Shown here one piece after another: positions 1 through 64,000 of a stretch of DNA of 64,000 bases (its first letter is position 1; the number at the start of each line of letters is the position of its first letter). The stretch is from an uncultured Candidatus Saccharibacteria bacterium (GTDB lineage Bacteria; Patescibacteriota; Minisyncoccia; Phycocordibacterales; CSBR16-119), in the NCBI GenBank assembly GCA_964557535.1, contig CAZLAD010000004.1, forward strand, positions 19,039 to 83,038, in the 5' to 3' direction. A program made the translations under genes and the position numbers. Under the pieces are notes generated by a model. That model saw nothing but the letters and a program-made list of their open reading frames with translations, was not told the DNA's origin and searched no databases.

Positions 1-2419
1 AAGGTTTTTGATTTTTAATTTCTGTTATCTTGTAGAAAATTTTTGGATCTTCTAGATATAACGCATCATTTGGACAGTTGATGATGAAGTTCATGGCAGA
101 CATCGTCATCTGTCGAGTTCGTCCGGTTGTGTTTGGACTAATCTTACTTGGTGCTCCAAGCCATGGCTTGATAATCGTATCCCAGTGCAAAGCTTGGAAA
201 TTGTGAACGGCCTGAGTGGTCGCCCAATCATATGTTCCGTTTACAGTGAGTCCAGCATTCATGTATTCGTTTAGGAATGTCTGGAGAGCTTTGACTTCAC
301 TTTTTGTACTTCCAGTATCGTGATACTGAGTGAATTGAACACAAGCAGTATCAGTTGCACCCAAGACTTCTCCGTCAGATGAAATTCTACTTCCACTAGA
401 TGAAGAAGAACCACCGCCTCCTCCACCGCCGTTATCTTCATCGTCTCCTCCACCGCCATTGTCGTCTTCACAGTCTTCATCGATGGTTAGGGTTTTTACT
501 ACAACGGTCGAATCTTGTCCGTCGTTTGCTGTATAAGTAATCGTGTATACACCATTTGCACCAAAGACTATTGGATCTGGACTAACGACGTAAGTCAATG
601 TAACGGTGTCACCGTCAGCATCACTAGTTGTGACACCACTAGTAAAGTCAAACGATTCTGCTGACCAAAGAATACACTCATCAGCCAAGACAATCGCTGG
701 AGGATTATTGTCGTCTCCGCCCTCATTATCATCGTCGCACTCTTCGTCTAGAGAGTAAGTGTAAGTTGTAGAGAATCTGTCGTCGGCTGTTCCCACGCCA
801 AGGTCAAAATACGCCTTGTCGCCAGTTATCCAAACCAAATCTTCGTGTCCACCAGCTGCTCCCGTTTCCAACTTATTCTGTCCAGTAGCCGAAGTTAAAA
901 CTGTCGGAATACCATTGAAAAATTCAATGTATCCTTCAACGAATTCCTGTCCTGTCCCCTTTGGAAGATGACTTCCGTGAAGTTCTAGAACAATTTTATT
1001 GTCTGCTCGTCTCTTTACTGCAAGTCCAGAAACGTCGGCAAAATTTTCTATATTTTGCATGTCGGCCGGAGAAACTGGGAACCACGCACCGTCCGCAACA
1101 GTATTGATTGATGATCCTAGATAAATAGTATCAGTCAAATCTCCTGCTCCAACATTTGAGTGGGAAGTTACCACGACGCGTGCCCAAACGGCCTGAGATT
1201 CACAAGATGGATTTTCTTCTTCATTATCGTTATTTACAACACGAATTGTTCGAGTCTCCTGATCTGCCGTAAGTCCTTCGGAGTCTTCGACATCGTAAGT
1301 CACGATATAAGTTCCAAGCGTATTACAATCAACTGTTCCCGCGTATTCGATTTCACTTGTGATATCTCCATCCTCAAGATCATCCGCAGTAACTCCGTTT
1401 AAAATGAATGCTTCGTCACAAACAGTTCCAATAAAGACTTCGACAACTTCTGGAACAACTGTTATATCTGGTGGGGTGTTTTTCTTGCCACCGCCGTCGT
1501 CTTCAACACAATTTACACGAACGTCATCTAGAAACATTCCAAATGAATTAGCGTCGCCAAGATCAGCAAAAGTGATTGTGTGTGACGTTGAGTCAGCGGT
1601 GAAATTGTTGGTTTTCTGATACCAGTTTGTATCTGAGTCACCAACGCCGTTAGTCGTTACCGAAAGATCCCAAGGGAAACCATCTATATATAGACCGACC
1701 TTGTTGTCATCCATTCCGTATCCAGGTCGAGCAGAATAGAAGTATGAGATTTCATATTCCTGTCCAGGAACTGTGGTGATAGTTTGAGAGATTCGAGTTG
1801 AGGCAGCTTCGTTTGAGATTGATCCGCCAGGTCCGTCAAAATCAGAATCCAGTTCTAGATACTGTTCACCGGAGTGAGCAGAGTAGATTTGCTGTAGTTC
1901 GGCTTTGGCAGGAGTTTCGTCGCCAGAACCAGCTTGCCACTCAACATCCCAAGCCAAACCTGATGTCCCGTCAGCATAGATATTCCAACCACCAGAAAGT
2001 GTCGGATTTTCAAATCCGCCGTTTTCAAAAAGGTTAATTGAAACGTCACAAGATGGTGCTGGAGTAGGAGTATGTCCGCCACCATTGCCGTCACCAGAAA
2101 CAAGATCAAAAGACTCTGTTTCACTTTCAGAGCTAGTTTCTTCTGTTACTTCTATTTCTGTTTGTTCAACTTCGCCCAGAATTTCTGTTTCTGTTTGCTC
2201 TACCTCAGTCGAGATTTCTGTCTCTGTCTGAGTACCTTCGTCTGTGGTTTCGACTTCTTCAGTAGTTGGTTCTGTAGAAACTTCTACTTCTTCGGTAGTA
2301 TCAACGGCTTCTTGAGCTCTAGCGACTAGAGGCATAAAAGATGTCGTGATAGCGAATTGGAAAATGAAGAATCCATAAAAGACTGTCTTTGAAAGATTCT
2401 TGATCTTGATATTTTTCAT
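1..2419 (-). CDS. Large secreted surface protein, partial (C-terminus beyond left edge). It has a signal peptide, an acidic Thr/Glu-rich linker, a DUF642/CBM-like beta-sandwich, two Ig-like (DUF5011/HYR-like) domains and a C-terminal peptidoglycan-binding domain.
   Basis: Hand translation of the minus strand from the ATG at 2417-2419 gives an uninterrupted frame to position 1 (>=806 aa). The ORF track omits it because there is no in-window stop. The N-terminus MKNIKIKNLSKTVFYGFFIFQFAITTSFMPLVARAQE is signal-peptide-like. The linker is an ETE/QTE repeat. The C-terminal end carries GSTKSEVKALQTFLNEY...GTYDWATTQAVHNFQ, which resembles PG_binding_1. Confidence 0.7.
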   Translation of the reverse strand, partial: MKNIKIKNLSKTVFYGFFIFQFAITTSFMPLVARAQEAVDTTEEVEVSTEPTTEEVETTDEGTQTETEISTEVEQTETEILGEVEQTEIEVTEETSSESETESFDLVSGDGNGGGHTPTPAPSCDVSINLFENGGFENPTLSGGWNIYADGTSGLAWDVEWQAGSGDETPAKAELQQIYSAHSGEQYLELDSDFDGPGGSISNEAASTRISQTITTVPGQEYEISYFYSARPGYGMDDNKVGLYIDGFPWDLSVTTNGVGDSDTNWYQKTNNFTADSTSHTITFADLGDANSFGMFLDDVRVNCVEDDGGGKKNTPPDITVVPEVVEVFIGTVCDEAFILNGVTADDLEDGDITSEIEYAGTVDCNTLGTYIVTYDVEDSEGLTADQETRTIRVVNNDNEEENPSCESQAVWARVVVTSHSNVGAGDLTDTIYLGSSINTVADGAWFPVSPADMQNIENFADVSGLAVKRRADNKIVLELHGSHLPKGTGQEFVEGYIEFFNGIPTVLTSATGQNKLETGAAGGHEDLVWITGDKAYFDLGVGTADDRFSTTYTYSLDEECDDDNEGGDDNNPPAIVLADECILWSAESFDFTSGVTTSDADGDTVTLTYVVSPDPIVFGANGVYTITYTANDGQDSTVVVKTLTIDEDCEDDNGGGGDDEDNGGGGGGGSSSSSGSRISSDGEVLGATDTACVQFTQYHDTGSTKSEVKALQTFLNEYMNAGLTVNGTYDWATTQAVHNFQALHWDTIIKPWLGAPSKISPNTTGRTRQMTMSAMNFIINCPNDALYLEDPKIFYKITEIKNQKP

Positions 2420-2755
2420 AATAAAATATTTTTTAATAATAAAAAATTAAATTAATAAGCTAATTAAACTCTACAATCACAAGACAAGATTTTTAAAAGG
2501 TTTTCAAAACCCTTTGTCTCACCTGGCAATCTTTTTTTTTACAAATTCAAGCGTTAGATACGTTCGAATGTTTATGGCGGGATTATACACCGGCACATTT
2601 GCTTTGTCAAGCGATGCCCCAGAATACTTTGCCAATTTTACTATTTTTGAATTAACTGTCAAAAAGACGCTTTTCTGAAGATTTTAAATTAAAAGACATG
2701 CGCCCCCGGCTGGTGACCGGGGGCGCATCATGATGAGGGGGCATAACTCGCACAA

Positions 2756-3088
2756 CTAGTAGGTTCCTGCCAAATGCGGTCTAGCCTTGTCGATCACCCT
2801 TCTCACCTTCTCGGCACTAAATGGCGAGATGATCTTGTACAGACGGAAGGCCGACACGATGGTGACATCGGAGTACTTCTTTGGCCACCAAGCGGCGTGG
2901 CACATCCTCCAAAGGAAGCTACGCCTCGAGCCATTCCTGTTGCCATATGTCAACTTATGGTCGGATTTGCTCGGCAACACTACCGTTTTGTCGCTGGTTC
3001 TGGCCAAGGGCGCAGACACTGGGATCTTCATTGTTGCGGTGTGCATGAACTTGCGGGTTTTTTGTTTGTGATTGTTGCTGGTCCACAA
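2756..3088 (-). CDS. Hypothetical small protein (about 92-110 aa), GC-richer than its surroundings
   Basis: ORF track 110 aa. Visibly higher GC than flanking DNA. A perfect GC hairpin at 2700-2726 lies immediately 3' of its stop. Internal Met alternatives MHTATMKIPVS and MKIPVS are possible starts. No recognisable family. Confidence 0.35.
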   Translation of the reverse strand: MWTSNNHKQKTRKFMHTATMKIPVSAPLARTSDKTVVLPSKSDHKLTYGNRNGSRRSFLWRMCHAAWWPKKYSDVTIVSAFRLYKIISPFSAEKVRRVIDKARPHLAGTY

Positions 3089-3133
3089 AACACTATATCC
3101 AAGAATTTAATTTTTGTAAACTATCTAAAAGTA

Positions 3134-5008
3134 TTAACACCCCACCAAAATATTGGCATAAGCTGAAGTGGTGATGTACCACCAACCAGTCGAGTGATCG
3201 AGCGTCGGCCAAGGACGAATTATCTGACTGGAATATTTTTCTTGGAATCTTCGAACGGCCCTGTCGGTATCTTCTCCAAAAAATCCATCGACAGTCAAAT
3301 TACTACCGATTTCGTTATTTAAAAATTCCTGCATCTTCATAACCTCTTCTGGATTATTTTTGTTTGATTTCATTCGAAGATACGTTTTAAAGTACGGACA
3401 CGAATCATTTTTATATTCGATACTCAAATAATCTTCGAACATCCCGCCACGCTCATTGTAAAATCTGACATAAATTCTCTTGGCGCCAGCAACACACCCC
3501 ATCGATCCTTTACAGAGATCCCATTCGAGGTTTCTCTTGGTATATTCTCGAAAATAAATTTCTTTGTTGGAAAAATCTGCATTATTAGATATTTCGTAAT
3601 AAGTTATTGTGTATGGGGCCAACACAATCAAATCCACAAACCGAGAGTTTGTTCTTTTGGGATTACCCTCTATCATCACGTTCGGCATTTGAAAACCATA
3701 AATTGTTGATGCATCTGAGAGATTTTCGACGCTCTCATCTTCCTGATCGTAGATAAAGACATCAATTTTGCCGTTCGTGTCGTCCGCCGTCAAATTTGTG
3801 GCACTGGACAAAAATGCAGTATAGCGACTATCCGAGGAAACGGACGATGTCGAGGACGCACCGTTTCCAATCACATCAGAACTATTTTTACTTACAAGCT
3901 CGATAGTATCTGTATTTCTGTCATAAATAAACACATCAGAAACACCATTGGTATCCCCGTCTACTAAATTTGTCGCGTCTGAATAAAATGAAACGTAACG
4001 CCCATCAGGAGAAATCGAAACTTCTGACGATACTCCGTCACCGCCTTCACCATCGTTGTTCACACTCACACGTTCTATTTCTTCGGTATTTCGATCAAAG
4101 ACAAAAATATCAGATTGTCCCTCGATATCACCAGCAACCAAGTTGGTGGCATCAGAGGCGAACGCGATATACCGACCGTCTCCAGAAATGGCTGGGTTAT
4201 AAGAAATATTGTCTTGATCTCCAGCTATTGTTTTACTGACGAGTTCGGTTGTACCAAGCGTGCGATCACGCACATAAATATCTTGAAAAACATTTAGATC
4301 ATCAGCGTGAAGTGAAGACTGCGTGGCAAAAGCGACATATCGTCCATCGGTAGAAATGGCTGGTTCTAGAGACACCGCACTACCTTCTAATTCATCACTA
4401 TCAACACTCACGCGCTCCGTCACCCCAGTTTCTCGATTATGCACAAAAACATCGGCGGCCCCATTGGCGTCGTCATCAACCAAATTCGTCGCTTCGGATC
4501 CAAAAGTCACATACACACCGTCTCCAGAAATTTCAAGATTACTAAAGACGCCATCATCACCTGCTGTCCCATCAGTATGAACACTTACTCTTTCGGTGAC
4601 ACCAGTTTGTCGATCATGAACAAAAACATCCGAAAATCCTTCGACATCTCCCGCGACCAAGTTCGTGGCGCTCGAGTTAAAAGCAACATATCGTCCATCG
4701 GTAGAAATCGAAGGATCAATCGATGCGCCATTTCCAGGCGTCCCGTCAGTGTGAACACTCACGCGTTCTATTTCTTCGGTATTTCGATCGAAGACGAAAA
4801 TGTCAGAGGTGCCAGTATCTCCGGCAATTAAGTTTGTCGCAGTAGAAGCGAAAACAACATACCGTCCATCAGGAGTTATGCGGACGTAAGAGGAATCATT
4901 GTTTGCCTGAACTCCCAGATCGTTTACACTTGCACGTTCAACCGTCCCCGCCACGACGAAAAACGCTGGAATTGAAATAATTGCCAAAAGAAAAAATAGT
5001 GTTCGCAT
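3134..5008 (-). CDS. Secreted beta-propeller repeat protein (TolB/PD40-like repeats, DGRYVAF..ATNLV.GD.NG..DVFV.DR, about 9 copies) with a C-terminal peptidoglycan-binding domain
   Basis: 624-aa ORF. N-terminal hydrophobic signal MRTLFFLLAIISIPAFFVVAG. Regular 40-45-aa PD40-type repeats. C-terminus DGFFGEDTDRAVRRFQEKYS resembles PG_binding_1. Confidence 0.8.
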   Translation of the reverse strand: MRTLFFLLAIISIPAFFVVAGTVERASVNDLGVQANNDSSYVRITPDGRYVVFASTATNLIAGDTGTSDIFVFDRNTEEIERVSVHTDGTPGNGASIDPSISTDGRYVAFNSSATNLVAGDVEGFSDVFVHDRQTGVTERVSVHTDGTAGDDGVFSNLEISGDGVYVTFGSEATNLVDDDANGAADVFVHNRETGVTERVSVDSDELEGSAVSLEPAISTDGRYVAFATQSSLHADDLNVFQDIYVRDRTLGTTELVSKTIAGDQDNISYNPAISGDGRYIAFASDATNLVAGDIEGQSDIFVFDRNTEEIERVSVNNDGEGGDGVSSEVSISPDGRYVSFYSDATNLVDGDTNGVSDVFIYDRNTDTIELVSKNSSDVIGNGASSTSSVSSDSRYTAFLSSATNLTADDTNGKIDVFIYDQEDESVENLSDASTIYGFQMPNVMIEGNPKRTNSRFVDLIVLAPYTITYYEISNNADFSNKEIYFREYTKRNLEWDLCKGSMGCVAGAKRIYVRFYNERGGMFEDYLSIEYKNDSCPYFKTYLRMKSNKNNPEEVMKMQEFLNNEIGSNLTVDGFFGEDTDRAVRRFQEKYSSQIIRPWPTLDHSTGWWYITTSAYANILVGC

Positions 5009-5072
5009 TGCAAATCTATTTTAGCAAAGAAGCGACCTTTGACAGATAAAATATGGGGACAAAAATCTTCGG

Positions 5073-5145
5073 TGGACCCTAGGAGATTCGAACTCCTGAC
5101 CTCCGCTTTGCAAAAGCGGCGCTCTACCAACTAAGCTAAGGGCCC
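5073..5145 (-). tRNA. tRNA-Ala (anticodon TGC)
   Basis: The reverse complement folds as a cloverleaf: acceptor GGGCCCT/AGGGTCC with the diagnostic G3:U70 pair, D-arm GCTT-AGTTGGTAGAGC, anticodon loop TTTGCAA (TGC), T-arm AGGAGTTCGAATCTCCT. Only CC of the CCA end is encoded. Confidence 0.9.
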
Positions 5146-5184
5146 CTCTGCTCGCGAGCAGAGGGGCTAAGGGCCCTCCACTTG

Positions 5185-5439
5185 CTAGCTAATTGAATTC
5201 TTTATTCTCTTCTTAAGCTCTTTGTATCCCGCAGCAAAAGATTTTAGCATGTCTTCACGATGTCGTGCATCAGCTAAAGCCTTGTATGCCTCGTAATAAA
5301 CGAGCTCAAAAGGGGCTTTGTGTTTTGTCGAAAGATTCTTCTTTCCATTGTGTTCAGCAAAACGCCTTTTGAGATCATTTGTATACCCAATATATATCGA
5401 TTCGTCTACCCTGCTCTTTAAAATGTACACGTAAAACAT
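5185..5439 (-). CDS. GIY-YIG nuclease superfamily protein (UPF0213-like)
   Basis: 84 aa. MFYVYILKS...IYIGYTNDLKRRFAEHN is the GIY-YIG motif set. GC hairpin at 5146-5163 lies 3' of the stop. Confidence 0.85.
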   Translation of the reverse strand: MFYVYILKSRVDESIYIGYTNDLKRRFAEHNGKKNLSTKHKAPFELVYYEAYKALADARHREDMLKSFAAGYKELKKRIKNSIS

Positions 5440-5514
5440 AATTTGACAAGCAAACTACCCTAACGTAACGACAGGCAATATTCTATACAATTTTTTCCTT
5501 TTTGCAAAGGTGGT

Positions 5515-5542
5515 TTGACAATTATTCATTTCGGTGTAATGT
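5515..5542 (+). promoter_or_regulatory. Candidate sigma70-type promoter (TTGACA-N16-TAATGT) for the 5583 gene
   Basis: TTGACA at 5515-5520, 16-nt spacer, TAATGT at 5537-5542, about 40 nt upstream of the ATG. Confidence 0.3.
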
Positions 5543-5582
5543 TTTGGACGAACAACAATGTTCACCCTAAAACCTTTACGCC

Positions 5583-5936
5583 ATGAGCATGGAGAACCGC
5601 TTTTTCATCATCACTGAGATCGAGCCACACGGCGCAGAAGCCGTAGAGACCCTCGCAGAAGTCCAGGACTTCCTCGACAATGAACATTACCCTGAGGTCG
5701 AGGAAGCCGGTGGTCCGCGATTACTCGCCAAGATTGTGGTGAAAGGTGGTCCAAGCGATGCCGACGACACCATTACCTACGTACAAGAGATCCAGGGCGG
5801 CATCGAAGGATGGGACAAGTACAACAACGGAAAGCGCCCAGGGCTCAAAGCCAAGTTCAAGGCGAAGCTGGGAGAACGCATGCAAAGAGGAGACTTCAGC
5901 ATGAAACAGAAAGCCTCCAAAGGCATCGTGCTCTAG
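5583..5936 (+). CDS. Hypothetical acidic protein, GC-richer
   Basis: 117-aa ORF with coding-like composition. Followed by the bidirectional terminator at 5962-5981. No family recognised. Confidence 0.5.
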   Translation: MSMENRFFIITEIEPHGAEAVETLAEVQDFLDNEHYPEVEEAGGPRLLAKIVVKGGPSDADDTITYVQEIQGGIEGWDKYNNGKRPGLKAKFKAKLGERMQRGDFSMKQKASKGIVL

Positions 5937-5961
5937 TCAACAACACTGCGATAATTGAAAA

Positions 5962-5995
5962 GGCCCGCCGCATGGCGGGCCTTCTCATTTTATTT
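5962..5995. terminator. Bidirectional intrinsic terminator (GGCCCGCC-GCAT-GGCGGGCC plus T-run) between convergent genes
   Basis: Perfect 8-bp GC stem flanked by an A-run (left) and a T-run (right). Confidence 0.7.
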
Positions 5996-6550
5996 TAATT
6001 CTTTGTATCGAAAACACGTCGTCAGGTGGTCATTTACCATCCCAATTCCTTGCATAAAGGCGTAAGTCACCGTCGAACCGCAAAATTTAAATCCGCGGGA
6101 TTTCATATCAGCGGCAATTTTGTCTGACAGCGGTGTTGTCGCGCGCATATGCGACGAGTGTTTCAATTTATTTTGAATCGGTTTGTTATCGACGAATCCC
6201 CAAATGTATTTTGAAAATGTTCCAAACTCCTCGCGAACTTTTATAAAGGCTTTTGCATTTGCAACCGTGCCGGCAATTTTCAAACGATTACGTATAATTC
6301 CTGGGTCTTTCAAAAGTTTCGCCTCTCTCGCTTTTGTATACTTCGCAATTTTTTGCCAATCAAAATTATCAAAGGCTTTGGCAAAATTTTCTCTTTTATG
6401 TAAAACGATTCTCCACGAAAGCCCAGCCTGAAAAGTATCTAGCACGATGGCACGAAAAATCTTTTTATCATCGCGCTCTGGTTTGCCCCACTCCGTGTCG
6501 TGGTATTTCTGCATCAACACATCTTCCTCTGGCCACGCACAACGTTTCAT
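5990..6550 (-). CDS. tag: DNA-3-methyladenine glycosylase I
   Basis: 186 aa. WGKP...DDKKIF..L.TFQAGLSW.IVL.KRENF..AF..FD and the C-terminal Zn-site cysteines and histidine are typical of Tag. Confidence 0.9.
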   Translation of the reverse strand: MKRCAWPEEDVLMQKYHDTEWGKPERDDKKIFRAIVLDTFQAGLSWRIVLHKRENFAKAFDNFDWQKIAKYTKAREAKLLKDPGIIRNRLKIAGTVANAKAFIKVREEFGTFSKYIWGFVDNKPIQNKLKHSSHMRATTPLSDKIAADMKSRGFKFCGSTVTYAFMQGIGMVNDHLTTCFRYKELK

Positions 6551-7546
6551 CTATTTGATATTCCTAGAAATAAGATGATCGATAAATTCGGCTTCGGACA
6601 TACCAACTGATTCGAGTAAACTATGCATCGGCATCCCACGACCGAGAATTGGCACAGAGTCTACCTCCAAAACAAAAATTTCATCTTTTGGTGAAATGAT
6701 ATATTCGACAAGCGAAAAATCCGCGAGCCCAAATTCCCTGTGTATCTCGCGAGTCATATCTTCGATGCGTTTTTTGTATCTATCATCCTTGCCGACAATA
6801 TAGACTCGGTGAAGTCCCATTGGCCGAGGACCCGCTTTTGGCATGTCTTCCCTCGACAAGACTTCATGAGGTGGCATCACATAATGCGAATCATTTCGAT
6901 AATCTTCGAGAATTGCTGACACGACTTCTTTGCCCTCGACATATTCTTCGATCAAAATTTCGTTGAATATGTCGGCCAAGTGATCGAGAATCGAGATAAG
7001 TTCCGAAAAACTTGTGACCAGATATGTGTGTGTCGAAGCACTCCCCAAAATAGGTTTGACAATCCAACTTCCGCCAAGCTTTTTGAAAACTTCCATCGCC
7101 TTGCGACGGATGTGATTTAGTCTTTCGGTCTCGTCGTTGAATTTCCCTAGATCTTGGAGAACGACATAACGCGGAGTTTTAAATCCAATCGCCCGAAGAC
7201 GTTCTTTGGTGACTCGCTTGTCACCAGTGATAGAAGCCGGCAGAGAATCCGAACCGACAAATGGAATACTTTTGCTTTCCAAGAATTTTTGGATACGTCC
7301 GTCTTCGCCGTCGATGCCATGTAGACAATTAAAAACGACGTCGACGTGTTCGCCTAAATCGTCAGGGCTAAAAGGCACGCCGTTTTGATGCCAGACACCG
7401 TCTCGATCGACAAGTATGTCTATCGGACGATATTTGTCGCGTGAAATATGCGCGAGGACATATGAACCAGTCTCGATTGAAATATTATATTCCGGCCCAA
7501 GTCCACCGCGCAAAACGCCAACACGAGTTTTTTCTCGAATTTCCAT
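6551..7546 (-). CDS. ddl: D-alanine--D-alanine ligase (ATP-grasp)
   Basis: 331 aa. N-terminal VGVLRGGLGPEY...SI.TG, central ATP-grasp and C-terminal EVDSVPILG motifs match Ddl. Confidence 0.85.
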   Translation of the reverse strand: MEIREKTRVGVLRGGLGPEYNISIETGSYVLAHISRDKYRPIDILVDRDGVWHQNGVPFSPDDLGEHVDVVFNCLHGIDGEDGRIQKFLESKSIPFVGSDSLPASITGDKRVTKERLRAIGFKTPRYVVLQDLGKFNDETERLNHIRRKAMEVFKKLGGSWIVKPILGSASTHTYLVTSFSELISILDHLADIFNEILIEEYVEGKEVVSAILEDYRNDSHYVMPPHEVLSREDMPKAGPRPMGLHRVYIVGKDDRYKKRIEDMTREIHREFGLADFSLVEYIISPKDEIFVLEVDSVPILGRGMPMHSLLESVGMSEAEFIDHLISRNIK

Positions 7547-7561
7547 AGAAATATTTTAACA

Positions 7562-8761
7562 TTATTTCATCGACTTGCTGCGAAGGTGCTGGTGATATCT
7601 AACCGCGAATCTGTGTGCCTCGGCGTTGGCGAGGATGATGGATTTTTCGTGTTCTGTTGCAAGTTTTTTATTACCAAGAATTGCCTTTGGTTTATGACGC
7701 TCGTTTTTGACCACAGCAACAACTGTGATTTGCACGCCGAGTTCATTGAAAATATTTTCCACACGACGCTTCTGCGCGACCGACCCGTCGACAACTATGA
7801 GATTTGGATAAAGCCATTCCGGATGCCCAAGCCGACGTTTTATCACTTCGGCGAGCGCACCGACGTCGTTTGATTTGTCATATCCGCGAATCTTAAATTT
7901 TCGATATTCATTTTTGTCGGCCACGCCATCGGTCACGACAGTCATGACGCCGACCATGTTTGTGCCCGAGATGTGCGAGATGTCGTAGGCTTCGACACGA
8001 AAACCGGTCGCCTTTTTGACTAGATCATCTTTTTTGATAAGCGAAATATCATTCAAATGTTTCAAGGCGAGCAATTTTTGCTTTACTTTATTTGCCTCTT
8101 CAAAACGCATTTGTTTGGCCAAGCTCGCCATTTCCTTTTCCAAATTTTTCAGAAGTTCTTTTTTCTTGGCTTTGAAAAACAAAACGATGCTTTCGATATT
8201 TTTCTCATAAGCTTGTTTGGCTTCGATATTTGTCGAGTCCGGCGCAAGTCCAAGTTGTCGATAAAAAGTAAATTGGTCTTTTTTCACCGACGAATCATCG
8301 TGAAATGGAAAAATCCGCCGAACGATTTTCAAACCTTCGCGAATCGCCGGGCCGTTTGGAAAAGGACCGAATGTCTCTCGTAAGTCGTAAGTCGTAAGTC
8401 GTAAGTCACTTTCGCGTTCGAGTAAAACTCTTGGAAAATCTTCATCAGTGATGACCACAAAATAAAAACTCTTATCATCTTTTTCTTTGGTGTTATAAAA
8501 CGGACGGAACTTTTTGATCAGGTTCGCCTCGAGGATAATCGCCTCGAGGACAGAATCGGTTTCAATGTGTTCAACTTTCTTCGCAAGCGTCACCATATCG
8601 ACGAGAAGTGGTCCACGTGTTTCGATGAGATCATCGCCAAAATAGCTCCGCACACGATCGCGCAGAGATGTCGCTCGTCCGACGTACAAGACCTTGTTTC
8701 CAGACTTGAATATGTAGACGCCTGGACCATCCGGCAATTTTGGTAAACCCTTCTTTTTCAT
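7562..8761 (-). CDS. uvrC: Excinuclease ABC subunit C, short form (GIY-YIG + UvrBC-interaction + RNase H-like domain, no C-terminal HhH)
   Basis: 399 aa. N-terminal GIY-YIG (GVYIFKSGNKVLYVGRATSLRDRVRSYF). AYDISHISGTNMVGVMTVV matches the UvrC endonuclease domain. It ends before the usual HhH pair. Confidence 0.8.
   Translation of the reverse strand: MKKKGLPKLPDGPGVYIFKSGNKVLYVGRATSLRDRVRSYFGDDLIETRGPLLVDMVTLAKKVEHIETDSVLEAIILEANLIKKFRPFYNTKEKDDKSFYFVVITDEDFPRVLLERESDLRLTTYDLRETFGPFPNGPAIREGLKIVRRIFPFHDDSSVKKDQFTFYRQLGLAPDSTNIEAKQAYEKNIESIVLFFKAKKKELLKNLEKEMASLAKQMRFEEANKVKQKLLALKHLNDISLIKKDDLVKKATGFRVEAYDISHISGTNMVGVMTVVTDGVADKNEYRKFKIRGYDKSNDVGALAEVIKRRLGHPEWLYPNLIVVDGSVAQKRRVENIFNELGVQITVVAVVKNERHKPKAILGNKKLATEHEKSIILANAEAHRFAVRYHQHLRSKSMK
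8378..8407. repeat. 7-bp tandem repeat (TCGTAAG x4.3) inside uvrC coding sequence
   Basis: tcgtaag at 8378-8384, 8385-8391, 8392-8398 and 8399-8405, then tc. It encodes the LRLTTYDLRE segment. Confidence 0.9.
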
Positions 8762-8807
8762 AATTTTTATCTTACTTGGTTTTCCCCATTTTGACCAATA
8801 TCAAATT

Positions 8808-9014
8808 ATGCGTTATATTTTTGTCCTAAACCTCTTACCCGTGCAAGACGTAATCGAAATCTCAGTCCGCGAGGACATGAAAGCAAATGCCGAACTACTA
8901 TTGTACGGCATAGCGATGAGTGGATTTGGCGTGGCGCTGTTCTACGGAGCGTGTCATGTGATGTTCTTTATCGGCTCGCTCTTCAAGCGCGCCATACGAC
9001 AACGTGGTTTCTAG
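8808..9014 (+). CDS. Small hydrophobic (single-TM) protein, hypothetical
   Basis: 68-aa ORF with a TM-like stretch LLLYGIAMSGFGVALFYGACHVMFFIGSLF. A plus-oriented terminator follows directly at 9030-9066. Confidence 0.4.
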   Translation: MRYIFVLNLLPVQDVIEISVREDMKANAELLLYGIAMSGFGVALFYGACHVMFFIGSLFKRAIRQRGF

Positions 9015-9029
9015 AAGGAAGCCACAAAA

Positions 9030-9066
9030 GAAGCCCTGCGGATTTATTCGCAGGGCTTCCGTTTTT
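9030..9066 (+). terminator. Intrinsic terminator (GAAGCCCTGCG-gatttattc-GCAGGGCTTC plus T-run)
   Basis: 11-bp stem followed by CGTTTTT. Also readable on the minus strand, so a possible uvrA terminator. Confidence 0.65.
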
Positions 9067-9085
9067 AACTTCAAACCCAAGCGAA

Positions 9086-9163
9086 GTAAAATCTGAATTT
9101 TCTGAACCCGAGGACATAGTGCGTAGACACGCTCCCGGAGGGTAAAGAAAATTCAGATTTTAC
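9086..9163. repeat. 17-bp perfect inverted repeat (GTAAAATCTGAATTTTC / GAAAATTCAGATTTTAC) enclosing a 44-nt loop with an internal GCGT-AGAC-ACGC hairpin
   Basis: Arms at 9086-9102 and 9147-9163. Immediately 3' of the uvrA stop (9175). AT-rich stem. Confidence 0.8.
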
Positions 9164-9174
9164 GAAGCGATTTT

Positions 9175-11871
9175 TTACGAAGCCCCCTTCATAGCCTTCT
9201 TGGTCTTCACCAAAACTTTCTTCAAATATTTTCCGGTGTGAGATTTTTCATTGTTTGCCACTTCTTCGGGCGTGCCTTTGGCTACGAGCTTGCCGCCGTT
9301 TTCCCCGCCATCAGGACCGAGATCGATGATATAGTCAGCGACTTTTATAAGATCCAAATTGTGCTCGATGATGACAACCGAATTTCCACGAACAACAAGC
9401 TTGTTTAGAACTTCTATTAGTTTTGCCACGTCGTCATAGTGAAGTCCGACCGTTGGCTCATCGAGGAGATAAATTGTTCTCTCCGTCATCGGACGATAGA
9501 GTTCACTAGAAATTTTCACACGCTGGGCCTCCCCGCCAGAAAGCGTCGTCGCTGGTTGACCAATTTCGATATAGCCAAGTCCGACATCATCGAGTGTTTG
9601 TAGTCTGTCAGCAATCGCCGGAATGTCTTCGAAGAATTTAAGTCCGTCCTCGACTGTCATTTTCAAAATTTCGTAAATATTTTTGCCTTTGTATTTTACT
9701 TTCAAAGTTTCTTTGTCGAAACGCTTACCATCACAGACATCGCATTTTACATAAACTGTCGGCAAGAAATGCATTTCCACAGCCACAAGTCCGCGACCTT
9801 CGCAGGCTTCACAACGACCACCTTTGACGTTGAATGAAAATCGATTCGCCTTCCAACCACGAAGCCGCGCTTCTTCGCTCTCGGCAAACATGTCGCGAAT
9901 ATGCCCCCAGGCTCCGGTATATGTCGCGACATTTGACCTTGGAGTTCGGCCGATTGGTGACTGGTCGATAAGAATCGAGCGCGAAACGCTTTCGGCGCCG
10001 AGAAAAGACGCGCAGTTAAAAGTTTTGGCGCTCCGATAACGTCGGTCAAAACGCGCGCGCAAATTCTTGTCGAGAATTTCGTACATGAAACTAGATTTAC
10101 CCGAGCCCGAAACACCCGTGATGACCGTCATCCGACCAAGTGGCACATCGACGTTTAGATTATCAATGTTAAAAATTTTCCCACCACGGATTTTGATCCA
10201 GCCCTTGTCAGCCTCACGACGTTTTTCGGGGAGAGCGATGTATGCCTCGTCGCGCAAATACGCGAGTGTACGAGATTTTGATTTGTTTGTTTTGGCCGTG
10301 AGAAGTTCGTCGAGATAATCCGCAACCACAATTTCCCCACCATGTACACCGGCTTTGGGACCAATATCGACGATATAATCAGACGCATAAATCGTATCTT
10401 CGTCATGTTCTACGACGACAATTGTGTTCCCAAGGTCGCGCAAATCCTCGAGCGTTTTGATCAGACGATCGTTATCACGCTGATGAAGTCCAATCGTCGG
10501 CTCATCGAGAACATACATCGCCCCAACAAGTCTAGAACCGAGCTGTGAAGCAAGTCTGATGCGTTGCGCTTCCCCGCCCGAAAGCGTATTGGCGCGACGT
10601 TCGAGAGCCAGATAGTCCAAGCCGACGTTTAACATAAATTTCAAACGGTCTTCGATTTCTTTGATGATGACCGCAGAAATCTCGCGTTCTTTCGCCGAGA
10701 GTGGAACGGTTGAAATAAAATCATACGCGTCACGAATCGTCATTTTGGTAAAGTTTACGATATTTACACCCCCGCCCGAACGACCGGATGGGTCATTCGG
10801 TCGGGCGGGTTTAGACTTTCCACCCAAGAAAACGTTCAATGCTTCTTCACGAAGTCTGGCCCCATGACACGTCTCGCACGGCTCAGTGCCGAAAAGATGT
10901 TTAGTCCCCAATCCATTACAGGCTGGACAGGCGCCGTATGGAGAGTTGAAAGAGAAAAGTCTCGGCTCGATTTCTGGAAACACGTATCCATCCTCTGGAC
11001 AAATAAGTTTTGCTGAGAGCAATGTTTCTTCTTGATTTTCGTTTTTAACAATGTCTGGTTCGCCCACAACAATACGGATGAAGCCTTCTGATTCGGAAAT
11101 AGATCGCTCAATCGCTTCACCAAGTCGCATTTCAAAATCCCCTGCATTGTCGCGCATTTCATGAACGGCAAAACTATCGATGAGTAAATCGATTTCGTGC
11201 TTTTTGTTTTTCGAAAGTTCAATCGACTCGCGAAGATTTTTCATCCGACCGTCGATGCGGATTTTCTGATAACCTTTGCCGAGCAAATCATAAAGATATT
11301 GATAGTATTCGCCCTTTCGTCCACGCACGACCGGTGAGAAGATGTGGATTTGAGTATCATTCCATTCCGCTCCCATAATTTTTTTCGTGTTTCCTTTTTT
11401 GGAAAGATCAGAAATTTTGTTTTTGATGAACTCAGAAATTTCTTGGTTTGAAAGTTTTTTTATCTCGAGTCCTGAAATCGGACTGTACGGACGTCCAACG
11501 CGCGCATACAGAACGCGGAGGTAGTCGTAGATTTCGGTGATAGTCGCAACCGTCGAACGCGGATTATTCGAACGAGACTTTTGATCGATTGAAATAGCTG
11601 GTGAAAGTCCCGTAATCTCGTCGACGTCCGGCTTTGGCATTTGCGAAAGAAATTGTCTGGCATAAGAAGAAAGCGATTCGACATATCGACGCTGACCTTC
11701 CGCGAAAATTGTGTCGAACGCGAGCGAAGATTTACCCGAGCCAGAGAGCCCCGTAAATACCACCATTTTATTTCGTGGCATAGAAACAGTCACATTTTTC
11801 AAATTATGTGTTCTGGCACCTTTGACCACGATTTCGCCGTAATCTGGTTTGTTTTCTTGTTTGTTTTTCAT
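9175..11871 (-). CDS. uvrA: Excinuclease ABC subunit A
   Basis: 898 aa. Two ABC ATPase modules ([30 protein letters not shown]), LSGGEAQR signatures twice, Zn-finger CxxC motifs. Confidence 0.95.
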
Positions 11872-12353
11872 AAGATGGCACGTAATTATAGCATTTTCTC
11901 CATATTTGACAAAAAAAGATTATTAGTCTATTATATGCCACGATCACCGTTCTTTGACGTTCTGTTCTCACAAAAAGGTAAAGAGTTCCACCTAAAACGG
12001 GCTCACAAACTAAACTGTTCCAAGGAACAAGAAAAATGCTGACTGTGTATGGAATGTTGTGTCTCGGCACAACTGTGTGGGCCATCGGTACCGGTGGACA
12101 AAACGGTAAACCTTTAAAGCTTTGGAAACGATGATGCAGCCGGATGTAATGTTGGCGGTTGTAATCGTGACAGGGCTTGCGCTTTACCTATTCATACAAG
12201 CTTTTGTGCCAAGGATTTCGATCCGAGGCCGAAGCTGGCAAAAAAGTGAGGATGGGCAGACTGCCTAGCTGACGCGAGGCAGAACAACGTCTTCTGAGGA
12301 CTAGACGATGCGAAAGCATCCCACTGGCGTGGCAAAATCTGGTTCTCAACACT

Positions 12354-12392
12354 GAAGGGGTTTCCACGGGAGTGGAAGCCCCTTCTTTTTTT
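12354..12392 (+). terminator. Plus-oriented intrinsic terminator (GAAGGGGTTTCCAC-gg-GTGGAAGCCCCTTC plus TTTTTTT)
   Basis: 14-bp stem with one mismatch, followed by a 7-T run on the plus strand. No A-run on the other side, so it is oriented for a plus-strand transcript of the uvrA-uvrB spacer. Confidence 0.6.
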
Positions 12393-14421
12393 ATTTATTT
12401 TCCAGAACTTTTATTTCATCTCTCAAAATCGCAGCCGTTTCAAAGTCGAGCTCTTTGACTGCCTGAGCCATCTCTCGTTTTTTCAAAGTAACAAGTTTTT
12501 TAATTCCGGCACGGCGTTTTTTCGGATCAGCAATTTTAAACACGGCCGAATCAACTTCGAGTTCTCGACTGACAGCTTTATCGTGGTCGGATTCCATTAT
12601 TTGGGTGATGTCTTTGATTGTCTTCTTGATTGTCTTTGGCGTGATACCGTGCGCTTCATTATAAGCAATTTGTTTTTCACGGCGACGATTGGTCTCGCCT
12701 ATCGCGCGCTCCATCGAGCCGGTAATGTTATCAGCATAGAGAATCACTCGCCCGTCGACATTTCGCGCAGCACGACCGATGGTTTGGATAAGCGAAGTTT
12801 CGGAACGAAGGAAGCCCTCTTTGTCGGCATCGAGAATGCCAATTAGCGACACTTCCGGCAAGTCGAGTCCTTCGCGGAGCAAATTCACACCAACGAGAAT
12901 ATCAAACTCACCTTTGCGAAATTGTGTCAGAATTTTGATTCGCTCAATCGTTTTGATGTCGCTGTGGATGTATTCGGATTTTATTTTTCGCTCTTTCAAA
13001 TACGCGGCCAAATCTTCTGCCATCTTCTTGGTCAGCGTCGTGGCGAGCACTCGCCCACCCTTCGCAATCTCTGCTTCGGCTTCACTTATAAAATCCTGCA
13101 CCTGACCCTTATATTTGCCACCCTCTAAAATACTTCTGACTTCAAGTTTCGGATCGATAAGACCTGTTGGGCGCACAATCTGCTCGGCGATATTTTGGCT
13201 TTCTTTGAGTTCATATTCGCTCGGTGTCGCAGAAGTATAGACTACTTGTCCCACACGTTCTTCGAATTCTTCATAGCGAAGTGGACGATTATCTTTGGCG
13301 GAGGGCAATCGAAAACCATATTTGACCAAAGTGTCTTTGCGAGAAGCGTCTCCGGCATACATGCCGCGTACTTGTGGCAAGGTCACATGTGATTCGTCGA
13401 TAATCGTTAGGAATTCGGGATTGCCATTTTTATCATGTGGGAAATATGAAAGTAGTGTTTCTGGTGCTTCGCCCGGAAGTTTGCCTGACAAATGCCTCGA
13501 ATAATTTTCAATGCCCGAGCAATATCCAACTTCTTTGATAAGCGCGAGATCATAATTCGTTCGGCGTTTCAAACGTTCGGCTTCAAGCGGAAGTCCGGCT
13601 TTTTCAAGTTTCTTTAATTGCTCTTTCAATTCTTCTTTGATTGACTTGATTGCGGCTTCTTTCTTCGCGCCATCGGTGAGGAAGTGCTTGGCTGGGAAAA
13701 TGAAAACCTGAGCAGGCTTTTCGAGAATTTTTGAGCTAACTGGATCAATGAGTAAAATTTCTTTTATCACATCGCCTTCGAGAACCAATCGGTAAACATA
13801 ATTTTCTGAGATCGGCATGACTTCTACCATCGACGATCCGACGCTTCGAAAATCTCCGGAATTTAAATCAGCATTTGTGCGTTCGTAGTGTATAGCAACC
13901 AACTTCTTCATGATTTCGGTTCGGCCGAGCTTGTCGCCAACTTTGATGAGCATATTACTCGTCTTGTACTCCTCCGGACTTCCGAGGCCGTAAATGCATG
14001 AGACCGACGCGACGATAATAACGTCATTACGAGTGAGGAGTGATTGGGTCGAGGCATGGCGCAGGCGGTCAATCTCTTCGTTAATGCTCGCGTCTTTTTC
14101 GATGTAGGTGTCCGAATGCGGAATGTAAGCCTCCGGCTGATAGTAGTCGTAGTATGAGACGAAATAATGCACGGCATTATCCGGGAAAAATTCCTTGAAC
14201 TCTTGGGCAAGCTGGGCGGCCAAAGTTTTGTTGTGGGCGATCACGAGCGTCGGCTTGCCAATTTTTTCAATCACATTTGCCATGGTGAAAGTTTTACCCG
14301 AACCGGTAACACCAAGAAGGGTTTGTTTCTTGAAACCTTTTTTAAGCCCAGCCAAAAGACTCGAAATAGCTTTCGGCTGATCGCCGGCAGGTTTGTAATC
14401 TGACTTGAGATTAAATGACAT
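12391..14421 (-). CDS. uvrB: Excinuclease ABC subunit B (start probably at the internal Met MSFNLKSDYKPAGDQP; the ORF track extends to 14652)
   Basis: The ORF-track sequence aligns to UvrB from MSFNLKSDYKPAGDQPKAI..GVTGSGKTFT onward (helicase motifs, YYDYYQPEAY, C-terminal UVR domain). The 77 aa before that Met are non-homologous and overlap the divergent promoter region. Confidence 0.93.
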   Translation of the reverse strand: MSFNLKSDYKPAGDQPKAISSLLAGLKKGFKKQTLLGVTGSGKTFTMANVIEKIGKPTLVIAHNKTLAAQLAQEFKEFFPDNAVHYFVSYYDYYQPEAYIPHSDTYIEKDASINEEIDRLRHASTQSLLTRNDVIIVASVSCIYGLGSPEEYKTSNMLIKVGDKLGRTEIMKKLVAIHYERTNADLNSGDFRSVGSSMVEVMPISENYVYRLVLEGDVIKEILLIDPVSSKILEKPAQVFIFPAKHFLTDGAKKEAAIKSIKEELKEQLKKLEKAGLPLEAERLKRRTNYDLALIKEVGYCSGIENYSRHLSGKLPGEAPETLLSYFPHDKNGNPEFLTIIDESHVTLPQVRGMYAGDASRKDTLVKYGFRLPSAKDNRPLRYEEFEERVGQVVYTSATPSEYELKESQNIAEQIVRPTGLIDPKLEVRSILEGGKYKGQVQDFISEAEAEIAKGGRVLATTLTKKMAEDLAAYLKERKIKSEYIHSDIKTIERIKILTQFRKGEFDILVGVNLLREGLDLPEVSLIGILDADKEGFLRSETSLIQTIGRAARNVDGRVILYADNITGSMERAIGETNRRREKQIAYNEAHGITPKTIKKTIKDITQIMESDHDKAVSRELEVDSAVFKIADPKKRRAGIKKLVTLKKREMAQAVKELDFETAAILRDEIKVLENK

Positions 14422-14449
14422 GCATGGATTATATTGTTTTGAAGCTTGA

Positions 14450-14836
14450 TTGACAACTTTCCTTATTAGTTTTAGTATGGCGAAAAACCAAACGGCCATG
14501 AAAATCTTGGATGCGAAGCAATACAGCGATTGCGACCTCGAGTATCTGAAAGGCAACGACAGGTATGTGCGATTGCTCGTGTTGAGCGACCTTGAGGCTC
14601 TATCGCTTGGAGACAAATCATCGAATAACCTCAGGGCCGGCCAAGAATTCATTGGCGTAATTGAGTCGAATCTGGGCTTCGGAAGAAGGCTCGAACTCTA
14701 CGGCCCCATGCTGGAAGAACTGGTTACAATCAAACCAATCTCTTCGGCGATCAAAACCGACTACGGAAGACTGCTTCTGACTGATCGGGATGGTGGTAAG
14801 CTCCTTCTCGAACTTCTACTGCCGCAGAAACCATAG
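14450..14836 (+). CDS. Hypothetical protein
   Basis: 128-aa ORF, divergent from uvrB, followed by the terminator at 14864-14893. An alternative start at MAKNQ is possible. Confidence 0.5.
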   Translation: MTTFLISFSMAKNQTAMKILDAKQYSDCDLEYLKGNDRYVRLLVLSDLEALSLGDKSSNNLRAGQEFIGVIESNLGFGRRLELYGPMLEELVTIKPISSAIKTDYGRLLLTDRDGGKLLLELLLPQKP

Positions 14837-14863
14837 GCAGAAACCGCTCTACAGAACGGTCAG

Positions 14864-14893
14864 GGCCCCTCACGGGGCTCTTTCTGTTTTTTA
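14864..14893 (+). terminator. Intrinsic terminator (GGCCCC-tcac-GGGGCT plus T-run)
   Basis: GC stem then CTTTCTGTTTTTT. Confidence 0.55.
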
Positions 14894-14995
14894 TAAAAAT
14901 AAAATATATCACTTTTCGGCGATAGCAGAGAAATGATATATTTTTCGATAACGAATTTCAGCGATAGCAGAAAAGTGTTATCGTGAAAATTTAAT

Positions 14996-15020
14996 GGATT
15001 AGAGGTCCGACCTCTAATCC
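14996..15020 (-). terminator. Perfect inverted repeat GGATTAGAGGT-ccg-ACCTCTAATCC 3' of the DUF1653 gene
   Basis: 11-bp perfect stem located 2 nt after the stop of 15022..15342. Confidence 0.55.
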
Positions 15021-15021
15021 A

Positions 15022-15342
15022 CTATGAATACATTCCGTCTCTTTTTTGCTCCAACTTTTTGATTATTTCCGGATCAGTGATTTTCTGAAATCTTTCAAAT
15101 GTCTTGCCGTCTTTCGTAACTATTTCCATAAACATACCGAGAGGTCTCACATCCCAATGCTTGCCGATTCCATACACACCCGCTGATTCGTACAACGGCC
15201 GATATACAACCATAGCCGATTCTTCAAGTCCGTCAATTTCTGTATGGTGACCAATATTCAAAACCTCATAAGCATAGTTAAACTCATCCTTGGCTGGGTC
15301 ATGTTTGTAATGATAATAAAATCCTTTTTCTGGTTTTTGCAT
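15022..15342 (-). CDS. DUF1653-like small protein
   Basis: 106 aa. YYHYKHDP...MVVYRPLYESAGVYGIGKHWDVRPLGMFMEIV resembles the DUF1653 core (YRHYKG...MVVY..LY..G.WVRP..MF). Confidence 0.6.
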   Translation of the reverse strand: MQKPEKGFYYHYKHDPAKDEFNYAYEVLNIGHHTEIDGLEESAMVVYRPLYESAGVYGIGKHWDVRPLGMFMEIVTKDGKTFERFQKITDPEIIKKLEQKRDGMYS

Positions 15343-15355
15343 AATTGTGCGAGGT

Positions 15356-17427
<2,072 letters not shown>

Positions 17428-17447
<20 letters not shown>

Positions 17448-18477
17448 ATTGTGTATCAATTATGATGTCTTTATATTTTTCCAAATTTTCAAGCACCACT
17501 CCAGTACCACGCGCGACCGCGGTGATCGGATCTTCGGCAATATGAATTGGCATTTTTACTTTCTGGTGCAAAAGTTTATCAAGACCCTTGATCATCGCCC
17601 CACCGCCCACGAGCACAATTCCGCGATGCATGATGTCGGCCAAAATCTCCGGCGGTGTATTTTCGAGAACTTCGCGGATGCCTTCGACGAGAGAATTTAT
17701 AGACGGCGCCATCGCCTCGCGAATATCATCATCGGTGACAACAATCTCGCGTGGAAGTCCCGTGACCAAGTCTCTTCCACGAACCTCGATTTCAACCGTA
17801 TCACCAAAAGGGATTGCTGAGCCGATAGCGATCTTGATATTTTCAGCGGTTTTTTCGCCGATGAGAAGTTTAAACTGATCTTTGAAGTACGACATGATAT
17901 CGGTGTTTAACTTGTCACCAGCAATAGTCAGATTTTTTGACTGAACAATTCCGCCGAGTGAGATAACAGCAATGTCCGTCGTACCGCCACCAATATCCAC
18001 TATCATCGAACCAACCGGATCGTGAATCGGTAAACGAATTCCCACGGCCGCGGCAGTTGGCTCTTCGACGATATAAACTTCGCGCGCGCCGGCACTTTTC
18101 GCAGCGTCATAGACGGCGCGCGTTTCAACAGAGGTGATAGCCGACGGCACACCGATAACCACACGTGGTCGAAAAAATTTCGGCGACATCTTTTCAATTT
18201 TGTTGATGAGATACCCGAGCATTTCTTCGGTAACTTCATAATCCGAAATCACGCCATCGACAAGTGGACGTACGGCCTTGATGTGCGGAGGAGTTCGTCC
18301 GAGCATTTGTTTGGCTTCGGCACCGACAGCGACAATCGTTCCCGTTTTCTTGTTCACGGCCACAACTGACGGCTCGGAGATGACGATGCCTTTACCCTTC
18401 AAGTAAACAAGGGTATTTGCAGTACCCAAGTCTATGCCGATGTCATTTGAAAATAATTTATAAAGTCTCTCAAACAT
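17428..18477 (-). CDS. mreB: Rod shape-determining protein MreB (actin-like ATPase)
   Basis: 349 aa. IGIDLGTANTLVY, DIGGGTTDIAVISLGG and VLVGGGAMIKGL motifs. Confidence 0.95.
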
Positions 18478-19726
18478 AATTTTTTAATTCTTCGACAATA
18501 TTTTCAATCTTCACCATTTTCGTCTTTTCATCACGGCGTTCCTTGATTTCAACTTCGCCGGCTTCGAGCGAACGTTTCCCGACAACTACACGTAACGGTA
18601 TGCCGATAAGGTCGGAATCATTGAATTTCTCTCCGGCGCTCGCATCGCGATCGTCAAACAAAACTTCAACACCAGCGTTTTGCAATTTCTGATAAATTTC
18701 TTCTCCCGCTTTCAAAACATTTTCATCATTTCCAGCGGTAATCAAATGCACCGCAAACGGCGCAATTTCCTTCGGCCAAATAAGTCCGTTGTCGTCAGAG
18801 AGAACTTCGGCGACAGTTCCCATGATACGAGATGGACCAATTCCATAAGAACCCATAAAGACAAACTGATCTTTCCCGGCTTCGTCTTTGTATTTGAGTT
18901 CGAGGGGTTCAGAAAATCGAGTACCGAGCGTAAAAATATTTCCAACTTCAACAGCTTTATTTTCGATCAAAGTTTCTCGTTTAAGATTGAGTTCTGACAA
19001 AACTTCATCATTTAGAACTTCTTTGTTTACGGCAAGCGATTGCGCTTCGTCTAGATAAATCAAATCTTCACCGGCGCTCGTGATGGTTTGAAACTCGTGA
19101 GAATATTTGGAGAAACTTCCACCCGAAGCAAATGTGATATATGTCAGATGCCCAAGTCCGACTCGATCGAAAACATTTTTATAGGCCTTTTTAACTTTTT
19201 CATAAAATTCCAAATGCTCGGCTTCATTTTTAGAAAACGAATACATATCTTTCATCAGAAATTCTCGTCCACGCATGACGCCAGACTTGGCACGAAGCTC
19301 ATTTCGAAACTTCGCTTGAATCTGATATGCCGCAACCGGCAAATCTTTGTACGATGAGATGTGATTTTTCAAAATATCGGTCAACGGCTCTTCATGTGTG
19401 AAGCCAAGTCCGAGCTCAGAATCATTTTTAAGTTTGGTCTTAAACCAATTGTCGACAACGTCATCACTCCAGCGATCTGTCGCTTTCCAAATTTCTGGAT
19501 CTTGGAGAACAGTGAGCTTCATCTCTACGGCACCAAGTTTATTCATCTCGTCGCGAATAACGTTTGAGATCTTGTTCATGACACGAAGTCCAAGTGGTAG
19601 GTACGCATAAACTCCGGCCATTTCTTTATGCACAAATCCGGCGCGGATCAAAAGTTCGGCGTTTTTTGAAGTCTCATCAGCTGGAGCTTCTTTACGGGTC
19701 TTCGTAAATAGTTTTGATTGTCTCAT
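18470..19726 (-). CDS. proS: Proline--tRNA ligase, compact bacterial type without an editing insertion
   Basis: 418 aa. The N-terminus MRQSKLFTKTRKEAPADETSKNAELLIRAGFV aligns with the ProRS N-terminus. Class II motifs and a C-terminal anticodon-binding domain are present. Confidence 0.9.
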   Translation of the reverse strand: MRQSKLFTKTRKEAPADETSKNAELLIRAGFVHKEMAGVYAYLPLGLRVMNKISNVIRDEMNKLGAVEMKLTVLQDPEIWKATDRWSDDVVDNWFKTKLKNDSELGLGFTHEEPLTDILKNHISSYKDLPVAAYQIQAKFRNELRAKSGVMRGREFLMKDMYSFSKNEAEHLEFYEKVKKAYKNVFDRVGLGHLTYITFASGGSFSKYSHEFQTITSAGEDLIYLDEAQSLAVNKEVLNDEVLSELNLKRETLIENKAVEVGNIFTLGTRFSEPLELKYKDEAGKDQFVFMGSYGIGPSRIMGTVAEVLSDDNGLIWPKEIAPFAVHLITAGNDENVLKAGEEIYQKLQNAGVEVLFDDRDASAGEKFNDSDLIGIPLRVVVGKRSLEAGEVEIKERRDEKTKMVKIENIVEELKNYV

Positions 19727-19812
19727 GGATTACATATTACTTGAAAATCAAAGTTTTTACTATATTTGACATATTATACTTAAAATGTTACTGTGAAGAA
19801 AACCCCCACGCC

Positions 19813-20175
19813 ATGAGAGCCATTCTGTATGTGATTCTTTCATTTGGCTTTGGATCCTTGATCCAAGCCCAAGACCGCGAGATCAATCTCAAAGGAGTGC
19901 GTTTCGCGATCGAAAGCGAGTACCACCCCGATAGCACTGGTGAATTCACCAACAGAGTCGACAAGCTCTATATGGTCTCGCCAACCGAACGAACGCGGAT
20001 TGAACTTTCAAACCATCCGTGTGGAAACCAGCTTGTGCGAATCGAACGCCTGCGAATGTTCAATCGCAAAGGACACAAGGTCCTCGAGGTACACTACACA
20101 TGCTTCGTTCAACAAAAGACCGAGCGCTTTCGGATATTCAGCGAAACATTCGCCCTCAGGATACCCGATAAGTAA
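19813..20175 (+). CDS. Small secreted hypothetical protein (start at MRAILYVILSFGFGSLIQAQ; the ORF track starts earlier at 19714)
   Basis: Signal-peptide-like N-terminus from the internal Met. Followed by the terminator at 20198-20228. Confidence 0.5.
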   Translation: MRAILYVILSFGFGSLIQAQDREINLKGVRFAIESEYHPDSTGEFTNRVDKLYMVSPTERTRIELSNHPCGNQLVRIERLRMFNRKGHKVLEVHYTCFVQQKTERFRIFSETFALRIPDK

Positions 20176-20197
20176 GCACCTCATCTACCGCAGAAGT

Positions 20198-20228
20198 CCC
20201 CGGCCACGAGCCGGGGTCTTCATTTTTT
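20198..20228 (+). terminator. Intrinsic terminator (CCCCGGC-cacga-GCCGGGG plus T-run)
   Basis: 7-bp GC stem, then TCTTCATTTTTT. Confidence 0.65.
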
Positions 20229-20256
20229 GCCCATTGATCAATATTATTAAAAACCA

Positions 20257-20295
20257 TGTAACAAATTCCAGCTATAGCACGAAATCGTTACAATT
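20257..20295. promoter_or_regulatory. Imperfect palindrome TGTAACaaattccaGCTATAGCacgaaatcGTTACA, 3' of the PaaX-like gene
   Basis: Shares its TGTAAC ends and GCTATAGC centre with the perfect palindrome at 20859-20896. Confidence 0.6.
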
Positions 20296-20851
20296 ATTTT
20301 AAATCAAATTCTTTTAGAAATTTTCTTTCATCGCTTGTGGCACTGGCGACAATAAATTTTATTGACGGAAAAACTTTATAAAACTCCGCGATAAATTTAA
20401 TCTCTTTCTCGCACGGATAAGGATAAATAAAAACCGATTTTTGATACTCGACAAGTCCAATACTTTTGAAATGGAAACGAACCGCTTCCCTAACCTTCTT
20501 TATTTTTTCGGGAATATCAAACATAACAATTCGCCATTTCCCATCCCAATTTTTCTGCTTGGGAATTTGTAAATTTTCTAGATCGAGTCTTTTGCTTATC
20601 TTTTTCCCTTGTTCAGAAAGAATTATTTCAAATCCATCCCCTTTTGGTTTCAAACTAACGAGTCTCGAATTGTACATAGAATCGAGACTTCGCTTAAGTG
20701 ACATTCGATTTATTTCTCGCCACTCCTTGGCAACTTCACCAATTATTCGCCACTGTTTGCCCAAAGACTTGTTGGCGCTCAAAACAACTCCGGCCGAAAG
20801 AAGCAAAATAATTTTCTTTTTAACCGAACTTAAATAATATTTCTCCCTCAT
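20294..20851 (-). CDS. PaaX-like transcriptional regulator (N-terminal winged helix + Cas2-like PaaX_C domain)
   Basis: 185 aa. The C-terminus WDGKWRIVMFDIPEKIKKVREAVRFHFKSIGLVEYQKSVFIYPYP matches the PaaX C-terminal pattern W.G.W....F..PE....R..LR..L...GF..L..SVF. Confidence 0.6.
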   Translation of the reverse strand: MREKYYLSSVKKKIILLLSAGVVLSANKSLGKQWRIIGEVAKEWREINRMSLKRSLDSMYNSRLVSLKPKGDGFEIILSEQGKKISKRLDLENLQIPKQKNWDGKWRIVMFDIPEKIKKVREAVRFHFKSIGLVEYQKSVFIYPYPCEKEIKFIAEFYKVFPSIKFIVASATSDERKFLKEFDLK

Positions 20852-20858
20852 AAAAGAA

Positions 20859-20896
20859 TTGTAACATATTCATGCTATAGCATGAATATGTTACAA
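20859..20896. promoter_or_regulatory. Perfect 38-bp palindrome TTGTAACATATTCATGCTA|TAGCATGAATATGTTACAA, 8 bp upstream of the PaaX-like start codon (candidate operator)
   Basis: The reverse complement equals itself; verified base by base. Confidence 0.8.
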
Positions 20897-20983
20897 TGAC
20901 ATTTTGGTAAATTAGTTTATTTGGAGTTGTTTTTGTTTATTTTAAATATTATTTTAAATAAATGATTTGGGGTAAAAAACGAA

Positions 20984-21009
20984 GAAGCCGCCGGTAAACC
21001 GACGGCTTC
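20984..21009 (-). terminator. Intrinsic terminator (GAAGCCG-ccggtaaaccg-ACGGCTTC) 3' of the 21017..22138 gene
   Basis: GC stem with a T-run on the minus side (plus-strand AAAAAAC before the stem). Confidence 0.6.
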
Positions 21010-21016
21010 GTGTTCG

Positions 21017-22138
21017 CTATGCAATTTTCTGCACAGGGTAAGAAAGAACGAAGTACGTCTTTAGAGCACTACTGCGAATTTGCTCCATGTTTCCGTTCCA
21101 GTGTCGAAGATCGTTCGCAAGCTCGTACAGCTTTCTGGCTTCTTCCGGACCTGTTACTTCTTGAATCGCCTCACTGAAGAGCTCCACGAACTTATCATGT
21201 TCTTCACTACTCGCGAACGGAAACCAAATCCAGTGGCTTTTTGCCCGAGCATTTTGAACGGCATCTCGGATACTTCGACACAGCTTGCTGACCAGTTCAA
21301 TCTTCGAGAGCTTGGAAACTTGCACGATCTTGATGAAAAGCTTGCTGATCAGTTTCTGTTGATGGGAATCGGCCTTGCCCGACATCCGTTCAAGGAGGTT
21401 GAGCAAAACAAATCCATCATCAGTACAATCAATAAGCTTGGTCCAGAGACTTGTGTAGGCGAAGCTCCACTGCCCATCTGTGCTCGATCTCGTGAAGACA
21501 GCCCACAATGCACCCCAGCCTTCAGTCAGTAAAACGATCTTCTCAAATGCTTGGGTCTTGTTCGTAGAGCTCGCATCTTTCGAATCAATAACGCCCCACA
21601 AAACATCCACGCTCTTGGTCGGATTGATGACATCGTTTTCGTAACGAAGCTGAATGGCCCAGTTGAGACTACTTCTCAGATTTTCCGTACCTTGAGTTCT
21701 CCAGTCGGAGGGCAATTTAGACAAAAGCCACCTGAGTTTCTTCAGGCTCGCTCCTTGCATCTGTCGCCTGATGGTTCCATGAACCCAAGACTGTACCCGA
21801 TATTTCATGTCGCTTGATGCCCAATCCTCTATTTGGAGTTGAAAATCAACACTCCTTTCCGATCTCAGAAGCATCTTCTCAATGACTTCATTGATACGCT
21901 GATCCGTTCTCGAAGTCATTTGCCAGATATCGTCCCTGTATCCTTCGGACTTCCTGACCGCAGCAAGACCATTTCGAATACTCCATAGACGAGGAACATT
22001 CTCTGTCTGCAGGAGTTGATCAAGCTCTTCAGAAGTCGGCAATCCAATTCCGCAAGATTCGACAATGTGACCCATCGGCAGCTTCCGCTCTTTGGCGGCC
22101 GCAAGTGCCTTCACAAACGTATTTACGCTCGTTTTCAT
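21017..22138 (-). CDS. Hypothetical Trp-rich protein, GC-richer than its neighbours (about 50% vs about 40%); no recognisable family
   Basis: 373-aa ORF with its own terminator and coding-like composition. No motif I can assign. Confidence 0.5.
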   Translation of the reverse strand: MKTSVNTFVKALAAAKERKLPMGHIVESCGIGLPTSEELDQLLQTENVPRLWSIRNGLAAVRKSEGYRDDIWQMTSRTDQRINEVIEKMLLRSERSVDFQLQIEDWASSDMKYRVQSWVHGTIRRQMQGASLKKLRWLLSKLPSDWRTQGTENLRSSLNWAIQLRYENDVINPTKSVDVLWGVIDSKDASSTNKTQAFEKIVLLTEGWGALWAVFTRSSTDGQWSFAYTSLWTKLIDCTDDGFVLLNLLERMSGKADSHQQKLISKLFIKIVQVSKLSKIELVSKLCRSIRDAVQNARAKSHWIWFPFASSEEHDKFVELFSEAIQEVTGPEEARKLYELANDLRHWNGNMEQIRSSALKTYFVLSYPVQKIA

Positions 22139-22208
22139 GGAACTTTGTTTTTCTTAGCCCACCGAAATGGAGAGCTTTCTGAACGAACTTTACTCCCCCA
22201 AAACCCCC

Positions 22209-22236
22209 TTGTCAAACCGCCTTTTTCATGTAATAT
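22209..22236 (+). promoter_or_regulatory. Candidate promoter TTGTCA-N16-TAATAT upstream of rpsB
   Basis: TTGTCA at 22209-22214, 16-nt spacer, TAATAT at 22231-22236. Followed by the inverted repeat CCACGTC-a-GACGTGG at 22255-22269 in the predicted leader. Confidence 0.3.
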
Positions 22237-22344
22237 GTGTGGGTCTGTAACTAACCACGTCAGACGTGGTGTCCAGCGGCAAGTCACCCTGGATCAAACG
22301 AGAATCAATTAAAATAACTTAGATTCTTGTGCAGATTTATAAAA

Positions 22345-23016
22345 ATGGAAAGTAAATTAATTAACGATATTTTAGCTGCTGGAGGACATTTTGGATATTC
22401 CAAAACAAGACGTCACCCTTCAACAAAAAGCTACGTTTTCGGCACAAAGAACAACGCCGACATAATCGATGTCACACAAACAGCAGAAATGCTTGAAACG
22501 GCGATGAAATTCGTCAAAGGTTTGGGCGAGGAGAAAAAAACAATTCTTTTCCTCAGTTCAAAACCTGAAGCCAAAAAAATAATGGAAGCGGCCGCGAAAT
22601 CACTCGGGATGCCATATGTCGAAAATCGCTGGATCGGCGGAACGCTTACCAACTTCACTCAAATAATCAAAAGAATCAATGTCCTCATTGATCTAAAAAA
22701 CAAACAAGCAAAAGGAGACCTCGCCAAATACACAAAGAAAGAGCAATCAGATTTCGCTCGACAAATTGAGAAAATGGAAAAAAACTTTGGCGGACTTGTC
22801 GGTATGACCAAGCGTCCCGACGCCGTATTCATCGTTGACACAAAGAAAGAGCGCATTGCCCTAACCGAAGCCAACATGATGAAAATCCCAGTTATCGCAA
22901 TTGCAAATACCGACAACGACCTACGCGGAATCGACTTTCCAATAGTTGCAAATGACGCTTCTAGAACAAGTGTACAATTTTTCGTAGACAAAATCGTCGA
23001 AGCCTATAAAGCCTAA
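22345..23016 (+). CDS. rpsB: 30S ribosomal protein S2 (start at MESKLINDILAAGGHFGY; the ORF track begins 18 nt earlier)
   Basis: LLAAGVHFGHQTRRWNPKM-type N-terminus and the conserved S2 core. Confidence 0.93.
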   Translation: MESKLINDILAAGGHFGYSKTRRHPSTKSYVFGTKNNADIIDVTQTAEMLETAMKFVKGLGEEKKTILFLSSKPEAKKIMEAAAKSLGMPYVENRWIGGTLTNFTQIIKRINVLIDLKNKQAKGDLAKYTKKEQSDFARQIEKMEKNFGGLVGMTKRPDAVFIVDTKKERIALTEANMMKIPVIAIANTDNDLRGIDFPIVANDASRTSVQFFVDKIVEAYKA

Positions 23017-23078
23017 ATAAAAGTTTGGTATAATAGCCAAATCCGTATTAGCCGTTCTTTATCTTTAATCTAAAAAAT

Positions 23079-23846
23079 ATGATTACAACCGAACAATTGA
23101 AAACTTTACGAGACGAAACCGGCATCTCTGTGATGCAATGTAAAAAAGCCCTCGAAGAAGCCGGTGGTGATATTGAGAAAGCTCGCGTTATCTTGAAGAA
23201 GAAATCAGGCGACGTCGCGGCCAAGAAAGCTGACCGAGAACTAGGGAGCGGACTTATCGTTACAACCCAAAACGCAGATAAGGTAGTCATGCTTACCCTA
23301 CTTTGCGAAACTGACTTCGTGGCGAAAAATGACGACTTTGTGAACATGGCCAAATCTATGGCTGACAAAGTCCTAATGAGTGGAAAAGACTCCGTCGAAA
23401 CTGACGGACTAAACGAGCTCATGCAAAAAGTCGGCGAAAATATCAAACTTGGCGAAATAATCGAAATAGAATCTGCCAACGCTGGAATTTATAATCACAA
23501 CGGACATTTCGCTGCGGTTGTTGTTTTGAAAGATGCCAATGCTGAACTAGCAAAAGACATTGCTATGCACACCACAGCCATGCGCCCAACATACCTCGCC
23601 GAAACCGATATCCCAGACACTGACAAAGAAAACGCCAAAGCAGTTCTCGCCAAAGAAGTCGAAGAACAATCAGTTGGAAAACCCGAAGAAATGAAAGCGA
23701 AAATACTGGAAGGAAAAATGAATGCTTATTTCAAAGAACAAATACTTCTAAACCAGGCATTTATCAAAGATCCAAGCAAAACAATTGCTCAGCTTCTAAA
23801 AGAATCTGGTAATGAAATTGAAAGTTTCAAAATACAACAAATTTAA
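23079..23846 (+). CDS. tsf: Elongation factor Ts
   Basis: 255 aa. LR..TG.S.M.CKKAL.E..GDIEKA...LKKK at the N-terminus. Canonical rpsB-tsf order. Confidence 0.95.
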   Translation: MITTEQLKTLRDETGISVMQCKKALEEAGGDIEKARVILKKKSGDVAAKKADRELGSGLIVTTQNADKVVMLTLLCETDFVAKNDDFVNMAKSMADKVLMSGKDSVETDGLNELMQKVGENIKLGEIIEIESANAGIYNHNGHFAAVVVLKDANAELAKDIAMHTTAMRPTYLAETDIPDTDKENAKAVLAKEVEEQSVGKPEEMKAKILEGKMNAYFKEQILLNQAFIKDPSKTIAQLLKESGNEIESFKIQQI

Positions 23847-23849
23847 CCA

Positions 23850-24344
23850 ATGATAGACGTATCTGTAATCATATTTATTTTATCTCTGCTCGGCATCACG
23901 TGGATGTTTGTTTCTCAGGCCAAAAAACTAAAACGTGGTGTTGTATCTGAGGATGCTTTTTCGTCAAAAGACTTGTCTTATGAAAACCTCAAAATAATAA
24001 ACGATAAAATAAAAATGATGTGGCTACGATTTATCCATGTGGTCGCCATCGTCATATCTAAATCGTGGGCTAGACTTACGCATCACACCGTCTCTTGGTT
24101 CCACAAAGGGATTCGTCGTGTCGAGAATCAACTTATAAAGCATGAAAAGAAAAATGGAGGTGACGGCATTGGCCAAAAATCAGTATTTCTAACCACAATC
24201 AAGGCCTATAAAAGTGAAATCAAAAAACTAAAAGGAAAAGTCGAAGAAGAATTGCCACGCCCACGCGTCGCTGAAGAATCGACTCCTTCGGTTGACAATA
24301 TGACGGATATGAATACAATTGATGAGTCGAAATTGCCGGAATAG
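23850..24344 (+). CDS. Hypothetical membrane protein (N-terminal TM)
   Basis: 164 aa. MIDVSVIIFILSLLGITWMFV is a TM segment. The stop abuts the tRNA-Thr 5' end. Confidence 0.45.
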   Translation: MIDVSVIIFILSLLGITWMFVSQAKKLKRGVVSEDAFSSKDLSYENLKIINDKIKMMWLRFIHVVAIVISKSWARLTHHTVSWFHKGIRRVENQLIKHEKKNGGDGIGQKSVFLTTIKAYKSEIKKLKGKVEEELPRPRVAEESTPSVDNMTDMNTIDESKLPE

Positions 24345-24406
24345 CTCAACGGTAGAGCAACTGTTTTGTAAACAGTAGGTTGTGGGTTCAAGTCCCTCTT
24401 CCGGCT
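24335..24406 (+). tRNA. tRNA-Thr (anticodon TGT)
   Basis: Acceptor GCCGGAA/TTCCGGC, D-arm GCTCAACGGTAGAGC, anticodon stem ACTGT/ACAGT with loop TTTGTAA (TGT), T-arm TGGGTTCAAGTCCC. CC is encoded after discriminator T. Confidence 0.9.
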
Positions 24407-24416
24407 CCGTAAATCA

Positions 24417-24445
24417 AAAGCCCCGTGAGGGGGCTTTTGATTTAT
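24417..24445. terminator. Bidirectional terminator AAAAGCCCCGTGAGGGGGCTTTT
   Basis: GC stem flanked by A-run and T-run, between the tRNA-Thr and the convergent HAD-like gene. Confidence 0.7.
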
Positions 24446-24798
24446 TTAATCCCCTTCCAGCTTTTCTTGAAAAGCGTTGTTTTGATTGGATGGTTATCGA
24501 TCCAATGATAATTCCCCCCGCGAGGCTTATCCATCAGAAGCGCGTGATATTTGAAACCGTGTTTCCGAAGCCATGTTTCGGTGATCTTCTTGTGCTCCCT
24601 GGTCGTGCGCGAGGTAAAAAACGTAATTATATTACCATCGTCGTACAGCTTATCTATCGCCTCTTTGGCACCATCATAAGGTTTGCACGTCACCATCCTT
24701 TTTGGTTCTTCGTTTGGCACGTCATCAGTAATCGTGCCGTCGATGTCGATGAGATAATTTTTTACACCCGATTTTAAAATGGGACTCTTTTTCTTCAT
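24442..24798 (-). CDS. HAD-superfamily phosphatase-like small protein (DxDGT motif)
   Basis: 118 aa. LIDIDGTIT at the N-terminus is the HAD motif I. Confidence 0.6.
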   Translation of the reverse strand: MKKKSPILKSGVKNYLIDIDGTITDDVPNEEPKRMVTCKPYDGAKEAIDKLYDDGNIITFFTSRTTREHKKITETWLRKHGFKYHALLMDKPRGGNYHWIDNHPIKTTLFKKSWKGIK

Positions 24799-24801
24799 AA
24801 A

Positions 24802-25524
24802 TTACTGAGTTGTTGTGGTAGATGACGAATCTTTCATGTTTGTCGTGTCTTCTTCGTCTACTGTTTCAGATACAACGAACACTTTTGGAGCAATATTTTG
24901 AATGTCTTCAAATTCCTGAAGACCATAATAAACTTTACCATTTACGATAAGTGCTGGTAATCGCTCTGGTTCTTTGACTCTGTAGATAGTTTTTAGCGCC
25001 GACAAGGCGGAAAGATCGAGGTTATAGTCAAACGCATACACTCTGACATTTGGATAATTCTGGCGAATATCGGTGAGAATATAGCCCTGCTTTTCACAAT
25101 CAGAACAATCTACTTTGTTCGAATAAAAATAAATAATGTTTGTTATTCTCAGACCACATTTCTCTTCGGTCTTCTTCATCAACAGATAATCCTTGATTTG
25201 AAGGATTGAATAATATTTTCGCAGAGACAAAAGTTCTTCTTTGGAACCGATATTGTTCTGTTCACCGTATTCAATTTTTGACGCGAGTTCATTCAATTCT
25301 TTTGATAGAAGTGAGTCATCGATGTTACTACAAGAAAGCTCAGACAACAGATTGTATTGGGTTTCTGAGGATAGAATGTCTAGAGAGATTGAGTCTTGAA
25401 TTGATCTAATGGCTTCGATTTTTTTGTTATTGAAAAAGTTTGACAGCACAAAAGCCATCCCAAACAAAAAAGCAGTGATCAAAAACGCTACAAAATATCT
25501 CTTCCAATCAGTATTTGATTTCAT
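24802..25524 (-). CDS. Membrane-anchored thioredoxin-fold (DsbA/glutaredoxin-like) protein with a CSDC motif
   Basis: 240 aa. N-terminal TM. CSDCEKQGYILTDI...LPALIVNGKVYYG resembles a CxxC thioredoxin-like fold. Confidence 0.45.
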   Translation of the reverse strand: MKSNTDWKRYFVAFLITAFLFGMAFVLSNFFNNKKIEAIRSIQDSISLDILSSETQYNLLSELSCSNIDDSLLSKELNELASKIEYGEQNNIGSKEELLSLRKYYSILQIKDYLLMKKTEEKCGLRITNIIYFYSNKVDCSDCEKQGYILTDIRQNYPNVRVYAFDYNLDLSALSALKTIYRVKEPERLPALIVNGKVYYGLQEFEDIQNIAPKVFVVSETVDEEDTTNMKDSSSTTTTQ

Positions 25525-25529
25525 GTTAC

Positions 25530-26771
25530 TTATCTCCAGGCTACACCCTTGCGGACAAAGACTGAATTATATATGGCTTTTAATATCCAGAAAGGTGCAA
25601 CTATGCTGAAAATGATCATAAACGGAATCGTATAATAGTCAATCCCGTGACGACCATAGACCATTTTGCGACCGATTGATATAGAAATGAACAAAAATAA
25701 ATACAAAATCACTATTATAAATGTTTGACCACTAGATGATAGGAAAAACGGATCAAAACTACCAACATTGAAATGAAATCCGGTAACTCCTATCTGCTCA
25801 AAATTTTTCTGAGCAGCCACAGCCGTGTTCACAAGGAAAAGCGACAGTATGTACGGCACAGCGATGATGGAAATCACACCAGCTGGCACAGAAAACATAG
25901 AGAAGGCGCCGAACTTTGGACGCAAAATTATTTTTCTGTAATCCCAAGCATTCATTATAAATCCGTAAATCCAGCGTAGTCGTTGCTTGTACAGTTTCTT
26001 CACTGTGTTTGGCACTTTGGTATAAACAAACGCGTCCTCGCATTGTTCGATCTTGAAATAATTTTGTTGCATACGAAAAGCGATTTCCATGTCTTCGGTA
26101 TTGTGGGCCTTGCGAAAATATCCGAGGCGTTCGAAAACTTCTTTCTTAAAAATCGAAAAAGGTCCAGGTGTCACGTAGTTTGCCCCGAGCATCCCCAGAA
26201 TCTTTTTACGAAACACGGCCCAATCGTATTCGACTCGTTGAACGATCTGGATCAAGCCTTTTGGTTTGTGGACGATAATCGATGGACAGACGGCCATGGT
26301 CTTGGCATCATTCTCAAAAAAAGTCATGATGCGTTTCAAAGCCTGACTATCGACAAATGAATCAGAATCAAGGCAACCAACAAATGGTGTGTTGGCGAGC
26401 TTGAGTCCCATGTTTACCGCGGTGTGCTTGCCACCATTTTCCTTGCGCAATATTTCTATTTGCGGATGTCCAGCAAAAAATTGCATGATACTCCAAGTAT
26501 TGTCCGTCGACCCATCATCAACGAGAAAAAACTTTAATTTTTCTTTTGGATAGTCGAGAGCGAGAAGTGACTCCACCGTACCCTCGATGGTTGTCTCCTC
26601 ATTCCAACACGGCACGACAATAGTTACTCCGGGATACGATTTGAGATCAATTTCGCCTGACCGGCGCTTAATTTCTTGACGTTTTTCCAAGAAAGTTATG
26701 AGAAATACCACCTGGATAAAAACAGACATAAATGACAAGATATATAGGATTATGGCCGAAACTTCAGGCAT
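25530..26771 (-). CDS. Integral-membrane family 2 glycosyltransferase (processive type, QxxRW)
   Basis: 413 aa. VVPCWNEE...FLVDDGSTDNT (DxD region), QRLRW motif, N- and C-terminal TM helices. Confidence 0.85.
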   Translation of the reverse strand: MPEVSAIILYILSFMSVFIQVVFLITFLEKRQEIKRRSGEIDLKSYPGVTIVVPCWNEETTIEGTVESLLALDYPKEKLKFFLVDDGSTDNTWSIMQFFAGHPQIEILRKENGGKHTAVNMGLKLANTPFVGCLDSDSFVDSQALKRIMTFFENDAKTMAVCPSIIVHKPKGLIQIVQRVEYDWAVFRKKILGMLGANYVTPGPFSIFKKEVFERLGYFRKAHNTEDMEIAFRMQQNYFKIEQCEDAFVYTKVPNTVKKLYKQRLRWIYGFIMNAWDYRKIILRPKFGAFSMFSVPAGVISIIAVPYILSLFLVNTAVAAQKNFEQIGVTGFHFNVGSFDPFFLSSSGQTFIIVILYLFLFISISIGRKMVYGRHGIDYYTIPFMIIFSIVAPFWILKAIYNSVFVRKGVAWR

Positions 26772-26843
26772 TTATAGCTAAAACAATAGCATTTTATGGC
26801 CCTTTTAGCAATCCATCTTCGCTTCTGGCTGGCTAGGAGACGT

Positions 26844-26878
26844 GGAAAAGCCCCCCGACGTAGTCGGGGGGCTTTTCC
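26844..26878 (-). terminator. Intrinsic terminator GGAAAAGCCCCCCGAC-gta-GTCGGGGGGCTTTTCC 3' of the DUF378 gene
   Basis: 16-bp GC-rich stem with flanking A/T runs. Confidence 0.7.
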
Positions 26879-26894
26879 CAATAGATTTCCCGTA

Positions 26895-27122
26895 TTACAT
26901 AGATTTAGCTCCAGAGTCACAAGCCTTGCATCCACACTTACCCATAGCCACCATCACAGCAGATACTCCGACAAGGAGGTAAACGAGAGCTTCGATCATC
27001 ATCCACTGTCCAAGGATCAGATGGACGATATTCCAATCTTTGCCACCCAAGATCCAGCCGAGACCGACAAGACCCCAGTTTAGGGCTCCGATAATAACTA
27101 ACCACCAAGCAATTTTCTTCAT
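26895..27122 (-). CDS. DUF378-family small membrane protein
   Basis: 75 aa. MKKIAWWLVIIGALNWGLVGL matches the DUF378 signature (IGALNWGLVG). Confidence 0.7.
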   Translation of the reverse strand: MKKIAWWLVIIGALNWGLVGLGWILGGKDWNIVHLILGQWMMIEALVYLLVGVSAVMVAMGKCGCKACDSGAKSM

Positions 27123-27301
27123 AATATTACGAAATAAATTATTACTAATAATTACGAGACCTTTAATCCTATTATACCACTATCAATTTTTGAGCAAGGA
27201 GTTAGTAACAGGGGTTATTAATCAAAATAAAAGCCTTGTTTCACAATTTTATATTTCGACGTCGCTCACATCTTGTACGAGCAAACTTGCACAGATGCTC
27301 G

Positions 27302-28594
27302 CTAGTCGAAATGATTCCTGAGTCTTATGATCTTCTCGTTCGAACGGAGTTTTTCGTGGACTTTGGCTTCGATTTGGCGAATACGTTCACGGGTGACGCC
27401 GAATTCGTGCCCGACTTCTTCGAGCGTATGCTGGATGCCATCTTCTAGTCCGTAGCGCATCTCGAGAATTTTCTTTTCTTTTGGAGAAAGTTCGTTCAAA
27501 ACCTCTTTGATTTGATCAGAGAGGATTCGTTGCGCAGATTCTTGATCTGGTCGCATGATTTTGTCATCGGCAATAAATTCACCGAGCGTTGATTTGTCTT
27601 CGTCGTCGCCAATCGGTTTTTCGAGAGACGCTGTTGTCTGACTGATTTTTTCAATTACGTGAATTTTCTCTACCTCGACACCCATTTCGGTTGCAATTTC
27701 TTCGGCGAGTGGTTCTCTACCCAAATCCTGGAAAAGTCGGCGATAGACTTGTTTGTACTTCGAAATTGTTTCCACCATGTGAACGGGGATGCGGATAGTT
27801 CGAGATTGATCGGCAAGTGCACGCGTGATTGATTGGCGAATCCACCACGTTGCATATGTCGAGAATTTGTAACCCTTTTTCCAGTCGAATTTCTCGACGG
27901 CTTTGAAAAGTCCCAAGTTTCCTTCCTGGATGAGATCGAGAAGTGTGAGATCAGACGAGCGTCCGGCGTATTTCTTGGCAATCGACACGACAAGACGCAG
28001 GTTGGCGCGAGCAAGCAAATTTTTCGCTTCCAAATCTCCAAGCTCAATACGCTTCGCCAAATCTTTTTCTTGCTGAGCTTTGATGAGTGGATATTGGCCG
28101 ATTTCTTTCAGATACATCTGAATCGAGTCGCGAGATTTTTTGTCTTTGGTGTATTTGTCGATTGTCTTCTTGTCGATGACGTCCATGTCGAGCAAATTAC
28201 CACCCTCGATCACGTCAATCGAGGCTTCCATGAACTGAGAATACAAATCATCGAGCATGATAACGTCTGTTTCGATGTTTGGGAAAGTTTTTAGAATTTC
28301 GTCGTAGGTGATAAATCCACGCTTTTTGCCTTTGGTCACCAAATCATCAATTTTGGCTTTTATGGCGATGACTTTCGGATTCTTGGACTCGACTTTGGCT
28401 TTCGGTTGTGGCGCGGGTTTTGCTCCGCCCTTTTTCAAAGTTCGAGCAGGCTTTTTAACCGACTTTTTGACGGCCTTTTTCAACGTTTTTTTGACTTTCT
28501 TGACCTTTTTGACAACTTTCTTCGGCTTTTTGGCCTTCCCGCCTGCGCGGACAGATTTGATCGGCTTCTTGGAGTTCTTTTTTTTCATTTGCAT
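27302..28594 (-). CDS. rpoD: RNA polymerase sigma factor RpoD with a lysine-rich (histone H1-like) N-terminal tail
   Basis: 430 aa. Regions 2-4 are conserved ([28 protein letters not shown]...[18 protein letters not shown]). The N-terminal 70 aa are a K/A/V/P-rich low-complexity stretch. Confidence 0.95.
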
Positions 28595-28608
28595 AGTATA
28601 CGTTATTT

Positions 28609-30327
28609 TTAAAATTTGTGAAGATGCCGACTATTTTTAATCTCGGAGAGTCTTTTGACTAGATTTTGATACTCGGCTGACAATTTCTCGGCTTCGGCGT
28701 CGTCACTTTGCCCTTCGGCGTTTTTGAGTCGCATCTTCAATTCATCGATCTTTCTCGACAGATAATCTTCTTCGAGATTTTTTAACATTTCCGCAAATGT
28801 AATTTCTCCCGATTCGTCCGTCGCCATTTCTCTTTCAAAAATAAGTTCTTGTTTAATGGATTCATATTTGGCAATCAGGTTTTTTAGTTTGTCTTCGCCC
28901 ATGATTTTCCCAAGTTCCGTTTCAATATTTTTGTCTTCGCTTTTCCCGAAATAAATTCCCATAATTTTGCGTTCGATTGTTTCAGTTCGACCAATCTCTT
29001 GTTTTGATTTTTCTGGAGCGACAACTTCACCCTGCGGTGGAACATTTATTTTTTCCAAGTCTTGCCAAATGGCCGTTTCTGAAAGTCCGGTCATGCTGGA
29101 AACTTTTTTGACGAAATATGATTTTTCTATCTGGCTTCGAAGTGTGGCTATTTCGGGCAAAACTTCGGCACGAATTTTGTTACCCAGATCTCGTTCGTCT
29201 TTGGACGTTTCCTTGATTTTGTCAGTTTCAAATTCGATGATATGTTTGGCTTCACGCAAGAGCGCGCTCCAAGCATCTTTGCCTTGGTCTTTTATAAATT
29301 CAGCTGGATCTTTGGCGCCAGGGATTGCCACGACTTTCACATCCATTCCAAGCGTAAGAGCGATATGCGCCGAACGTTTGGCGGCTTTTACCCCAGCCGT
29401 ATCAGCATCGAATGCGAGAATCAGATTATTTGAAAGCCTTTTAACTAAACCTAAATTATTGACGCCGTTGGTGCCGGCCAAACTATCAGAAAGTGCCGTA
29501 CCAGAAACACCAACCGTATTTCGAAATCCGGCTTGATGCATCATAACAACGTCAAACTGTCCCTCAACGAGCGTGGTGAAATTATATTTCCGGATGAAAT
29601 TTTTGGCCTTGTCGAGCCCGAATAGAACGTCGGATTTGTTGAATAGCGGTGTATCGGGAGAGTTCACGTATTTGGCTGACTTTTCGTCCGGATGAAGAAT
29701 GCGTCCAGAAAAAGCAATTGGTCGCCCAGCCGAGTCGGTGATAGGAAACATGATTCGATCACGGAAAGTGTCGTAGATCCCCTTTTCACTTTTCTTGCCA
29801 AGTCCACCCGCAACAATATCCGCGTCCGAGAAATCTTTTTTCAGTTCATCATACAAATGTCGCCACGTTCCCGGCGCATAACCAATCCGAAAATCGCGAA
29901 TGACGTGATCTTCGACTCCCCTGTCGCGCAAATATTTTTTGGCTTCTTCGTTTTCGGTCAGAGCTTTTTCGAAAATCTGAGTAGCCTTTTCGGTCATATC
30001 ATAAAGCCTGTCGCGAAGTTCGCTCGCTTTGACATCAACTGGACCAAGTTTCACTCCCGCGCGCTCGGCCAAGACTTTGAGTGCGCCACGAAAATCAAGC
30101 CCCTCCATCTCTTGGACAAAAGTAAAAATGTCTCCGCCCTTGCCCGTCGAAAAGCAATGATAAAGTCCCTTGTCCGGCGCGACGAAAAACGACGGTGTGC
30201 GTTCGTTCGTAAACGGCGATTTACCCTTCATGTTTTTCCCCGCAGGTGAAAGGGTTACATACATCGATACAACGTCGACAATATTGAGCCTGTCTTTAAT
30301 TTGTTCGACGGGAGTCATGCCACCCAT
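28609..30327 (-). CDS. dnaG: DNA primase (start likely MGGMTPVEQ; the ORF track extends to 30363 through a terminator hairpin)
   Basis: Zinc-ribbon-region homology ([14 protein letters not shown]...[13 protein letters not shown]), TOPRIM ([15 protein letters not shown]), classic dnaG-rpoD order. The Zn ligands are degenerate (see findings). Confidence 0.9.
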
Positions 30328-30354
30328 TCTATGTGATTTTAAGCGAAACGAAAA

Positions 30355-30373
30355 GGGTCCCAAAATGGGACCC
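30355..30373 (-). terminator. Hairpin GGGTCCCAAAATGGGACCC 3' of the 30379..30834 gene
   Basis: Perfect 7-bp stem with a T-rich minus-strand trail. Confidence 0.55.
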
Positions 30374-30378
30374 TTCGT

Positions 30379-30834
30379 TCAAGCGGTCTGCAAGGCATTC
30401 GCCTCTTCGAAAGCGACAGAGTACGAACCTCGGCTGGCAAAGATCAGGACGACCTTATCACGCCTCGAGTTCTTGATCGTGGAAACTGCCGGCTCGATGA
30501 CATGTTCCTTAACGTCATGAAGTCGTCTTCCTACATAAGCCTCGGGAAAATGCTTCGGCATCAGAATCGTGATGGAGGCAGCTTCCTTACGTCCCGCGAA
30601 TGCCAAGATGTTCCTGATAATCTCGTCGATCGGGAATTTCGGATGCCAAGGCACGTAGACGTGATCGCGATGTCCGGGCATGACCCTTGTCGCCTCAAGA
30701 GAAATTCCCGACATCGGAACCCCTGTCCAGACCGTGGGTTCCCGCTGCTCTTCAATGTAGCAGAGCATGTCTGTCCGTTCGATACGAGGTTTCGGCTTGT
30801 TTGTCTCAAAATACACGATCTCAAGTTGCGCCAT
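30379..30834 (-). CDS. Hypothetical protein, GC-richer
   Basis: 151-aa ORF bounded by hairpins at 30355-30373 and 30898-30921. No family recognised. Confidence 0.5.
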   Translation of the reverse strand: MAQLEIVYFETNKPKPRIERTDMLCYIEEQREPTVWTGVPMSGISLEATRVMPGHRDHVYVPWHPKFPIDEIIRNILAFAGRKEAASITILMPKHFPEAYVGRRLHDVKEHVIEPAVSTIKNSRRDKVVLIFASRGSYSVAFEEANALQTA

Positions 30835-30897
30835 GTTTGTTCAGTTTTGAGTTTTCTCGAAATTACCACGCAATACATAAAAAGTAAAGTAACAGCA

Positions 30898-30921
30898 AAG
30901 CCCCGGCGCGCCGGGGCTTTG
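30898..30921 (-). terminator. Perfect hairpin AAAGCCCCGGCGCGCCGGGGCTTT
   Basis: 24-nt perfect palindrome with A/T flanks, 3' of 30944..31483. Confidence 0.7.
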
Positions 30922-30943
30922 TGATTCCAGAATTTGGCAAGGT

Positions 30944-31483
30944 TCATTCGACAGATGGAACGACTTTTTCGGCCAGCTCCAACCTTCGCTTGATCTCACG
31001 GAGAACTCCCCGCCAAGTGGTAACGCCCTTGGGTCTTTCTGGGAGAAGAAACGCCCACCAATACCCACTCCGAAGATCACCTTCATGGTCACTCCGAAAA
31101 TAGAAGTCGAGACCGAGAGCAAAATTGTAATAACAGAAGACGAAGGTATCTTCTGGCTTCGGCTTGCCGTCAGCTAGTGGCGACATATCGATACCGATAG
31201 CGAAAGCAATATTCTCAGGTTCCGGCCAGTCTCGGACTTCCGCCAGATGCCTTTTCTCTACACCGATGCCACCTCGTTGGTGTAATTCCCAGAACCATGC
31301 TTTCAACTTCTCTTCGAATTCTGTTTTCGTGCCGATAATTCGTTCAACTCTGATCCGAGGAGACATTTCCCGGATATAAGTAATCCATTCCTCGACCCTG
31401 TTTGCATTCTTCAATTCGATCACTATCTGATTCTTCGGAACACGTGGAACCGAAAGAGTTTTTGTGCGGTCTTGCGTTGCCAT
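30944..31483 (-). CDS. Hypothetical protein, GC-richer
   Basis: 179-aa ORF with coding-like composition. No family recognised. Confidence 0.5.
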   Translation of the reverse strand: MATQDRTKTLSVPRVPKNQIVIELKNANRVEEWITYIREMSPRIRVERIIGTKTEFEEKLKAWFWELHQRGGIGVEKRHLAEVRDWPEPENIAFAIGIDMSPLADGKPKPEDTFVFCYYNFALGLDFYFRSDHEGDLRSGYWWAFLLPERPKGVTTWRGVLREIKRRLELAEKVVPSVE

Positions 31484-31590
31484 GTGTTGGGTGATTTTCG
31501 TTGTTTAGACGGATAGTACTCCAAAATAATCTGAGTGTAAAGCAGCTTTGACAAGGGAGATTTTGAGAGTAATATAAACAAAAAAACACC

Positions 31591-31932
31591 GTGGAAAAGC
31601 GCTACTTCATCACACACATCAGTACTGGAGATTTAGGCGTCCCCAAGACGGGTAAGAAGAAACTTTACTTCTACACCAGAATAGAGGGCGTTCCCGGGGA
31701 GTGGTACTTTGGGACAGACAACAATTCATTCTCGAAGGATCAAATGGATACCCGGTGCAAAAACGGGACGGTGATTGCTCTCCCCGAAGAGGTTGAACTC
31801 AAACCCCAAAAGGGTCTCTGGTTCAACAACAAAGGAGAGGTATTCTACGGAAGCCTGATGCCCTGGAAAGAACCAGGTCATAAATGGCAACTTCTCTTTA
31901 AAAGCGAAAAGCTTCTTGATCTCATGAGATGA
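31591..31932 (+). CDS. Hypothetical protein
   Basis: 113-aa ORF followed by the hairpin at 31949-31970. Confidence 0.5.
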   Translation: MEKRYFITHISTGDLGVPKTGKKKLYFYTRIEGVPGEWYFGTDNNSFSKDQMDTRCKNGTVIALPEEVELKPQKGLWFNNKGEVFYGSLMPWKEPGHKWQLLFKSEKLLDLMR

Positions 31933-31948
31933 AGATGCGTCGAACAGC

Positions 31949-31970
31949 AAAGCCCCGCATGCGGGGCTTT
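31949..31970. terminator. Perfect hairpin AAAGCCCCGCATGCGGGGCTTT (bidirectional; also 3' of rpoC)
   Basis: 22-nt perfect palindrome flanked by A/T runs. Confidence 0.7.
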
Positions 31971-31990
31971 CTGCTATTAACAGTAATTTT

Positions 31991-34900
31991 CTAGAACCCT
32001 CTTTCTTCTCCGAATTCGTCTTTGTCTAGGTGTTTGTATTCACCGCGTAGACCTGTTCCAGCTGGAATAAGCCGGCCGATGATGACGTTTTCTTTAAGTC
32101 CTCGGAGATTATCAACTCCGCCCTTGATGGCATTGTTGATAAGCACGCGGTTGGTGTTTTGGAACGACGCGGCTGAAAGCCATGATTTTGTCGTGAGGGA
32201 AACATCGGTAATTCCACGAACAATGTATTCCGCTGTCGCCGGTTTTCCACCTTCGTTTTTGATAATCTCGTTTTCCTTTTCGAATTCGATGTGTTCGATA
32301 ATTTCGTTTGGGGAAAACATTGTATCGCCTGGATCAATAACTTTCTTTCGAGAGAACATTTGGCGTACGATGATTTCTAGGTGCTTGCGACCAATTGGCG
32401 CACCCTGAAGTTCGTAAACCTTGTTGATTTCATCAATAATATAATTTTCTGCCATTTCTTTACCTCCGGCTTTGAAAATTTCTGTAATCTTGGCAGAACC
32501 GTCGGTTAGAAGCTGACCTTTCTTTACCTTTTCGCCTTTTTTGACTACAGTCATACGTCTAAACGGAATGACATATTCTATTTCGTTATCTTTTTTATCA
32601 CCCTTTGAGTCGGACAGGACTTTGATGATTCGGTCTTTGCCTTCTTCACGAATATCAATTACCTCGCCATCAGTTTCTGAAACTACGGCTGGGTTTTTCG
32701 GATTTCGACGTTCAAAGATTTCTTCGACACGAGGAAGACCCTGGGTAATGTCAGATGCTCCTGCCACACCTCCCTGGTGGAAAGTTCGAAGTGTAAGCTG
32801 TGTACCTGGTTCACCGATCGCTTGAGCGGCGATGATACCCACGGCCTCACCGAGTTTGACGAGTTTTGATCGTCCAAGATCAAGTCCGTAACATTGCTGA
32901 CAAACTCCATGTGTAGTCTTGCAGGTAAGTATTGTGCGAACCTTTACTTCTTTGACACCAGATTCATCAATGCGTGCAGCGATATCCTTGTCGACGATTG
33001 TACCCTTTTTGTAGAGCAGTTCGCCTTCTGGACTTTTCACATCTTCGGCCAAAGTTCTACCGAAAATATTTTTGGCCAAACTAATTTCCAAACCTGAAAT
33101 ATTTTCTGCCGTTGCAACTTTTGAATCTTTTGATCCACAGTCTTCTTCACGCACGACGACATCCTGTGACACGTCAACGAGTCTACGTGTGAGGTATCCG
33201 GCCTGAGCAGTTTTCAAGGCGGTGTCGGCTAGACCTTTTCGAGAACCGTGTGTAGTGATGAAATATTCGAGTGGTGAGAGACCTTCTTTGTATGATGGGA
33301 TAATCGGGAAGTCGAGAGTTCGTCCGGAAGTGTTGATGATGAGACCTTTCATACCGGCCATTTGCACCACCTGTCCAATCGAACCTCTGGCGCCAGAATC
33401 AAGCATGTCTTTGGTTGGACCATTTTTCTTGAGAGTTTCTGGGATAACTTTCTGAATCTCAATTTTGGCTTGTTCCCAGACAGACAATGTCTTTCGATAC
33501 TTTTCATCTTCTGACAAAAGTCCTTCGTTGAACTGTCCTCTGATTTCAAGTTCTTTGGCGCGAGCGGCCGCGATAATGCCCGGCTTTTCTTTTGGCACAA
33601 GGATGTTGTCGATTCCCCAACTGATACCAGATCGGGTCATGAATTTAAATCCGAACGATTTAATCATGTCGAGAACTTTTGGTGTTTCGTCGACTCCGTA
33701 TCGAGTGATGACTTCTTCGACGAGACGTGAAAGTCTTTTCTGGTTCATTTCTTCGTTGATGAAACTAAAGTCTTTTGGAAGAGATGAGTTGAACATTAGT
33801 CGTCCGACTGTCGTTTCAAATATTTTGCCTTCAAATTTAGCGTAGCGTGGGCTGTCTGTAGGCAAAACTTTTATCTTCGCACGGAAAGAAACGATACCGT
33901 AATCATAGGCGGTCATGGCTTCGTTTGGTGAAGCAAAGAATTTGCCTTCACCCTTTTCGCCTTCTACGGATTTGGTCATCCAGTAAGTTCCCAAAACAAT
34001 GTCCATGCGTGGGTGAACGATAGGATTACCGTCTTGTGGACGAAGAAGATTTTTGTTTGAGGCCATAAGATCTCGTGCTTCAGCCTGAGCCGCTTCGGAT
34101 AGTGGTAGATATACCGCCATCTGGTCTCCGTCGAAGTCAGCGTTGAACGCCGCACAGACAAGAGGGTGAACTTGGATAGCTTTACCTTCGATAAGAACTG
34201 GTTGAAAAGCCTGAATACCGAGTCGGTGAAGTGTCGGCGCACGGTTTAGGAGTACGTGTTTGCCTTGGATGCATTCTTCGAGAATCGCCCAAACTTCAGC
34301 CACGCCGTCTTCGATGAGTTTGTTTGCTCCGCGAATGTTAAAGGCCAGTTCTCTTTCGAGAATTTTCGAGATGACAAATGGTTTGAACAATTCAAGCGCC
34401 ATCTTTTTCGGAAGACCACACTGGTTGAGTCGAAGCTGTGGACCAACCACGATCACAGATCGTCCGGAGTAGTCGACGCGTTTACCGAGCAAGTTCTGTC
34501 GGAAGAGACCTTGTTTTGATTTCAAGTTATCAGAGAGAGATTTGAGTGCGCGTTTCTGAGATTGATTTGTCGCGGTGTCTGATTTGGCAATCGAATTATC
34601 GACGAGAGCATCTACCGCTTCTTGCAAAATTCTCTTTTCGTTTCGCAAGATAACGTCTGGAGCATTGATCTCGAGAAGTTTCTTTAGACGATTGTTTCTG
34701 TTGATGACGCGTCGGTACAAGTCGTTGATATCAGATGTCGCGTGTCGTCCACCCTCGAGGGCGACCATCGGTCGAAGTCCCGGCGGGATAACTGGTAAAT
34801 TCTTTAGGAACATCCATTCTGGTCGAACACCAGAATTTATCATCGAGCGGATGAGGCCTAGGCGTTTCTTTAACTTAACTTTTTCTAAAGTCGAAGCCTT

Positions 34901-35617
34901 TTCAATCATTTCTTCGGTTGCGATACGAAGTTTTTCTAGATCGGTATTTTTGAAAACGTTGTAGATAGCTTCGGCGCCAATTGAGGCCTCAAAAGCAGAA
35001 CTATAACGCATAGAATAATGATGGTATTCGATTTCATTCAAGACTTTACCGACGACAATGTCACCAAGTTCACGTTTGGTGTTTGAGAATAGTTCTTTCA
35101 ACTTTTCTTTTGTTTCGTCATCCTGTGAACTTTTGATTTTGTTTTTGTACTCATTTTCCAAATCTTTGATAATTCGGTTTTTCTCATCTTCGTTTACTTT
35201 GTGAATGATGTATCCAGCAAAGTAGACGACTTTCTCCAAATCAACCAAATTTATATTTAGAAAAACACTCATGCGAGACGGGACGCCACGCAAAAACCAA
35301 ATGTGCGCCACCGGTGTAGCAAGTTTGATGTGACCCATTCTTTCACGTCGAACTATCGCTTTTGTGATTTCGACGCCACATTTTTCACAGACGATACCCT
35401 TGTACTTTACGCCACGATATTTTTTACAGTAACATTCGAAGTCTTTTTCTGGACCGAAAATTTTCTCATCGAAGAGTCCTCCGCGTTCTGAGCGACCAGT
35501 TCGGTAGTTGATGGTTTCGGGTTTTTGAATTTCGCCATAAGACCATTCTTCGATTTTTTCAGGACTTGCGAGTTCGATCGATATTTTGTTGAAATCTTTT
35601 GAATCTAAATTTTTCAT
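31991..35617 (-). CDS. rpoC: DNA-directed RNA polymerase subunit beta'
   Basis: 1208 aa. NADFDGD catalytic motif, Zn-binding CxxC N-terminus, trigger loop, clamp. Confidence 0.97.
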   Translation of the reverse strand: MKNLDSKDFNKISIELASPEKIEEWSYGEIQKPETINYRTGRSERGGLFDEKIFGPEKDFECYCKKYRGVKYKGIVCEKCGVEITKAIVRRERMGHIKLATPVAHIWFLRGVPSRMSVFLNINLVDLEKVVYFAGYIIHKVNEDEKNRIIKDLENEYKNKIKSSQDDETKEKLKELFSNTKRELGDIVVGKVLNEIEYHHYSMRYSSAFEASIGAEAIYNVFKNTDLEKLRIATEEMIEKASTLEKVKLKKRLGLIRSMINSGVRPEWMFLKNLPVIPPGLRPMVALEGGRHATSDINDLYRRVINRNNRLKKLLEINAPDVILRNEKRILQEAVDALVDNSIAKSDTATNQSQKRALKSLSDNLKSKQGLFRQNLLGKRVDYSGRSVIVVGPQLRLNQCGLPKKMALELFKPFVISKILERELAFNIRGANKLIEDGVAEVWAILEECIQGKHVLLNRAPTLHRLGIQAFQPVLIEGKAIQVHPLVCAAFNADFDGDQMAVYLPLSEAAQAEARDLMASNKNLLRPQDGNPIVHPRMDIVLGTYWMTKSVEGEKGEGKFFASPNEAMTAYDYGIVSFRAKIKVLPTDSPRYAKFEGKIFETTVGRLMFNSSLPKDFSFINEEMNQKRLSRLVEEVITRYGVDETPKVLDMIKSFGFKFMTRSGISWGIDNILVPKEKPGIIAAARAKELEIRGQFNEGLLSEDEKYRKTLSVWEQAKIEIQKVIPETLKKNGPTKDMLDSGARGSIGQVVQMAGMKGLIINTSGRTLDFPIIPSYKEGLSPLEYFITTHGSRKGLADTALKTAQAGYLTRRLVDVSQDVVVREEDCGSKDSKVATAENISGLEISLAKNIFGRTLAEDVKSPEGELLYKKGTIVDKDIAARIDESGVKEVKVRTILTCKTTHGVCQQCYGLDLGRSKLVKLGEAVGIIAAQAIGEPGTQLTLRTFHQGGVAGASDITQGLPRVEEIFERRNPKNPAVVSETDGEVIDIREEGKDRIIKVLSDSKGDKKDNEIEYVIPFRRMTVVKKGEKVKKGQLLTDGSAKITEIFKAGGKEMAENYIIDEINKVYELQGAPIGRKHLEIIVRQMFSRKKVIDPGDTMFSPNEIIEHIEFEKENEIIKNEGGKPATAEYIVRGITDVSLTTKSWLSAASFQNTNRVLINNAIKGGVDNLRGLKENVIIGRLIPAGTGLRGEYKHLDKDEFGEERGF

Positions 35618-35641
35618 AAATATTTTTATTAGTTTTAAATT

Positions 35642-38600
35642 TTATTGTTTCAAGTCAATATCGAGTCCAAGTCCGCGCAAGTAGTTGAGCATCACCTTAA
35701 ACGATGCCGGAATATTTGGCTCGCGGAGTTTCTGACCCTTGATAATCGAATCAAACGCCTGACTTCGACCCATGATGTCGTCAGATTTGATAGTTAACAT
35801 TTCACGAAGTGCATGAGCCGCACCGTATCCTTCGAGAGCCCAAACTTCCATTTCTCCGAATCGTTGACCTCCTGACTGAGCCTTACCTCCAAGTGGTTGT
35901 TGGGTGATGAGTGAGTATGGTCCGATGGCGCGCGCATGGACTTTGTCTTCCACCATGTGGTGAAGTTTCAAGATGTACATATAACCGACAGCAATTTCTT
36001 GTTCGAAAGCTTCGCCGGTTCGTCCATCAAAAAGTTTCATTGTACCGGTGTCGCTTAGTCCTGCTTTGACTAGCTCTTGTTTGATTTCGTCGTTACTTGC
36101 TCCACCAAACAACGGAACGATAGCCTGGTAATTAAGCGTGTGAGCCGCCATACCAAGATGCATTTCCAAAATTTGTCCCAAGTTCATACGTGATGGAACA
36201 CCAAGCGGAGTGAGGATTACGTCAACTGGTGTACCGTCAGCCATGTATGGCATTTCTTCTTCTGGAAGGATGGTCGAGATGACGCCCTTGTTTCCGTGTC
36301 GACCGGCAAGCTTGTCTCCGACCGAAATGTTTCGGACCTGCGCAACTTCGACAATGATTTTCTTGATGATTCCTGATTCGAGCTGATGACCCTTGTCGCG
36401 TGAGAAAACTTTCACGCCGATTACGCGTCCTTCGTTTCCTGGACTTACGCGCATAGAGGTGTCTTTGACGTCACGAGCTTTTTCGGCAAAGATTGATCGG
36501 AGAAGTCTTTCTTCTGGAGTAAGTTCTGTTTCGCCCTTTGGCGTAATTTTACCGACAAGAATGTCGTTTTCACGAACTTCGGCACCAATACGCACGATTC
36601 CTTCTTCGTCGAGGTCTTTTAGTTTTGCTTCACCGACGTTTGGGATGTCAGGAGTGGTTTGTTCAGGTCCAAGTTTTGTATCACGAACAACGCAAGTAAA
36701 TTCTTCAACATAAATAGAAGTGAAGACAGAATTCTTTACCAAACGTTCTGACAAGATGATGGCGTCTTCGTAGTTTCGTCCATCCCATGACATAAATGCG
36801 ACTAGGGCGTTTTGACCAATCGCGGCTTGACCTTCGGCTGTTGACGGAGCATCGGCCAAGACGTCGCCCTTTTTGACTTTGTCACCCATATTTACCGATG
36901 GTCGCTGTCGCATTAGAGAGAATTTGTTGGTGCGAACAGTATGGATAAGTTCGTAAGTTTTTGGCTTGCCTGATGCTGGAGTTACGACGACTTTTTTGGC
37001 ATCCACATAAGTAACTTCGCCAGACTCTTCGGCAATAACCAGTCGTCCTGAATCACGCGCAATTACTTCTTCGACACCAGTTCCGACAAGCGGTGCCATA
37101 GGGATGACACACGGCACAGCTTGCTTTTGCATGTTACTTCCCATGAGTGCGCGGTTGGCGTCATCGTGTTCGAGAAACGGAATCATCGAGGTACCAAGCG
37201 AAAATGCTTGGTTTGTAGCGACATCGATAAAATCAATTTCTTTTTTGGAAATTAGTCCTGGAGAAGTTTTGACTCGCGCTTCGACAAGTTCTGGAATAAT
37301 ATTTCCAGCCTCATCTCGAGGAACACCTCCGTGAGCGATGTTGTACTTTTCTTCTTCCAAGGCGTTCATGTATACAATTTCACCTGTGATCTTGCCGTTT
37401 TTTACCCGAACATACGGAGTTTCGATAATGCCGAATTCGTTTATCTTTGCATATGTAGAAAGGTGAAGAACCAGACCGATGTTTGGACCTTCTGGAGTGT
37501 GAATCGGGCAAACGCGACCGTAGTGACTGGTGTGAACGTCGCGAACTTCAAGTCCAGCTCTTTCACGAGTAAGTCCTCCAGGTCCGAGCGCAGAAAGGAT
37601 GCGCAAGTGTTCGAGTTCGGAAATAACATTTTCCTGATCCATGAATTGTGAAAGTTGGTTCGTGGTGAAAAATTCTTTGACACGAGCCTGAAGTGGTCTT
37701 TGATTGATGACGGTGACAGGCGCGGCGACATCTGACTCGATTGTCGACATGCGGTCCTGAATATTTCGCTTGATCTGAGTCATACCCACGCGGAATTTTT
37801 GTTGGAGAAGTTCGCCAACGTATTTTACGCGTCGTCGGCCCAAGTGATCGATGTCATCAGCCTTGGCGTTTTTGTCATTGTTTAAATCAAAAATGTTTTT
37901 GACGATTGTGACGACGTCGTCGGCATTTAGAGTTTGGCGCTCGAGTTCAGCTTTTTCCATTGATTTCTCAAATCGCTGATTGAATCGGTGTCGGCCAACT
38001 TTTGAGAAGTCATATCGTTCTGTGGTAAAAATACTATCAACAAATTCCTTGGCGTTTTCTGCCGTCGCCATATCACCATCTCGAAGACGTTTATAGATAT
38101 CGACGTAGGCTTCTTCGACAGTTTTGGCATGATCTTTCTCAAGCATCACGGCAACCAATTTCTCCATTTCAGGATTGCCCTTGAAAGCTTTCAAGATTTT
38201 CTCATTCGTATCAAGTCCCATGACACGGAGCAAACTAGTGACTGGGAATTTTCGTTTCTTGTCGATGCGGGCGAAAATCGTGTCGTCTTTGTCTGTCTCG
38301 ATCTCAATCCAGACACCGCGATTTGGGATTATTTTTGCGCCAAATTTACGTCGACCTTTTAGATCAACGGCAGTAAAAAATACTCCTGATGAACGTGTAA
38401 GCTGAGCGACGATGACACGTTCGACACCATTTATGATGAATGTACCGTTACTTGTCATAAGCGGGAAATCTGTCATGAAAATTTCCTGCTCTTTCTTGGA
38501 ACCATTCAATTTGTTGAGGAGTTTGGCGCGAACTTTTAGAGGCGCTTCGTAGGAGAGTTTGTTTTCCTTGGCGTAGTGAGGATCGAATTTTGGTTCACCT

Positions 38601-38809
38601 AATTCGTAGGCGTCGAATCGTAGTTCGAATTTTTTACCCGAGTAATCTTCGATTGGAGAAAATTCTTTAAAAACTTCTTTTAGTCCATCGGTAATCAACC
38701 ACTTGAAAGAATTCAACTGGGTTTCGAGCATGTTTGGATATGCAACCAACGGCTCTTTATACTTCGCAAAATACTTCTTCTCTCGCTTCAACGTCTTTGT
38801 TTTTGCCAT
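35642..38809 (-). CDS. rpoB: DNA-directed RNA polymerase subunit beta (compact, 1055 aa)
   Basis: Conserved beta regions throughout (GPNIGLV..., rifampicin-cluster region, C-terminal clamp). Confidence 0.97.
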   Translation of the reverse strand: MAKTKTLKREKKYFAKYKEPLVAYPNMLETQLNSFKWLITDGLKEVFKEFSPIEDYSGKKFELRFDAYELGEPKFDPHYAKENKLSYEAPLKVRAKLLNKLNGSKKEQEIFMTDFPLMTSNGTFIINGVERVIVAQLTRSSGVFFTAVDLKGRRKFGAKIIPNRGVWIEIETDKDDTIFARIDKKRKFPVTSLLRVMGLDTNEKILKAFKGNPEMEKLVAVMLEKDHAKTVEEAYVDIYKRLRDGDMATAENAKEFVDSIFTTERYDFSKVGRHRFNQRFEKSMEKAELERQTLNADDVVTIVKNIFDLNNDKNAKADDIDHLGRRRVKYVGELLQQKFRVGMTQIKRNIQDRMSTIESDVAAPVTVINQRPLQARVKEFFTTNQLSQFMDQENVISELEHLRILSALGPGGLTRERAGLEVRDVHTSHYGRVCPIHTPEGPNIGLVLHLSTYAKINEFGIIETPYVRVKNGKITGEIVYMNALEEEKYNIAHGGVPRDEAGNIIPELVEARVKTSPGLISKKEIDFIDVATNQAFSLGTSMIPFLEHDDANRALMGSNMQKQAVPCVIPMAPLVGTGVEEVIARDSGRLVIAEESGEVTYVDAKKVVVTPASGKPKTYELIHTVRTNKFSLMRQRPSVNMGDKVKKGDVLADAPSTAEGQAAIGQNALVAFMSWDGRNYEDAIILSERLVKNSVFTSIYVEEFTCVVRDTKLGPEQTTPDIPNVGEAKLKDLDEEGIVRIGAEVRENDILVGKITPKGETELTPEERLLRSIFAEKARDVKDTSMRVSPGNEGRVIGVKVFSRDKGHQLESGIIKKIIVEVAQVRNISVGDKLAGRHGNKGVISTILPEEEMPYMADGTPVDVILTPLGVPSRMNLGQILEMHLGMAAHTLNYQAIVPLFGGASNDEIKQELVKAGLSDTGTMKLFDGRTGEAFEQEIAVGYMYILKLHHMVEDKVHARAIGPYSLITQQPLGGKAQSGGQRFGEMEVWALEGYGAAHALREMLTIKSDDIMGRSQAFDSIIKGQKLREPNIPASFKVMLNYLRGLGLDIDLKQ

Positions 38810-39286
38810 GCTGTGTCCTGCCGTAGCTTATTAAGCGAAGGCGGAATAATAATTATTAAAATTAACTCGACTCCAAAAAAGCAAAAGTCAACAAGGCTAC
38901 GACCTCATTGTCTCAATGATCTCTTGGTTTTATAAAATTTTACTTAGCAATGCTTTGTATTATTTACCCCGACCAAAGTGGAAGGGGCCGCGCCTATTAA
39001 TACAATTGCTTTTCCGCCAAAACTCAATCTGGGCAATTAGTTTCTCTAGTATATCCGAAATCTAAAATCTGTCAAACCGTACGACCGTTAAAAATATTGC
39101 GTTTAAAAACCAAGCTAGTTTGCCTTAAAAGTCCGTACTGTTTGAGAAGAGCTCAAGCTCTTCGAGTTTACGGATCTTTTTGGCTTAAACTAACTTGGTT
39201 TTAGCAAATATTTTTTCAGGTCAAAGGAGTTTTTGGTTACTTTTTTCTCCGTAAAAAAGTAACGTCCGGTCATCGCTTGCGATGGC

Positions 39287-39622
39287 TTATCGTGGAGTTA
39301 CATCTATAACATTCGAATCATCTACTTTTTTCTTCGCCGATCGGACGAGTGCTTTGTATCCACGAAAAACCGACCAAAGAGTTAGATCAATGAGAAGAAA
39401 TGGAATTCCGAGAATCCAAAAGACGACTTTGAAAAATCCAAAGTCGTTACCGAAAACTTCCGTGTAGCCAAGCAAAAACATAAGCACGAAAAACAGCGCT
39501 CCGACAATCGTGAAAACAAGTATCGGTCCCCGGACCAAATCCTCGGCCATCTCTGCCCCAAACCCACTTGGATCCTTGACCCCCTTCCTGACATCGCGAA
39601 TTGTTTTGAAAATAGTGAACAT
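39287..39622 (-). CDS. Hypothetical small membrane protein (2 TM)
   Basis: 111-aa ORF with two hydrophobic helices. Confidence 0.45.
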   Translation of the reverse strand: MFTIFKTIRDVRKGVKDPSGFGAEMAEDLVRGPILVFTIVGALFFVLMFLLGYTEVFGNDFGFFKVVFWILGIPFLLIDLTLWSVFRGYKALVRSAKKKVDDSNVIDVTPR

Positions 39623-39652
39623 GCCGACATTCTAACATATCCACCCAGACGA

Positions 39653-40528
39653 ATGGAGGTCCTCCGTTCGTTGCTTGACGAGAACCGTCAATACAGGTAC
39701 CTTAAACCAAGACACAAAAACCAAAACCACCAGCACATGAAACGCTCTTTGGAACGAACCAACAAAATGTTCGCCGTTTGCCTTGTCGGTATCCTCCTTG
39801 GAGGTCTTCTTATGTGGGTAAACTGGCCGGCAGTATATGAACGCGACTTTGCAGAATTCCTCTTGGGAGGATTATTCATCTTCGTGAGCATCGTCGCCAT
39901 CAGCCTCTACATACGAGAGCGCAATGCTTGGAAGAATTTCCTCAAAGAAGCAACGAGCGAAGACCTGAGCCCGAAGAGAACGATCGCCCTCATCGAGGAA
40001 GCCGGGGAATTCGAAGCGAGACAGATCATTCTTCAGCACTGCATCCAGTATAGAATAGAAAGGTCAGGTAACTACGCCTGGGGGTTGGCTTTCTGGGTAT
40101 GGGAGTCAAGCAACATCCTGCCAATGGATTGCCTAAAGTGGATAATGAGTATCATTCATTACGAACTTGGGCTCAAGCTCCACGCCAAGCTGGATGATGT
40201 ACGGGAGCAGATTGAGAAAGGGGGCAAAGACCTGTCGCACCCAGAAAACCAAGAGTTCGCAGCAAACCTCATCAAGAAGGACATTGCTATGATGCTCGAG
40301 GTCTGTGGTGAGGATCGCCCCTATGCATCGATCATCCCCATCTTGGCGGAAGCATCACCAGCAGTCCGCGAGGAGATCATGAAGAAAGCAAGAGAAGGAC
40401 GTGAATTTCCCAAGGACGCTGACCTCACTGATCAGATGATGCAGGCGGCCAAGGAAGTCTATGACGAGCTCTTGGACACGATCGAGGAAAAATTACGGAC
40501 GTGGCCAACGGCAGAACCAGTGTCGTAG
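39653..40528 (+). CDS. Hypothetical membrane-anchored protein (2 N-terminal TM + soluble helical domain); true start may be MKRSL at 39737
   Basis: 291-aa ORF followed by the terminator at 40549-40585. Confidence 0.5.
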   Translation: MEVLRSLLDENRQYRYLKPRHKNQNHQHMKRSLERTNKMFAVCLVGILLGGLLMWVNWPAVYERDFAEFLLGGLFIFVSIVAISLYIRERNAWKNFLKEATSEDLSPKRTIALIEEAGEFEARQIILQHCIQYRIERSGNYAWGLAFWVWESSNILPMDCLKWIMSIIHYELGLKLHAKLDDVREQIEKGGKDLSHPENQEFAANLIKKDIAMMLEVCGEDRPYASIIPILAEASPAVREEIMKKAREGREFPKDADLTDQMMQAAKEVYDELLDTIEEKLRTWPTAEPVS

Positions 40529-40548
40529 CAACACGCGAACATTCACAA

Positions 40549-40585
40549 GGGCCGGGGAAACTTCCCCGGCCCTTAGTGCTTTTTC
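40549..40585. terminator. Bidirectional terminator GGGCCGGGG-aaacttc-CCCGGCCC plus T-run
   Basis: 8-bp GC stem between convergent genes. Confidence 0.7.
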
Positions 40586-40599
40586 AAATTTAGAATTCC

Positions 40600-41001
40600 T
40601 TAGAAAATCGACAAGAAATATGTCCCGAGAAGGGCCAAGGCAAACATCGAAATAGCTGGGAGAGTTTTCGTGAGCGAGTCGCGGACCTTTATATGCATAC
40701 TGATAGCACCGAGCATGAGCACGCCGAGGAGCACAAAAGCCACCATACCAAACGGATACATGATTTGTGGTTTAAACAGGCCGATGACCATCATGAGCGC
40801 GATGACGATTTTCAAAAACCCGACGACATACACAGACCACGCAGGCAACCCATACACAGAAAATTCTTCTTTCATATTCTTCGCACTTCCCCCGCGATAC
40901 TTGGTAGCGCGCCCAGAGCGCACCAACCAGACGTTCACGAGCCCAAGGGCGATCAATACTTGGATGACAGCCATGATCCAAACAAATGTTATTTCTGACA
41001 T
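40600..41001 (-). CDS. DoxX-family membrane protein
   Basis: 133 aa, 4 TM. YGLPAW motif and overall DoxX-like topology. Confidence 0.55.
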   Translation of the reverse strand: MSEITFVWIMAVIQVLIALGLVNVWLVRSGRATKYRGGSAKNMKEEFSVYGLPAWSVYVVGFLKIVIALMMVIGLFKPQIMYPFGMVAFVLLGVLMLGAISMHIKVRDSLTKTLPAISMFALALLGTYFLSIF

Positions 41002-41076
41002 ATAAAAATATTAATTATAAATTGGTTTTATTCTATTCTAAATAATTTTAATATATTATGAGAATTATCAAAATTA

Positions 41077-43767
41077 TTATTGATTAAATAGTCTAATTAA
41101 TTCATCAAAGTTTTTTGCCAGATTTTCTTCATATTCTTCTTGTTGTACATATAAAGCCCTATATATAACTCGACTTTGTCGATCATTCACATCCGCACAC
41201 CACTGCTTCAATCGTTCAAACTTGATTTTGTCGTTTTCTTCTTCGCGTCCCTTTGTTTCTATGATGTACACCTGCTTGTCATCAACCTTCACAAAGAAGT
41301 CAGGATAATAAGTCGCAATGAACCCTTCTGCATTTTTATACTCAATACGAAGAGCGGTTGCTTCTTTGTTTTGAAAGTTCTTTGCAAATGAAATGATATC
41401 ATCGCAACCTTCAAGGAAGTTTGCAAATTCAAGCTCAAAGTTACTATCACCCACAATGTGGTTAAAGACAGTCTTTTTAGGATGCGCTAAGAACGCCTTA
41501 TCATTAACAACAAACGGACGTGCTTCACTAATTTTGATATAGTTTTTTATTTCAGTATCTCCTATATCTTGTACGGTCAATTCATTGATATGTTTTTTGA
41601 ATACATCCTTGATGAGTTTTATATACTCAACTTCAGACAAATTGCGGAGCACATTGAGGTCTGCAAGGTCCACAGATTGCTCGAACATATTGTTTGCAAT
41701 AAAATCTTTCACCTTACCGAAAAGAATGTCGTAACAGCTAAATAAGCGCATTTCGCGCATTATTGCTTGAGTAAAGAACCCAACTACACTCTGATAATTT
41801 GGCTCAATGTCACCATTCAAAATGGTAGTGTGATGAACCGATTCAGCAACCACATCTTTGAAGACAATCTCTCGTTTTTCTTGCTCGGAGAATGTCTTTA
41901 TTTTTACCTTCTCGTTTCCGAAAGTAGAAACGTCTAGGTTTGCAAGATTTTTGTATTCTCGTTGTATACGAGCTGTCATTACAGGGAGCTCAATATCAAG
42001 CTTCTCAATGTCTTTCTTTTCGTTTTCCTTATCAACTTCAATGACCATCGGTGATATAGGTTTTGAACCAGTTCCCATCAATCGCTTCTCAAGGAGCACG
42101 CCTTCACCCTTGATACTTTCAACAAAATCCATAAAGGCAGGAGTGCCAATCACGCTCACATATTCATCAATATCATCTCTCCCGAAATACATTCTTCGCA
42201 AACCCCGCCCAAGTGTTTGCTCAGGAAGGATTTTACTATCAGAAGCGTACGGACGAAGCCCTACAATAGTGGTCACATTTTTCACATCCCAACCCTCCTT
42301 GAGCATCATTACTGAAACAATGGCTTTATACGGACTTTCCCAGCTATCGATTTCATTTGATTCTTTTCGAAGTTTATCAAGCTCATCTTTATTTTTTGCT
42401 GTTACACTTTCTGATATTTCTCCTTTCTGGTTTGTATGAATAGTAAGGACAGCGCCTTTAAGTTCTGGATAGTTCATCTCCAAATAATCTGCAACATCAT
42501 CACAGTTTTTGGTGTCATCAGTCATTATAAAAAGAAGTGATTTCTTTCCAGTTGGTTCAAGTCGCTTGAAAGTTTTTCTCCATTCTTCAACTCCAAGGTT
42601 GATATGGTCTCTCCATTTTTCCGTAAAGACTACACTTTGACCTTCTTTGAGTTTTCCCCGACTCGCTTCATCAGGTACAACTGGCTGTTTTACTACTCGT
42701 TGGTGAATTGCTTCAACCAAAGGATAATCAGAAATTGTTTGAACAAAAATTGAGCCTTTACTGTTTTTTGGAGTAGCGGTAACATCAAGCTGAAGTGAAA
42801 GCCCTCCACCTTTTTGTTTGAGTTTGTTATCAATATCACGAATAGATTTGAGCCACGCATTTTCTTCGTGAATATGATGAGCCTCGTCATTGATAACAAT
42901 AAGTTCATCAATATCTCTGACCACCATCCCTAAATCAACCGTACCTTCGTTTGTCTTTGTTACAGGTTTATCGCCAAGGAAGTATTCTGAACTATCTTCA
43001 TCTTCAGCACTATAATCTTTTACATCACTTTCAAATACTCTGTGGATGTTGGTAAGAAATATGTTCCCAGTATCAGAAACGTTCTTAAGATCATCTTGGA
43101 GGTGTAGTGTAATCTGAAAATCGTCCTGCCAGTTTTGACCCATATAACCATTATCAGGAAGAACAGGGTCTTGAAAGAATATCTTGTTGCCTTCAAAGTC
43201 ATTCTTGATACGCTCAAACACGATAACGTTTGGAGCAATGAGTAAGAAGTTCTTTGCTAGATTAGAGCCTTCTTCGTATAGTTCATGGAAATATGCCCAA
43301 GCGACAACAAGGCTCATTACCTTGGTTTTACCAGCTCCTGTGGCCATTTTAACAACAAATCGAAGCCACTCTTCAGTAAACATTTGAGCACTTAAAATCC
43401 CACTTGAATTGTATCTCATTAGATGGTGTTTGTCTCTTACTTTAGCAACCTCATAGAGCCACACAACAGTCTCAATTGCTTCTCTTTGAGAGAAATAATA
43501 TCGGAAATTATAGGAAAAACCGTCCTGATTGTAGAGGATGTGTTCTTCCTTGAACCACCACGTCAAAAGGGCTTTTGAGGTCTCACTTGCTCCTTCATAG
43601 TTATTATCCCGCCACGATTTAACTTGTCTTCTAAGTTCAGCGACCAGAGGAGGAATTAATCTCTCATAATCAGCTGTATTTCTTAAATCCTCAGTAGCAG
43701 GAAACCACCTGATTTCAGGGTTGAGAATTGCATATGGGTCTTTTGGAAAATCTTTGTGTAGTGCCAT
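41077..43767 (-). CDS. res: Type III restriction enzyme Res subunit (SF2 helicase + C-terminal PD-(D/E)xK nuclease)
   Basis: 896 aa. Walker A TGAGKT, DEAHH box (INDEAHHI), motif VI QTLGRGLRR, C-terminal YYPDFFVKV...ETKGRE nuclease core. Confidence 0.9.
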   Translation of the reverse strand: MALHKDFPKDPYAILNPEIRWFPATEDLRNTADYERLIPPLVAELRRQVKSWRDNNYEGASETSKALLTWWFKEEHILYNQDGFSYNFRYYFSQREAIETVVWLYEVAKVRDKHHLMRYNSSGILSAQMFTEEWLRFVVKMATGAGKTKVMSLVVAWAYFHELYEEGSNLAKNFLLIAPNVIVFERIKNDFEGNKIFFQDPVLPDNGYMGQNWQDDFQITLHLQDDLKNVSDTGNIFLTNIHRVFESDVKDYSAEDEDSSEYFLGDKPVTKTNEGTVDLGMVVRDIDELIVINDEAHHIHEENAWLKSIRDIDNKLKQKGGGLSLQLDVTATPKNSKGSIFVQTISDYPLVEAIHQRVVKQPVVPDEASRGKLKEGQSVVFTEKWRDHINLGVEEWRKTFKRLEPTGKKSLLFIMTDDTKNCDDVADYLEMNYPELKGAVLTIHTNQKGEISESVTAKNKDELDKLRKESNEIDSWESPYKAIVSVMMLKEGWDVKNVTTIVGLRPYASDSKILPEQTLGRGLRRMYFGRDDIDEYVSVIGTPAFMDFVESIKGEGVLLEKRLMGTGSKPISPMVIEVDKENEKKDIEKLDIELPVMTARIQREYKNLANLDVSTFGNEKVKIKTFSEQEKREIVFKDVVAESVHHTTILNGDIEPNYQSVVGFFTQAIMREMRLFSCYDILFGKVKDFIANNMFEQSVDLADLNVLRNLSEVEYIKLIKDVFKKHINELTVQDIGDTEIKNYIKISEARPFVVNDKAFLAHPKKTVFNHIVGDSNFELEFANFLEGCDDIISFAKNFQNKEATALRIEYKNAEGFIATYYPDFFVKVDDKQVYIIETKGREEENDKIKFERLKQWCADVNDRQSRVIYRALYVQQEEYEENLAKNFDELIRLFNQ

Positions 43768-43771
43768 AAAA

Positions 43772-44725
43772 TTAAAACGGATTTTCGGCGAATAATTCTT
43801 GTTTTCTTTTTAAAACCTGTTCATTAACAGCAAATCCTTTACTTAATAATTCCTCTCCTAACCAATGATAACCAGATATTTCTTTGAATTGATTATTAAC
43901 AGTTGATTCAATATAAAAATGCTCCCAATCTTCCAACTGAAGTTTTCCATTTTTAAACAATTCATTAAAAAATGTTTTACCTGAACTAGACTCAATAATC
44001 TGATTATACATACCACCATTTTTAAGAGAGTTAACAAGTATTTTTTTCTGGTTTTCTATACTTATTGATTCTAAATTTTTTTCTAAAAACTTAAGCGGCG
44101 CCTTCGCAGCCTCAAAACTTGGTATGGTTGGCAAGCTATCAATTAATTTTGCAATTAGAAAATCCTTGTCATCATTAGATAAGCTAATTTCCCCAGAATA
44201 AAATTTAGAAAAATCTGTTGGGGAGATATATGTATTTCTATGTTCTTCTTGTAATTTTTGGAAAATTACACATATTTCTCTTAAGAAATTTACTATGTCA
44301 TTTTCTTGATTAGCTAGAGTTGGATCACAAACATGGCCAGCAGTATGACGATCTTGTTTTAAGCTTTTTAATTTTTTTAAAAAATTACTATCGATGGGAT
44401 AAAGAATGTTTAGAAAATTTATAACCTCATCATCATCGAGCTGGTTATATGCATACAAATTTTTTTTATCATATTTTGCTATATCATATTTTTCAGCCTT
44501 AAAAATAGTGTTCCATTTTTGAGTAAAAACATCTTCATCGATTATATACCGTACCTGTTGTATCTTTTCATAAACAAAAAGCATAAAAAGTTTCCAAAAT
44601 AAAATTACAGAAAAATCAAAAATCTTGTTTTCTAGTGAGCCATCAAGCTGGCTACCGTAATTAGAATAGTTAATTATCAATCTTGGCAAATTTTCTATTT
44701 TCTGTTTAAAGTCTTCGTTAATCAT
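43772..44725 (-). CDS. Hypothetical protein embedded between mod and res; candidate HEPN-like (Rx4H) domain protein. The Abi_2/DUF4145-like assignment is tentative.
   Basis: 317-aa ORF. Its ATG overlaps the mod stop (ATGA at 44722-44725) and its stop lies 4 nt before the res start. The only motif I can recognise is LKQDRHTAGH (R-x4-H). It is the most AT-rich gene in the window. Confidence 0.6.
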   Translation of the reverse strand: MINEDFKQKIENLPRLIINYSNYGSQLDGSLENKIFDFSVILFWKLFMLFVYEKIQQVRYIIDEDVFTQKWNTIFKAEKYDIAKYDKKNLYAYNQLDDDEVINFLNILYPIDSNFLKKLKSLKQDRHTAGHVCDPTLANQENDIVNFLREICVIFQKLQEEHRNTYISPTDFSKFYSGEISLSNDDKDFLIAKLIDSLPTIPSFEAAKAPLKFLEKNLESISIENQKKILVNSLKNGGMYNQIIESSSGKTFFNELFKNGKLQLEDWEHFYIESTVNNQFKEISGYHWLGEELLSKGFAVNEQVLKRKQELFAENPF

Positions 44726-46836
44726 AACTTTACATCAATTACTCTGGTAGTGTCGTTTCCGAATATGTCTACGACCTTTATTGCAATCTTGTAGTCTCCT
44801 TTGGGAAGCTCTTTGGGAGCAGAGACCAGTTCAAGATTTCTATTCTTCTTAGTACGGAATGTTTGCCATTCGTTATCGAAGATATAGTCTCCAGTCCAGA
44901 CTTCTTTCTCTTCACCATCCTCAATAACCTTGATGATTTCCTTACGGTCCGTAAAGTTATAATCAACCGCCCAGTAATCAATCCAGTCACTCCATTTCTT
45001 TGTGAGTTGCTCCGGTGGATTACTATTCCCTTCTTTATCAGTGGTTACTTTCCAGATTTGTCCTTGATCTACAATAATTTTTGTTTTATTTTTTTGACCT
45101 GTCAAATCCTCTACTACACTATCTAAAACATTTTGTGAGTAAAATACAGAGAAATCAGTGAGCTCAATTGAAAGCTCTTTCATATTTCCACGTCCAGAAA
45201 TAATTGGTTTGATGTCGATATATGCAACATCATAGAAGTTCACGTGACCACGCTCTACAGCTCGTTTATCGAATACTTCACGAGGAATAATCTTGAAAGC
45301 AACATCAATACCTTCGTCAGCGTATTCACTGAAGTTCATTCCCATTTCGTAGTCAAAGCCGAGAACATCAATCTTAGTGAGATTTTTGCTCTTACATTCA
45401 TCAACAATCTCACGAATAAACTTTGAAGATACAGGGAGGTTGATTGGACCCACCGCAACCAAACGGTCACGCTTTTTACCTACAATATGAGCGAAGCTTT
45501 CTACGGCTTCTGCTTTGTATGCAGAAAGAATAAGTTTGATAAAATCTTTCTCTTTTCGTTCTGCTTGTTTTGCTTTTTCTTCAGCTCGCAAGTCATCGTT
45601 GGTAGTGAGGAAGCTTTCTCGTTCATATTTACCGATGTTCAAAATCTCAAAAGCACGGAAGTCTTTTCCAGCTTTTTTGAGTTCACGCTGAACACCCACC
45701 ATTCGCTTTCGTGATGTATGAATACCAAACTTTCCAAGGTCTGTACCAATCCACTTACGACCAAGCTTTTCTGCAACAGCTAAAGTTGTACCTGAGCCAC
45801 AGAAGAAATCAGCAACTAAATCACCTTGATTAGAAGATGCACTGATAATTCGTTCAAGAAATGCTTCAGGCTTTTGTGTTGGATACTTTACTGCTTCATC
45901 GTGACTAGATACTACAATGTTGAACTCAAAAACATCTGTTGCAGGTTTTCCTTGTTCATTCATATAGGTGTTATAGACCCTACCGTCTGACATTCTGTTT
46001 TCTTTGTACCTACGACCATTTTCATCAACTTTATTGAAACGAGCGAGAGTTGCTTCAGCAAACTCTTCAAACTGCTGATTGAATTGATAATTTTCAGATT
46101 TTGAATAAAAGAAAACAGTATCGTGCTTTCTTGCAAAAAAACGAGTTGAGCTTGCACCTCCGCTATATTTCCAAATAATTTCATTTCTGAAATTATCCTT
46201 ACCAAAAATCTCATCAAGAACCAATCTTATATGTCCTGAAAGTCTCCAGTCACAATGAACATAAATACTTCCATCTTCAGCAAGTAATGAGTGCATCAGC
46301 TTGATACGCTCATAAATCATCGCAATAAAACTATCTGCACCTTTACCCCAAGTGTCTCTATATGCGATTTCTTCAATTACAGATGGTTTTTTAGTGAAGC
46401 TCTCGGCATCTCCACCATCACCAATTTCTATATCCATTGAGAAGTCAGCCCCAACGTCAAACGGTGGGTCGATATAGATGAGCTTGAGCCCACCTTGAGC
46501 CTCAATCTCTTTACGCATAGGACCATTCTTGAGGGATGAGAGGATGAGTTTGTTATCTCCCCAAATGAGCTTATTGGTCCAACCAGTTATTTGTTTACCA
46601 GAGAAATCAAAGAGAGTTCCTTTATCTCCAAACTCTTTACCTTCACGAGGTTCATCAATCTGCTCGATTACTTGGAATGGAAGAACTACGTTAGTGACTT
46701 CGTTAGACTTTCCATTCCAAACAAGCTCAACTTCACGGTCATCTTTGAAGAGCAGGAAGCGATATTTCTCTGGGAGAGGTTTACCAGCTTCTAGGTATTT
46801 TATGATGTCTCGTTTTTCTGAATCCGTAAGTTTCAT
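44722..46836 (-). CDS. mod: Type III R-M Mod subunit (beta-class N6-adenine methyltransferase with a long C-terminal extension)
   Basis: 704 aa. DPPF (IYIDPPFDVG) precedes the AdoMet motif FFCGSGTT, which is the beta-class order. Confidence 0.9.
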   Translation of the reverse strand: MKLTDSEKRDIIKYLEAGKPLPEKYRFLLFKDDREVELVWNGKSNEVTNVVLPFQVIEQIDEPREGKEFGDKGTLFDFSGKQITGWTNKLIWGDNKLILSSLKNGPMRKEIEAQGGLKLIYIDPPFDVGADFSMDIEIGDGGDAESFTKKPSVIEEIAYRDTWGKGADSFIAMIYERIKLMHSLLAEDGSIYVHCDWRLSGHIRLVLDEIFGKDNFRNEIIWKYSGGASSTRFFARKHDTVFFYSKSENYQFNQQFEEFAEATLARFNKVDENGRRYKENRMSDGRVYNTYMNEQGKPATDVFEFNIVVSSHDEAVKYPTQKPEAFLERIISASSNQGDLVADFFCGSGTTLAVAEKLGRKWIGTDLGKFGIHTSRKRMVGVQRELKKAGKDFRAFEILNIGKYERESFLTTNDDLRAEEKAKQAERKEKDFIKLILSAYKAEAVESFAHIVGKKRDRLVAVGPINLPVSSKFIREIVDECKSKNLTKIDVLGFDYEMGMNFSEYADEGIDVAFKIIPREVFDKRAVERGHVNFYDVAYIDIKPIISGRGNMKELSIELTDFSVFYSQNVLDSVVEDLTGQKNKTKIIVDQGQIWKVTTDKEGNSNPPEQLTKKWSDWIDYWAVDYNFTDRKEIIKVIEDGEEKEVWTGDYIFDNEWQTFRTKKNRNLELVSAPKELPKGDYKIAIKVVDIFGNDTTRVIDVKL

Positions 46837-46883
46837 TACTTAGATAATGCCTTAAATGGGTGGTTTTTACAAGAAACGAAAAA

Positions 46884-46907
46884 CCCGGGAGCGCACGCGC
46901 TCCCGGG
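46884..46907. repeat. Perfect hairpin CCCGGGAGCGC-ac-GCGCTCCCGGG in the mod upstream region
   Basis: 11-bp GC stem preceded by AAACGAAAAA. Confidence 0.6.
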
Positions 46908-47208
46908 GCGGATGGCTGGATTTTTCCCGGTCCTGTTCTGAGCGTACAAGGACGATCAGAACGTAGGCTCTCTTATTCCTTTTCGCTCGCCACTACTCAG
47001 GGGGTCCGTCGTCGCCTTGGAATGCATTACTGCCCCAACTAGCTGTTGGCCACCGTCCTAAACGCTTGTTAGTCAAAATCTGAATTACTTTCTTTTTAAA
47101 TTTCTCACATCTTCAATATTGTTATTTCTCCGCATATGCGAACTCATAACAATACAGTTTTATTTATTCTTTTTGTACTCCTCCAAACTTTTTAAATGAA
47201 ACGAAAAA

Positions 47209-47239
47209 GCCCCCGCCGGTTTTGCAACCTAGCGGGGAC
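47209..47239 (-). terminator. Terminator for the 47266..47751 gene: interrupted stem CCCCGC..GGTT-GCAA-AACC..GCGGGG (GNRA tetraloop) plus T-run on the minus strand
   Basis: The minus-strand reading gives a stem followed by CTTTTTCGTTTC. Confidence 0.55.
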
Positions 47240-47265
47240 TTGAACAAAGACCGAAAGTGGTGGAA

Positions 47266-47751
47266 TCAATTGAGCCACCACCGACCGTTCTTGCGATCTG
47301 CATCACCAGTGCTCGACGGGCTATCGGTGTCGGTGTCGCGCTTCATGCTATAGAAAGCGCGTCTCATCGTCTCCGAATACAATACGAGGATCGGGACCTT
47401 GTTGGATCCACCACCAGCTGTGACGTGACCACGCAGTACCCAGTTCTTGCTACCGAAGGTGACGAAGTGGAGCATCTCGTACATAATCCGAGGGAAAGCT
47501 TGGCTCCAATAGTTCTCCCCTTTTACCGGAGGACGACCAAAGCGAGAGTTGAAGAGATTCTCTTCTTCTGTTTCAACCACGCCAGCACCTTCAATGTACA
47601 GATTCATCCTCGCATCATCACCGGTGTTGAGTTTGACCGTGGCCGAAACTTCGATCTTGGGCAAAACACCTTTTTCCGCAAGATCCCACATGTGAGGATC
47701 AAAATCCACTTTCATCACGCCTTCCGAGAGGACGAACTTTTTCTTCTGCAT
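47266..47751 (-). CDS. Hypothetical protein, GC-richer
   Basis: 161-aa ORF with its own terminator. No family recognised. Confidence 0.5.
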   Translation of the reverse strand: MQKKKFVLSEGVMKVDFDPHMWDLAEKGVLPKIEVSATVKLNTGDDARMNLYIEGAGVVETEEENLFNSRFGRPPVKGENYWSQAFPRIMYEMLHFVTFGSKNWVLRGHVTAGGGSNKVPILVLYSETMRRAFYSMKRDTDTDSPSSTGDADRKNGRWWLN

Positions 47752-47827
47752 CTGTGTGTGGGTTTTATTCTGCTTTTATTATATATACTTTTATAATTCT
47801 GTCAATATACACAACTATAACGAACGA

Positions 47828-48493
47828 TTATTTCCCCTTCTTGTACTCCTCCAAATCTTTGTGGTTGCCGGAGAGGAAGACTTTTGGGACTTTGTGTCTT
47901 TTGCCCTTATGTTCGTAAATTTCTGGGCGGGTATACATTTCCCCGCTTGAGACGCGTGATTCTTCGAGTGATTCGATTTTCCCAAGCACTCCTGGGATCT
48001 GACGTGAGACGGTGTCGATCACAATCATCGCTGGGATTTCTCCGCCGGTCAGGACATAATCGCCGACAGACAATTCTTGCGCTTTTGTGATTTTCTTCAC
48101 GCGCGCGTCGATGCCCTCGTAGCGTCCACAAATCAAAATCAAATCCGTGTATTTTTTCGCCGAAGTTTTCGCGTATTCTGTCGTGAGTTTTTTACCCCCC
48201 GGCGCAAAGATGATTGTCTTTGGCTTTTCTAAATTCTTGCTCGCTTTTTCCCACGCGCGAATAATCGGATCAGCGATCATCACCATCCCCGGACCTCCGC
48301 CGTAAGGTCTGTCGTCGATTTTCGACGAAATATTTCCATCTGGCCAGACTTTGCGGAGTTTGCCACGCACAAAATCCCGCGGGTTATAAAACTTCACTTT
48401 TATCTTCTTCTCCTTGATCGCCCGCGCCAAAATAGACTCGGATAAATAAGCCTCTACAACGCTTGGAAATAATGTAATTACATGAAAATTCAT
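47828..48493 (-). CDS. trmD: tRNA (guanine37-N1)-methyltransferase
   Basis: 221 aa. ITLFP...GPGMVM, LICGRYEGIDARV, GEIPA SPOUT-knot motifs. Confidence 0.95.
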   Translation of the reverse strand: MNFHVITLFPSVVEAYLSESILARAIKEKKIKVKFYNPRDFVRGKLRKVWPDGNISSKIDDRPYGGGPGMVMIADPIIRAWEKASKNLEKPKTIIFAPGGKKLTTEYAKTSAKKYTDLILICGRYEGIDARVKKITKAQELSVGDYVLTGGEIPAMIVIDTVSRQIPGVLGKIESLEESRVSSGEMYTRPEIYEHKGKRHKVPKVFLSGNHKDLEEYKKGK

Positions 48494-48636
48494 ACTTGAA
48501 AATTGTACTTGCCCGTCCGAAGCTTTAGCGAAGGCGGGATGATGTGAAATATCATTGAATAGCCGTTAGCTGTTGGCCATTAGCCTTTAGCGAAACGTTA
48601 TTAAAGATTATATTTTTTAGGAAAAATTGCAATGAA

Positions 48637-48660
48637 GAAGCCCCGGGCGAACCGGGGCTC
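48637..48660 (-). terminator. Hairpin GAAGCCCCGG-gcgaa-CCGGGGCTC 3' of the 48681..49148 gene
   Basis: GC stem with AT-rich flanks. Confidence 0.55.
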
Positions 48661-48680
48661 CACACTGAATGATCAGTCGG

Positions 48681-49148
48681 TCACTGCTTCTTCCTCCACG
48701 CCGGGCCTTTTTCCCTAGAGACGAACACGCGTCCGTCATTTAGGGTATCGATGACCTCTAAGTATACGATACGACCTGTGGGGTCGTATTCGTAACCTTC
48801 CAGCGGAGAAGCCTCTCTGATGGAGTCTTGCCGGCGCTCTTCGACGAGCGCCTTTTCGACCTCCAGCCGAATCATCTCCTCGACGGAGATGGTCGCGACA
48901 GAATCAGTCGCGGTGCTGTCCGAGGCGGCAGTCTCGGCAGAGGTGCCGTCCTGACCTTCGTCGGTCGAAGACCAGAACTTCCAGGAGTCTGGGTAGAAAT
49001 TCCAGGAAGACGGCCAGTAGGTGTAGGCGACCACCAAGACGATCCCTACGAGGATCAACTTGACGGCCTTCCACACGCTAGCCGAATTCTGGGAAGACCA
49101 CTCCCGGATTCGTCCCCACCTTGTGGTGTAATCAGCGGTACGTTGCAT
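48681..49148 (-). CDS. Hypothetical membrane-anchored protein (GC-rich) occupying the position where rimM normally sits
   Basis: 155 aa. TM LILVGIVLVVAYTYW. Not PRC-barrel-like by eye. Confidence 0.5.
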   Translation of the reverse strand: MQRTADYTTRWGRIREWSSQNSASVWKAVKLILVGIVLVVAYTYWPSSWNFYPDSWKFWSSTDEGQDGTSAETAASDSTATDSVATISVEEMIRLEVEKALVEERRQDSIREASPLEGYEYDPTGRIVYLEVIDTLNDGRVFVSREKGPAWRKKQ

Positions 49149-49295
49149 GTTGGTGTGTTTGTGTTAGGTGCTAGTGCTGTCGGTCGAATCATAGCATAAT
49201 CAATGCCCTCTGTCAAGTAACAAGACTTCCCCAACAAACTAGCAAAAACCACCCAGAAATGGGTGGTTTTTGCTAGTTTACGTACTACGTACTTA

Positions 49296-49622
49296 TTAAA
49301 TTCCTTTTAGATCTTCCATCGTCTGGTCAACATCAGCAGATGCTACTGGTGTGCCCATTCCGGCTGGTTTGACATATCCTTCTGGTTCTTCGATTTTCAA
49401 GTTTACACGTGAATTGTTCTTCATACCGATGACTCGTAGAAGTGTACGCATAGCTTTCGCTGTGTTTCCTTGTCGGCCGATGATTTTGCCCATGTCTTCG
49501 CCATTTACTGACAAAGTTAGAAGCACTCCCATTTCGTCAACTTTTCTGTCGAGCTTTACATCATTTGGATGGTCTACTAATGCCTTTACTACATACTCTA
49601 GAAATTCCTGATCTCTTTCCAT
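49296..49622 (-). CDS. KH-domain RNA-binding protein (KhpA/YlqC-like); start at MERDQEF
   Basis: VDHPNDVKL...LSV...DMGKIIGRQGNTAKAMRTLL is the KH fold signature. Conserved position after rpsP. Confidence 0.8.
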   Translation of the reverse strand: MERDQEFLEYVVKALVDHPNDVKLDRKVDEMGVLLTLSVNGEDMGKIIGRQGNTAKAMRTLLRVIGMKNNSRVNLKIEEPEGYVKPAGMGTPVASADVDQTMEDLKGI

Positions 49623-49719
49623 AATTATCTGTCTACTATTTTCTAATGAACGCAGTTCTCTGACTAAGAAAACCTGCTGTGTACATTGTACCACGATTAA
49701 ATGAAAACAAAAAGCAGTA

Positions 49720-49797
49720 GCCGGCGAGGTTCGTTTGATTTCCGACCGTTTGGTTGGGTTAGGTTTGGAGGGAGTAAAGCAAATGAACCGAGCCGGC
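49720..49797 (+). ncRNA. Copy A of a repeated ~80-nt structured element (outer GC stem, tandem G.A, inner stem, G-rich interior), followed by TTTTT
   Basis: GCCGGC-GA-GGTTC ... GAACC-GA-GCCGGC closing helix. Internal GACC-GTTT-GGTT hairpin. Homologous to 60938-61022. Confidence 0.45.
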
Positions 49798-49808
49798 TTT
49801 TTAAATTA

Positions 49809-50111
49809 TTATTTTGCTTCGGCTTCTTTCTTGGCCTGCTTGGTGCGTTTTGGCAAGACGTTCTTTTTCTTGGCGTCGACGATTTTTTGATCTACGAGAA
49901 AATTGTGAATCGTTCCCGATGCCTGCGCGCCCATTTTCAGCCAGTACTTTATACGGTCGGCTTTCAATTCTACGAGACCAGCCTTTGGATTGTAATTGCC
50001 AAGAATTTCCTGGAATTTACCACTCTGAGCAGAATCTGTGGACTCAGTCAAAACAACCCGAAATGCCGGGGTATTTACGCGTCCAGTTCTTTGTAATCTG
50101 ATTTTTAACAT
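49809..50111 (-). CDS. rpsP: 30S ribosomal protein S16 (start at MLKIRLQR)
   Basis: MLKIRLQRTGRVNTPAFRVVLTES is the S16 N-terminus. The ORF track extends 12 codons upstream. Confidence 0.95.
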   Translation of the reverse strand: MLKIRLQRTGRVNTPAFRVVLTESTDSAQSGKFQEILGNYNPKAGLVELKADRIKYWLKMGAQASGTIHNFLVDQKIVDAKKKNVLPKRTKQAKKEAEAK

Positions 50112-50160
50112 GTGATGGATATTAGCAGATATATGTTGAGGCGTCAATAAAAATGGATTG

Positions 50161-50184
50161 GCCCCGACCTTACGGGATCGGGGC
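50161..50184 (-). terminator. Hairpin GCCCCGA-ccttacggga-TCGGGGC
   Basis: 7-bp GC stem between the K-rich protein gene and rpsP. Confidence 0.5.
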
Positions 50185-50207
50185 GCAGAAAGTTTTGTAC
50201 TTATTGA

Positions 50208-50513
50208 TCATCGAGCGTAGCTCGGTCTCGATCTTGGCTTCGGTCTTTGGACAGAAGGTCGGTTGAAGCGCCTCTTCTTTCCTTTCTTCTTTCGAGCCTC
50301 GATCTTTTTGTCCCGTTTCTCCTTTTTCCTCTTTTCTCGCTCTTGGCGAAGCTTCTCGATAGTCTCATGATTGACACGAGCATCGATATCGCTAAATGTC
50401 AGGCTTTCGTCTTGATCAGCTTGACCTATCGCGAGTTTGTCAGAGATGCTCACAGTTCTACGAGCATCATCGAGTAGGAGTTCAGGAACTCTGCCTTTGA
50501 TCTCACTGGGCAT
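50208..50513 (-). CDS. Hypothetical protein with a highly basic K/R-rich C-terminus
   Basis: 101-aa ORF upstream of rpsP, where ffh is often found. It is not Ffh. Confidence 0.4.
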   Translation of the reverse strand: MPSEIKGRVPELLLDDARRTVSISDKLAIGQADQDESLTFSDIDARVNHETIEKLRQEREKRKKEKRDKKIEARKKKGKKRRFNRPSVQRPKPRSRPSYAR

Positions 50514-50583
50514 GGCTTGGATGATTTGTCTCTATTCTACCACACCTCTATAAAGGACAAAAGTAATATGTTAATATTGCCCT

Positions 50584-52533
50584 ATGCACAAAAAGAAAAG
50601 CCCTCCACCCCAAAGCCTAACCGGCATCATTCGTGTAAGCCAGCGCGGAACTGGCTATTTTCGTCTACCCGAAGGTCAGGCTGACGCCGAGATAAGTTAC
50701 GACGATTTGGGCACCGCGCTTCATGGCGACACAGTAAAAATTGAAAAAATCGGCGGTAAAATCCGTGACGGTGGTCCGCGCGCAAAAGTCATTGCCGTTA
50801 CAAAAAGAGCCAAGCGCGGATTTGCTGGAGAACTCGTTCACAATGGTCAGGATTTCGCTCTCAAGGCTTCTGACCCGCGCATGTACACACGAATCGTCAT
50901 CCCGAAGAAACTCGCCAAGGGCGCCAAAGTCGGTGACAAAATTTTTGTGACCCTAAGCACCTGGAAAGACATGAAATCAATTCCGCTTGGAAAAGTCGAC
51001 AAAATCCTTGGCCGTGCCGGTGAACACGAGGCCGAGATGCAGGGCATCATCTTAGAAAGGGGGTTCGAGTCCGGCTTCCCCGCCCTAGTTGAACGCGAAG
51101 CCGAAAAGATCAAACGCACACCACTTTCAGACGCAGAAATAAAACGTCGTCGTGACATGCGACACGTAACAACTTTTACCATTGATCCCGAAGACGCCAA
51201 AGACTTTGACGACGCACTATCATTTCGAAAGTTAGAAAGCCCGTCCGGCCAAAGTGAAAAATACGAAATCGGAATTCACATTGCCGACGTTAGTCACTAC
51301 GTAACCCCGGGAACAAATCTCGACAAAGAAGCTCTCGAACGGGCGACATCTGTGTATCTGGTCGACCGGACCATCCCGATGCTCCCAGAAATTCTCTCGA
51401 ACGATTTGTGTAGTCTAAATCCAGGCGTTGACAAGCTCGCCATGAGCGCCGTCTTTGAGATGGATGCAAACGGCCACGTATCAAAAGAATGGTTTGGGAA
51501 AACAATCATCAATTCAGACAAAAGATTCACATATGAAAATGCTCAAAAAGTTCTAGACGACGGAGGAGGCGAGTTTTTTGATGAACTAGACACGCTGAAC
51601 AAAATTGCAAAAAAACTAAATGCTCAAAGGATCAAAGACGGCGCAATTCTCATGGAGTCTGACGAGGTCAAATTCCGGCTCGACGAAAAAGGTAAACCAA
51701 TTTCTGTGTATATAAAAACTCGCGGAGATACAAACAAACTTATCGAAGAATTTATGCTCTTGGCCAATCGCCGAGTCGCCAAATGGGGTGGCAAAGACTC
51801 TTCGGGCAAGGACCGAGTTTTTATCTATCGCATCCATGACACACCAGACAAAGAAAAGGTAAAACTTCTAAAAGATTATCTCAAACTTCTGGGCTTTGAT
51901 TTGGCTGAACAAAAGGGCGTAGTAAAACCACACGAATGGAATCGACTCTTCAAAGATCTCGAAGGCCGAGCCGAACGAGACACTATCCAAACGACCGTCA
52001 TCCGTTCGATGGCCAAAGCAATTTATTCAACCAAAAACATGGGACACTATGGACTTGCTTTTGAATTTTATACCCACTTTACGTCGCCCATCAGACGTTA
52101 TCCAGACATCATCGCCCACAGACTACTTATGGACTACGTAAATGGTGTAAAAATTCCAAATGATCATATTGCCAAATTTCAAAAGATGTCCGAACATTGT
52201 TCCATGCGCGAAGTCGAAGCCGCCGAAGCTGAACGAGCGAGTATCAAATATAAACAAATGGAATACATGGCCGAGAGAATCGGACAAGATTTTGATGGAA
52301 TTATCACGGACATAAACGAATGGGGCATGTACGTCGCGGAAAAGACGACCAAGTCCGAAGGCGTTGTCCGTCTGCGTGATATTACAACCAACTCTTTTGT
52401 CTACGAAGAGAAAAAACTAATGCTAATCGACAAAAAAACCGATACGACTATGCGTATTGGCGACAATGTTCGCATCAAAGTAAAAAATGTGAACATCGAA
52501 AAACAACAAATAGACTATCTTTTGGTATCATAG
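50584..52533 (+). CDS. rnr: Ribonuclease R / RNase II-family exoribonuclease
   Basis: 649 aa. N-terminal cold-shock-like region, RNB catalytic core (DPEDAKDFDDALS, YRIHD, GHYGLAFEFYTHFTSPIRRYPD), C-terminal S1 domain. Confidence 0.9.
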   Translation: MHKKKSPPPQSLTGIIRVSQRGTGYFRLPEGQADAEISYDDLGTALHGDTVKIEKIGGKIRDGGPRAKVIAVTKRAKRGFAGELVHNGQDFALKASDPRMYTRIVIPKKLAKGAKVGDKIFVTLSTWKDMKSIPLGKVDKILGRAGEHEAEMQGIILERGFESGFPALVEREAEKIKRTPLSDAEIKRRRDMRHVTTFTIDPEDAKDFDDALSFRKLESPSGQSEKYEIGIHIADVSHYVTPGTNLDKEALERATSVYLVDRTIPMLPEILSNDLCSLNPGVDKLAMSAVFEMDANGHVSKEWFGKTIINSDKRFTYENAQKVLDDGGGEFFDELDTLNKIAKKLNAQRIKDGAILMESDEVKFRLDEKGKPISVYIKTRGDTNKLIEEFMLLANRRVAKWGGKDSSGKDRVFIYRIHDTPDKEKVKLLKDYLKLLGFDLAEQKGVVKPHEWNRLFKDLEGRAERDTIQTTVIRSMAKAIYSTKNMGHYGLAFEFYTHFTSPIRRYPDIIAHRLLMDYVNGVKIPNDHIAKFQKMSEHCSMREVEAAEAERASIKYKQMEYMAERIGQDFDGIITDINEWGMYVAEKTTKSEGVVRLRDITTNSFVYEEKKLMLIDKKTDTTMRIGDNVRIKVKNVNIEKQQIDYLLVS

Positions 52534-52627
52534 AGCCATGGATCCTGCGAGTGACCGAGGTCGCTTGGGGTGATATTTAAAAAACACAGGATCAAGCAAA
52601 AATTATTACAAATTAATTCGGGAAGCG

Positions 52628-55165
52628 GTGAGACCGCAACCTGTCACTATCGGGATGGATTCAGGTTCAAAAAAAAGCTGGGTGAAAGTTTTCTTGTGGA
52701 GCATTATTGCTATTGGTTTTGGACTGGCTTTTTCGGCGCTGGTGGTTCAGGCTTTTAGCGAGATCTCTACGAGAACCAAAACCCAAACGCAGACGAGCGA
52801 AAGCCTCACCGAAACGACAGGAAACAATCTACTAGCACAATTAAAAGACTTTAAATATAGAACTTTTAATAGAGCCAAAAATATTGCCGGGTCTTTGAAT
52901 TTTAGCTACATCACCCAAGCTCCGGTAAGAAAATATCATCTCGAGGACGAATCATTACGCCCTCATGTCGGGGCTTTGGCTTATGTGGTTGGAGATGCCG
53001 ACACCGGACAAATAATCATATCGAAAAACGGGGACACGGTTTCGCCGATAGCATCGGTGACCAAACTAATGACCGCGCTTACATCGCTTGAGAGTCTAGA
53101 CCAAAGCGAAACAACCAAAGTTTCGAGAAAAGCTGTCGAAACTCTGGGTCAAAGTGGTCTATCTCAGGGTGATCGCATGAAAATATCTGACCTTATCTAC
53201 CCACTTCTTCTCGTCTCGTCAAACGATGCTTCGGAAGTTTTGGCCGAACATGCCGGTCGTGAAAAATTCTTGGGCTGGATGAATCAACACGCCAAAGATA
53301 TCGGTATGGAAAATACAAATTTCAATGATCCGAGCGGTCTTTCGGCAAAAAACTCTTCCACGGCCGAAGATTTATTTTCGATGGCTCATTATTTGTTTAC
53401 CAAACATCGCACCGTCTTTAACATCACAAATCTAGAACGTTATAGTGCCGAAGGCAGAACTTGGGTCAATGCCAATCGTTTTTCGAGAAGGGACGATTAT
53501 CTGGGTGGCAAAACCGGCTACACCGACGCCGCTCATCGCACTGGTGTATTTATTTTCTCTAGTCCAATCGCCAACGGAGAAATTCGAAATATCGCTATCG
53601 CGTTACTAAAGACAGACGATCGTGTTTCTGACATCAACAGAATTTTGGATTATGTGAAAGAAAATGTTTATTATTCATACGAAAATTCTACACAAGAAAA
53701 AGAAAGTGAAGTTACTCTTGGATTTGTTGGCGACATCATGCTTGATCGAGGTGTAAAAACTTCAATCATAAAAAACTTTGGTGGAAATTATGAAAAAATA
53801 TTGGCCGAAGCGCCAAGAATTCTCCAGCCAGATATTATGTTTGGAAATCTAGAAGGTCCAATTTCTGACAAAGGCACAAAAATTGGTAGCATCTACTCTT
53901 TTCGAATGGACCCGCTTTCGACCAAGGCTTTGAAAGAAGCTGGATTTGATGTCTTGTCTTTTGCTAACAATCACGTCGGTGATTATTCGACTCCCGCTTT
54001 TCTCGACACACTCGGCAGACTCAAAGAAGAAAACATCCTTTACGTCGGGGCTGGAGAAAACCACGCAGAAGCTTCTCGGGCGACAATCGTGGAAAGAGAC
54101 GGTGTCCGAATTGGATATTTGGCAATGTCGGACGTTGGCCCAGAATTTATGAAAGCGACCGAAGAAAAAATGGGCATACTTTTGGCGAGCGACAAAAATC
54201 TCGACGCTATTGTGAAGGAGGCAAAAGAATTGTCGGATATTTTAGTTGTGTCTGTTCACTGGGGCGACGAATACAAACCTCATAACAAAAAACAAGAAGT
54301 GCTAGCCAAGAGGTTGATTGATAACGGTGCAAATATTGTTGTCGGACATCATCCTCACGTTCCGCAAGATGTCGTAAATTACAAAGACGGCTTGATATTT
54401 TATTCTCTCGGTAATTTTGTTTTTGACCAATATTTCTCAAAAGAAACAATGGGCGGACTTTATGCCGAAGTTGTTGTGACCAAAAAAGGAATAAAAAGCC
54501 ACACCGAAACACCTTTTGTAATAAATGAAAAATATCAACCGATTCTGGGCAACAAAAAGACGGCCTCTTCCCCATCGACGGTATTTGAACGAGGATCTTG
54601 TCCTGTCGGAAACTCCGAAACAAACGAAACTTTTACAAATGTAAGTAATAAAAAATCTGTTGGTAAGTATATTCCAGAAAATCTAGTCGAAATCAGTAAA
54701 GTAATCCCGACAAAAGAAGGTAGAGAAATATGTCTTCTCGAGGAATCCGCCGTGGAACTTGAAAAAATGATTGTTGATGCAAAAAACAACAACGTCGACA
54801 TCTCTATAACTTCTGGTTTTCGAAGTTTTGAAATCCAAGAAATACTTTACGAAAACAGAAACACAACCGCCGAAGAAGAGTCAATTGCTATCCCTGGGCA
54901 TTCGGAACATCAGCTAGGTACAACCATAGATATAACGAGTGCCGAGATTGGAAACGCCTCAGCTAGCACGTTACTTAAAAACACCAAAGCCTTTGAGTGG
55001 ATGTCAGAAAATGCTCACAAATATGGCTTCGTCATGAGCTACCCAGAAAATCGTGATACGGGTTATATTTTCGAACCATGGCATTGGCGATATGTCGGTG
55101 CTGAAACTGCCAAAGAAATCAAAACAAAAAACCTAACAATCCAACAATATTTAGGGGAGATATAG
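52628..55165 (+). CDS. Tri-domain membrane-anchored cell-wall enzyme: S11 PBP5-like DD-carboxypeptidase (SVTK, SSND, KTG) + CapA-like metallophosphoesterase + VanY-like M15 DD-carboxypeptidase
   Basis: 845 aa. S11 motifs SVTKLMTALT / SSNDAS / GKTGYT. CapA-like GDIMLDRG...FANNHVGDY...VHWGDEY...VVGHHPHV. M15 SGFRSFEIQ...HSEHQLGTTIDI...EPWHWRY. Confidence 0.85.
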   Translation: MRPQPVTIGMDSGSKKSWVKVFLWSIIAIGFGLAFSALVVQAFSEISTRTKTQTQTSESLTETTGNNLLAQLKDFKYRTFNRAKNIAGSLNFSYITQAPVRKYHLEDESLRPHVGALAYVVGDADTGQIIISKNGDTVSPIASVTKLMTALTSLESLDQSETTKVSRKAVETLGQSGLSQGDRMKISDLIYPLLLVSSNDASEVLAEHAGREKFLGWMNQHAKDIGMENTNFNDPSGLSAKNSSTAEDLFSMAHYLFTKHRTVFNITNLERYSAEGRTWVNANRFSRRDDYLGGKTGYTDAAHRTGVFIFSSPIANGEIRNIAIALLKTDDRVSDINRILDYVKENVYYSYENSTQEKESEVTLGFVGDIMLDRGVKTSIIKNFGGNYEKILAEAPRILQPDIMFGNLEGPISDKGTKIGSIYSFRMDPLSTKALKEAGFDVLSFANNHVGDYSTPAFLDTLGRLKEENILYVGAGENHAEASRATIVERDGVRIGYLAMSDVGPEFMKATEEKMGILLASDKNLDAIVKEAKELSDILVVSVHWGDEYKPHNKKQEVLAKRLIDNGANIVVGHHPHVPQDVVNYKDGLIFYSLGNFVFDQYFSKETMGGLYAEVVVTKKGIKSHTETPFVINEKYQPILGNKKTASSPSTVFERGSCPVGNSETNETFTNVSNKKSVGKYIPENLVEISKVIPTKEGREICLLEESAVELEKMIVDAKNNNVDISITSGFRSFEIQEILYENRNTTAEEESIAIPGHSEHQLGTTIDITSAEIGNASASTLLKNTKAFEWMSENAHKYGFVMSYPENRDTGYIFEPWHWRYVGAETAKEIKTKNLTIQQYLGEI

Positions 55166-55223
55166 GTGCTTGACAAAAGATAAGATATATGTTAGGGTCT
55201 AGCCAAACCTGAACCCCAACAAC

Positions 55224-55571
55224 ATGGCAATCAAGAAAAGTGCTAAGTCCCTCGCGGACAACTCGACCAAGAAGGATGGGCCCACCCACCCGAAAAAGAG
55301 CCCACGGAAGCGCAAATCGCCAGTGAGCACTCGGCCATTCCGAGTGACCCGTGGCTTCGCCAAGAATCGTCGGGTGAAGTTCTGGATGGACCTCCTGATG
55401 ACCTTCGAACCGGTAGATCAGAAAGCGTGCCTCGAGGCAATCAGCTGGCGCATACCGAAAGACAACGGTCGCAACAAAACAGCTGAACAGGCACTGAAGT
55501 CCCTCTTGCGGAACCATGTGGTGGTGCCCATGGACGCTATCGTGCCGGCGCTCAAGAAGCGCTCACTCTGA
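55224..55571 (+). CDS. Hypothetical basic protein, GC-richer
   Basis: 115-aa ORF followed by the terminator at 55630-55667. Confidence 0.45.
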   Translation: MAIKKSAKSLADNSTKKDGPTHPKKSPRKRKSPVSTRPFRVTRGFAKNRRVKFWMDLLMTFEPVDQKACLEAISWRIPKDNGRNKTAEQALKSLLRNHVVVPMDAIVPALKKRSL

Positions 55572-55629
55572 CCACGCACGATCAACCGGCTACTCATGAA
55601 AAAGTGAGCCGGCAAAGCCATGCATGCAT

Positions 55630-55667
55630 GAAGCCCCCGACCTCGTCGGGGGCTTCTTCTTTTTTTA
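55630..55667 (+). terminator. Intrinsic terminator GAAGCCCCCGAC-ctc-GTCGGGGGCTTC plus T-run
   Basis: 12-bp stem followed by TTCTTTTTTT. Confidence 0.7.
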
Positions 55668-55720
55668 CTTCGCGTAATTTTCGGCTTCGGAGAATTTGAT
55701 GGAGGAGCTTGGAACCGCCA
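55661..55720. repeat. Direct repeat copy 1 (about 60 bp, about 85% identical to 56891-56950, which is the smc 3' end)
   Basis: TTTTTTACTTcGCGTAaTTTTCgGCtTCgGAGAATTTGAT... aligned position by position to the second copy (36 of 41 identities in the core). Confidence 0.8.
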
Positions 55721-55849
55721 AAACAAAGTCATTTTCCAAGAATATTCAGAGAGGTTGTAGAAAAAAAATCTAAAAATTAAATCATCCTAAAATGAAGAAT
55801 GGTTCTAGAATACTGAGCCATTATATAACCTTGACATTAGCTATCTTCT

Positions 55850-56857
55850 ATGATAGAAGTAAATCAAACCAGAACAAACATGCGAACCGAAGATCTTCTA
55901 GACACACCTGATCTCGAGGAAAGAAGTGACTCTTTGATACCAGGCTTTAGAAGATTTTACTTCGAAAGCATCAAAGGGATTCGACTCCTGTCTCGCGACG
56001 AAGAATACGATCTGGGCGTAAAAAGCTCAAAAGGTGATAAAGTAGCGACCCAGAAGCTTGTCTACCATAACCTGAAATTCGTGGCCTGGAAAGTTCTCGA
56101 ATTTCTTGGATACCTAAGATACGACCGAGCTCTGTCTTTCGAAGACCTATTCCAACACGGGTCAATCGGACTCTGGAAAGCTGCAAAAAACTACAGACCC
56201 AGGAAAGACGTTAAATTCTTGAGCTATGCTGTCTTCAGCGTTGATGAAGCAATCATGACAGCAATCAGGAACAACCGTTTGATCAGAGTAAAGTCTGTGG
56301 GTCGCAAGTTAATCAAGAAATACGACCATGCTTTCGATCTCATTACCCATGATGTCGAAACCAACTACGCGCTGATTGAAGACGTGGCTGACGAAATGAA
56401 AATCGACGAGGAAAAAGTGCGGAAGATTTGCCTTTGGAAAGAACTTCTCCGTGTCGATAACCTAGATCAGCTTGCGTCTGAAGAAGATGGCGCCATCTGT
56501 TTCGATATCCTCGACAAAGATGCGCTAGAGCCAGACTCAGCTGCCCACGAAACGAGCCTGAAGGAGTTTCTTGAGATTTACTTGGGGAAGCTTTCCAACC
56601 TGACTACCAAGGAACAAGAAATAGTGACGATGTATTTCGGGCTAGCTGATCAAGAGAAGGTGAGCATGGAAGATATCGCCAAGATGTACGACCTACAAAG
56701 AGAGCGCGTGCGGCAAATAAAGGAGAAAGCACTACGGAGACTTCGATGGGGTGCTGGTCGATTACTCTTGGAGGTGTACCTTGATGATCCTTATGTGAGC
56801 GAGAGGATCAAGCACAGATTAGCCATGAGCCTGCGGAGTATTTTCGTAAGCCATTGA
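55850..56857 (+). CDS. Sigma-70-family RNA polymerase sigma factor (alternative, about 38 kDa)
   Basis: 335 aa. Region 2 (LVYHNLKFVAWKV...IGLWKAAKNY), region 3, region 4 HTH (MEDIAKMYDLQRERVRQIKEKALRRLR). Confidence 0.85.
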   Translation: MIEVNQTRTNMRTEDLLDTPDLEERSDSLIPGFRRFYFESIKGIRLLSRDEEYDLGVKSSKGDKVATQKLVYHNLKFVAWKVLEFLGYLRYDRALSFEDLFQHGSIGLWKAAKNYRPRKDVKFLSYAVFSVDEAIMTAIRNNRLIRVKSVGRKLIKKYDHAFDLITHDVETNYALIEDVADEMKIDEEKVRKICLWKELLRVDNLDQLASEEDGAICFDILDKDALEPDSAAHETSLKEFLEIYLGKLSNLTTKEQEIVTMYFGLADQEKVSMEDIAKMYDLQRERVRQIKEKALRRLRWGAGRLLLEVYLDDPYVSERIKHRLAMSLRSIFVSH

Positions 56858-56862
56858 GCAAG

Positions 56863-56898
56863 AACCGCTGACCCTTCGGGTCGGCGGTTCTGTTTTTT
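56863..56898. terminator. Bidirectional terminator GAACCGCTGACCC-ttcg-GGTCGGCGGTTC plus T-run
   Basis: 13-bp stem between the convergent sigma gene and smc. Confidence 0.7.
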
Positions 56899-56950
56899 AC
56901 TTGGCGTAGTTTTCAGCGTCTGAGAATTTGATTGATAGGAGTTTTGATCC
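56891..56950. repeat. Direct repeat copy 2 (includes the last 14 codons of smc)
   Basis: See copy 1 at 55661-55720. Confidence 0.8.
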
Positions 56951-59134
56951 GCCGTCAGATCCAATTGTTACACCGTAAATGACATCGGCACGAGACATTG
57001 TTTCTCTGTTGTGAGTGACGGTGATAAGTGAAGAATATTTCGAAAGAATTTCGATCATATCGCCATAACGTTTAGAATTGGCTTCGTCGAGTGCCGCATC
57101 CGTTTCATCGAGAACCAAAAATGGCGGCGGGTTAACTTGAGTCATGGCAAAGACAAGCGCGATAGAAGTAAGTGAGCGTTCGCCACCAGAAAGCATGGCC
57201 AGGTCTTTCACCTTCTTTTGTGGCAAAGTCACGTTAATCTCAATACCATAATCAAGTCTCTCTTCCTCGTCCGCATCCGAACTTTCTCCAGACTCATCGT
57301 CTTCTTCCGAATCATTTTTCTTTGATCCCTGAACAATGCTAGACAGATAAGCTGCGCCACCACCAAACATAAGTTTGAAAAATTCCTCAAAACGAACATT
57401 GATTTTCTCCATGCCTTCTTTGAATTCTCTGTCCAGAGTTTCTTTAAGATCGTCAATAAGTGTACGTAAATTGGAAATACTTTTTTCTAAATCTTCGAGC
57501 TCTTTGACCAAGAAATTATCTCGTTCTGTAATACTTTGATATTCTTTCATTACGTCATCGCCAGAGCCAGTACCCGCGTCTTCGAGTTTGATTTTGAGAC
57601 GCTCAATGTTGTGACGCATCTCGTCAGTGACTTCGACAATCGAAATATCACTTGTTCGAAATTGTAAAATTTCTTGACCAACCAAAACGACAGCTTCTTT
57701 GACTCCTTCTTCAAAAGAAGCTTTTCGCTTTTTGAAAAATTCATTTCGGTTTTGGAGAATTTCTTCTTCGGCCAAAATCTTGTTCTTTTTATTTTCAAGA
57801 GCAAATTTTTCTTCTTGGTCTTTGAACATCGTCACTCTATTTGACTCAATCGAAGAACGCAAAGAATTCATTTTTTCCAAATGAACTTTTCTTACTCTTT
57901 CAATTTCTTCTAGCTGAGCCGCGACTTCACGCTTTGTAACTTCTAGATCCTTGAAAGAGTTTGGTTTGTTTTCAGCTTTATTTTGTTTAAATCTCTGGCC
58001 AAAGTCCGTTATAGCTTTTCTCAAATACTTGAGATTTGATTTTATAACTTCGAGGTTTGAATCCGCCAAAGATCTTTCGAGAGTGCTTTCCATCTCACTA
58101 ATGAACGTCTCGAGGTCGCTTGATTTGATTGAAATACTGTCTGGTTTATCAGTTGTCGATCGATTCTCAAATTCGATCATACCTTCGATACGTCCAAGCT
58201 TTCTGGATAAATCATCTTTGGTTCGTTCAAGCGAAACAATTTCTTTTTCCAAATTACTGATTTCGATATTTTTTGAAGACTCGAAATCATTTGTTGAGAC
58301 ATCTTTCATCGAAGCTAATTTGACTTCAATTTCTTTTAGTTCGCGTTCTCGATCGTGATTTTTACTTTTCAGGAAAGCTTCTTCGTTTTGTAAAAACTTT
58401 TCTTCTGATTTGAAAAAGGTTAAATAAAGTTTAGAAAGTTCACTTCGAAGCTCGACGCTTTTTTCAACTTTTTCAACTTGTTTCTTGAGATATTTTATAT
58501 GTGGCGCAAGTTCACGACGAAGCATTCCGACTTCTTTCATGTTCTCTTCGGTCTTTTCAAGTTTCTTGTGCGATTCTTTGAGTTTGTTTTGATAAACTTT
58601 GAGACCTAAAGCATCCTCAATCATGATCCGACGATCTTTGGCTGAACTTGTGAGAATCCTGTCGGCTTGACCCTGAGAAATAATATGGTGACCCGAAGCA
58701 CCGATATTTACCGAAGCCAACATTTCGACAATGTCTTTCAAACGAACAGCTGAATTGTTGATGTAGTAGATATTATTTCCGTCGGCAAAGACTTCACGCT
58801 TCAAAATTATTTCGTCGAAATCTAGATTGATTGGCTCGGAACGTTCACCCAATTTAAAAACGCGATCTTTGTTATCAAAAGTTATTTCGACTGACGCACG
58901 TGAGCCTTTTGGTAAATCTTTTGAGCCTTTGAATATAAGGTCCGAGCCCGACTTTCCACGCAGAGATTTCATTGATTGTTCGCCAAGGACAAACCGGAAA
59001 GCTTCAACAACGTTTGATTTTCCAGATCCGTTTGGCCCGACGATTCCAACAACCGGCACGTCAAAATCCAGTCTGCTTTTTTTGGCAAACGACTTAAACC
59101 CGAGAAGTTCAATCCTCTTTAATTTCACCCCCAT
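56897..59134 (-). CDS. smc: SMC-family chromosome segregation ATPase (short, 745 aa)
   Basis: N-terminal Walker A GPNGSGKSN, C-terminal signature LSGGERSLTSIALVFAM and Walker B LVLDETDAALD, long coiled-coil middle, rnc-smc synteny. Confidence 0.85.
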   Translation of the reverse strand: MGVKLKRIELLGFKSFAKKSRLDFDVPVVGIVGPNGSGKSNVVEAFRFVLGEQSMKSLRGKSGSDLIFKGSKDLPKGSRASVEITFDNKDRVFKLGERSEPINLDFDEIILKREVFADGNNIYYINNSAVRLKDIVEMLASVNIGASGHHIISQGQADRILTSSAKDRRIMIEDALGLKVYQNKLKESHKKLEKTEENMKEVGMLRRELAPHIKYLKKQVEKVEKSVELRSELSKLYLTFFKSEEKFLQNEEAFLKSKNHDRERELKEIEVKLASMKDVSTNDFESSKNIEISNLEKEIVSLERTKDDLSRKLGRIEGMIEFENRSTTDKPDSISIKSSDLETFISEMESTLERSLADSNLEVIKSNLKYLRKAITDFGQRFKQNKAENKPNSFKDLEVTKREVAAQLEEIERVRKVHLEKMNSLRSSIESNRVTMFKDQEEKFALENKKNKILAEEEILQNRNEFFKKRKASFEEGVKEAVVLVGQEILQFRTSDISIVEVTDEMRHNIERLKIKLEDAGTGSGDDVMKEYQSITERDNFLVKELEDLEKSISNLRTLIDDLKETLDREFKEGMEKINVRFEEFFKLMFGGGAAYLSSIVQGSKKNDSEEDDESGESSDADEEERLDYGIEINVTLPQKKVKDLAMLSGGERSLTSIALVFAMTQVNPPPFLVLDETDAALDEANSKRYGDMIEILSKYSSLITVTHNRETMSRADVIYGVTIGSDGGSKLLSIKFSDAENYAK

Positions 59135-59280
59135 ATTTTACCACACCAGGCAAAGAAAAATCCTCATAAAAAGGACTCTCGCAAGAAAAAGCCCGCCTTT
59201 TGAAGGGCGGGCTTTTCGAGAGGGAGAAGTTTGTCGTTTACAGACAAAACTTCGTGCCTTTTTATGAGTATTTTTCTTTG

Positions 59281-59973
59281 CTAATCCAACCACTTTTTTA
59301 GCTTGAGTGCTTCCTGAGCCGCAGCCTGCTCACCTTCTTGTTTGGATTTGCCGGAGCCTTTGGCAATAAGTTCATCTCCAAAAAATACACCGATAGTAAA
59401 ATTCTTATCATGGTCTGGGCCGGTTTCTTCAAGCACTTCATAGCGCGGCGTAATGTTCACAATCTCTTGAGCTTTTTCTTGGATTAGAGACTTGGAATCG
59501 CGCCAAAGTTTCTGAGCAACGATTTTTTCAATCTTGCCAAACAAAGCATCGGCTATGAATTTCTTGGCCGCATCATAACCAGCGTCTAGAAATATCGCGC
59601 CGATAACTGATTCGAAAGTGTTAGCGAGAATGTAGTCACGTGCCTTGCCTGTATCTTTGGCTTCGCCTTTGGACAAAAGAAGATAGTCGTTCATGCCAAG
59701 CTCCACCGCCGCAGCAGAAATCGAAACGGTATTAACGACAGCCGCACGGATAGCGGTTAGGTCGCCCTCTGATTTACCTGGGTAGCGTGCAAAAAGCTCT
59801 TCAGTTGTGACGAGTTCAAGCACCGCATCGCCCAAAAATTCTAGGCGTTCATTGTGAGACCCTGCACCAGCGTTTTCGTTTATATATGATCGATGAGTAA
59901 AAGCTTGTTTTAGTAGATCCTTGTCTTTGAAGTCTAAGTTATTTTCGGTTTCAAATTTCGCGAAGTTCGGCAT
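59281..59973 (-). CDS. rnc: Ribonuclease III
   Basis: 230 aa. ERLEFLGDAVLELV signature, C-terminal dsRBD. Confidence 0.95.
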   Translation of the reverse strand: MPNFAKFETENNLDFKDKDLLKQAFTHRSYINENAGAGSHNERLEFLGDAVLELVTTEELFARYPGKSEGDLTAIRAAVVNTVSISAAAVELGMNDYLLLSKGEAKDTGKARDYILANTFESVIGAIFLDAGYDAAKKFIADALFGKIEKIVAQKLWRDSKSLIQEKAQEIVNITPRYEVLEETGPDHDKNFTIGVFFGDELIAKGSGKSKQEGEQAAAQEALKLKKWLD

Positions 59974-59979
59974 AATTTT

Positions 59980-60879
59980 TTATTTATTGGTAACGTAGTC
60001 GATTGACTGCGCCAGAAGCGGCAGTATATCGTCGTAGGTGTTTATACTTTCTAATTCGGAGAGCTTGAACCACCTGGCGTCATCGAGTCCGCCGTTTGAA
60101 TGAAGGTCCATCTCCTTCCAGGGCGTCTTTACCAGATAGTAGCTAACCTGTTTTAGGATTTTACCTTTTTCCGGATGAGATGCAACATATTCATTTTCAC
60201 CCAAAAGTTTAACGATTTCGACATCCAGTCCGGTCTTTTCTTTTATCTCGCGGATTGCGCCCTCTTCGGAAGTTTCATTTCCTTCCACTCCACCCTTGGC
60301 TAGCGTCCAATAACCAAAAACATCGTGCACGAGCCCGACCAAAGTTTCTCCATCTTTCTCTGTAATGATTACTCCGCCGGCTTTCTTCTCTTTTGGAAGT
60401 TTTTCTGGATCGTCTTCGTTATTTGCGCGTTTCTTTGGAGTGATCTGATCTTTGCCTGGTTCCCCCATTTCTTTGTAAACTGCGCCCAAAACACCGTTGA
60501 CGAATTTGCCAGATTTCTCGCCACCGAAAGTTTTTCCAAGTTCGATGGCTTCGTTGATAGCAACCTTTGGCGGAACCTCATCTTTGTTTGAAAACAAAAG
60601 TTCAGCCAGACCAATGCGCAAAACATTGCGATCAACAATCGCAATTTTATCCATTGGCCAATCAGGCGCGGCTTTTTCTATGATCTCATCGATGAGAACA
60701 TATTTTTTTAAAACCTGATCAAGCAGGTGTTTGGTAAAGGAGACTTCTTTCATTCCTGGCGCAAACTCGGCAAGATTGCGTTCGAGATATTCTGGAGCAG
60801 ATTCATTTTTCTGCCCATTAAAATCCCACTCAAAAAGTGTTTGTAAAACGACTGATCGTGCAAGGTGCCTATTGGCCAT
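59980..60879 (-). CDS. nusB: NusB antitermination factor fused to a C-terminal NUDIX hydrolase domain
   Basis: aa 1-140 are NusB-like (ARSVVLQTLFEWDF...KFVNGVLGAVYKEMGE). aa about 165-299 carry a Nudix box GGVEGNETSEEGAIREIKEKTGL. Confidence 0.8.
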   Translation of the reverse strand: MANRHLARSVVLQTLFEWDFNGQKNESAPEYLERNLAEFAPGMKEVSFTKHLLDQVLKKYVLIDEIIEKAAPDWPMDKIAIVDRNVLRIGLAELLFSNKDEVPPKVAINEAIELGKTFGGEKSGKFVNGVLGAVYKEMGEPGKDQITPKKRANNEDDPEKLPKEKKAGGVIITEKDGETLVGLVHDVFGYWTLAKGGVEGNETSEEGAIREIKEKTGLDVEIVKLLGENEYVASHPEKGKILKQVSYYLVKTPWKEMDLHSNGGLDDARWFKLSELESINTYDDILPLLAQSIDYVTNK

Positions 60880-60937
60880 AATGATAAGAACAAATTCTAT
60901 TAAAAGACTCTAATATTCTAACAAAGAAATAACTTAA

Positions 60938-61022
60938 GTGCGAGGTTTGATTGTGATTTTCCGACCGTTTGGTCTGGTTAGGTTAGGAGGAAGGAAAATT
61001 ACAAGCAAACCGAGCGCGAGCC
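60938..61022 (+). ncRNA. Copy B of the repeated ~80-nt structured element, immediately 3' of rpmF
   Basis: GTGC-GA-GGTTTG ... CAAACC-GA-GCGC closing helix with a U.G wobble on the plus strand. Internal GACC-GTTT-GGTC hairpin and GGTTAGGTTAGGAGG tract. Confidence 0.45.
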
Positions 61023-61024
61023 AA

Positions 61025-61216
61025 TTACTTGGCTTTTGATTTCTTGTCGCTAGATTTAACAACTGCCAAGACTTGTTTGCCTCGGTATTTGCCAGTTTCG
61101 AGTGAGACGCGATGACGAAGATGAGGAGTATTTGTCTCCTTATCGATAACGATATTCGCCATCGGTGCTCTATGATGAGACCTACGATTTTTCGTATGGG
61201 CTCTTGTGTGTCGCAT
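61025..61216 (-). CDS. rpmF: 50S ribosomal protein L32 (start at MRHTRAHTKNRRSHH; the ORF track extends to 61336)
   Basis: KNRRSHHRAP...THLRH...YRGKQV matches the L32 consensus (K.S.SRR..RRAHHAL......TG..HLRHH....G.YRG..V). Confidence 0.85.
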   Translation of the reverse strand: MRHTRAHTKNRRSHHRAPMANIVIDKETNTPHLRHRVSLETGKYRGKQVLAVVKSSDKKSKAK

Positions 61217-61294
61217 TCGGACTACCATGGCAACCAGTATACGGAAAACAGGGATTTTTGCAAGTTTTTGAGCTTTTACACAATTGTCTGGATT

Positions 61295-61579
61295 ATGGAG
61301 CCGTGGTATCCTTGGCCCATGGATGGTCTTGAACAAAAAATAGACAAGCTAATAAATACTATTGAAGGAATCGACAAAAAACTCGACGGCCATATTGAAT
61401 TTGTCGCTGAACGCATGACGAAGATCGAAGACCGTCTTGATGGCATGTCGACTAAAGCTGATTTGCAAAATGCCAAACAAGAACTCTTTGATAAGATTTC
61501 CGAAAATAAATACGAGATCCAGGGCAAAGTTAATGATCACGAAGTTCGTATCCAAAAATTAGAAACTAACATCGCCTAA
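61295..61579 (+). CDS. Hypothetical coiled-coil protein (start at MEPWYPWPMDGLEQKIDK)
   Basis: The trimmed 94-aa version of ORF 61112..61579 avoids overlap with rpmF. Heptad-like composition. Confidence 0.4.
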   Translation: MEPWYPWPMDGLEQKIDKLINTIEGIDKKLDGHIEFVAERMTKIEDRLDGMSTKADLQNAKQELFDKISENKYEIQGKVNDHEVRIQKLETNIA

Positions 61580-61580
61580 T

Positions 61581-61769
61581 ATGACCCCAAATAATTTACA
61601 TAATTTGATGACACAGATGACCCAAGAGCAGAAGTCTCTCTGGCGCATCGAACAAAACTATATAAAAGAAGCCGGTAGCGACGTCGAGAAAGCTTTCTGG
61701 GAAAGCCTCCACAACGAAAAGAAAATGCATATCGAGGAATTGCGGAAATTGATTAAAGAAAATATTTAG
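61581..61769 (+). CDS. Hypothetical small protein
   Basis: 62-aa ORF followed by a weak hairpin plus T-run at 61776-61805. Confidence 0.3.
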   Translation: MTPNNLHNLMTQMTQEQKSLWRIEQNYIKEAGSDVEKAFWESLHNEKKMHIEELRKLIKENI

Positions 61770-61805
61770 CTAAACAAAAAACCCTATTCGGGTATTTTTT
61801 GTTTT

Positions 61806-63020
61806 CTAGATAATTTCAACTCTTTTCTTTATTTCTATATTCATAGATTTTATAAATTCGACGAAATCTTTCTTGGCTTTTTTTCTTAGCAGCCAACCAG
61901 GAAGCTTATCGCGATATTCGTCAGAAATTTTTCCATAAAAAGATGCGTACTTTTGTATTAATTCCGCTTCTTTTTTCTTTACCTCTTCTGGCATTTCAGA
62001 ACTGCTAAAACTACGCGCGTCAGAGGATGCACCCCAACTCTCTTCCACATCTTTTAATAGTCTATCGACTTCGGCAATATTTATAAGTTCCTCTTTGACC
62101 TGCTGGACAAACAAATTAATAGCAGACGTTCGTAACTCCAAGACTAAACCCCAATCTAAAGATTTATACAGAACATCGAGTTTCTGCTGCATGTCTCTTT
62201 CCACCAGATCAAATTCCCCACGATCCCATTTTAAAATTTCTTCTTTTATTTTAGATCGCAAAGAACCAATATCAACGCCTATCGAACCCATGGATTCAAT
62301 AATCAATTTTATTTCTTCCTTTTTCTTTCCTTTGAGATCAAACAAAGAATCTAGAGATTCTTCTTTGTTGGAAATCTTCTCAAAAAAATCTATTTTTTCA
62401 TCTTCAGACATTTCACGAATATCTGGAATCTCTTCGAGAATCTGATCTTTAACGACAGTTTCTCCATGCTCTTGAATCCCTTGAATAGCTTCCGACATCT
62501 TAGCGGAATAAAGTTGTGAAGATTTTAATGTATCGATTTTTTCTTTTGGGGCGTTGTAGAGACGGATTGATTGATCATATAGTTTATCCATGAGCTTCTC
62601 GGTCATCGGATTTTGGAGGAGTGAAAAAACATACCCACGCACTGTTCCCTCGAGTGGTCTATTACGTGGCGACCCTTTAAGACCAACACGATCTAGCCCT
62701 TCAAAAACACCCAAGCTTTTTAAAAGTTCATATTTAGATTTCTTATCCAAAGAATAATAGTCATCGAAACTCTGGAACCCAAAAGTTTTTAAGGCTCCAA
62801 CAAATTCTTTTGGGGTTAAAAGTGAGCCTGGCCATGCCCAATTACCTTTTTCTGCCATTTCAAGCCACTCTTCATCATCAAAAGCAGGTAGTGGTTTAAT
62901 TTCTCCAGATCTTTCCTTCTTCATCGTCTCGGTCCAATATTCGGGCATATCAACCAAAGGCTGTTCAGTATCTTTAGCTTTTTCTTTCTTTGCTCCAGGT
63001 TTTGGAATATTTCCTTCCAT
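61806..63020 (-). CDS. Hypothetical protein (404 aa, acidic, helical) immediately downstream of gyrB
   Basis: Long ORF 4 nt after the gyrB stop. No family recognised. Confidence 0.55.
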   Translation of the reverse strand: MEGNIPKPGAKKEKAKDTEQPLVDMPEYWTETMKKERSGEIKPLPAFDDEEWLEMAEKGNWAWPGSLLTPKEFVGALKTFGFQSFDDYYSLDKKSKYELLKSLGVFEGLDRVGLKGSPRNRPLEGTVRGYVFSLLQNPMTEKLMDKLYDQSIRLYNAPKEKIDTLKSSQLYSAKMSEAIQGIQEHGETVVKDQILEEIPDIREMSEDEKIDFFEKISNKEESLDSLFDLKGKKKEEIKLIIESMGSIGVDIGSLRSKIKEEILKWDRGEFDLVERDMQQKLDVLYKSLDWGLVLELRTSAINLFVQQVKEELINIAEVDRLLKDVEESWGASSDARSFSSSEMPEEVKKKEAELIQKYASFYGKISDEYRDKLPGWLLRKKAKKDFVEFIKSMNIEIKKRVEII

Positions 63021-63023
63021 AAT

Positions 63024-64000
63024 TTAAATATCAATCTCCGCCATTTTGGCATTTGATTGGATGAAAGATTTTCGTGGCGGAACTTCGGATCCCATCAAGA
63101 TGTCGAAAGTCTTGTCCGCCTCGACGGCGTCTTCGATTTTGACTTGAAGGAGTATTCGGTTGTTCACGTCCATCGTCGTTTCTTTGAGTTCGTCTGGGTT
63201 CATTTCTCCAAGACCCTTGTAACGCTGAACAGAAAACTTCGGAACTTTCTTCTCTGTACCCTCTTCGGACGCAGATTCATTTTCTTCTTCGGCTTCTTTC
63301 ATGTCATTTTCGCCAATACCTTCGGCTTTCAAGAATTTATTTTTATCTTCATCAGAATACAAGTACGTAACGGTCTTGCCTTTTGTTATTTTGTAAAGTG
63401 GTGGTTGAGCGATGTAGATATATCCCGCTTCGATGACTGGTTTGAAATATCGGTAGAAAAGCGTGAGCAAAAGTGTTCGAATGTGCGCACCGTCAACGTC
63501 GGCATCAGTTGCGATGATGATCTTGTGATAGCGGATGTCTTCGATGTTAAACGTATCGCCGATTGAAGTTCCGAGCGCGATAACAAGAGATTTTACTTCT
63601 TTGGAATCAAGCATCTTGTCGAGGCGTGCGCGTTCAACGTTTAGGATTTTACCTTTGAGCGGAAGCACGGCCTGAGTGCGACGATCGCGTCCCATTTTCG
63701 TCGAGCCACCAGCCGAGTCTCCCTCGACGATGAACAGTTCTGATTCTGACGGGTCTTTTGATTGACAGTCGGCGAGTTTTCCTGGAAGGGTTAGGCCTTC
63801 GAGCGCACCTTTGCGTAGGACCGAGTCTTTGGCAGCTTTGGCCGCTTTGCGGGCTTTTAGAGCAAGCACGGCTTTGTTCAAGATTGAGCGAGCTTCGTCA
63901 GGATTTTCTTCGAGGAATGTCGAGAACGCGGCCGAGAACACTGTTTCAACGGCTCCACGAGCTTCGGGACTTCCGAGTTTGTCCTTGGTCTGACCCTCGA
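63024..64000 (-). CDS. gyrB: DNA gyrase subunit B, C-terminal part (N-terminus beyond right edge)
   Basis: TOPRIM and tail motifs [55 protein letters not shown]-terminal AEIDI. The reading frame stays open to 64000 ([16 protein letters not shown]...). Confidence 0.95.

Follow-up and report, generated by a model that had tools for sequence, protein, structure and literature searches.

The closest described process is homology-facilitated illegitimate recombination, which is known from Acinetobacter, S. pneumoniae, P. stutzeri and E. coli (PMC3240628; references in PMC5361080). In the locus described here, as in that process, apparently foreign DNA continues directly into a homologous anchor, here the smc-rnc-nusB block. 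The other end of this DNA appears to be joined inside the recipient at a short GC-rich match, where a remnant of a recipient gene is left. The locus differs in that the incoming DNA would be a haplotype of the same locus, and the outcome looks like a heterologous tandem duplication; the comparison is one of sequence.

A second parallel is the C-terminal displacement and the orphan arrays at rhs and T6SS effector-immunity loci, as described in PMC5361080 (Jackson et al. 2009 cited therein). As at those loci, the incoming module seems to bring its own 3′ end, the displaced 3′ end and the downstream gene stay in place, and the locus is hypervariable. Compared with the cases treated there, the displaced gene codes for no polymorphic toxin but is a housekeeping gene, smc, with a nearly unchanged tail. 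Either a sigma factor or a small basic ORF makes up the cargo, and a remnant of the gene at the opposite border is also present.

A third parallel is the prophage e14, which at icd leaves a pseudo-icd′ 3′ duplicate (PMC6379469). Both loci have a duplicated 3′ end of a coding gene, mainly synonymous differences together with an Asp/Glu change, and an intact functional gene. Unlike e14, the locus described here carries no integrase or element genes, and its insert is bordered by the remnant of a neighbouring chromosomal gene.

The window, which is the whole stretch of DNA analysed, is 64,000 nucleotides long. Two lineages are needed to describe it. Lineage W is the window's own. Lineage T is widespread and comprises L165, L171 and L166 (the same as L003), with at least 23 contigs from many samples. 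The locus occupies the slot between a DD-carboxypeptidase gene (DDCP) and smc, and consists of the following features.

52628..55165, plus strand: DDCP gene, a fusion of Peptidase_S11, PGA_cap and VanY (Pfam); left border gene of the slot
55170..55198, plus strand: promoter-like motif P1, TTGACA-N17-TAGGGT, immediately behind the stop codon of DDCP and separated by a leader from the ATG at 55224; putative promoter
55224..55571, plus strand: small basic ORF, 115 aa, 57% GC, GC3 0.72; cargo of slot unit 1
55630..55656, no strand: hairpin 1, GC hairpin with a 12-bp stem, then a T-run; terminator of unit 1
55665..55719, minus strand: smc-tail remnant (copy 1), 19 codons, GGSKL(L)SIKFSEAENYAK and stop, with one 2-nt deletion
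55716..55760, plus strand: DDCP-tail remnant, RQNKVIFQEYSERL and stop, from a stop-anchored peptide test; adjoins the smc-tail remnant
55831..55859, plus strand: promoter-like motif P2, TTGACA-N17-TAGAAG (TTGACA at 55831-36, TAGAAG at 55854-59), upstream of the sigma gene; putative promoter
55850..56857, plus strand: sigma-70 family gene, 335-aa ORF, with Pfam, NCBIfam and PHROG matches; between the repeat copies
56861..56891, no strand: hairpin 2, GC hairpin with a 14-bp stem, then a T-run; terminator of unit 2
56897..56953, minus strand: copy 2, the tail of the functional smc; its final 19 codons, stop codon counted, read GGSKLLSIKFSDAENYAK and stop
56897..59134, minus strand: SMC-like gene, 745 aa, Pfam SMC_N; right border gene of the slot
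56952..61520, no strand: block 98-100% identical to lineage T (L165/L171/L003), holding smc, rnc, a nusB-NUDIX fusion and orf155

Each border gene's tail is present a second time as a remnant, and the promoter motif also occurs twice. The window therefore carries one and the same DDCP-smc intergenic slot in two versions, arranged in tandem. Unit 1 runs from P1 through the small basic ORF and hairpin 1 to the smc-tail remnant, which is the last 57 nt of the gene. Unit 2 runs from the DDCP-tail remnant (about 45 nt) through P2, the sigma gene and hairpin 2 to the complete smc. The smc-tail remnant abuts the DDCP-tail remnant; at this new junction, the segment's end meets its own start. The slot promoter motif, found twice in the window, occurs once in relatives.

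The earlier note had recognised the smc part of this pattern as an imperfect direct repeat, and the repeat is real. A repeat search within the window aligns 55661-55703 with 56893-56935 (43 nt, 86% identity). With a 2-nt gap, the match extends to a CCGCC (55719 / 56953). Copy 1 is thus 55661-55719, and copy 2 is better placed at 56893-56953 than at the 56891-56950 first given. The longest exact runs common to both are about 10-11 nt (TTTTTTACTT, GAGAATTTGAT). The local alignment score is 31.5, against a maximum of 14.5 in 1000 dinucleotide shuffles and of 14.0 against 306 other 400-nt chunks of the window. A lack of significance under proper scoring had been named as a refutation; at 31.5 against at most 14.5, the similarity is significant and far beyond chance. 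Each copy is indeed preceded on the plus strand by a different GC hairpin and T-run (55630-55656 and 56861-56891). Hairpin 1 resembles the hairpin that follows smc in L003/L166.

The direct repeats consist of the 3′ end of smc, the target gene. Copy 2 is the C-terminal end of smc on the minus strand, as had been stated, and comprises the last 19 codons. Copy 1 can be read in the smc frame, again as stated, as GGSKL, the 2-nt deletion, SIKFSEAENYAK and a stop. Its sole lesion is the loss of 2 nt within a run of CTCCTCTCC. All nine substitutions between the copies fall at third codon positions (P about 5e-5, assuming equal rates); eight are synonymous and one changes D to E. Compared with the smc tails of L165, L166, L004 and L002, copy 1 shows no first- or second-position differences at all. 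The nearest functional allele is the L004 tail, with 5 differences, fewer than separate T from L004. Because all substitutions are at third positions, a pattern that neutral decay would not give, copy 1 is the tail of another functional smc allele and not a decayed local duplicate.

The other remnant was detected at the protein level. The DDCP gene is syntenic in L001-L004, L165, L166 and L179, and its C-terminus reads KTKNLTIQQYLGEI and stop in the window, RANKMTIQEYLENL and stop in L004, RTNKMTIQEYLKGL and stop in T and DDGLTIQEYLESL and stop in L001. In a stop-anchored test, the 2478 14-residue peptides that precede stops in the six frames of the window were scored against the relatives' DDCP tails. 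The peptide at 55716-55760 ranks first of 2478 with a score of 39; the best of the unrelated peptides reaches 24, against a mean of -6.6 (sd 7.1). The window's genuine DDCP tail scores 34, below the remnant. By a count on the printed peptides, the remnant shares 2/14 residues with the window DDCP tail and 9/14 with that of L004. Its nucleotide identity to the T and L004 tails is only about 62%, and a plain nucleotide local alignment is not significant, so that the peptide test was needed. The interval between the repeats, which had been said to contain only the sigma gene and its terminator, thus also holds a DDCP 3′-end remnant (55716-55760) and a promoter-like motif.

The two remnants lie on opposite strands and overlap in a GC-rich CCGCC (55715-55719). 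This pentamer would mark the junction of the rearrangement, where it may have acted as microhomology.

The best explanation for the locus, with a probability of roughly 0.6, is a single homology-facilitated illegitimate recombination with DNA of a sigma-bearing haplotype. In this model, unit 1 would be the resident version, with the final 57 nt of the resident smc at its end. Unit 2 would have come in from another haplotype of the same locus, carried by a sigma-bearing relative. The left joint would be an illegitimate crossover at the CCGCC (~55715-55719), where the tail of the resident smc would have met that of the incoming DDCP. The joint and a truncated smc tail are visible in the sequence, while the overlap at CCGCC is the presumed point of exchange. 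At its right end, the incoming DNA would have entered by homologous recombination at about 61.5 kb. Such an exchange would leave both border genes intact and their dead tails back to back at the junction. The genome would also acquire another sigma factor, a divergent one, with a slot promoter copy of its own to drive its expression. This reading is the most economical one. The units differ in cargo, hairpin and promoter, and the DDCP remnant resembles the tails of other lineages and not the resident tail. Natural competence has been shown in Saccharibacteria (PMC10633639), and homology-facilitated illegitimate recombination and displaced 3′ ends have both been described (PMC3240628, PMC5361080).

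Local duplication had been offered as an alternative origin of the repeats. The junction does have the geometry of a tandem duplication, with the end of the segment joined to its start. The two units are not near-identical: their cargo is unrelated, their hairpins and promoters differ, and the DDCP remnant is unlike the resident tail. They are therefore too different for a simple tandem duplication. A more elaborate version would have the slot duplicated in tandem within W, with the smc tail and the DDCP tail meeting at the junction, after which homologous recombination replaced the cargo with the sigma gene and smc with the T block. The slot is demonstrably swapped between conspecific strains, and the T block could have arrived independently at a later time, both of which agree with this version. 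It must also account for a DDCP-tail remnant that matches the window DDCP tail at 2/14 residues and L004 at 9/14, and for hairpins, promoters and cargo that all differ, and it needs at least two further events. It is regarded as an unlikely alternative.

Evidence for a foreign origin of the DNA on the right comes from the block at 56952-61520. While the block is 98-100% identical to T, the flanks on both sides are only 70-83% identical. The sigma gene is contiguous with this block, as expected of a donor-type homologous anchor. W and T co-occur in JGI sample 3300045398. A contig of W from this sample stops at window position 61600, and one of T begins at the position corresponding to 61654. 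Contig breaks at the block border are as expected, because the two genomes share the block. A donor carrying the sigma gene next to a T-type smc was not seen among the contigs found; all of those from lineage T are without the sigma gene. The flanks of orf404 show no duplicated gene ends.

The SMC-like protein encoded at the right border scores 505.6 bits against TIGR02168, for which the cut-off is 567, and matches Pfam SMC_N over residues 5-727. A hinge domain had no Pfam match in its 745 residues. Compared with L165, the window smc has 5 mismatches, all of them in the 57-nt repeat, the first no more than 3 nt from its inner border. As the cause of this cluster, gene conversion by the remnant was considered and rejected, since converted and unconverted sites are interleaved. 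The preferred model leaves the cluster as a coincidence or a donor polymorphism, which counts against that model. The idea that copy 2 is a foreign tail brought in with the sigma gene, taken from the third-position differences alone, was weakened by the T-like body of smc.

A mosaic region in a lineage that co-occurs with its presumed partner in at least one sample might also be an assembly chimera of co-occurring strains. Two assemblies agree, however: the Logan assembly of SRR12487045, which is independent, is 100% identical to window 49850-62857 (13 kb). Nor do k-mer chimeras yield in-frame tail remnants back to back with an indel, and the junction lies in unique sequence. A chimera is considered extremely improbable.

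The gene between the repeats does belong to the sigma-70 family, as the earlier note had stated. Two regions exceed their Pfam gathering scores, region 2 with 40.7 (threshold 24) and region 4 with 48.9 (threshold 24.1); region 1.2 is borderline. The true start is likely the ATG at 55880, giving a protein of 325 aa, because of the placement of P2 and because the alignment with a relative, P0123, begins at residue 11. The protein falls below the cut-off of every named NCBIfam family (best 122 bits against 572). Named subfamilies that were compared are RpoD, RpoS, RpoH, FliA, SigB/F/G and MzaA; the PADLOC match to MzaA spans only the generic sigma part. A canonical rpoD is found elsewhere in the window, at 27302-28594, adjoining dnaG.

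A word-indexed search gave no relative of this sigma factor above 37% identity. The impression that it is an orphan was dropped when an exhaustive search found P0123 (43%) and P0124 (34%). All three proteins carry inserted residues behind region 2.1 and are extended at the C-terminus by L(D)DPY. The WWIRQ motif of region 2.3/2.4 is replaced in them by FSVDE, WHIDG or VAIDN (FSVDE in the window), and all share a canonical region 4.2, which in the window reads RERVRQIKEKALRRLR. Compared with RpoD- and RpoS-like factors (groups 1-3), the window sigma is alike in its recognisable regions 1.2, 2 and 4. It is unlike them in the FSVDE at WWIRQ, the insertion after region 2.1 and the C-terminal extension.

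P0124 sits in a different gene context. The gene for P0123 lies in L179, a lineage at roughly the same distance as L001, where the order is RNase R, DDCP and sigma, converging on SMC, without a small ORF and without remnants. Because this sigma occupies the same slot, the window sigma is one of several alternative slot cargos rather than a gene of a mobile element. A scan of viral contigs for relatives of the sigma found nothing.

These observations bear on two further models. In the first, which follows the proposal of the earlier note, a small sigma cassette integrated into the 3′ end of smc as into an att site. Like e14 at icd, the element would have provided the gene with a new tail, and its integrase would later have been lost. 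The direct repeats do come from the 3′ end of a gene, with mostly synonymous differences and a D/E change as in icd/e14 (PMC6379469), and the mismatches to L165 begin at the inner border of the repeat. Yet a recombinase is found neither in the 1.2-kb insert, which encodes only the sigma factor, nor among the syntenic housekeeping neighbours, and no viral relative of the sigma was found. A second smc tail is absent from all 78 other smc loci examined. The insert begins with the DDCP-tail remnant and the slot promoter, which is chromosomal DNA and points to another haplotype of the same chromosomal locus, not to a mobile element. The smc-tail copies differ at third positions only and are therefore two alleles, not a duplicated target. 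Integration of this kind is judged very unlikely. What survives of the proposal is that an accessory sigma factor, absent from relatives, sits in a spot rearranged by recombination at the 3′ end of smc; the att-like duplication of the target does not.

The second model reverses the polarity. The sigma unit would be the resident one, as in L179, and the basic-ORF unit would have been imported together with 57 nt of a foreign smc tail, anchored in DDCP or RNase R. The presence of a sigma in the same slot of a distant relative agrees with this, as does the smc-tail remnant, which is closest to the L004 allele (5 differences). Against it, the left flank up to the DDCP stop shows no jump in identity to a known lineage, and the DNA that is clearly foreign, being T-like, lies on the sigma side. 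The DDCP remnant beside the sigma gene is also unlike the window DDCP, so that the resident DDCP would have to be replaced as well. This order of events is thought distinctly unlikely. Under the preferred reading, a single recombination with a sigma-bearing haplotype, the direction of transfer would be into W.

Comparison with related genomes had been named as a check, and the closest four species-level relatives lack a sigma gene beside smc. A search with the SMC protein retrieves Patescibacteria MAGs, of which the closest by amino acid identity are L003 (99%), L004 (90%), L001 (72%) and L002 (68%). All four keep the order nusB-NUDIX, rnc and smc, converging on DDCP and RNase R. The sigma is absent from the DDCP-smc slot in these four and in other contigs of the L003 lineage. 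In L001, L003, L004 and the T contigs (L165, L166, L171), DDCP and smc face each other across a small ORF or nothing, without sigma or remnant. The gap between them is 65 nt in L004 and about 400-450 nt in L001 and L003, where it holds a small convergent basic ORF. In L002 it is 5 kb long, with three unrelated large ORFs of no assigned identity; this slot, too, has no sigma and no remnant.

An example of exchange at this site is found in the T strains L165 and L166. These conspecific strains are 98-100% identical except in a stretch that begins ~180 nt before the end of smc and includes the small ORF; there, identity falls to 44-88%. Because they diverge strongly only there, the slot is exchanged by recombination with crossovers in the smc tail.

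The promoter motif seems to belong to the slot. A TTGACA-N17-TAnnnT with an A/C-rich leader follows the DDCP stop in L165, L166 and L001 as well, and there precedes small ORFs. In L179, a variant of it, TTTACA-N17-TATAAG, precedes the sigma gene. In the window, P1 falls under the threshold of a consensus promoter scan, and the TATAACCTTGACA upstream of P2 resembles the lineage T version of the promoter.

The earlier note had suggested that the gene for the small basic protein was perhaps inserted together with the sigma gene. It looks like a resident occupant of the slot instead, and not part of the insert, because in L001, L165 and L166 this promoter motif is likewise followed by a small basic ORF. 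These positional analogues in L165/L166/L001 are 103-106 aa long. Pairwise similarity between them and the window ORF is not significant, with no detectable homology. The window ORF had no homologue in the protein collection and no match in Pfam, NCBIfam, PHROG or PADLOC.

Further members of W were sought in metagenomes. A scan with the basic ORF for a W genome with an empty site found nothing, and one with the DDCP C-terminus gave no relative that exceeded 49% identity. When DDCP and SMC were looked up as exact proteins, only the same sample came back.

The locus is a base-pair-resolved case of an ultrasmall uncultured bacterium gaining a regulatory gene without mobile-element machinery. Judged from the sequence, the dead tails, the duplicated motif and the foreign block point to transformation-like recombination between co-occurring species-level lineages. 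The event is of an ordinary and known kind, unusually well resolved here in an uncultured lineage; the result therefore refines understanding and does not overturn it. The locus also draws attention to a slot beside smc that varies between strains, and to a small family of accessory sigma factors in Patescibacteria that had not been named before.

A broader reading is speculative and carries a low probability. The gap between DDCP and smc in the clade might be a site dedicated to expression and provided with a promoter. Recombination, with the 3′ ends of both convergent housekeeping genes as anchors, would then move its cargo among strains and species. That cargo would comprise unrelated small basic proteins, large unknown ORFs and a distinctive sigma family whose -10-recognition region has been rebuilt. 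If true, the slot would resemble a cassette array that works without an integrase, and it might be linked to interactions with hosts or phages.

Two minor observations concern the left part of the slot. The small basic ORF was not called as a gene in the Logan annotation. No RNA family was found in 55100-55900 (Rfam), and a GC-rich segment folds somewhat better than its shuffles (z = -3.6).

One block of the window is nearly identical to the genome of a different species-level lineage, represented by the contigs L165, L171 and L166 (the last also designated L003). Over about 4.6 kb (56952-61520; smc, rnc, nusB-NUDIX and orf155) identity to this lineage reaches 98-100%, whereas on either side of the block it is 70-83%. 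Such a difference points to a recent homologous replacement between lineages. Both lineages occur in JGI sample 3300045398.

The slot between smc and the DD-carboxypeptidase fusion gene is hypervariable. For instance, L165 (9900-10500) and L166 come from conspecific strains that are 98-100% identical, yet they carry unrelated small basic ORFs (103 and 106 aa) and their smc tails have diverged. The small basic ORFs of the slot have a raised GC3 of 0.59-0.72, in genomes of approximately 42-43% GC. In the relative L002, the gap is occupied by three large ORFs of 585, 581 and 422 aa (10328-15325), none of which has a Pfam match.

In the window, the segment spanning the 115-aa basic ORF (55170-55670) is GC-rich, up to 59% GC, and folds more strongly than shuffled sequences (z = -3.6). 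Long ORFs are found on both its strands, and the Logan annotation calls no gene there. GC3 skew and position suggest that the basic ORF may be coding.

The slot of the window also contains an accessory sigma-70 gene, which belongs to a small family:

55880-56857 of the window, accessory sigma gene
5574-6530 of L179, relative P0123
7001-7945 of L180, relative P0124

In all three proteins the WWIRQ of region 2.3/2.4 is replaced, an insertion follows region 2.1, and the C-terminus carries an L(D)DPY motif. The neighbours of the P0124 gene are DksA/TraR-like on one side and ComM/Mg-chelatase-like on the other.

The SMC-like protein (56897-59134) is just 745 aa long, with relatives' versions of 733-760 aa. 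It scores below the TIGR02168 cut-off, shows no Pfam hinge match, and appears to be a short form of SMC that characterises this clade. Within the last 300 nt of smc, all five mismatches to L165 (56900-56951) lie in the 57-nt repeat at its 3' end, beginning at the inner border of the repeat. Two unusual fusions are kept in the relatives: Peptidase_S11, PGA_cap and VanY in a single 845-aa protein (52628-55165), and NusB-NUDIX (59980-60879).

Between a terminator and the stop codon of gyrB sits another inserted ORF:

61806-63020, minus strand, orf404, an ORF of 404 aa

It has no family match, and neither L003, L004 nor any contig of the L165/L171/L166 lineage carries it. No duplicated gene ends were found in its flanks. 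A single relative is 47% identical, and four samples contain an identical protein.

Follow-up and report, generated by a model that had tools for sequence, protein, structure and literature searches.

A structured hairpin element behind rpmF in an uncultivated patescibacterium: probably a small, new palindromic repeat or RNA module rather than a ribosomal-protein control switch

We conclude that the element lying directly behind rpmF (copy B), in an uncultivated member of the Patescibacteria/CPR (Paceibacteria), probably represents a small palindromic repeat or RNA module not described before, and not a switch controlling ribosomal-protein synthesis. It is found on the plus strand of the window, the term used here for the whole 64-kb stretch of DNA analysed, and is the second copy of an element located behind rpsP (copy A). 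A more specific description, to which we would give roughly an even chance, is that copy B is a lineage-restricted extragenic hairpin element of the REP/ERIC/SPRITE-like kind, lodged in terminator slots. To our knowledge, almost nothing is known about the non-coding elements of Patescibacteria, the genomes of which are small, reduced and uncultivated; a full-text literature search on non-coding RNA in CPR/Patescibacteria yielded no description of such an element, and the one paper that answered to every Patescibacteria term, on TIGR-Tas, was unrelated.

Copies A and B share a 40-nt core with 88% identity, identified in a repeat-family search of the window (family D15), and their column identity in a MAFFT alignment is 80–84% over about 80 nt. 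A 24-nt core pattern has two sites in the 64 kb, copies A and B only, where shuffled sequences lead to an expectation of 0.00. The plus strand of copy B folds with an energy of -37.9 kcal/mol (z = -5.96 relative to shuffles). The preliminary description of this DNA had claimed a second structured copy of about 80 nt that was not due to chance, composed of an outer stem, a tandem GA, an inner stem, a GACC-GTTT-GGTC hairpin and a tract. The first of these claims is borne out by the expectation of 0.00, the core identity and the covarying stems, and the second by the fold and the alignment. The architecture common to A and B consists of the outer helix P1, a tandem G·A loop, the helix P2, the GACC-GUUU-GGUC hairpin (P3) and the GGUUAGGUUAGGAGG bulge. 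In copy B, the order of the parts is GUGC-GA-GGUUUGAUUGUGAUUUUCC-GACCGUUUGGUC-UGGUUAGGUUAGGAGGAA-GGAAAAUUACAAGCAAACC-GA-GCGC, and the right boundary has been corrected to 61017 from an earlier limit of 61022. The frame GCGAGG...CCGAGC is common to copies A and B and to a hairpin in a related contig (L009), and copy C, described below, has GAA/GAA at this place. The coordinates are given in Table 1.

Table 1. Positions in the window of copy B, its parts, the other copies and the neighbouring features.
Feature	Position	Strand	Remarks	Basis
Copy B	60938-61017	+	second copy of 49720-49797	
P1 5' arm, GUGC	60938..60941	+	pairs with 61014-61017; one U·G wobble	fold
5' half of symmetric GA/GA internal loop (tandem G·A)	60942..60943	+	partner 61012-61013	
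P2 5' arm, GGUUUGAUUGUGAUUUUCC	60944..60962	+	pairs with 60993-61011; 19 pairs	
P3 hairpin, GACC-GUUU-GGUC	60963..60974	+		fold and alignment
Unpaired 18-nt G-rich tract, UGGUUAGGUUAGGAGGAA	60975..60992	+	best-conserved part of the element	
P2 3' arm, GGAAAAUUACAAGCAAACC	60993..61011	+		pair counts
Internal-loop 3' GA, then P1 3' arm, GCGC	61012..61017	+		fold, pair counts
Terminator-like hairpin, GAGCCAA-UUAC-UUGGCUU, then UUGAUUUCUU	61018..61045	+		terminator scan
rpmF (L32, 67 aa)	61025..61228	minus	stop 7 nt from copy B	
nusB-NUDIX fusion gene	59980..60879	minus	start 58 nt from copy B	
nusB extended -10 box, TGTTAGAAT	60915-60923	minus	conserved in all relatives' upstream sequence	
boxA-like GUCUUUUAAUA	60898-60908	minus	upstream of nusB-NUDIX	
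Copy A	49720..49797	+	between rpsP and KhpA-like KH-domain gene	
rpsP (S16)	49809-50111	minus	copy A 11 nt behind rpsP stop	
KhpA-like KH-domain gene	49296-49625	minus	promoter TGGTACAAT	
Copy C	9079..9170	+	4 nt behind uvrA stop (9175-9177, minus)	

The proposed structure is supported by covariation in an alignment of four variants: copy B of the window, its orthologous copy in L001 (L001B), copy A of the window and a strain variant of A. Across the 27 proposed pairs, 96.9% of the cells are paired and seven pairs are doubly changed, whereas sliding the partners by 1–3 columns, as a control, left 0–1 doubly changed pairs and 26–48% pairing. The P1–P2 helix (23 pairs) has 96% of its cells paired; five of the seven doubly changed pairs lie in P2, and two of the four P1 pairs (alignment columns 1–4 with 77–80) are doubly changed between copies. 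In P3, a G-C pair of copy B is G·U in copy A and L001B. Nearly all of the P2 helix has been re-written between window B and L001B with pairing intact. The P3 hairpin and the G-rich tract are about 80% identical between species, whereas the stems are only about 50% identical, yet paired. GGUUAGGU and GGAGG are invariant across all variants, including those from seven other contigs. Because the stems covary, the similarity between A and B is not one of low complexity, a possibility raised as an objection in the preliminary description.

Related loci were collected through exact-protein look-ups; the look-up of the window's own RpmF gave no record. Sequence from the run SRR12487045 (Logan) matches the window with 100% identity over 4.6 kb. 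Copy B is carried only by the window and by L001/L002, in which NusB is 85% identical. It is absent from nine other loci (L003–L008 and L010–L012), in which a plain bidirectional terminator overlaps the rpmF stop. It is also absent from L013, which belongs to the same species (98.1% nucleotide identity over nusB–rnc): the BLAST alignment with the window breaks at 60930–61022, with 18 nt instead of 93 nt, and MAFFT places a 75-nt gap at copy B. In terms of rpmF identity, each copy-B carrier is nested among non-carriers, the window being closest to L005 and L013, and L001 to L010. The rpmF of L013 is closer to that of L005 than to that of the window, and a recombination breakpoint therefore lies at the rpmF–nusB spacer. 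The hairpin found at the copy-B site of L009 is shorter, with the GCGAGG...CCGAGCGC frame kept and a different apex. Copy A is present in all seven same-species contigs encoding an identical S16 (several independent sequencing runs), with two point variants, and L001, L010 and L012 have a perfect A-tract/stem/U-tract terminator in its place. No further members were found beyond the orthologous sites in about 290 kb of sequence from relatives. Given that copy A is only about 80% identical to copy B, further copies, including the source of B, must exist outside the window.

A covariance model (R1) was built from the four A/B variants and run over the window with filters off. It matched A, B and one further significant site, copy C (26.3 bits, E ~1e-3), which is probably a distant member of the A/B family. 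Copy C has a perfect stem of 18 bp on a GC-GAA-G...C-GAA-GC base, and it has UUUUCUGAACC and GGAGGGUAAAGAAAAU in common with A and L001B. At the plain sequence level its similarity to A/B is weak (z 1.7–2.7) and is seen in the same orientation only. Orthologues of copy C are found behind uvrA in L031/L032 and L033, with their stems fully re-paired: between the window and L031, seven of 11 stem pairs are doubly changed with 100% pairing, and hardly anything changes in the base motif or the 30-nt apex. The family thus counts three members within the 64 kb (A, B and C). The preliminary description had named distribution as a generic repeat among the findings that would refute its reading; this applies in part, as the family is indeed not restricted to ribosomal-protein genes, but only three members were found in the 64 kb.

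Other palindromes occur in the window. One of 132 nt fills the rnc–smc spacer, and another, of 104 nt, lies inside tgt, where it results in a 32-aa in-frame insertion that two orthologues lack. Both resemble the A/B type at background level or marginally above it, and the A/B type is only weakly similar to the palindromes C, D and E (z 1.7–2.9). The tgt and rnc–smc palindromes are evidence of the genome's tolerance of palindromes, not of family membership. The ordinary terminators of the window are perfect palindromes of 15–20 bp.

All the genes flanking copies A and B are on the minus strand, and every copy of the element lies in the interval from a stop codon to the promoter that follows. 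The copy at site A occupies exactly the position of the terminator hairpin of relatives, between a conserved A-tract and a conserved U-tract. At site B, a 75-nt block has been added beside the terminator hairpin, and the hairpin itself has been remodelled: a separate small hairpin at 61018–61035 overlaps the rpmF stop codon (61025–61027), and comparison with element-free relatives identifies the hairpin and its tract (61018–61045) as the remnant or equivalent of their bidirectional rpmF terminator. On the plus strand, the element is followed by a U-run in A (GCCGGC-UUUUU) and C (U6), by a helper hairpin and a U-tract in B, and by nothing of the kind in L001B. On the sense strand, a U-rich tract begins 0–6 nt past the stem in A, B, C and L001B (6 nt at A), with five U within the first 8 nt only in L001 and C. 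This pattern indicates that the elements A, B, C and L001B are embedded in bidirectional-terminator contexts.

The preliminary description had also noted that both copies abut the stop codons of tiny ribosomal-protein genes, and the distances, 11 nt for rpsP (S16) and 7 nt for rpmF (L32), agree with this. It had read this position as a functional association, and had named a ribosomal-protein-binding autoregulatory element and an antisense sRNA as possible roles. In the former, S16 or L32 would bind to a hairpin in its own mRNA and thereby control its own synthesis. The A/B-type copies are, indeed, both at the stops of such genes (2/2), and only about 3 of the roughly 55 genes of the window encode ribosomal proteins. 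However, the structured strand is antisense to the rpmF and rpsP mRNAs, and the G·A loops, G·U wobbles and G-rich bulge therefore cannot form in these mRNAs. The element is 3' of the gene rather than in a leader. It is not conserved together with the genes, being absent at rpmF in L003–L008 and L010–L013 and at rpsP in L001, L010 and L012, that is, in close relatives and, with L013, in a strain of the same species, and a related member, copy C, lies behind uvrA. In addition, rpmF, with the upstream sequence TTGCAA-16-TATACT-7-ATG, appears to be leaderless, and a Shine-Dalgarno motif, even a loose one, is found at only five of 37 starts, suggesting that this host hardly uses such sequences; there would probably be nothing to occlude. 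Autoregulation by a ribosomal protein is largely refuted by the absence of the element in relatives and by its strand, and we consider it extremely improbable. Homologues of NusB-NUDIX, encoded by the other neighbour of copy B, carry the Pfam domains PF01029 and PF00293 and place the organism in the Patescibacteria/Paceibacteria.

All the strand-specific features of the element belong to the plus strand of the window, which is the antisense strand of rpmF, rpsP and uvrA. The internal loop, with purines facing purines (GA/GA; GAA/GAA in copy C), becomes UC/UC on the opposite strand, and the 6–7 G·U wobbles of the plus strand become C·A mismatches in the mRNA sense, with about one in the reverse direction. 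The fold energies of the plus and minus strands are, respectively, -37.9 and -24.5 kcal/mol for B, -37.2 and -27.4 kcal/mol for A, and -30.8 and -22.9 kcal/mol for L001B. In z-scores against shuffles, A and L001B show no advantage of the plus strand, so part of the gain in plus-strand energy reflects G+U richness. Mutational bias was rejected as the source of the G·U asymmetry because the GC skew of the window runs in the opposite direction (-0.05), C exceeding G on its plus strand overall. Antisense-facing G·A loops and G·U wobbles are not predicted by a sense-strand terminator or by a neutral palindrome. Furthermore, the asymmetric, non-palindromic module (P3 and the bulge) is kept while the stems are re-paired, which is the classic signature of a selected RNA and counts against the interpretation of the element as a repeat.

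These observations bear on the main rival explanation, somewhat unlikely in our view, in which the copies are paralogous plus-strand small RNA genes, convergent with and antisense to the flanking genes. Each copy would be transcribed divergently from the promoter next to it as far as the bidirectional terminator that it shares, giving a transcript of about 85–110 nt, the exposed GGUUAGGUYWGGAGG bulge of which would serve as a protein platform or as a seed or decoy, for the CCUCC 16S rRNA 3' end, for example. The conserved GA/GA or GAA/GAA loops, the wobbles and the stabler plus-strand folds, against the GC skew, are in keeping with this explanation, as are the conserved asymmetric apical module between covarying stems and the plus-strand terminator signals after copies A, B and C (three of four variants). 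The -10 boxes of the nusB and KH genes are near-palindromic by eye (TAATAT/TAGAAT and TACATT/TACAAT) and could, thus, fire divergently. However, a promoter scan revealed no consensus plus-strand promoter ahead of A or B, the gap between copy C and the terminator before it is only about 14 nt, L001B is without a plus-strand terminator, and the copy-A variant L022 breaks the U-run. The z-scores without plus-strand preference for A and L001B, the dispensability of the element within the species and the lack, in the window, of any site complementary to the G-rich tract besides the elements themselves also argue against an antisense RNA. The two readings, repeat and antisense RNA, are not mutually exclusive, given the precedent of sRNAs derived from MITEs (PMC10969869). 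The copies might even be self-propagating antisense sRNAs embedded in terminators, in which the exposed and invariant tract GGUUAGGU..GGAGG would imitate a Shine-Dalgarno sequence or provide a platform for proteins, although we find this very unlikely. In a host with mostly leaderless mRNAs that lack Shine-Dalgarno sequences, a transcript of this kind could be a decoy for the 3' end of 16S rRNA; alternatively, it could be a regulator whose action is linked to how small ribosomal-protein genes are expressed.

The same conserved module could instead be recognized in DNA, as part of a single-stranded or cruciform hairpin read by a recombinase, an HUH transposase or a replication protein, with the G-rich part as a protein-binding site for the propagation of the element itself. 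We regard this as quite unlikely. It would account for gain or loss at identical positions in two lineages, for the same orientation in all members and for a conserved module set between fast-evolving, perfectly paired stems, as template switching in palindromes can yield such stems. The copy-C site of L031 has GCGAAGC, a very stable DNA mini-hairpin, in both arms. However, no candidate enzyme gene is present in the window, and the copies have no cleavage site or target motif in common. The G-rich strand is, from gene orientation and skew, the leading-strand template, whereas elements of the IS200/IS605 type use the more exposed lagging-strand template.

No transposase, RAYT or reverse transcriptase is encoded in the window, and Y1/HUH domains are absent from the 30 window proteins scanned. 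No terminal inverted repeats are conserved among the copies, P1 being GCCGGC in A, GUGC in B and 2 bp in C. Comparison of filled and empty sites showed no consistent target-site duplication, GCGAG being present on both sides of B but not at A or C. A strict MITE was therefore rejected, there being neither shared terminal repeats nor a target-site duplication, and the conserved part being internal. An attL/attR pair bounding an island was also rejected, as A and B are separated by 11 kb of syntenic housekeeping DNA. An integron attC site was considered because GTTAGGT corresponds to GTTRRRY. The attC sites have R''/R' boxes (RYYYAAC ... GTTRRRY) at the base of the hairpin and adjoining gene cassettes; here, GTTAGGT lies in an unpaired bulge without an RYYYAAC partner, and the flanks are syntenic housekeeping genes.

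Known RNA families were searched for in the window. A scan with Rfam 15 of the whole window at the gathering threshold returned two tRNAs only, with no family matching the element and no rRNA, and a local Rfam search at E <= 10 gave generic hairpin matches far below threshold (miRNA precursors; Fibro-purF, 12.5 bits against 60). A tRNA/tmRNA search found nothing relevant to the element. We take GGUUAGGUUAGGAGGAAGG to resemble domain IV of SRP RNA, but an SRP RNA was rejected, there being no Rfam SRP match, the hairpin position being wrong and two copies being present. A small ORF behind GGAGG was rejected on the grounds that A and B offer different candidate frames with no start codon conserved, and a G-quadruplex on the grounds that G4-aware folding selects none. 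The element resembles a kink-turn in having tandem G·A pairs beside a G-C-rich helix, but it is not one, as the defining 3-nt bulge is missing and the loop is symmetric (2x2 in A, B and L009, 3x3 in C); box C/D and T-box GA motifs were similarly rejected, for want of the 3-nt bulge and of C/D boxes.

The distribution of the element appears to be narrow. The core motif had no matches in 185,579 species-representative genomes, and its matches in JGI metagenome data and IMG/VR were only GGTTAGG low-complexity or chance matches (L014–L021). Neither a looser variant of the core motif nor the copy-C apex motif had any match in IMG/VR. A chimeric six-frame peptide query of the A/B type gave no matches among 5.8 billion proteins, in a search of low power.

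Taken together, the two copies against an expectation of zero, the patchy presence, copy C behind uvrA, the terminator context and the narrow distribution support the interpretation of copy B as a repeat. As a functional class, it corresponds to a REP/ERIC-like extragenic palindrome: it is an imperfect palindrome, lies in a 3'-end spacer and shows presence/absence polymorphism at orthologous sites. The lack of conserved terminal inverted repeats, of target-site duplication and of a mobility enzyme in the window counts against this interpretation, as do the small number of members (three in 64 kb) and the weak similarity of A/B to C, D and E. In this reading, copy B belongs to a small, lineage-restricted family of imperfect palindromes of about 75–90 nt in an uncultivated Patescibacteria/CPR (Paceibacteria) bacterium, and is dispensable DNA, gained and lost between close relatives. 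Its place is the terminator slot that separates one transcription unit from the next, a few bases past a stop (rpmF, rpsP, uvrA) and just ahead of the next promoter, and it forms, when transcribed, a long hairpin with P1, the tandem G·A loop, P2, P3 and the G-rich bulge. The family may be mobile, spreading or being exchanged by duplication or recombination among loci and lineages. The host may tolerate it as a substitute for, or a reinforcement of, the bidirectional terminator that relatives have at the same spot, itself a 3'-end hairpin, and it may serve as a terminator or stabiliser. Its adjacency to ribosomal-protein genes would then reflect the type of site, short, strongly terminated, monocistronic units, and not binding by S16 or L32. 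There is precedent for such behaviour, as elements of the MITE/REP type occur in 3' UTRs, act as terminators and insert in frame (review, PMC10969869).

If the element is REP/ERIC-like, streamlined genomes, too, carry and exchange small palindromic elements by which terminators are rewritten; the window also has a palindrome, unrelated or only distantly related to them, that has been inserted in frame in a gene. Knowledge of such elements would help in typing strains, in annotating genomes (spurious ORFs, false 'regulatory' motifs) and in studying 3'-end formation in a largely leaderless lineage. If the plus-strand RNA is functional, it would represent a new class of mobile small RNA with an unusual Shine-Dalgarno-like loop. 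In either case, the element should not be annotated as a ribosomal-protein regulatory element.

The ribosomal-protein leader RNAs of Rfam have a similar neighbourhood, with adjoining ribosomal-protein genes, but they lie on the sense strand, in the 5' UTR or between the cistrons of the operon that they regulate, and imitate the rRNA site of the protein that binds them, whereas the element is on the other strand and the other side, is not conserved with the gene and matches no Rfam leader family. Plain bidirectional intrinsic terminators have the same position and the same succession of stop codon, A-tract, hairpin and U-tract; the element differs from them in its length (80 nt), its G·A loops, its nested hairpin and its conserved unpaired tract of 18 nt. 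Repeats that mimic or provide an intrinsic terminator at gene ends are known (PMC10969869). Copy A likewise replaces the terminator hairpin of relatives, but there is no sequence relation to such repeats, and the U-tracts are here partly in the flanks rather than in the element. REP and ERIC elements are imperfect palindromes of about 35–130 nt in transcribed spacers, mostly just behind stop codons, with strain-specific presence or absence and stems that remain paired, and REP/REPIN families are recognized by their numerous, nearly identical copies in a genome and by the RAYT (Y1/HUH) transposase that goes with them. The element is like REP/REPIN and ERIC in size, position behind a stop, strain variability and paired stems. 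It differs from them in that no RAYT transposase and no GTAG-type motif were seen, the apparent copy number is very low, the asymmetric G-rich bulge and small hairpin are best conserved, rather than the palindrome arms, and the host belongs to the Patescibacteria and not to the proteobacteria, the lineage of REP and ERIC. As RNA, REP and ERIC elements form 3' hairpins that influence termination or mRNA stability (PMC10969869). The palindromic elements of Rickettsia are inserted in frame in coding genes (PMC10969869), whereas copies A, B and C are intergenic and bear only a weak resemblance to the tgt insert; nevertheless, the two cases are alike in the reduced genome of the host, in a palindrome without terminal repeats or target duplications and in the in-frame position of the 104-nt tgt palindrome.

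Comparison with related loci covered the rpmF-nusB spacer, which carries the hairpin repeat referred to as copy B. L013 is a contig from the same species as the window and, over the region compared (window 59187-61348), its nusB-rnc segment is 98.1% identical to the window. Its rpmF gene is nearer to that of L005 (97.5%), a locus from another species-level lineage, than to that of the window (94.1%). This places a recombination breakpoint exactly at the element-B spacer. In L009, this spacer contains a shorter hairpin, sharing with copy B a GCGAGG...CCGAGCGC frame; at the apex, a simple hairpin of 9 bp stands in place of the GACC-GUUU-GGUC hairpin (P3) and the G-rich tract following it. This shorter hairpin may be ancestral to the copy-B element or derived from it.

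Table. Coordinates of features in the window and in related loci (L005, L009).
Feature	Position	Strand	Location or remark
Small ORF, 68 aa, hydrophobic	8808-9065 (including terminator)	plus	convergent with uvrA
Near-perfect palindrome, 104 nt	16218-16321		within tgt (queuine tRNA-ribosyltransferase; 15356-16666, minus)
Structured non-coding element (...UUUGCCUUAAAAGUCCGUACUGUUUGAG-hairpin-CGAGUUUACGGAUC...)	39083-39244		upstream of rpoB
Copies of the rpoB-upstream element	L005 11679-11806; L009 1781-1938		rnc-smc spacer of both relatives
Composite palindrome, 132 nt	59150-59281		rnc-smc spacer
Extended -10 box (TGTTAGAAT), then boxA-like GUCUUUUAAUA	60898-60923	minus	nusB 5' region; boxA-like sequence in the short leader
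rpmF start	61228		TTGCAA-16-TATACT-7-ATG; example of -10 box near ATG
Shorter hairpin	L009 39-81	minus (of locus)	rpmF-nusB spacer

The nusB -10 box and the boxA-like sequence of the nusB leader are both conserved in every relative examined, and the latter could be a NusB/NusE autoregulatory boxA. Shine-Dalgarno motifs are nearly absent across the window (five loose matches ahead of 37 starts). In many of its genes, as at rpmF, a -10 box lies 6-12 nt ahead of the ATG, suggesting that the mRNAs are mostly leaderless.

Relatives differ in the length of the rnc-smc spacer (37 to 303 nt). In the window, its palindrome has a 25-bp outer stem (96% complementary), inside which lie a bidirectional terminator and one further hairpin; the 3' arm of the palindrome abuts the stop codon of rnc. 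In L005 and L009, this spacer holds copies of the rpoB-upstream element that are 74-79% identical to that of the window, with compensatory change at five pairs; the element has no match in Rfam. The window also encodes a type III restriction-modification pair (41077-46836, minus), in which a 317-aa unknown ORF separates the genes for a ResIII helicase/endonuclease and an N6/N4 DNA methylase.

The 68-aa ORF has its own canonical bidirectional terminator (9024-9065), and the order small ORF, terminator, copy C (the diverged family member behind uvrA) is conserved in L031 and L033. Copy C displays weak similarity (z 2.9) to the tgt palindrome, ACCCGAGGAC being common to both. This palindrome adds 32 residues in frame, which are lacking from the L029 and L031 orthologues, and in this respect it resembles the Rickettsia palindromic elements.
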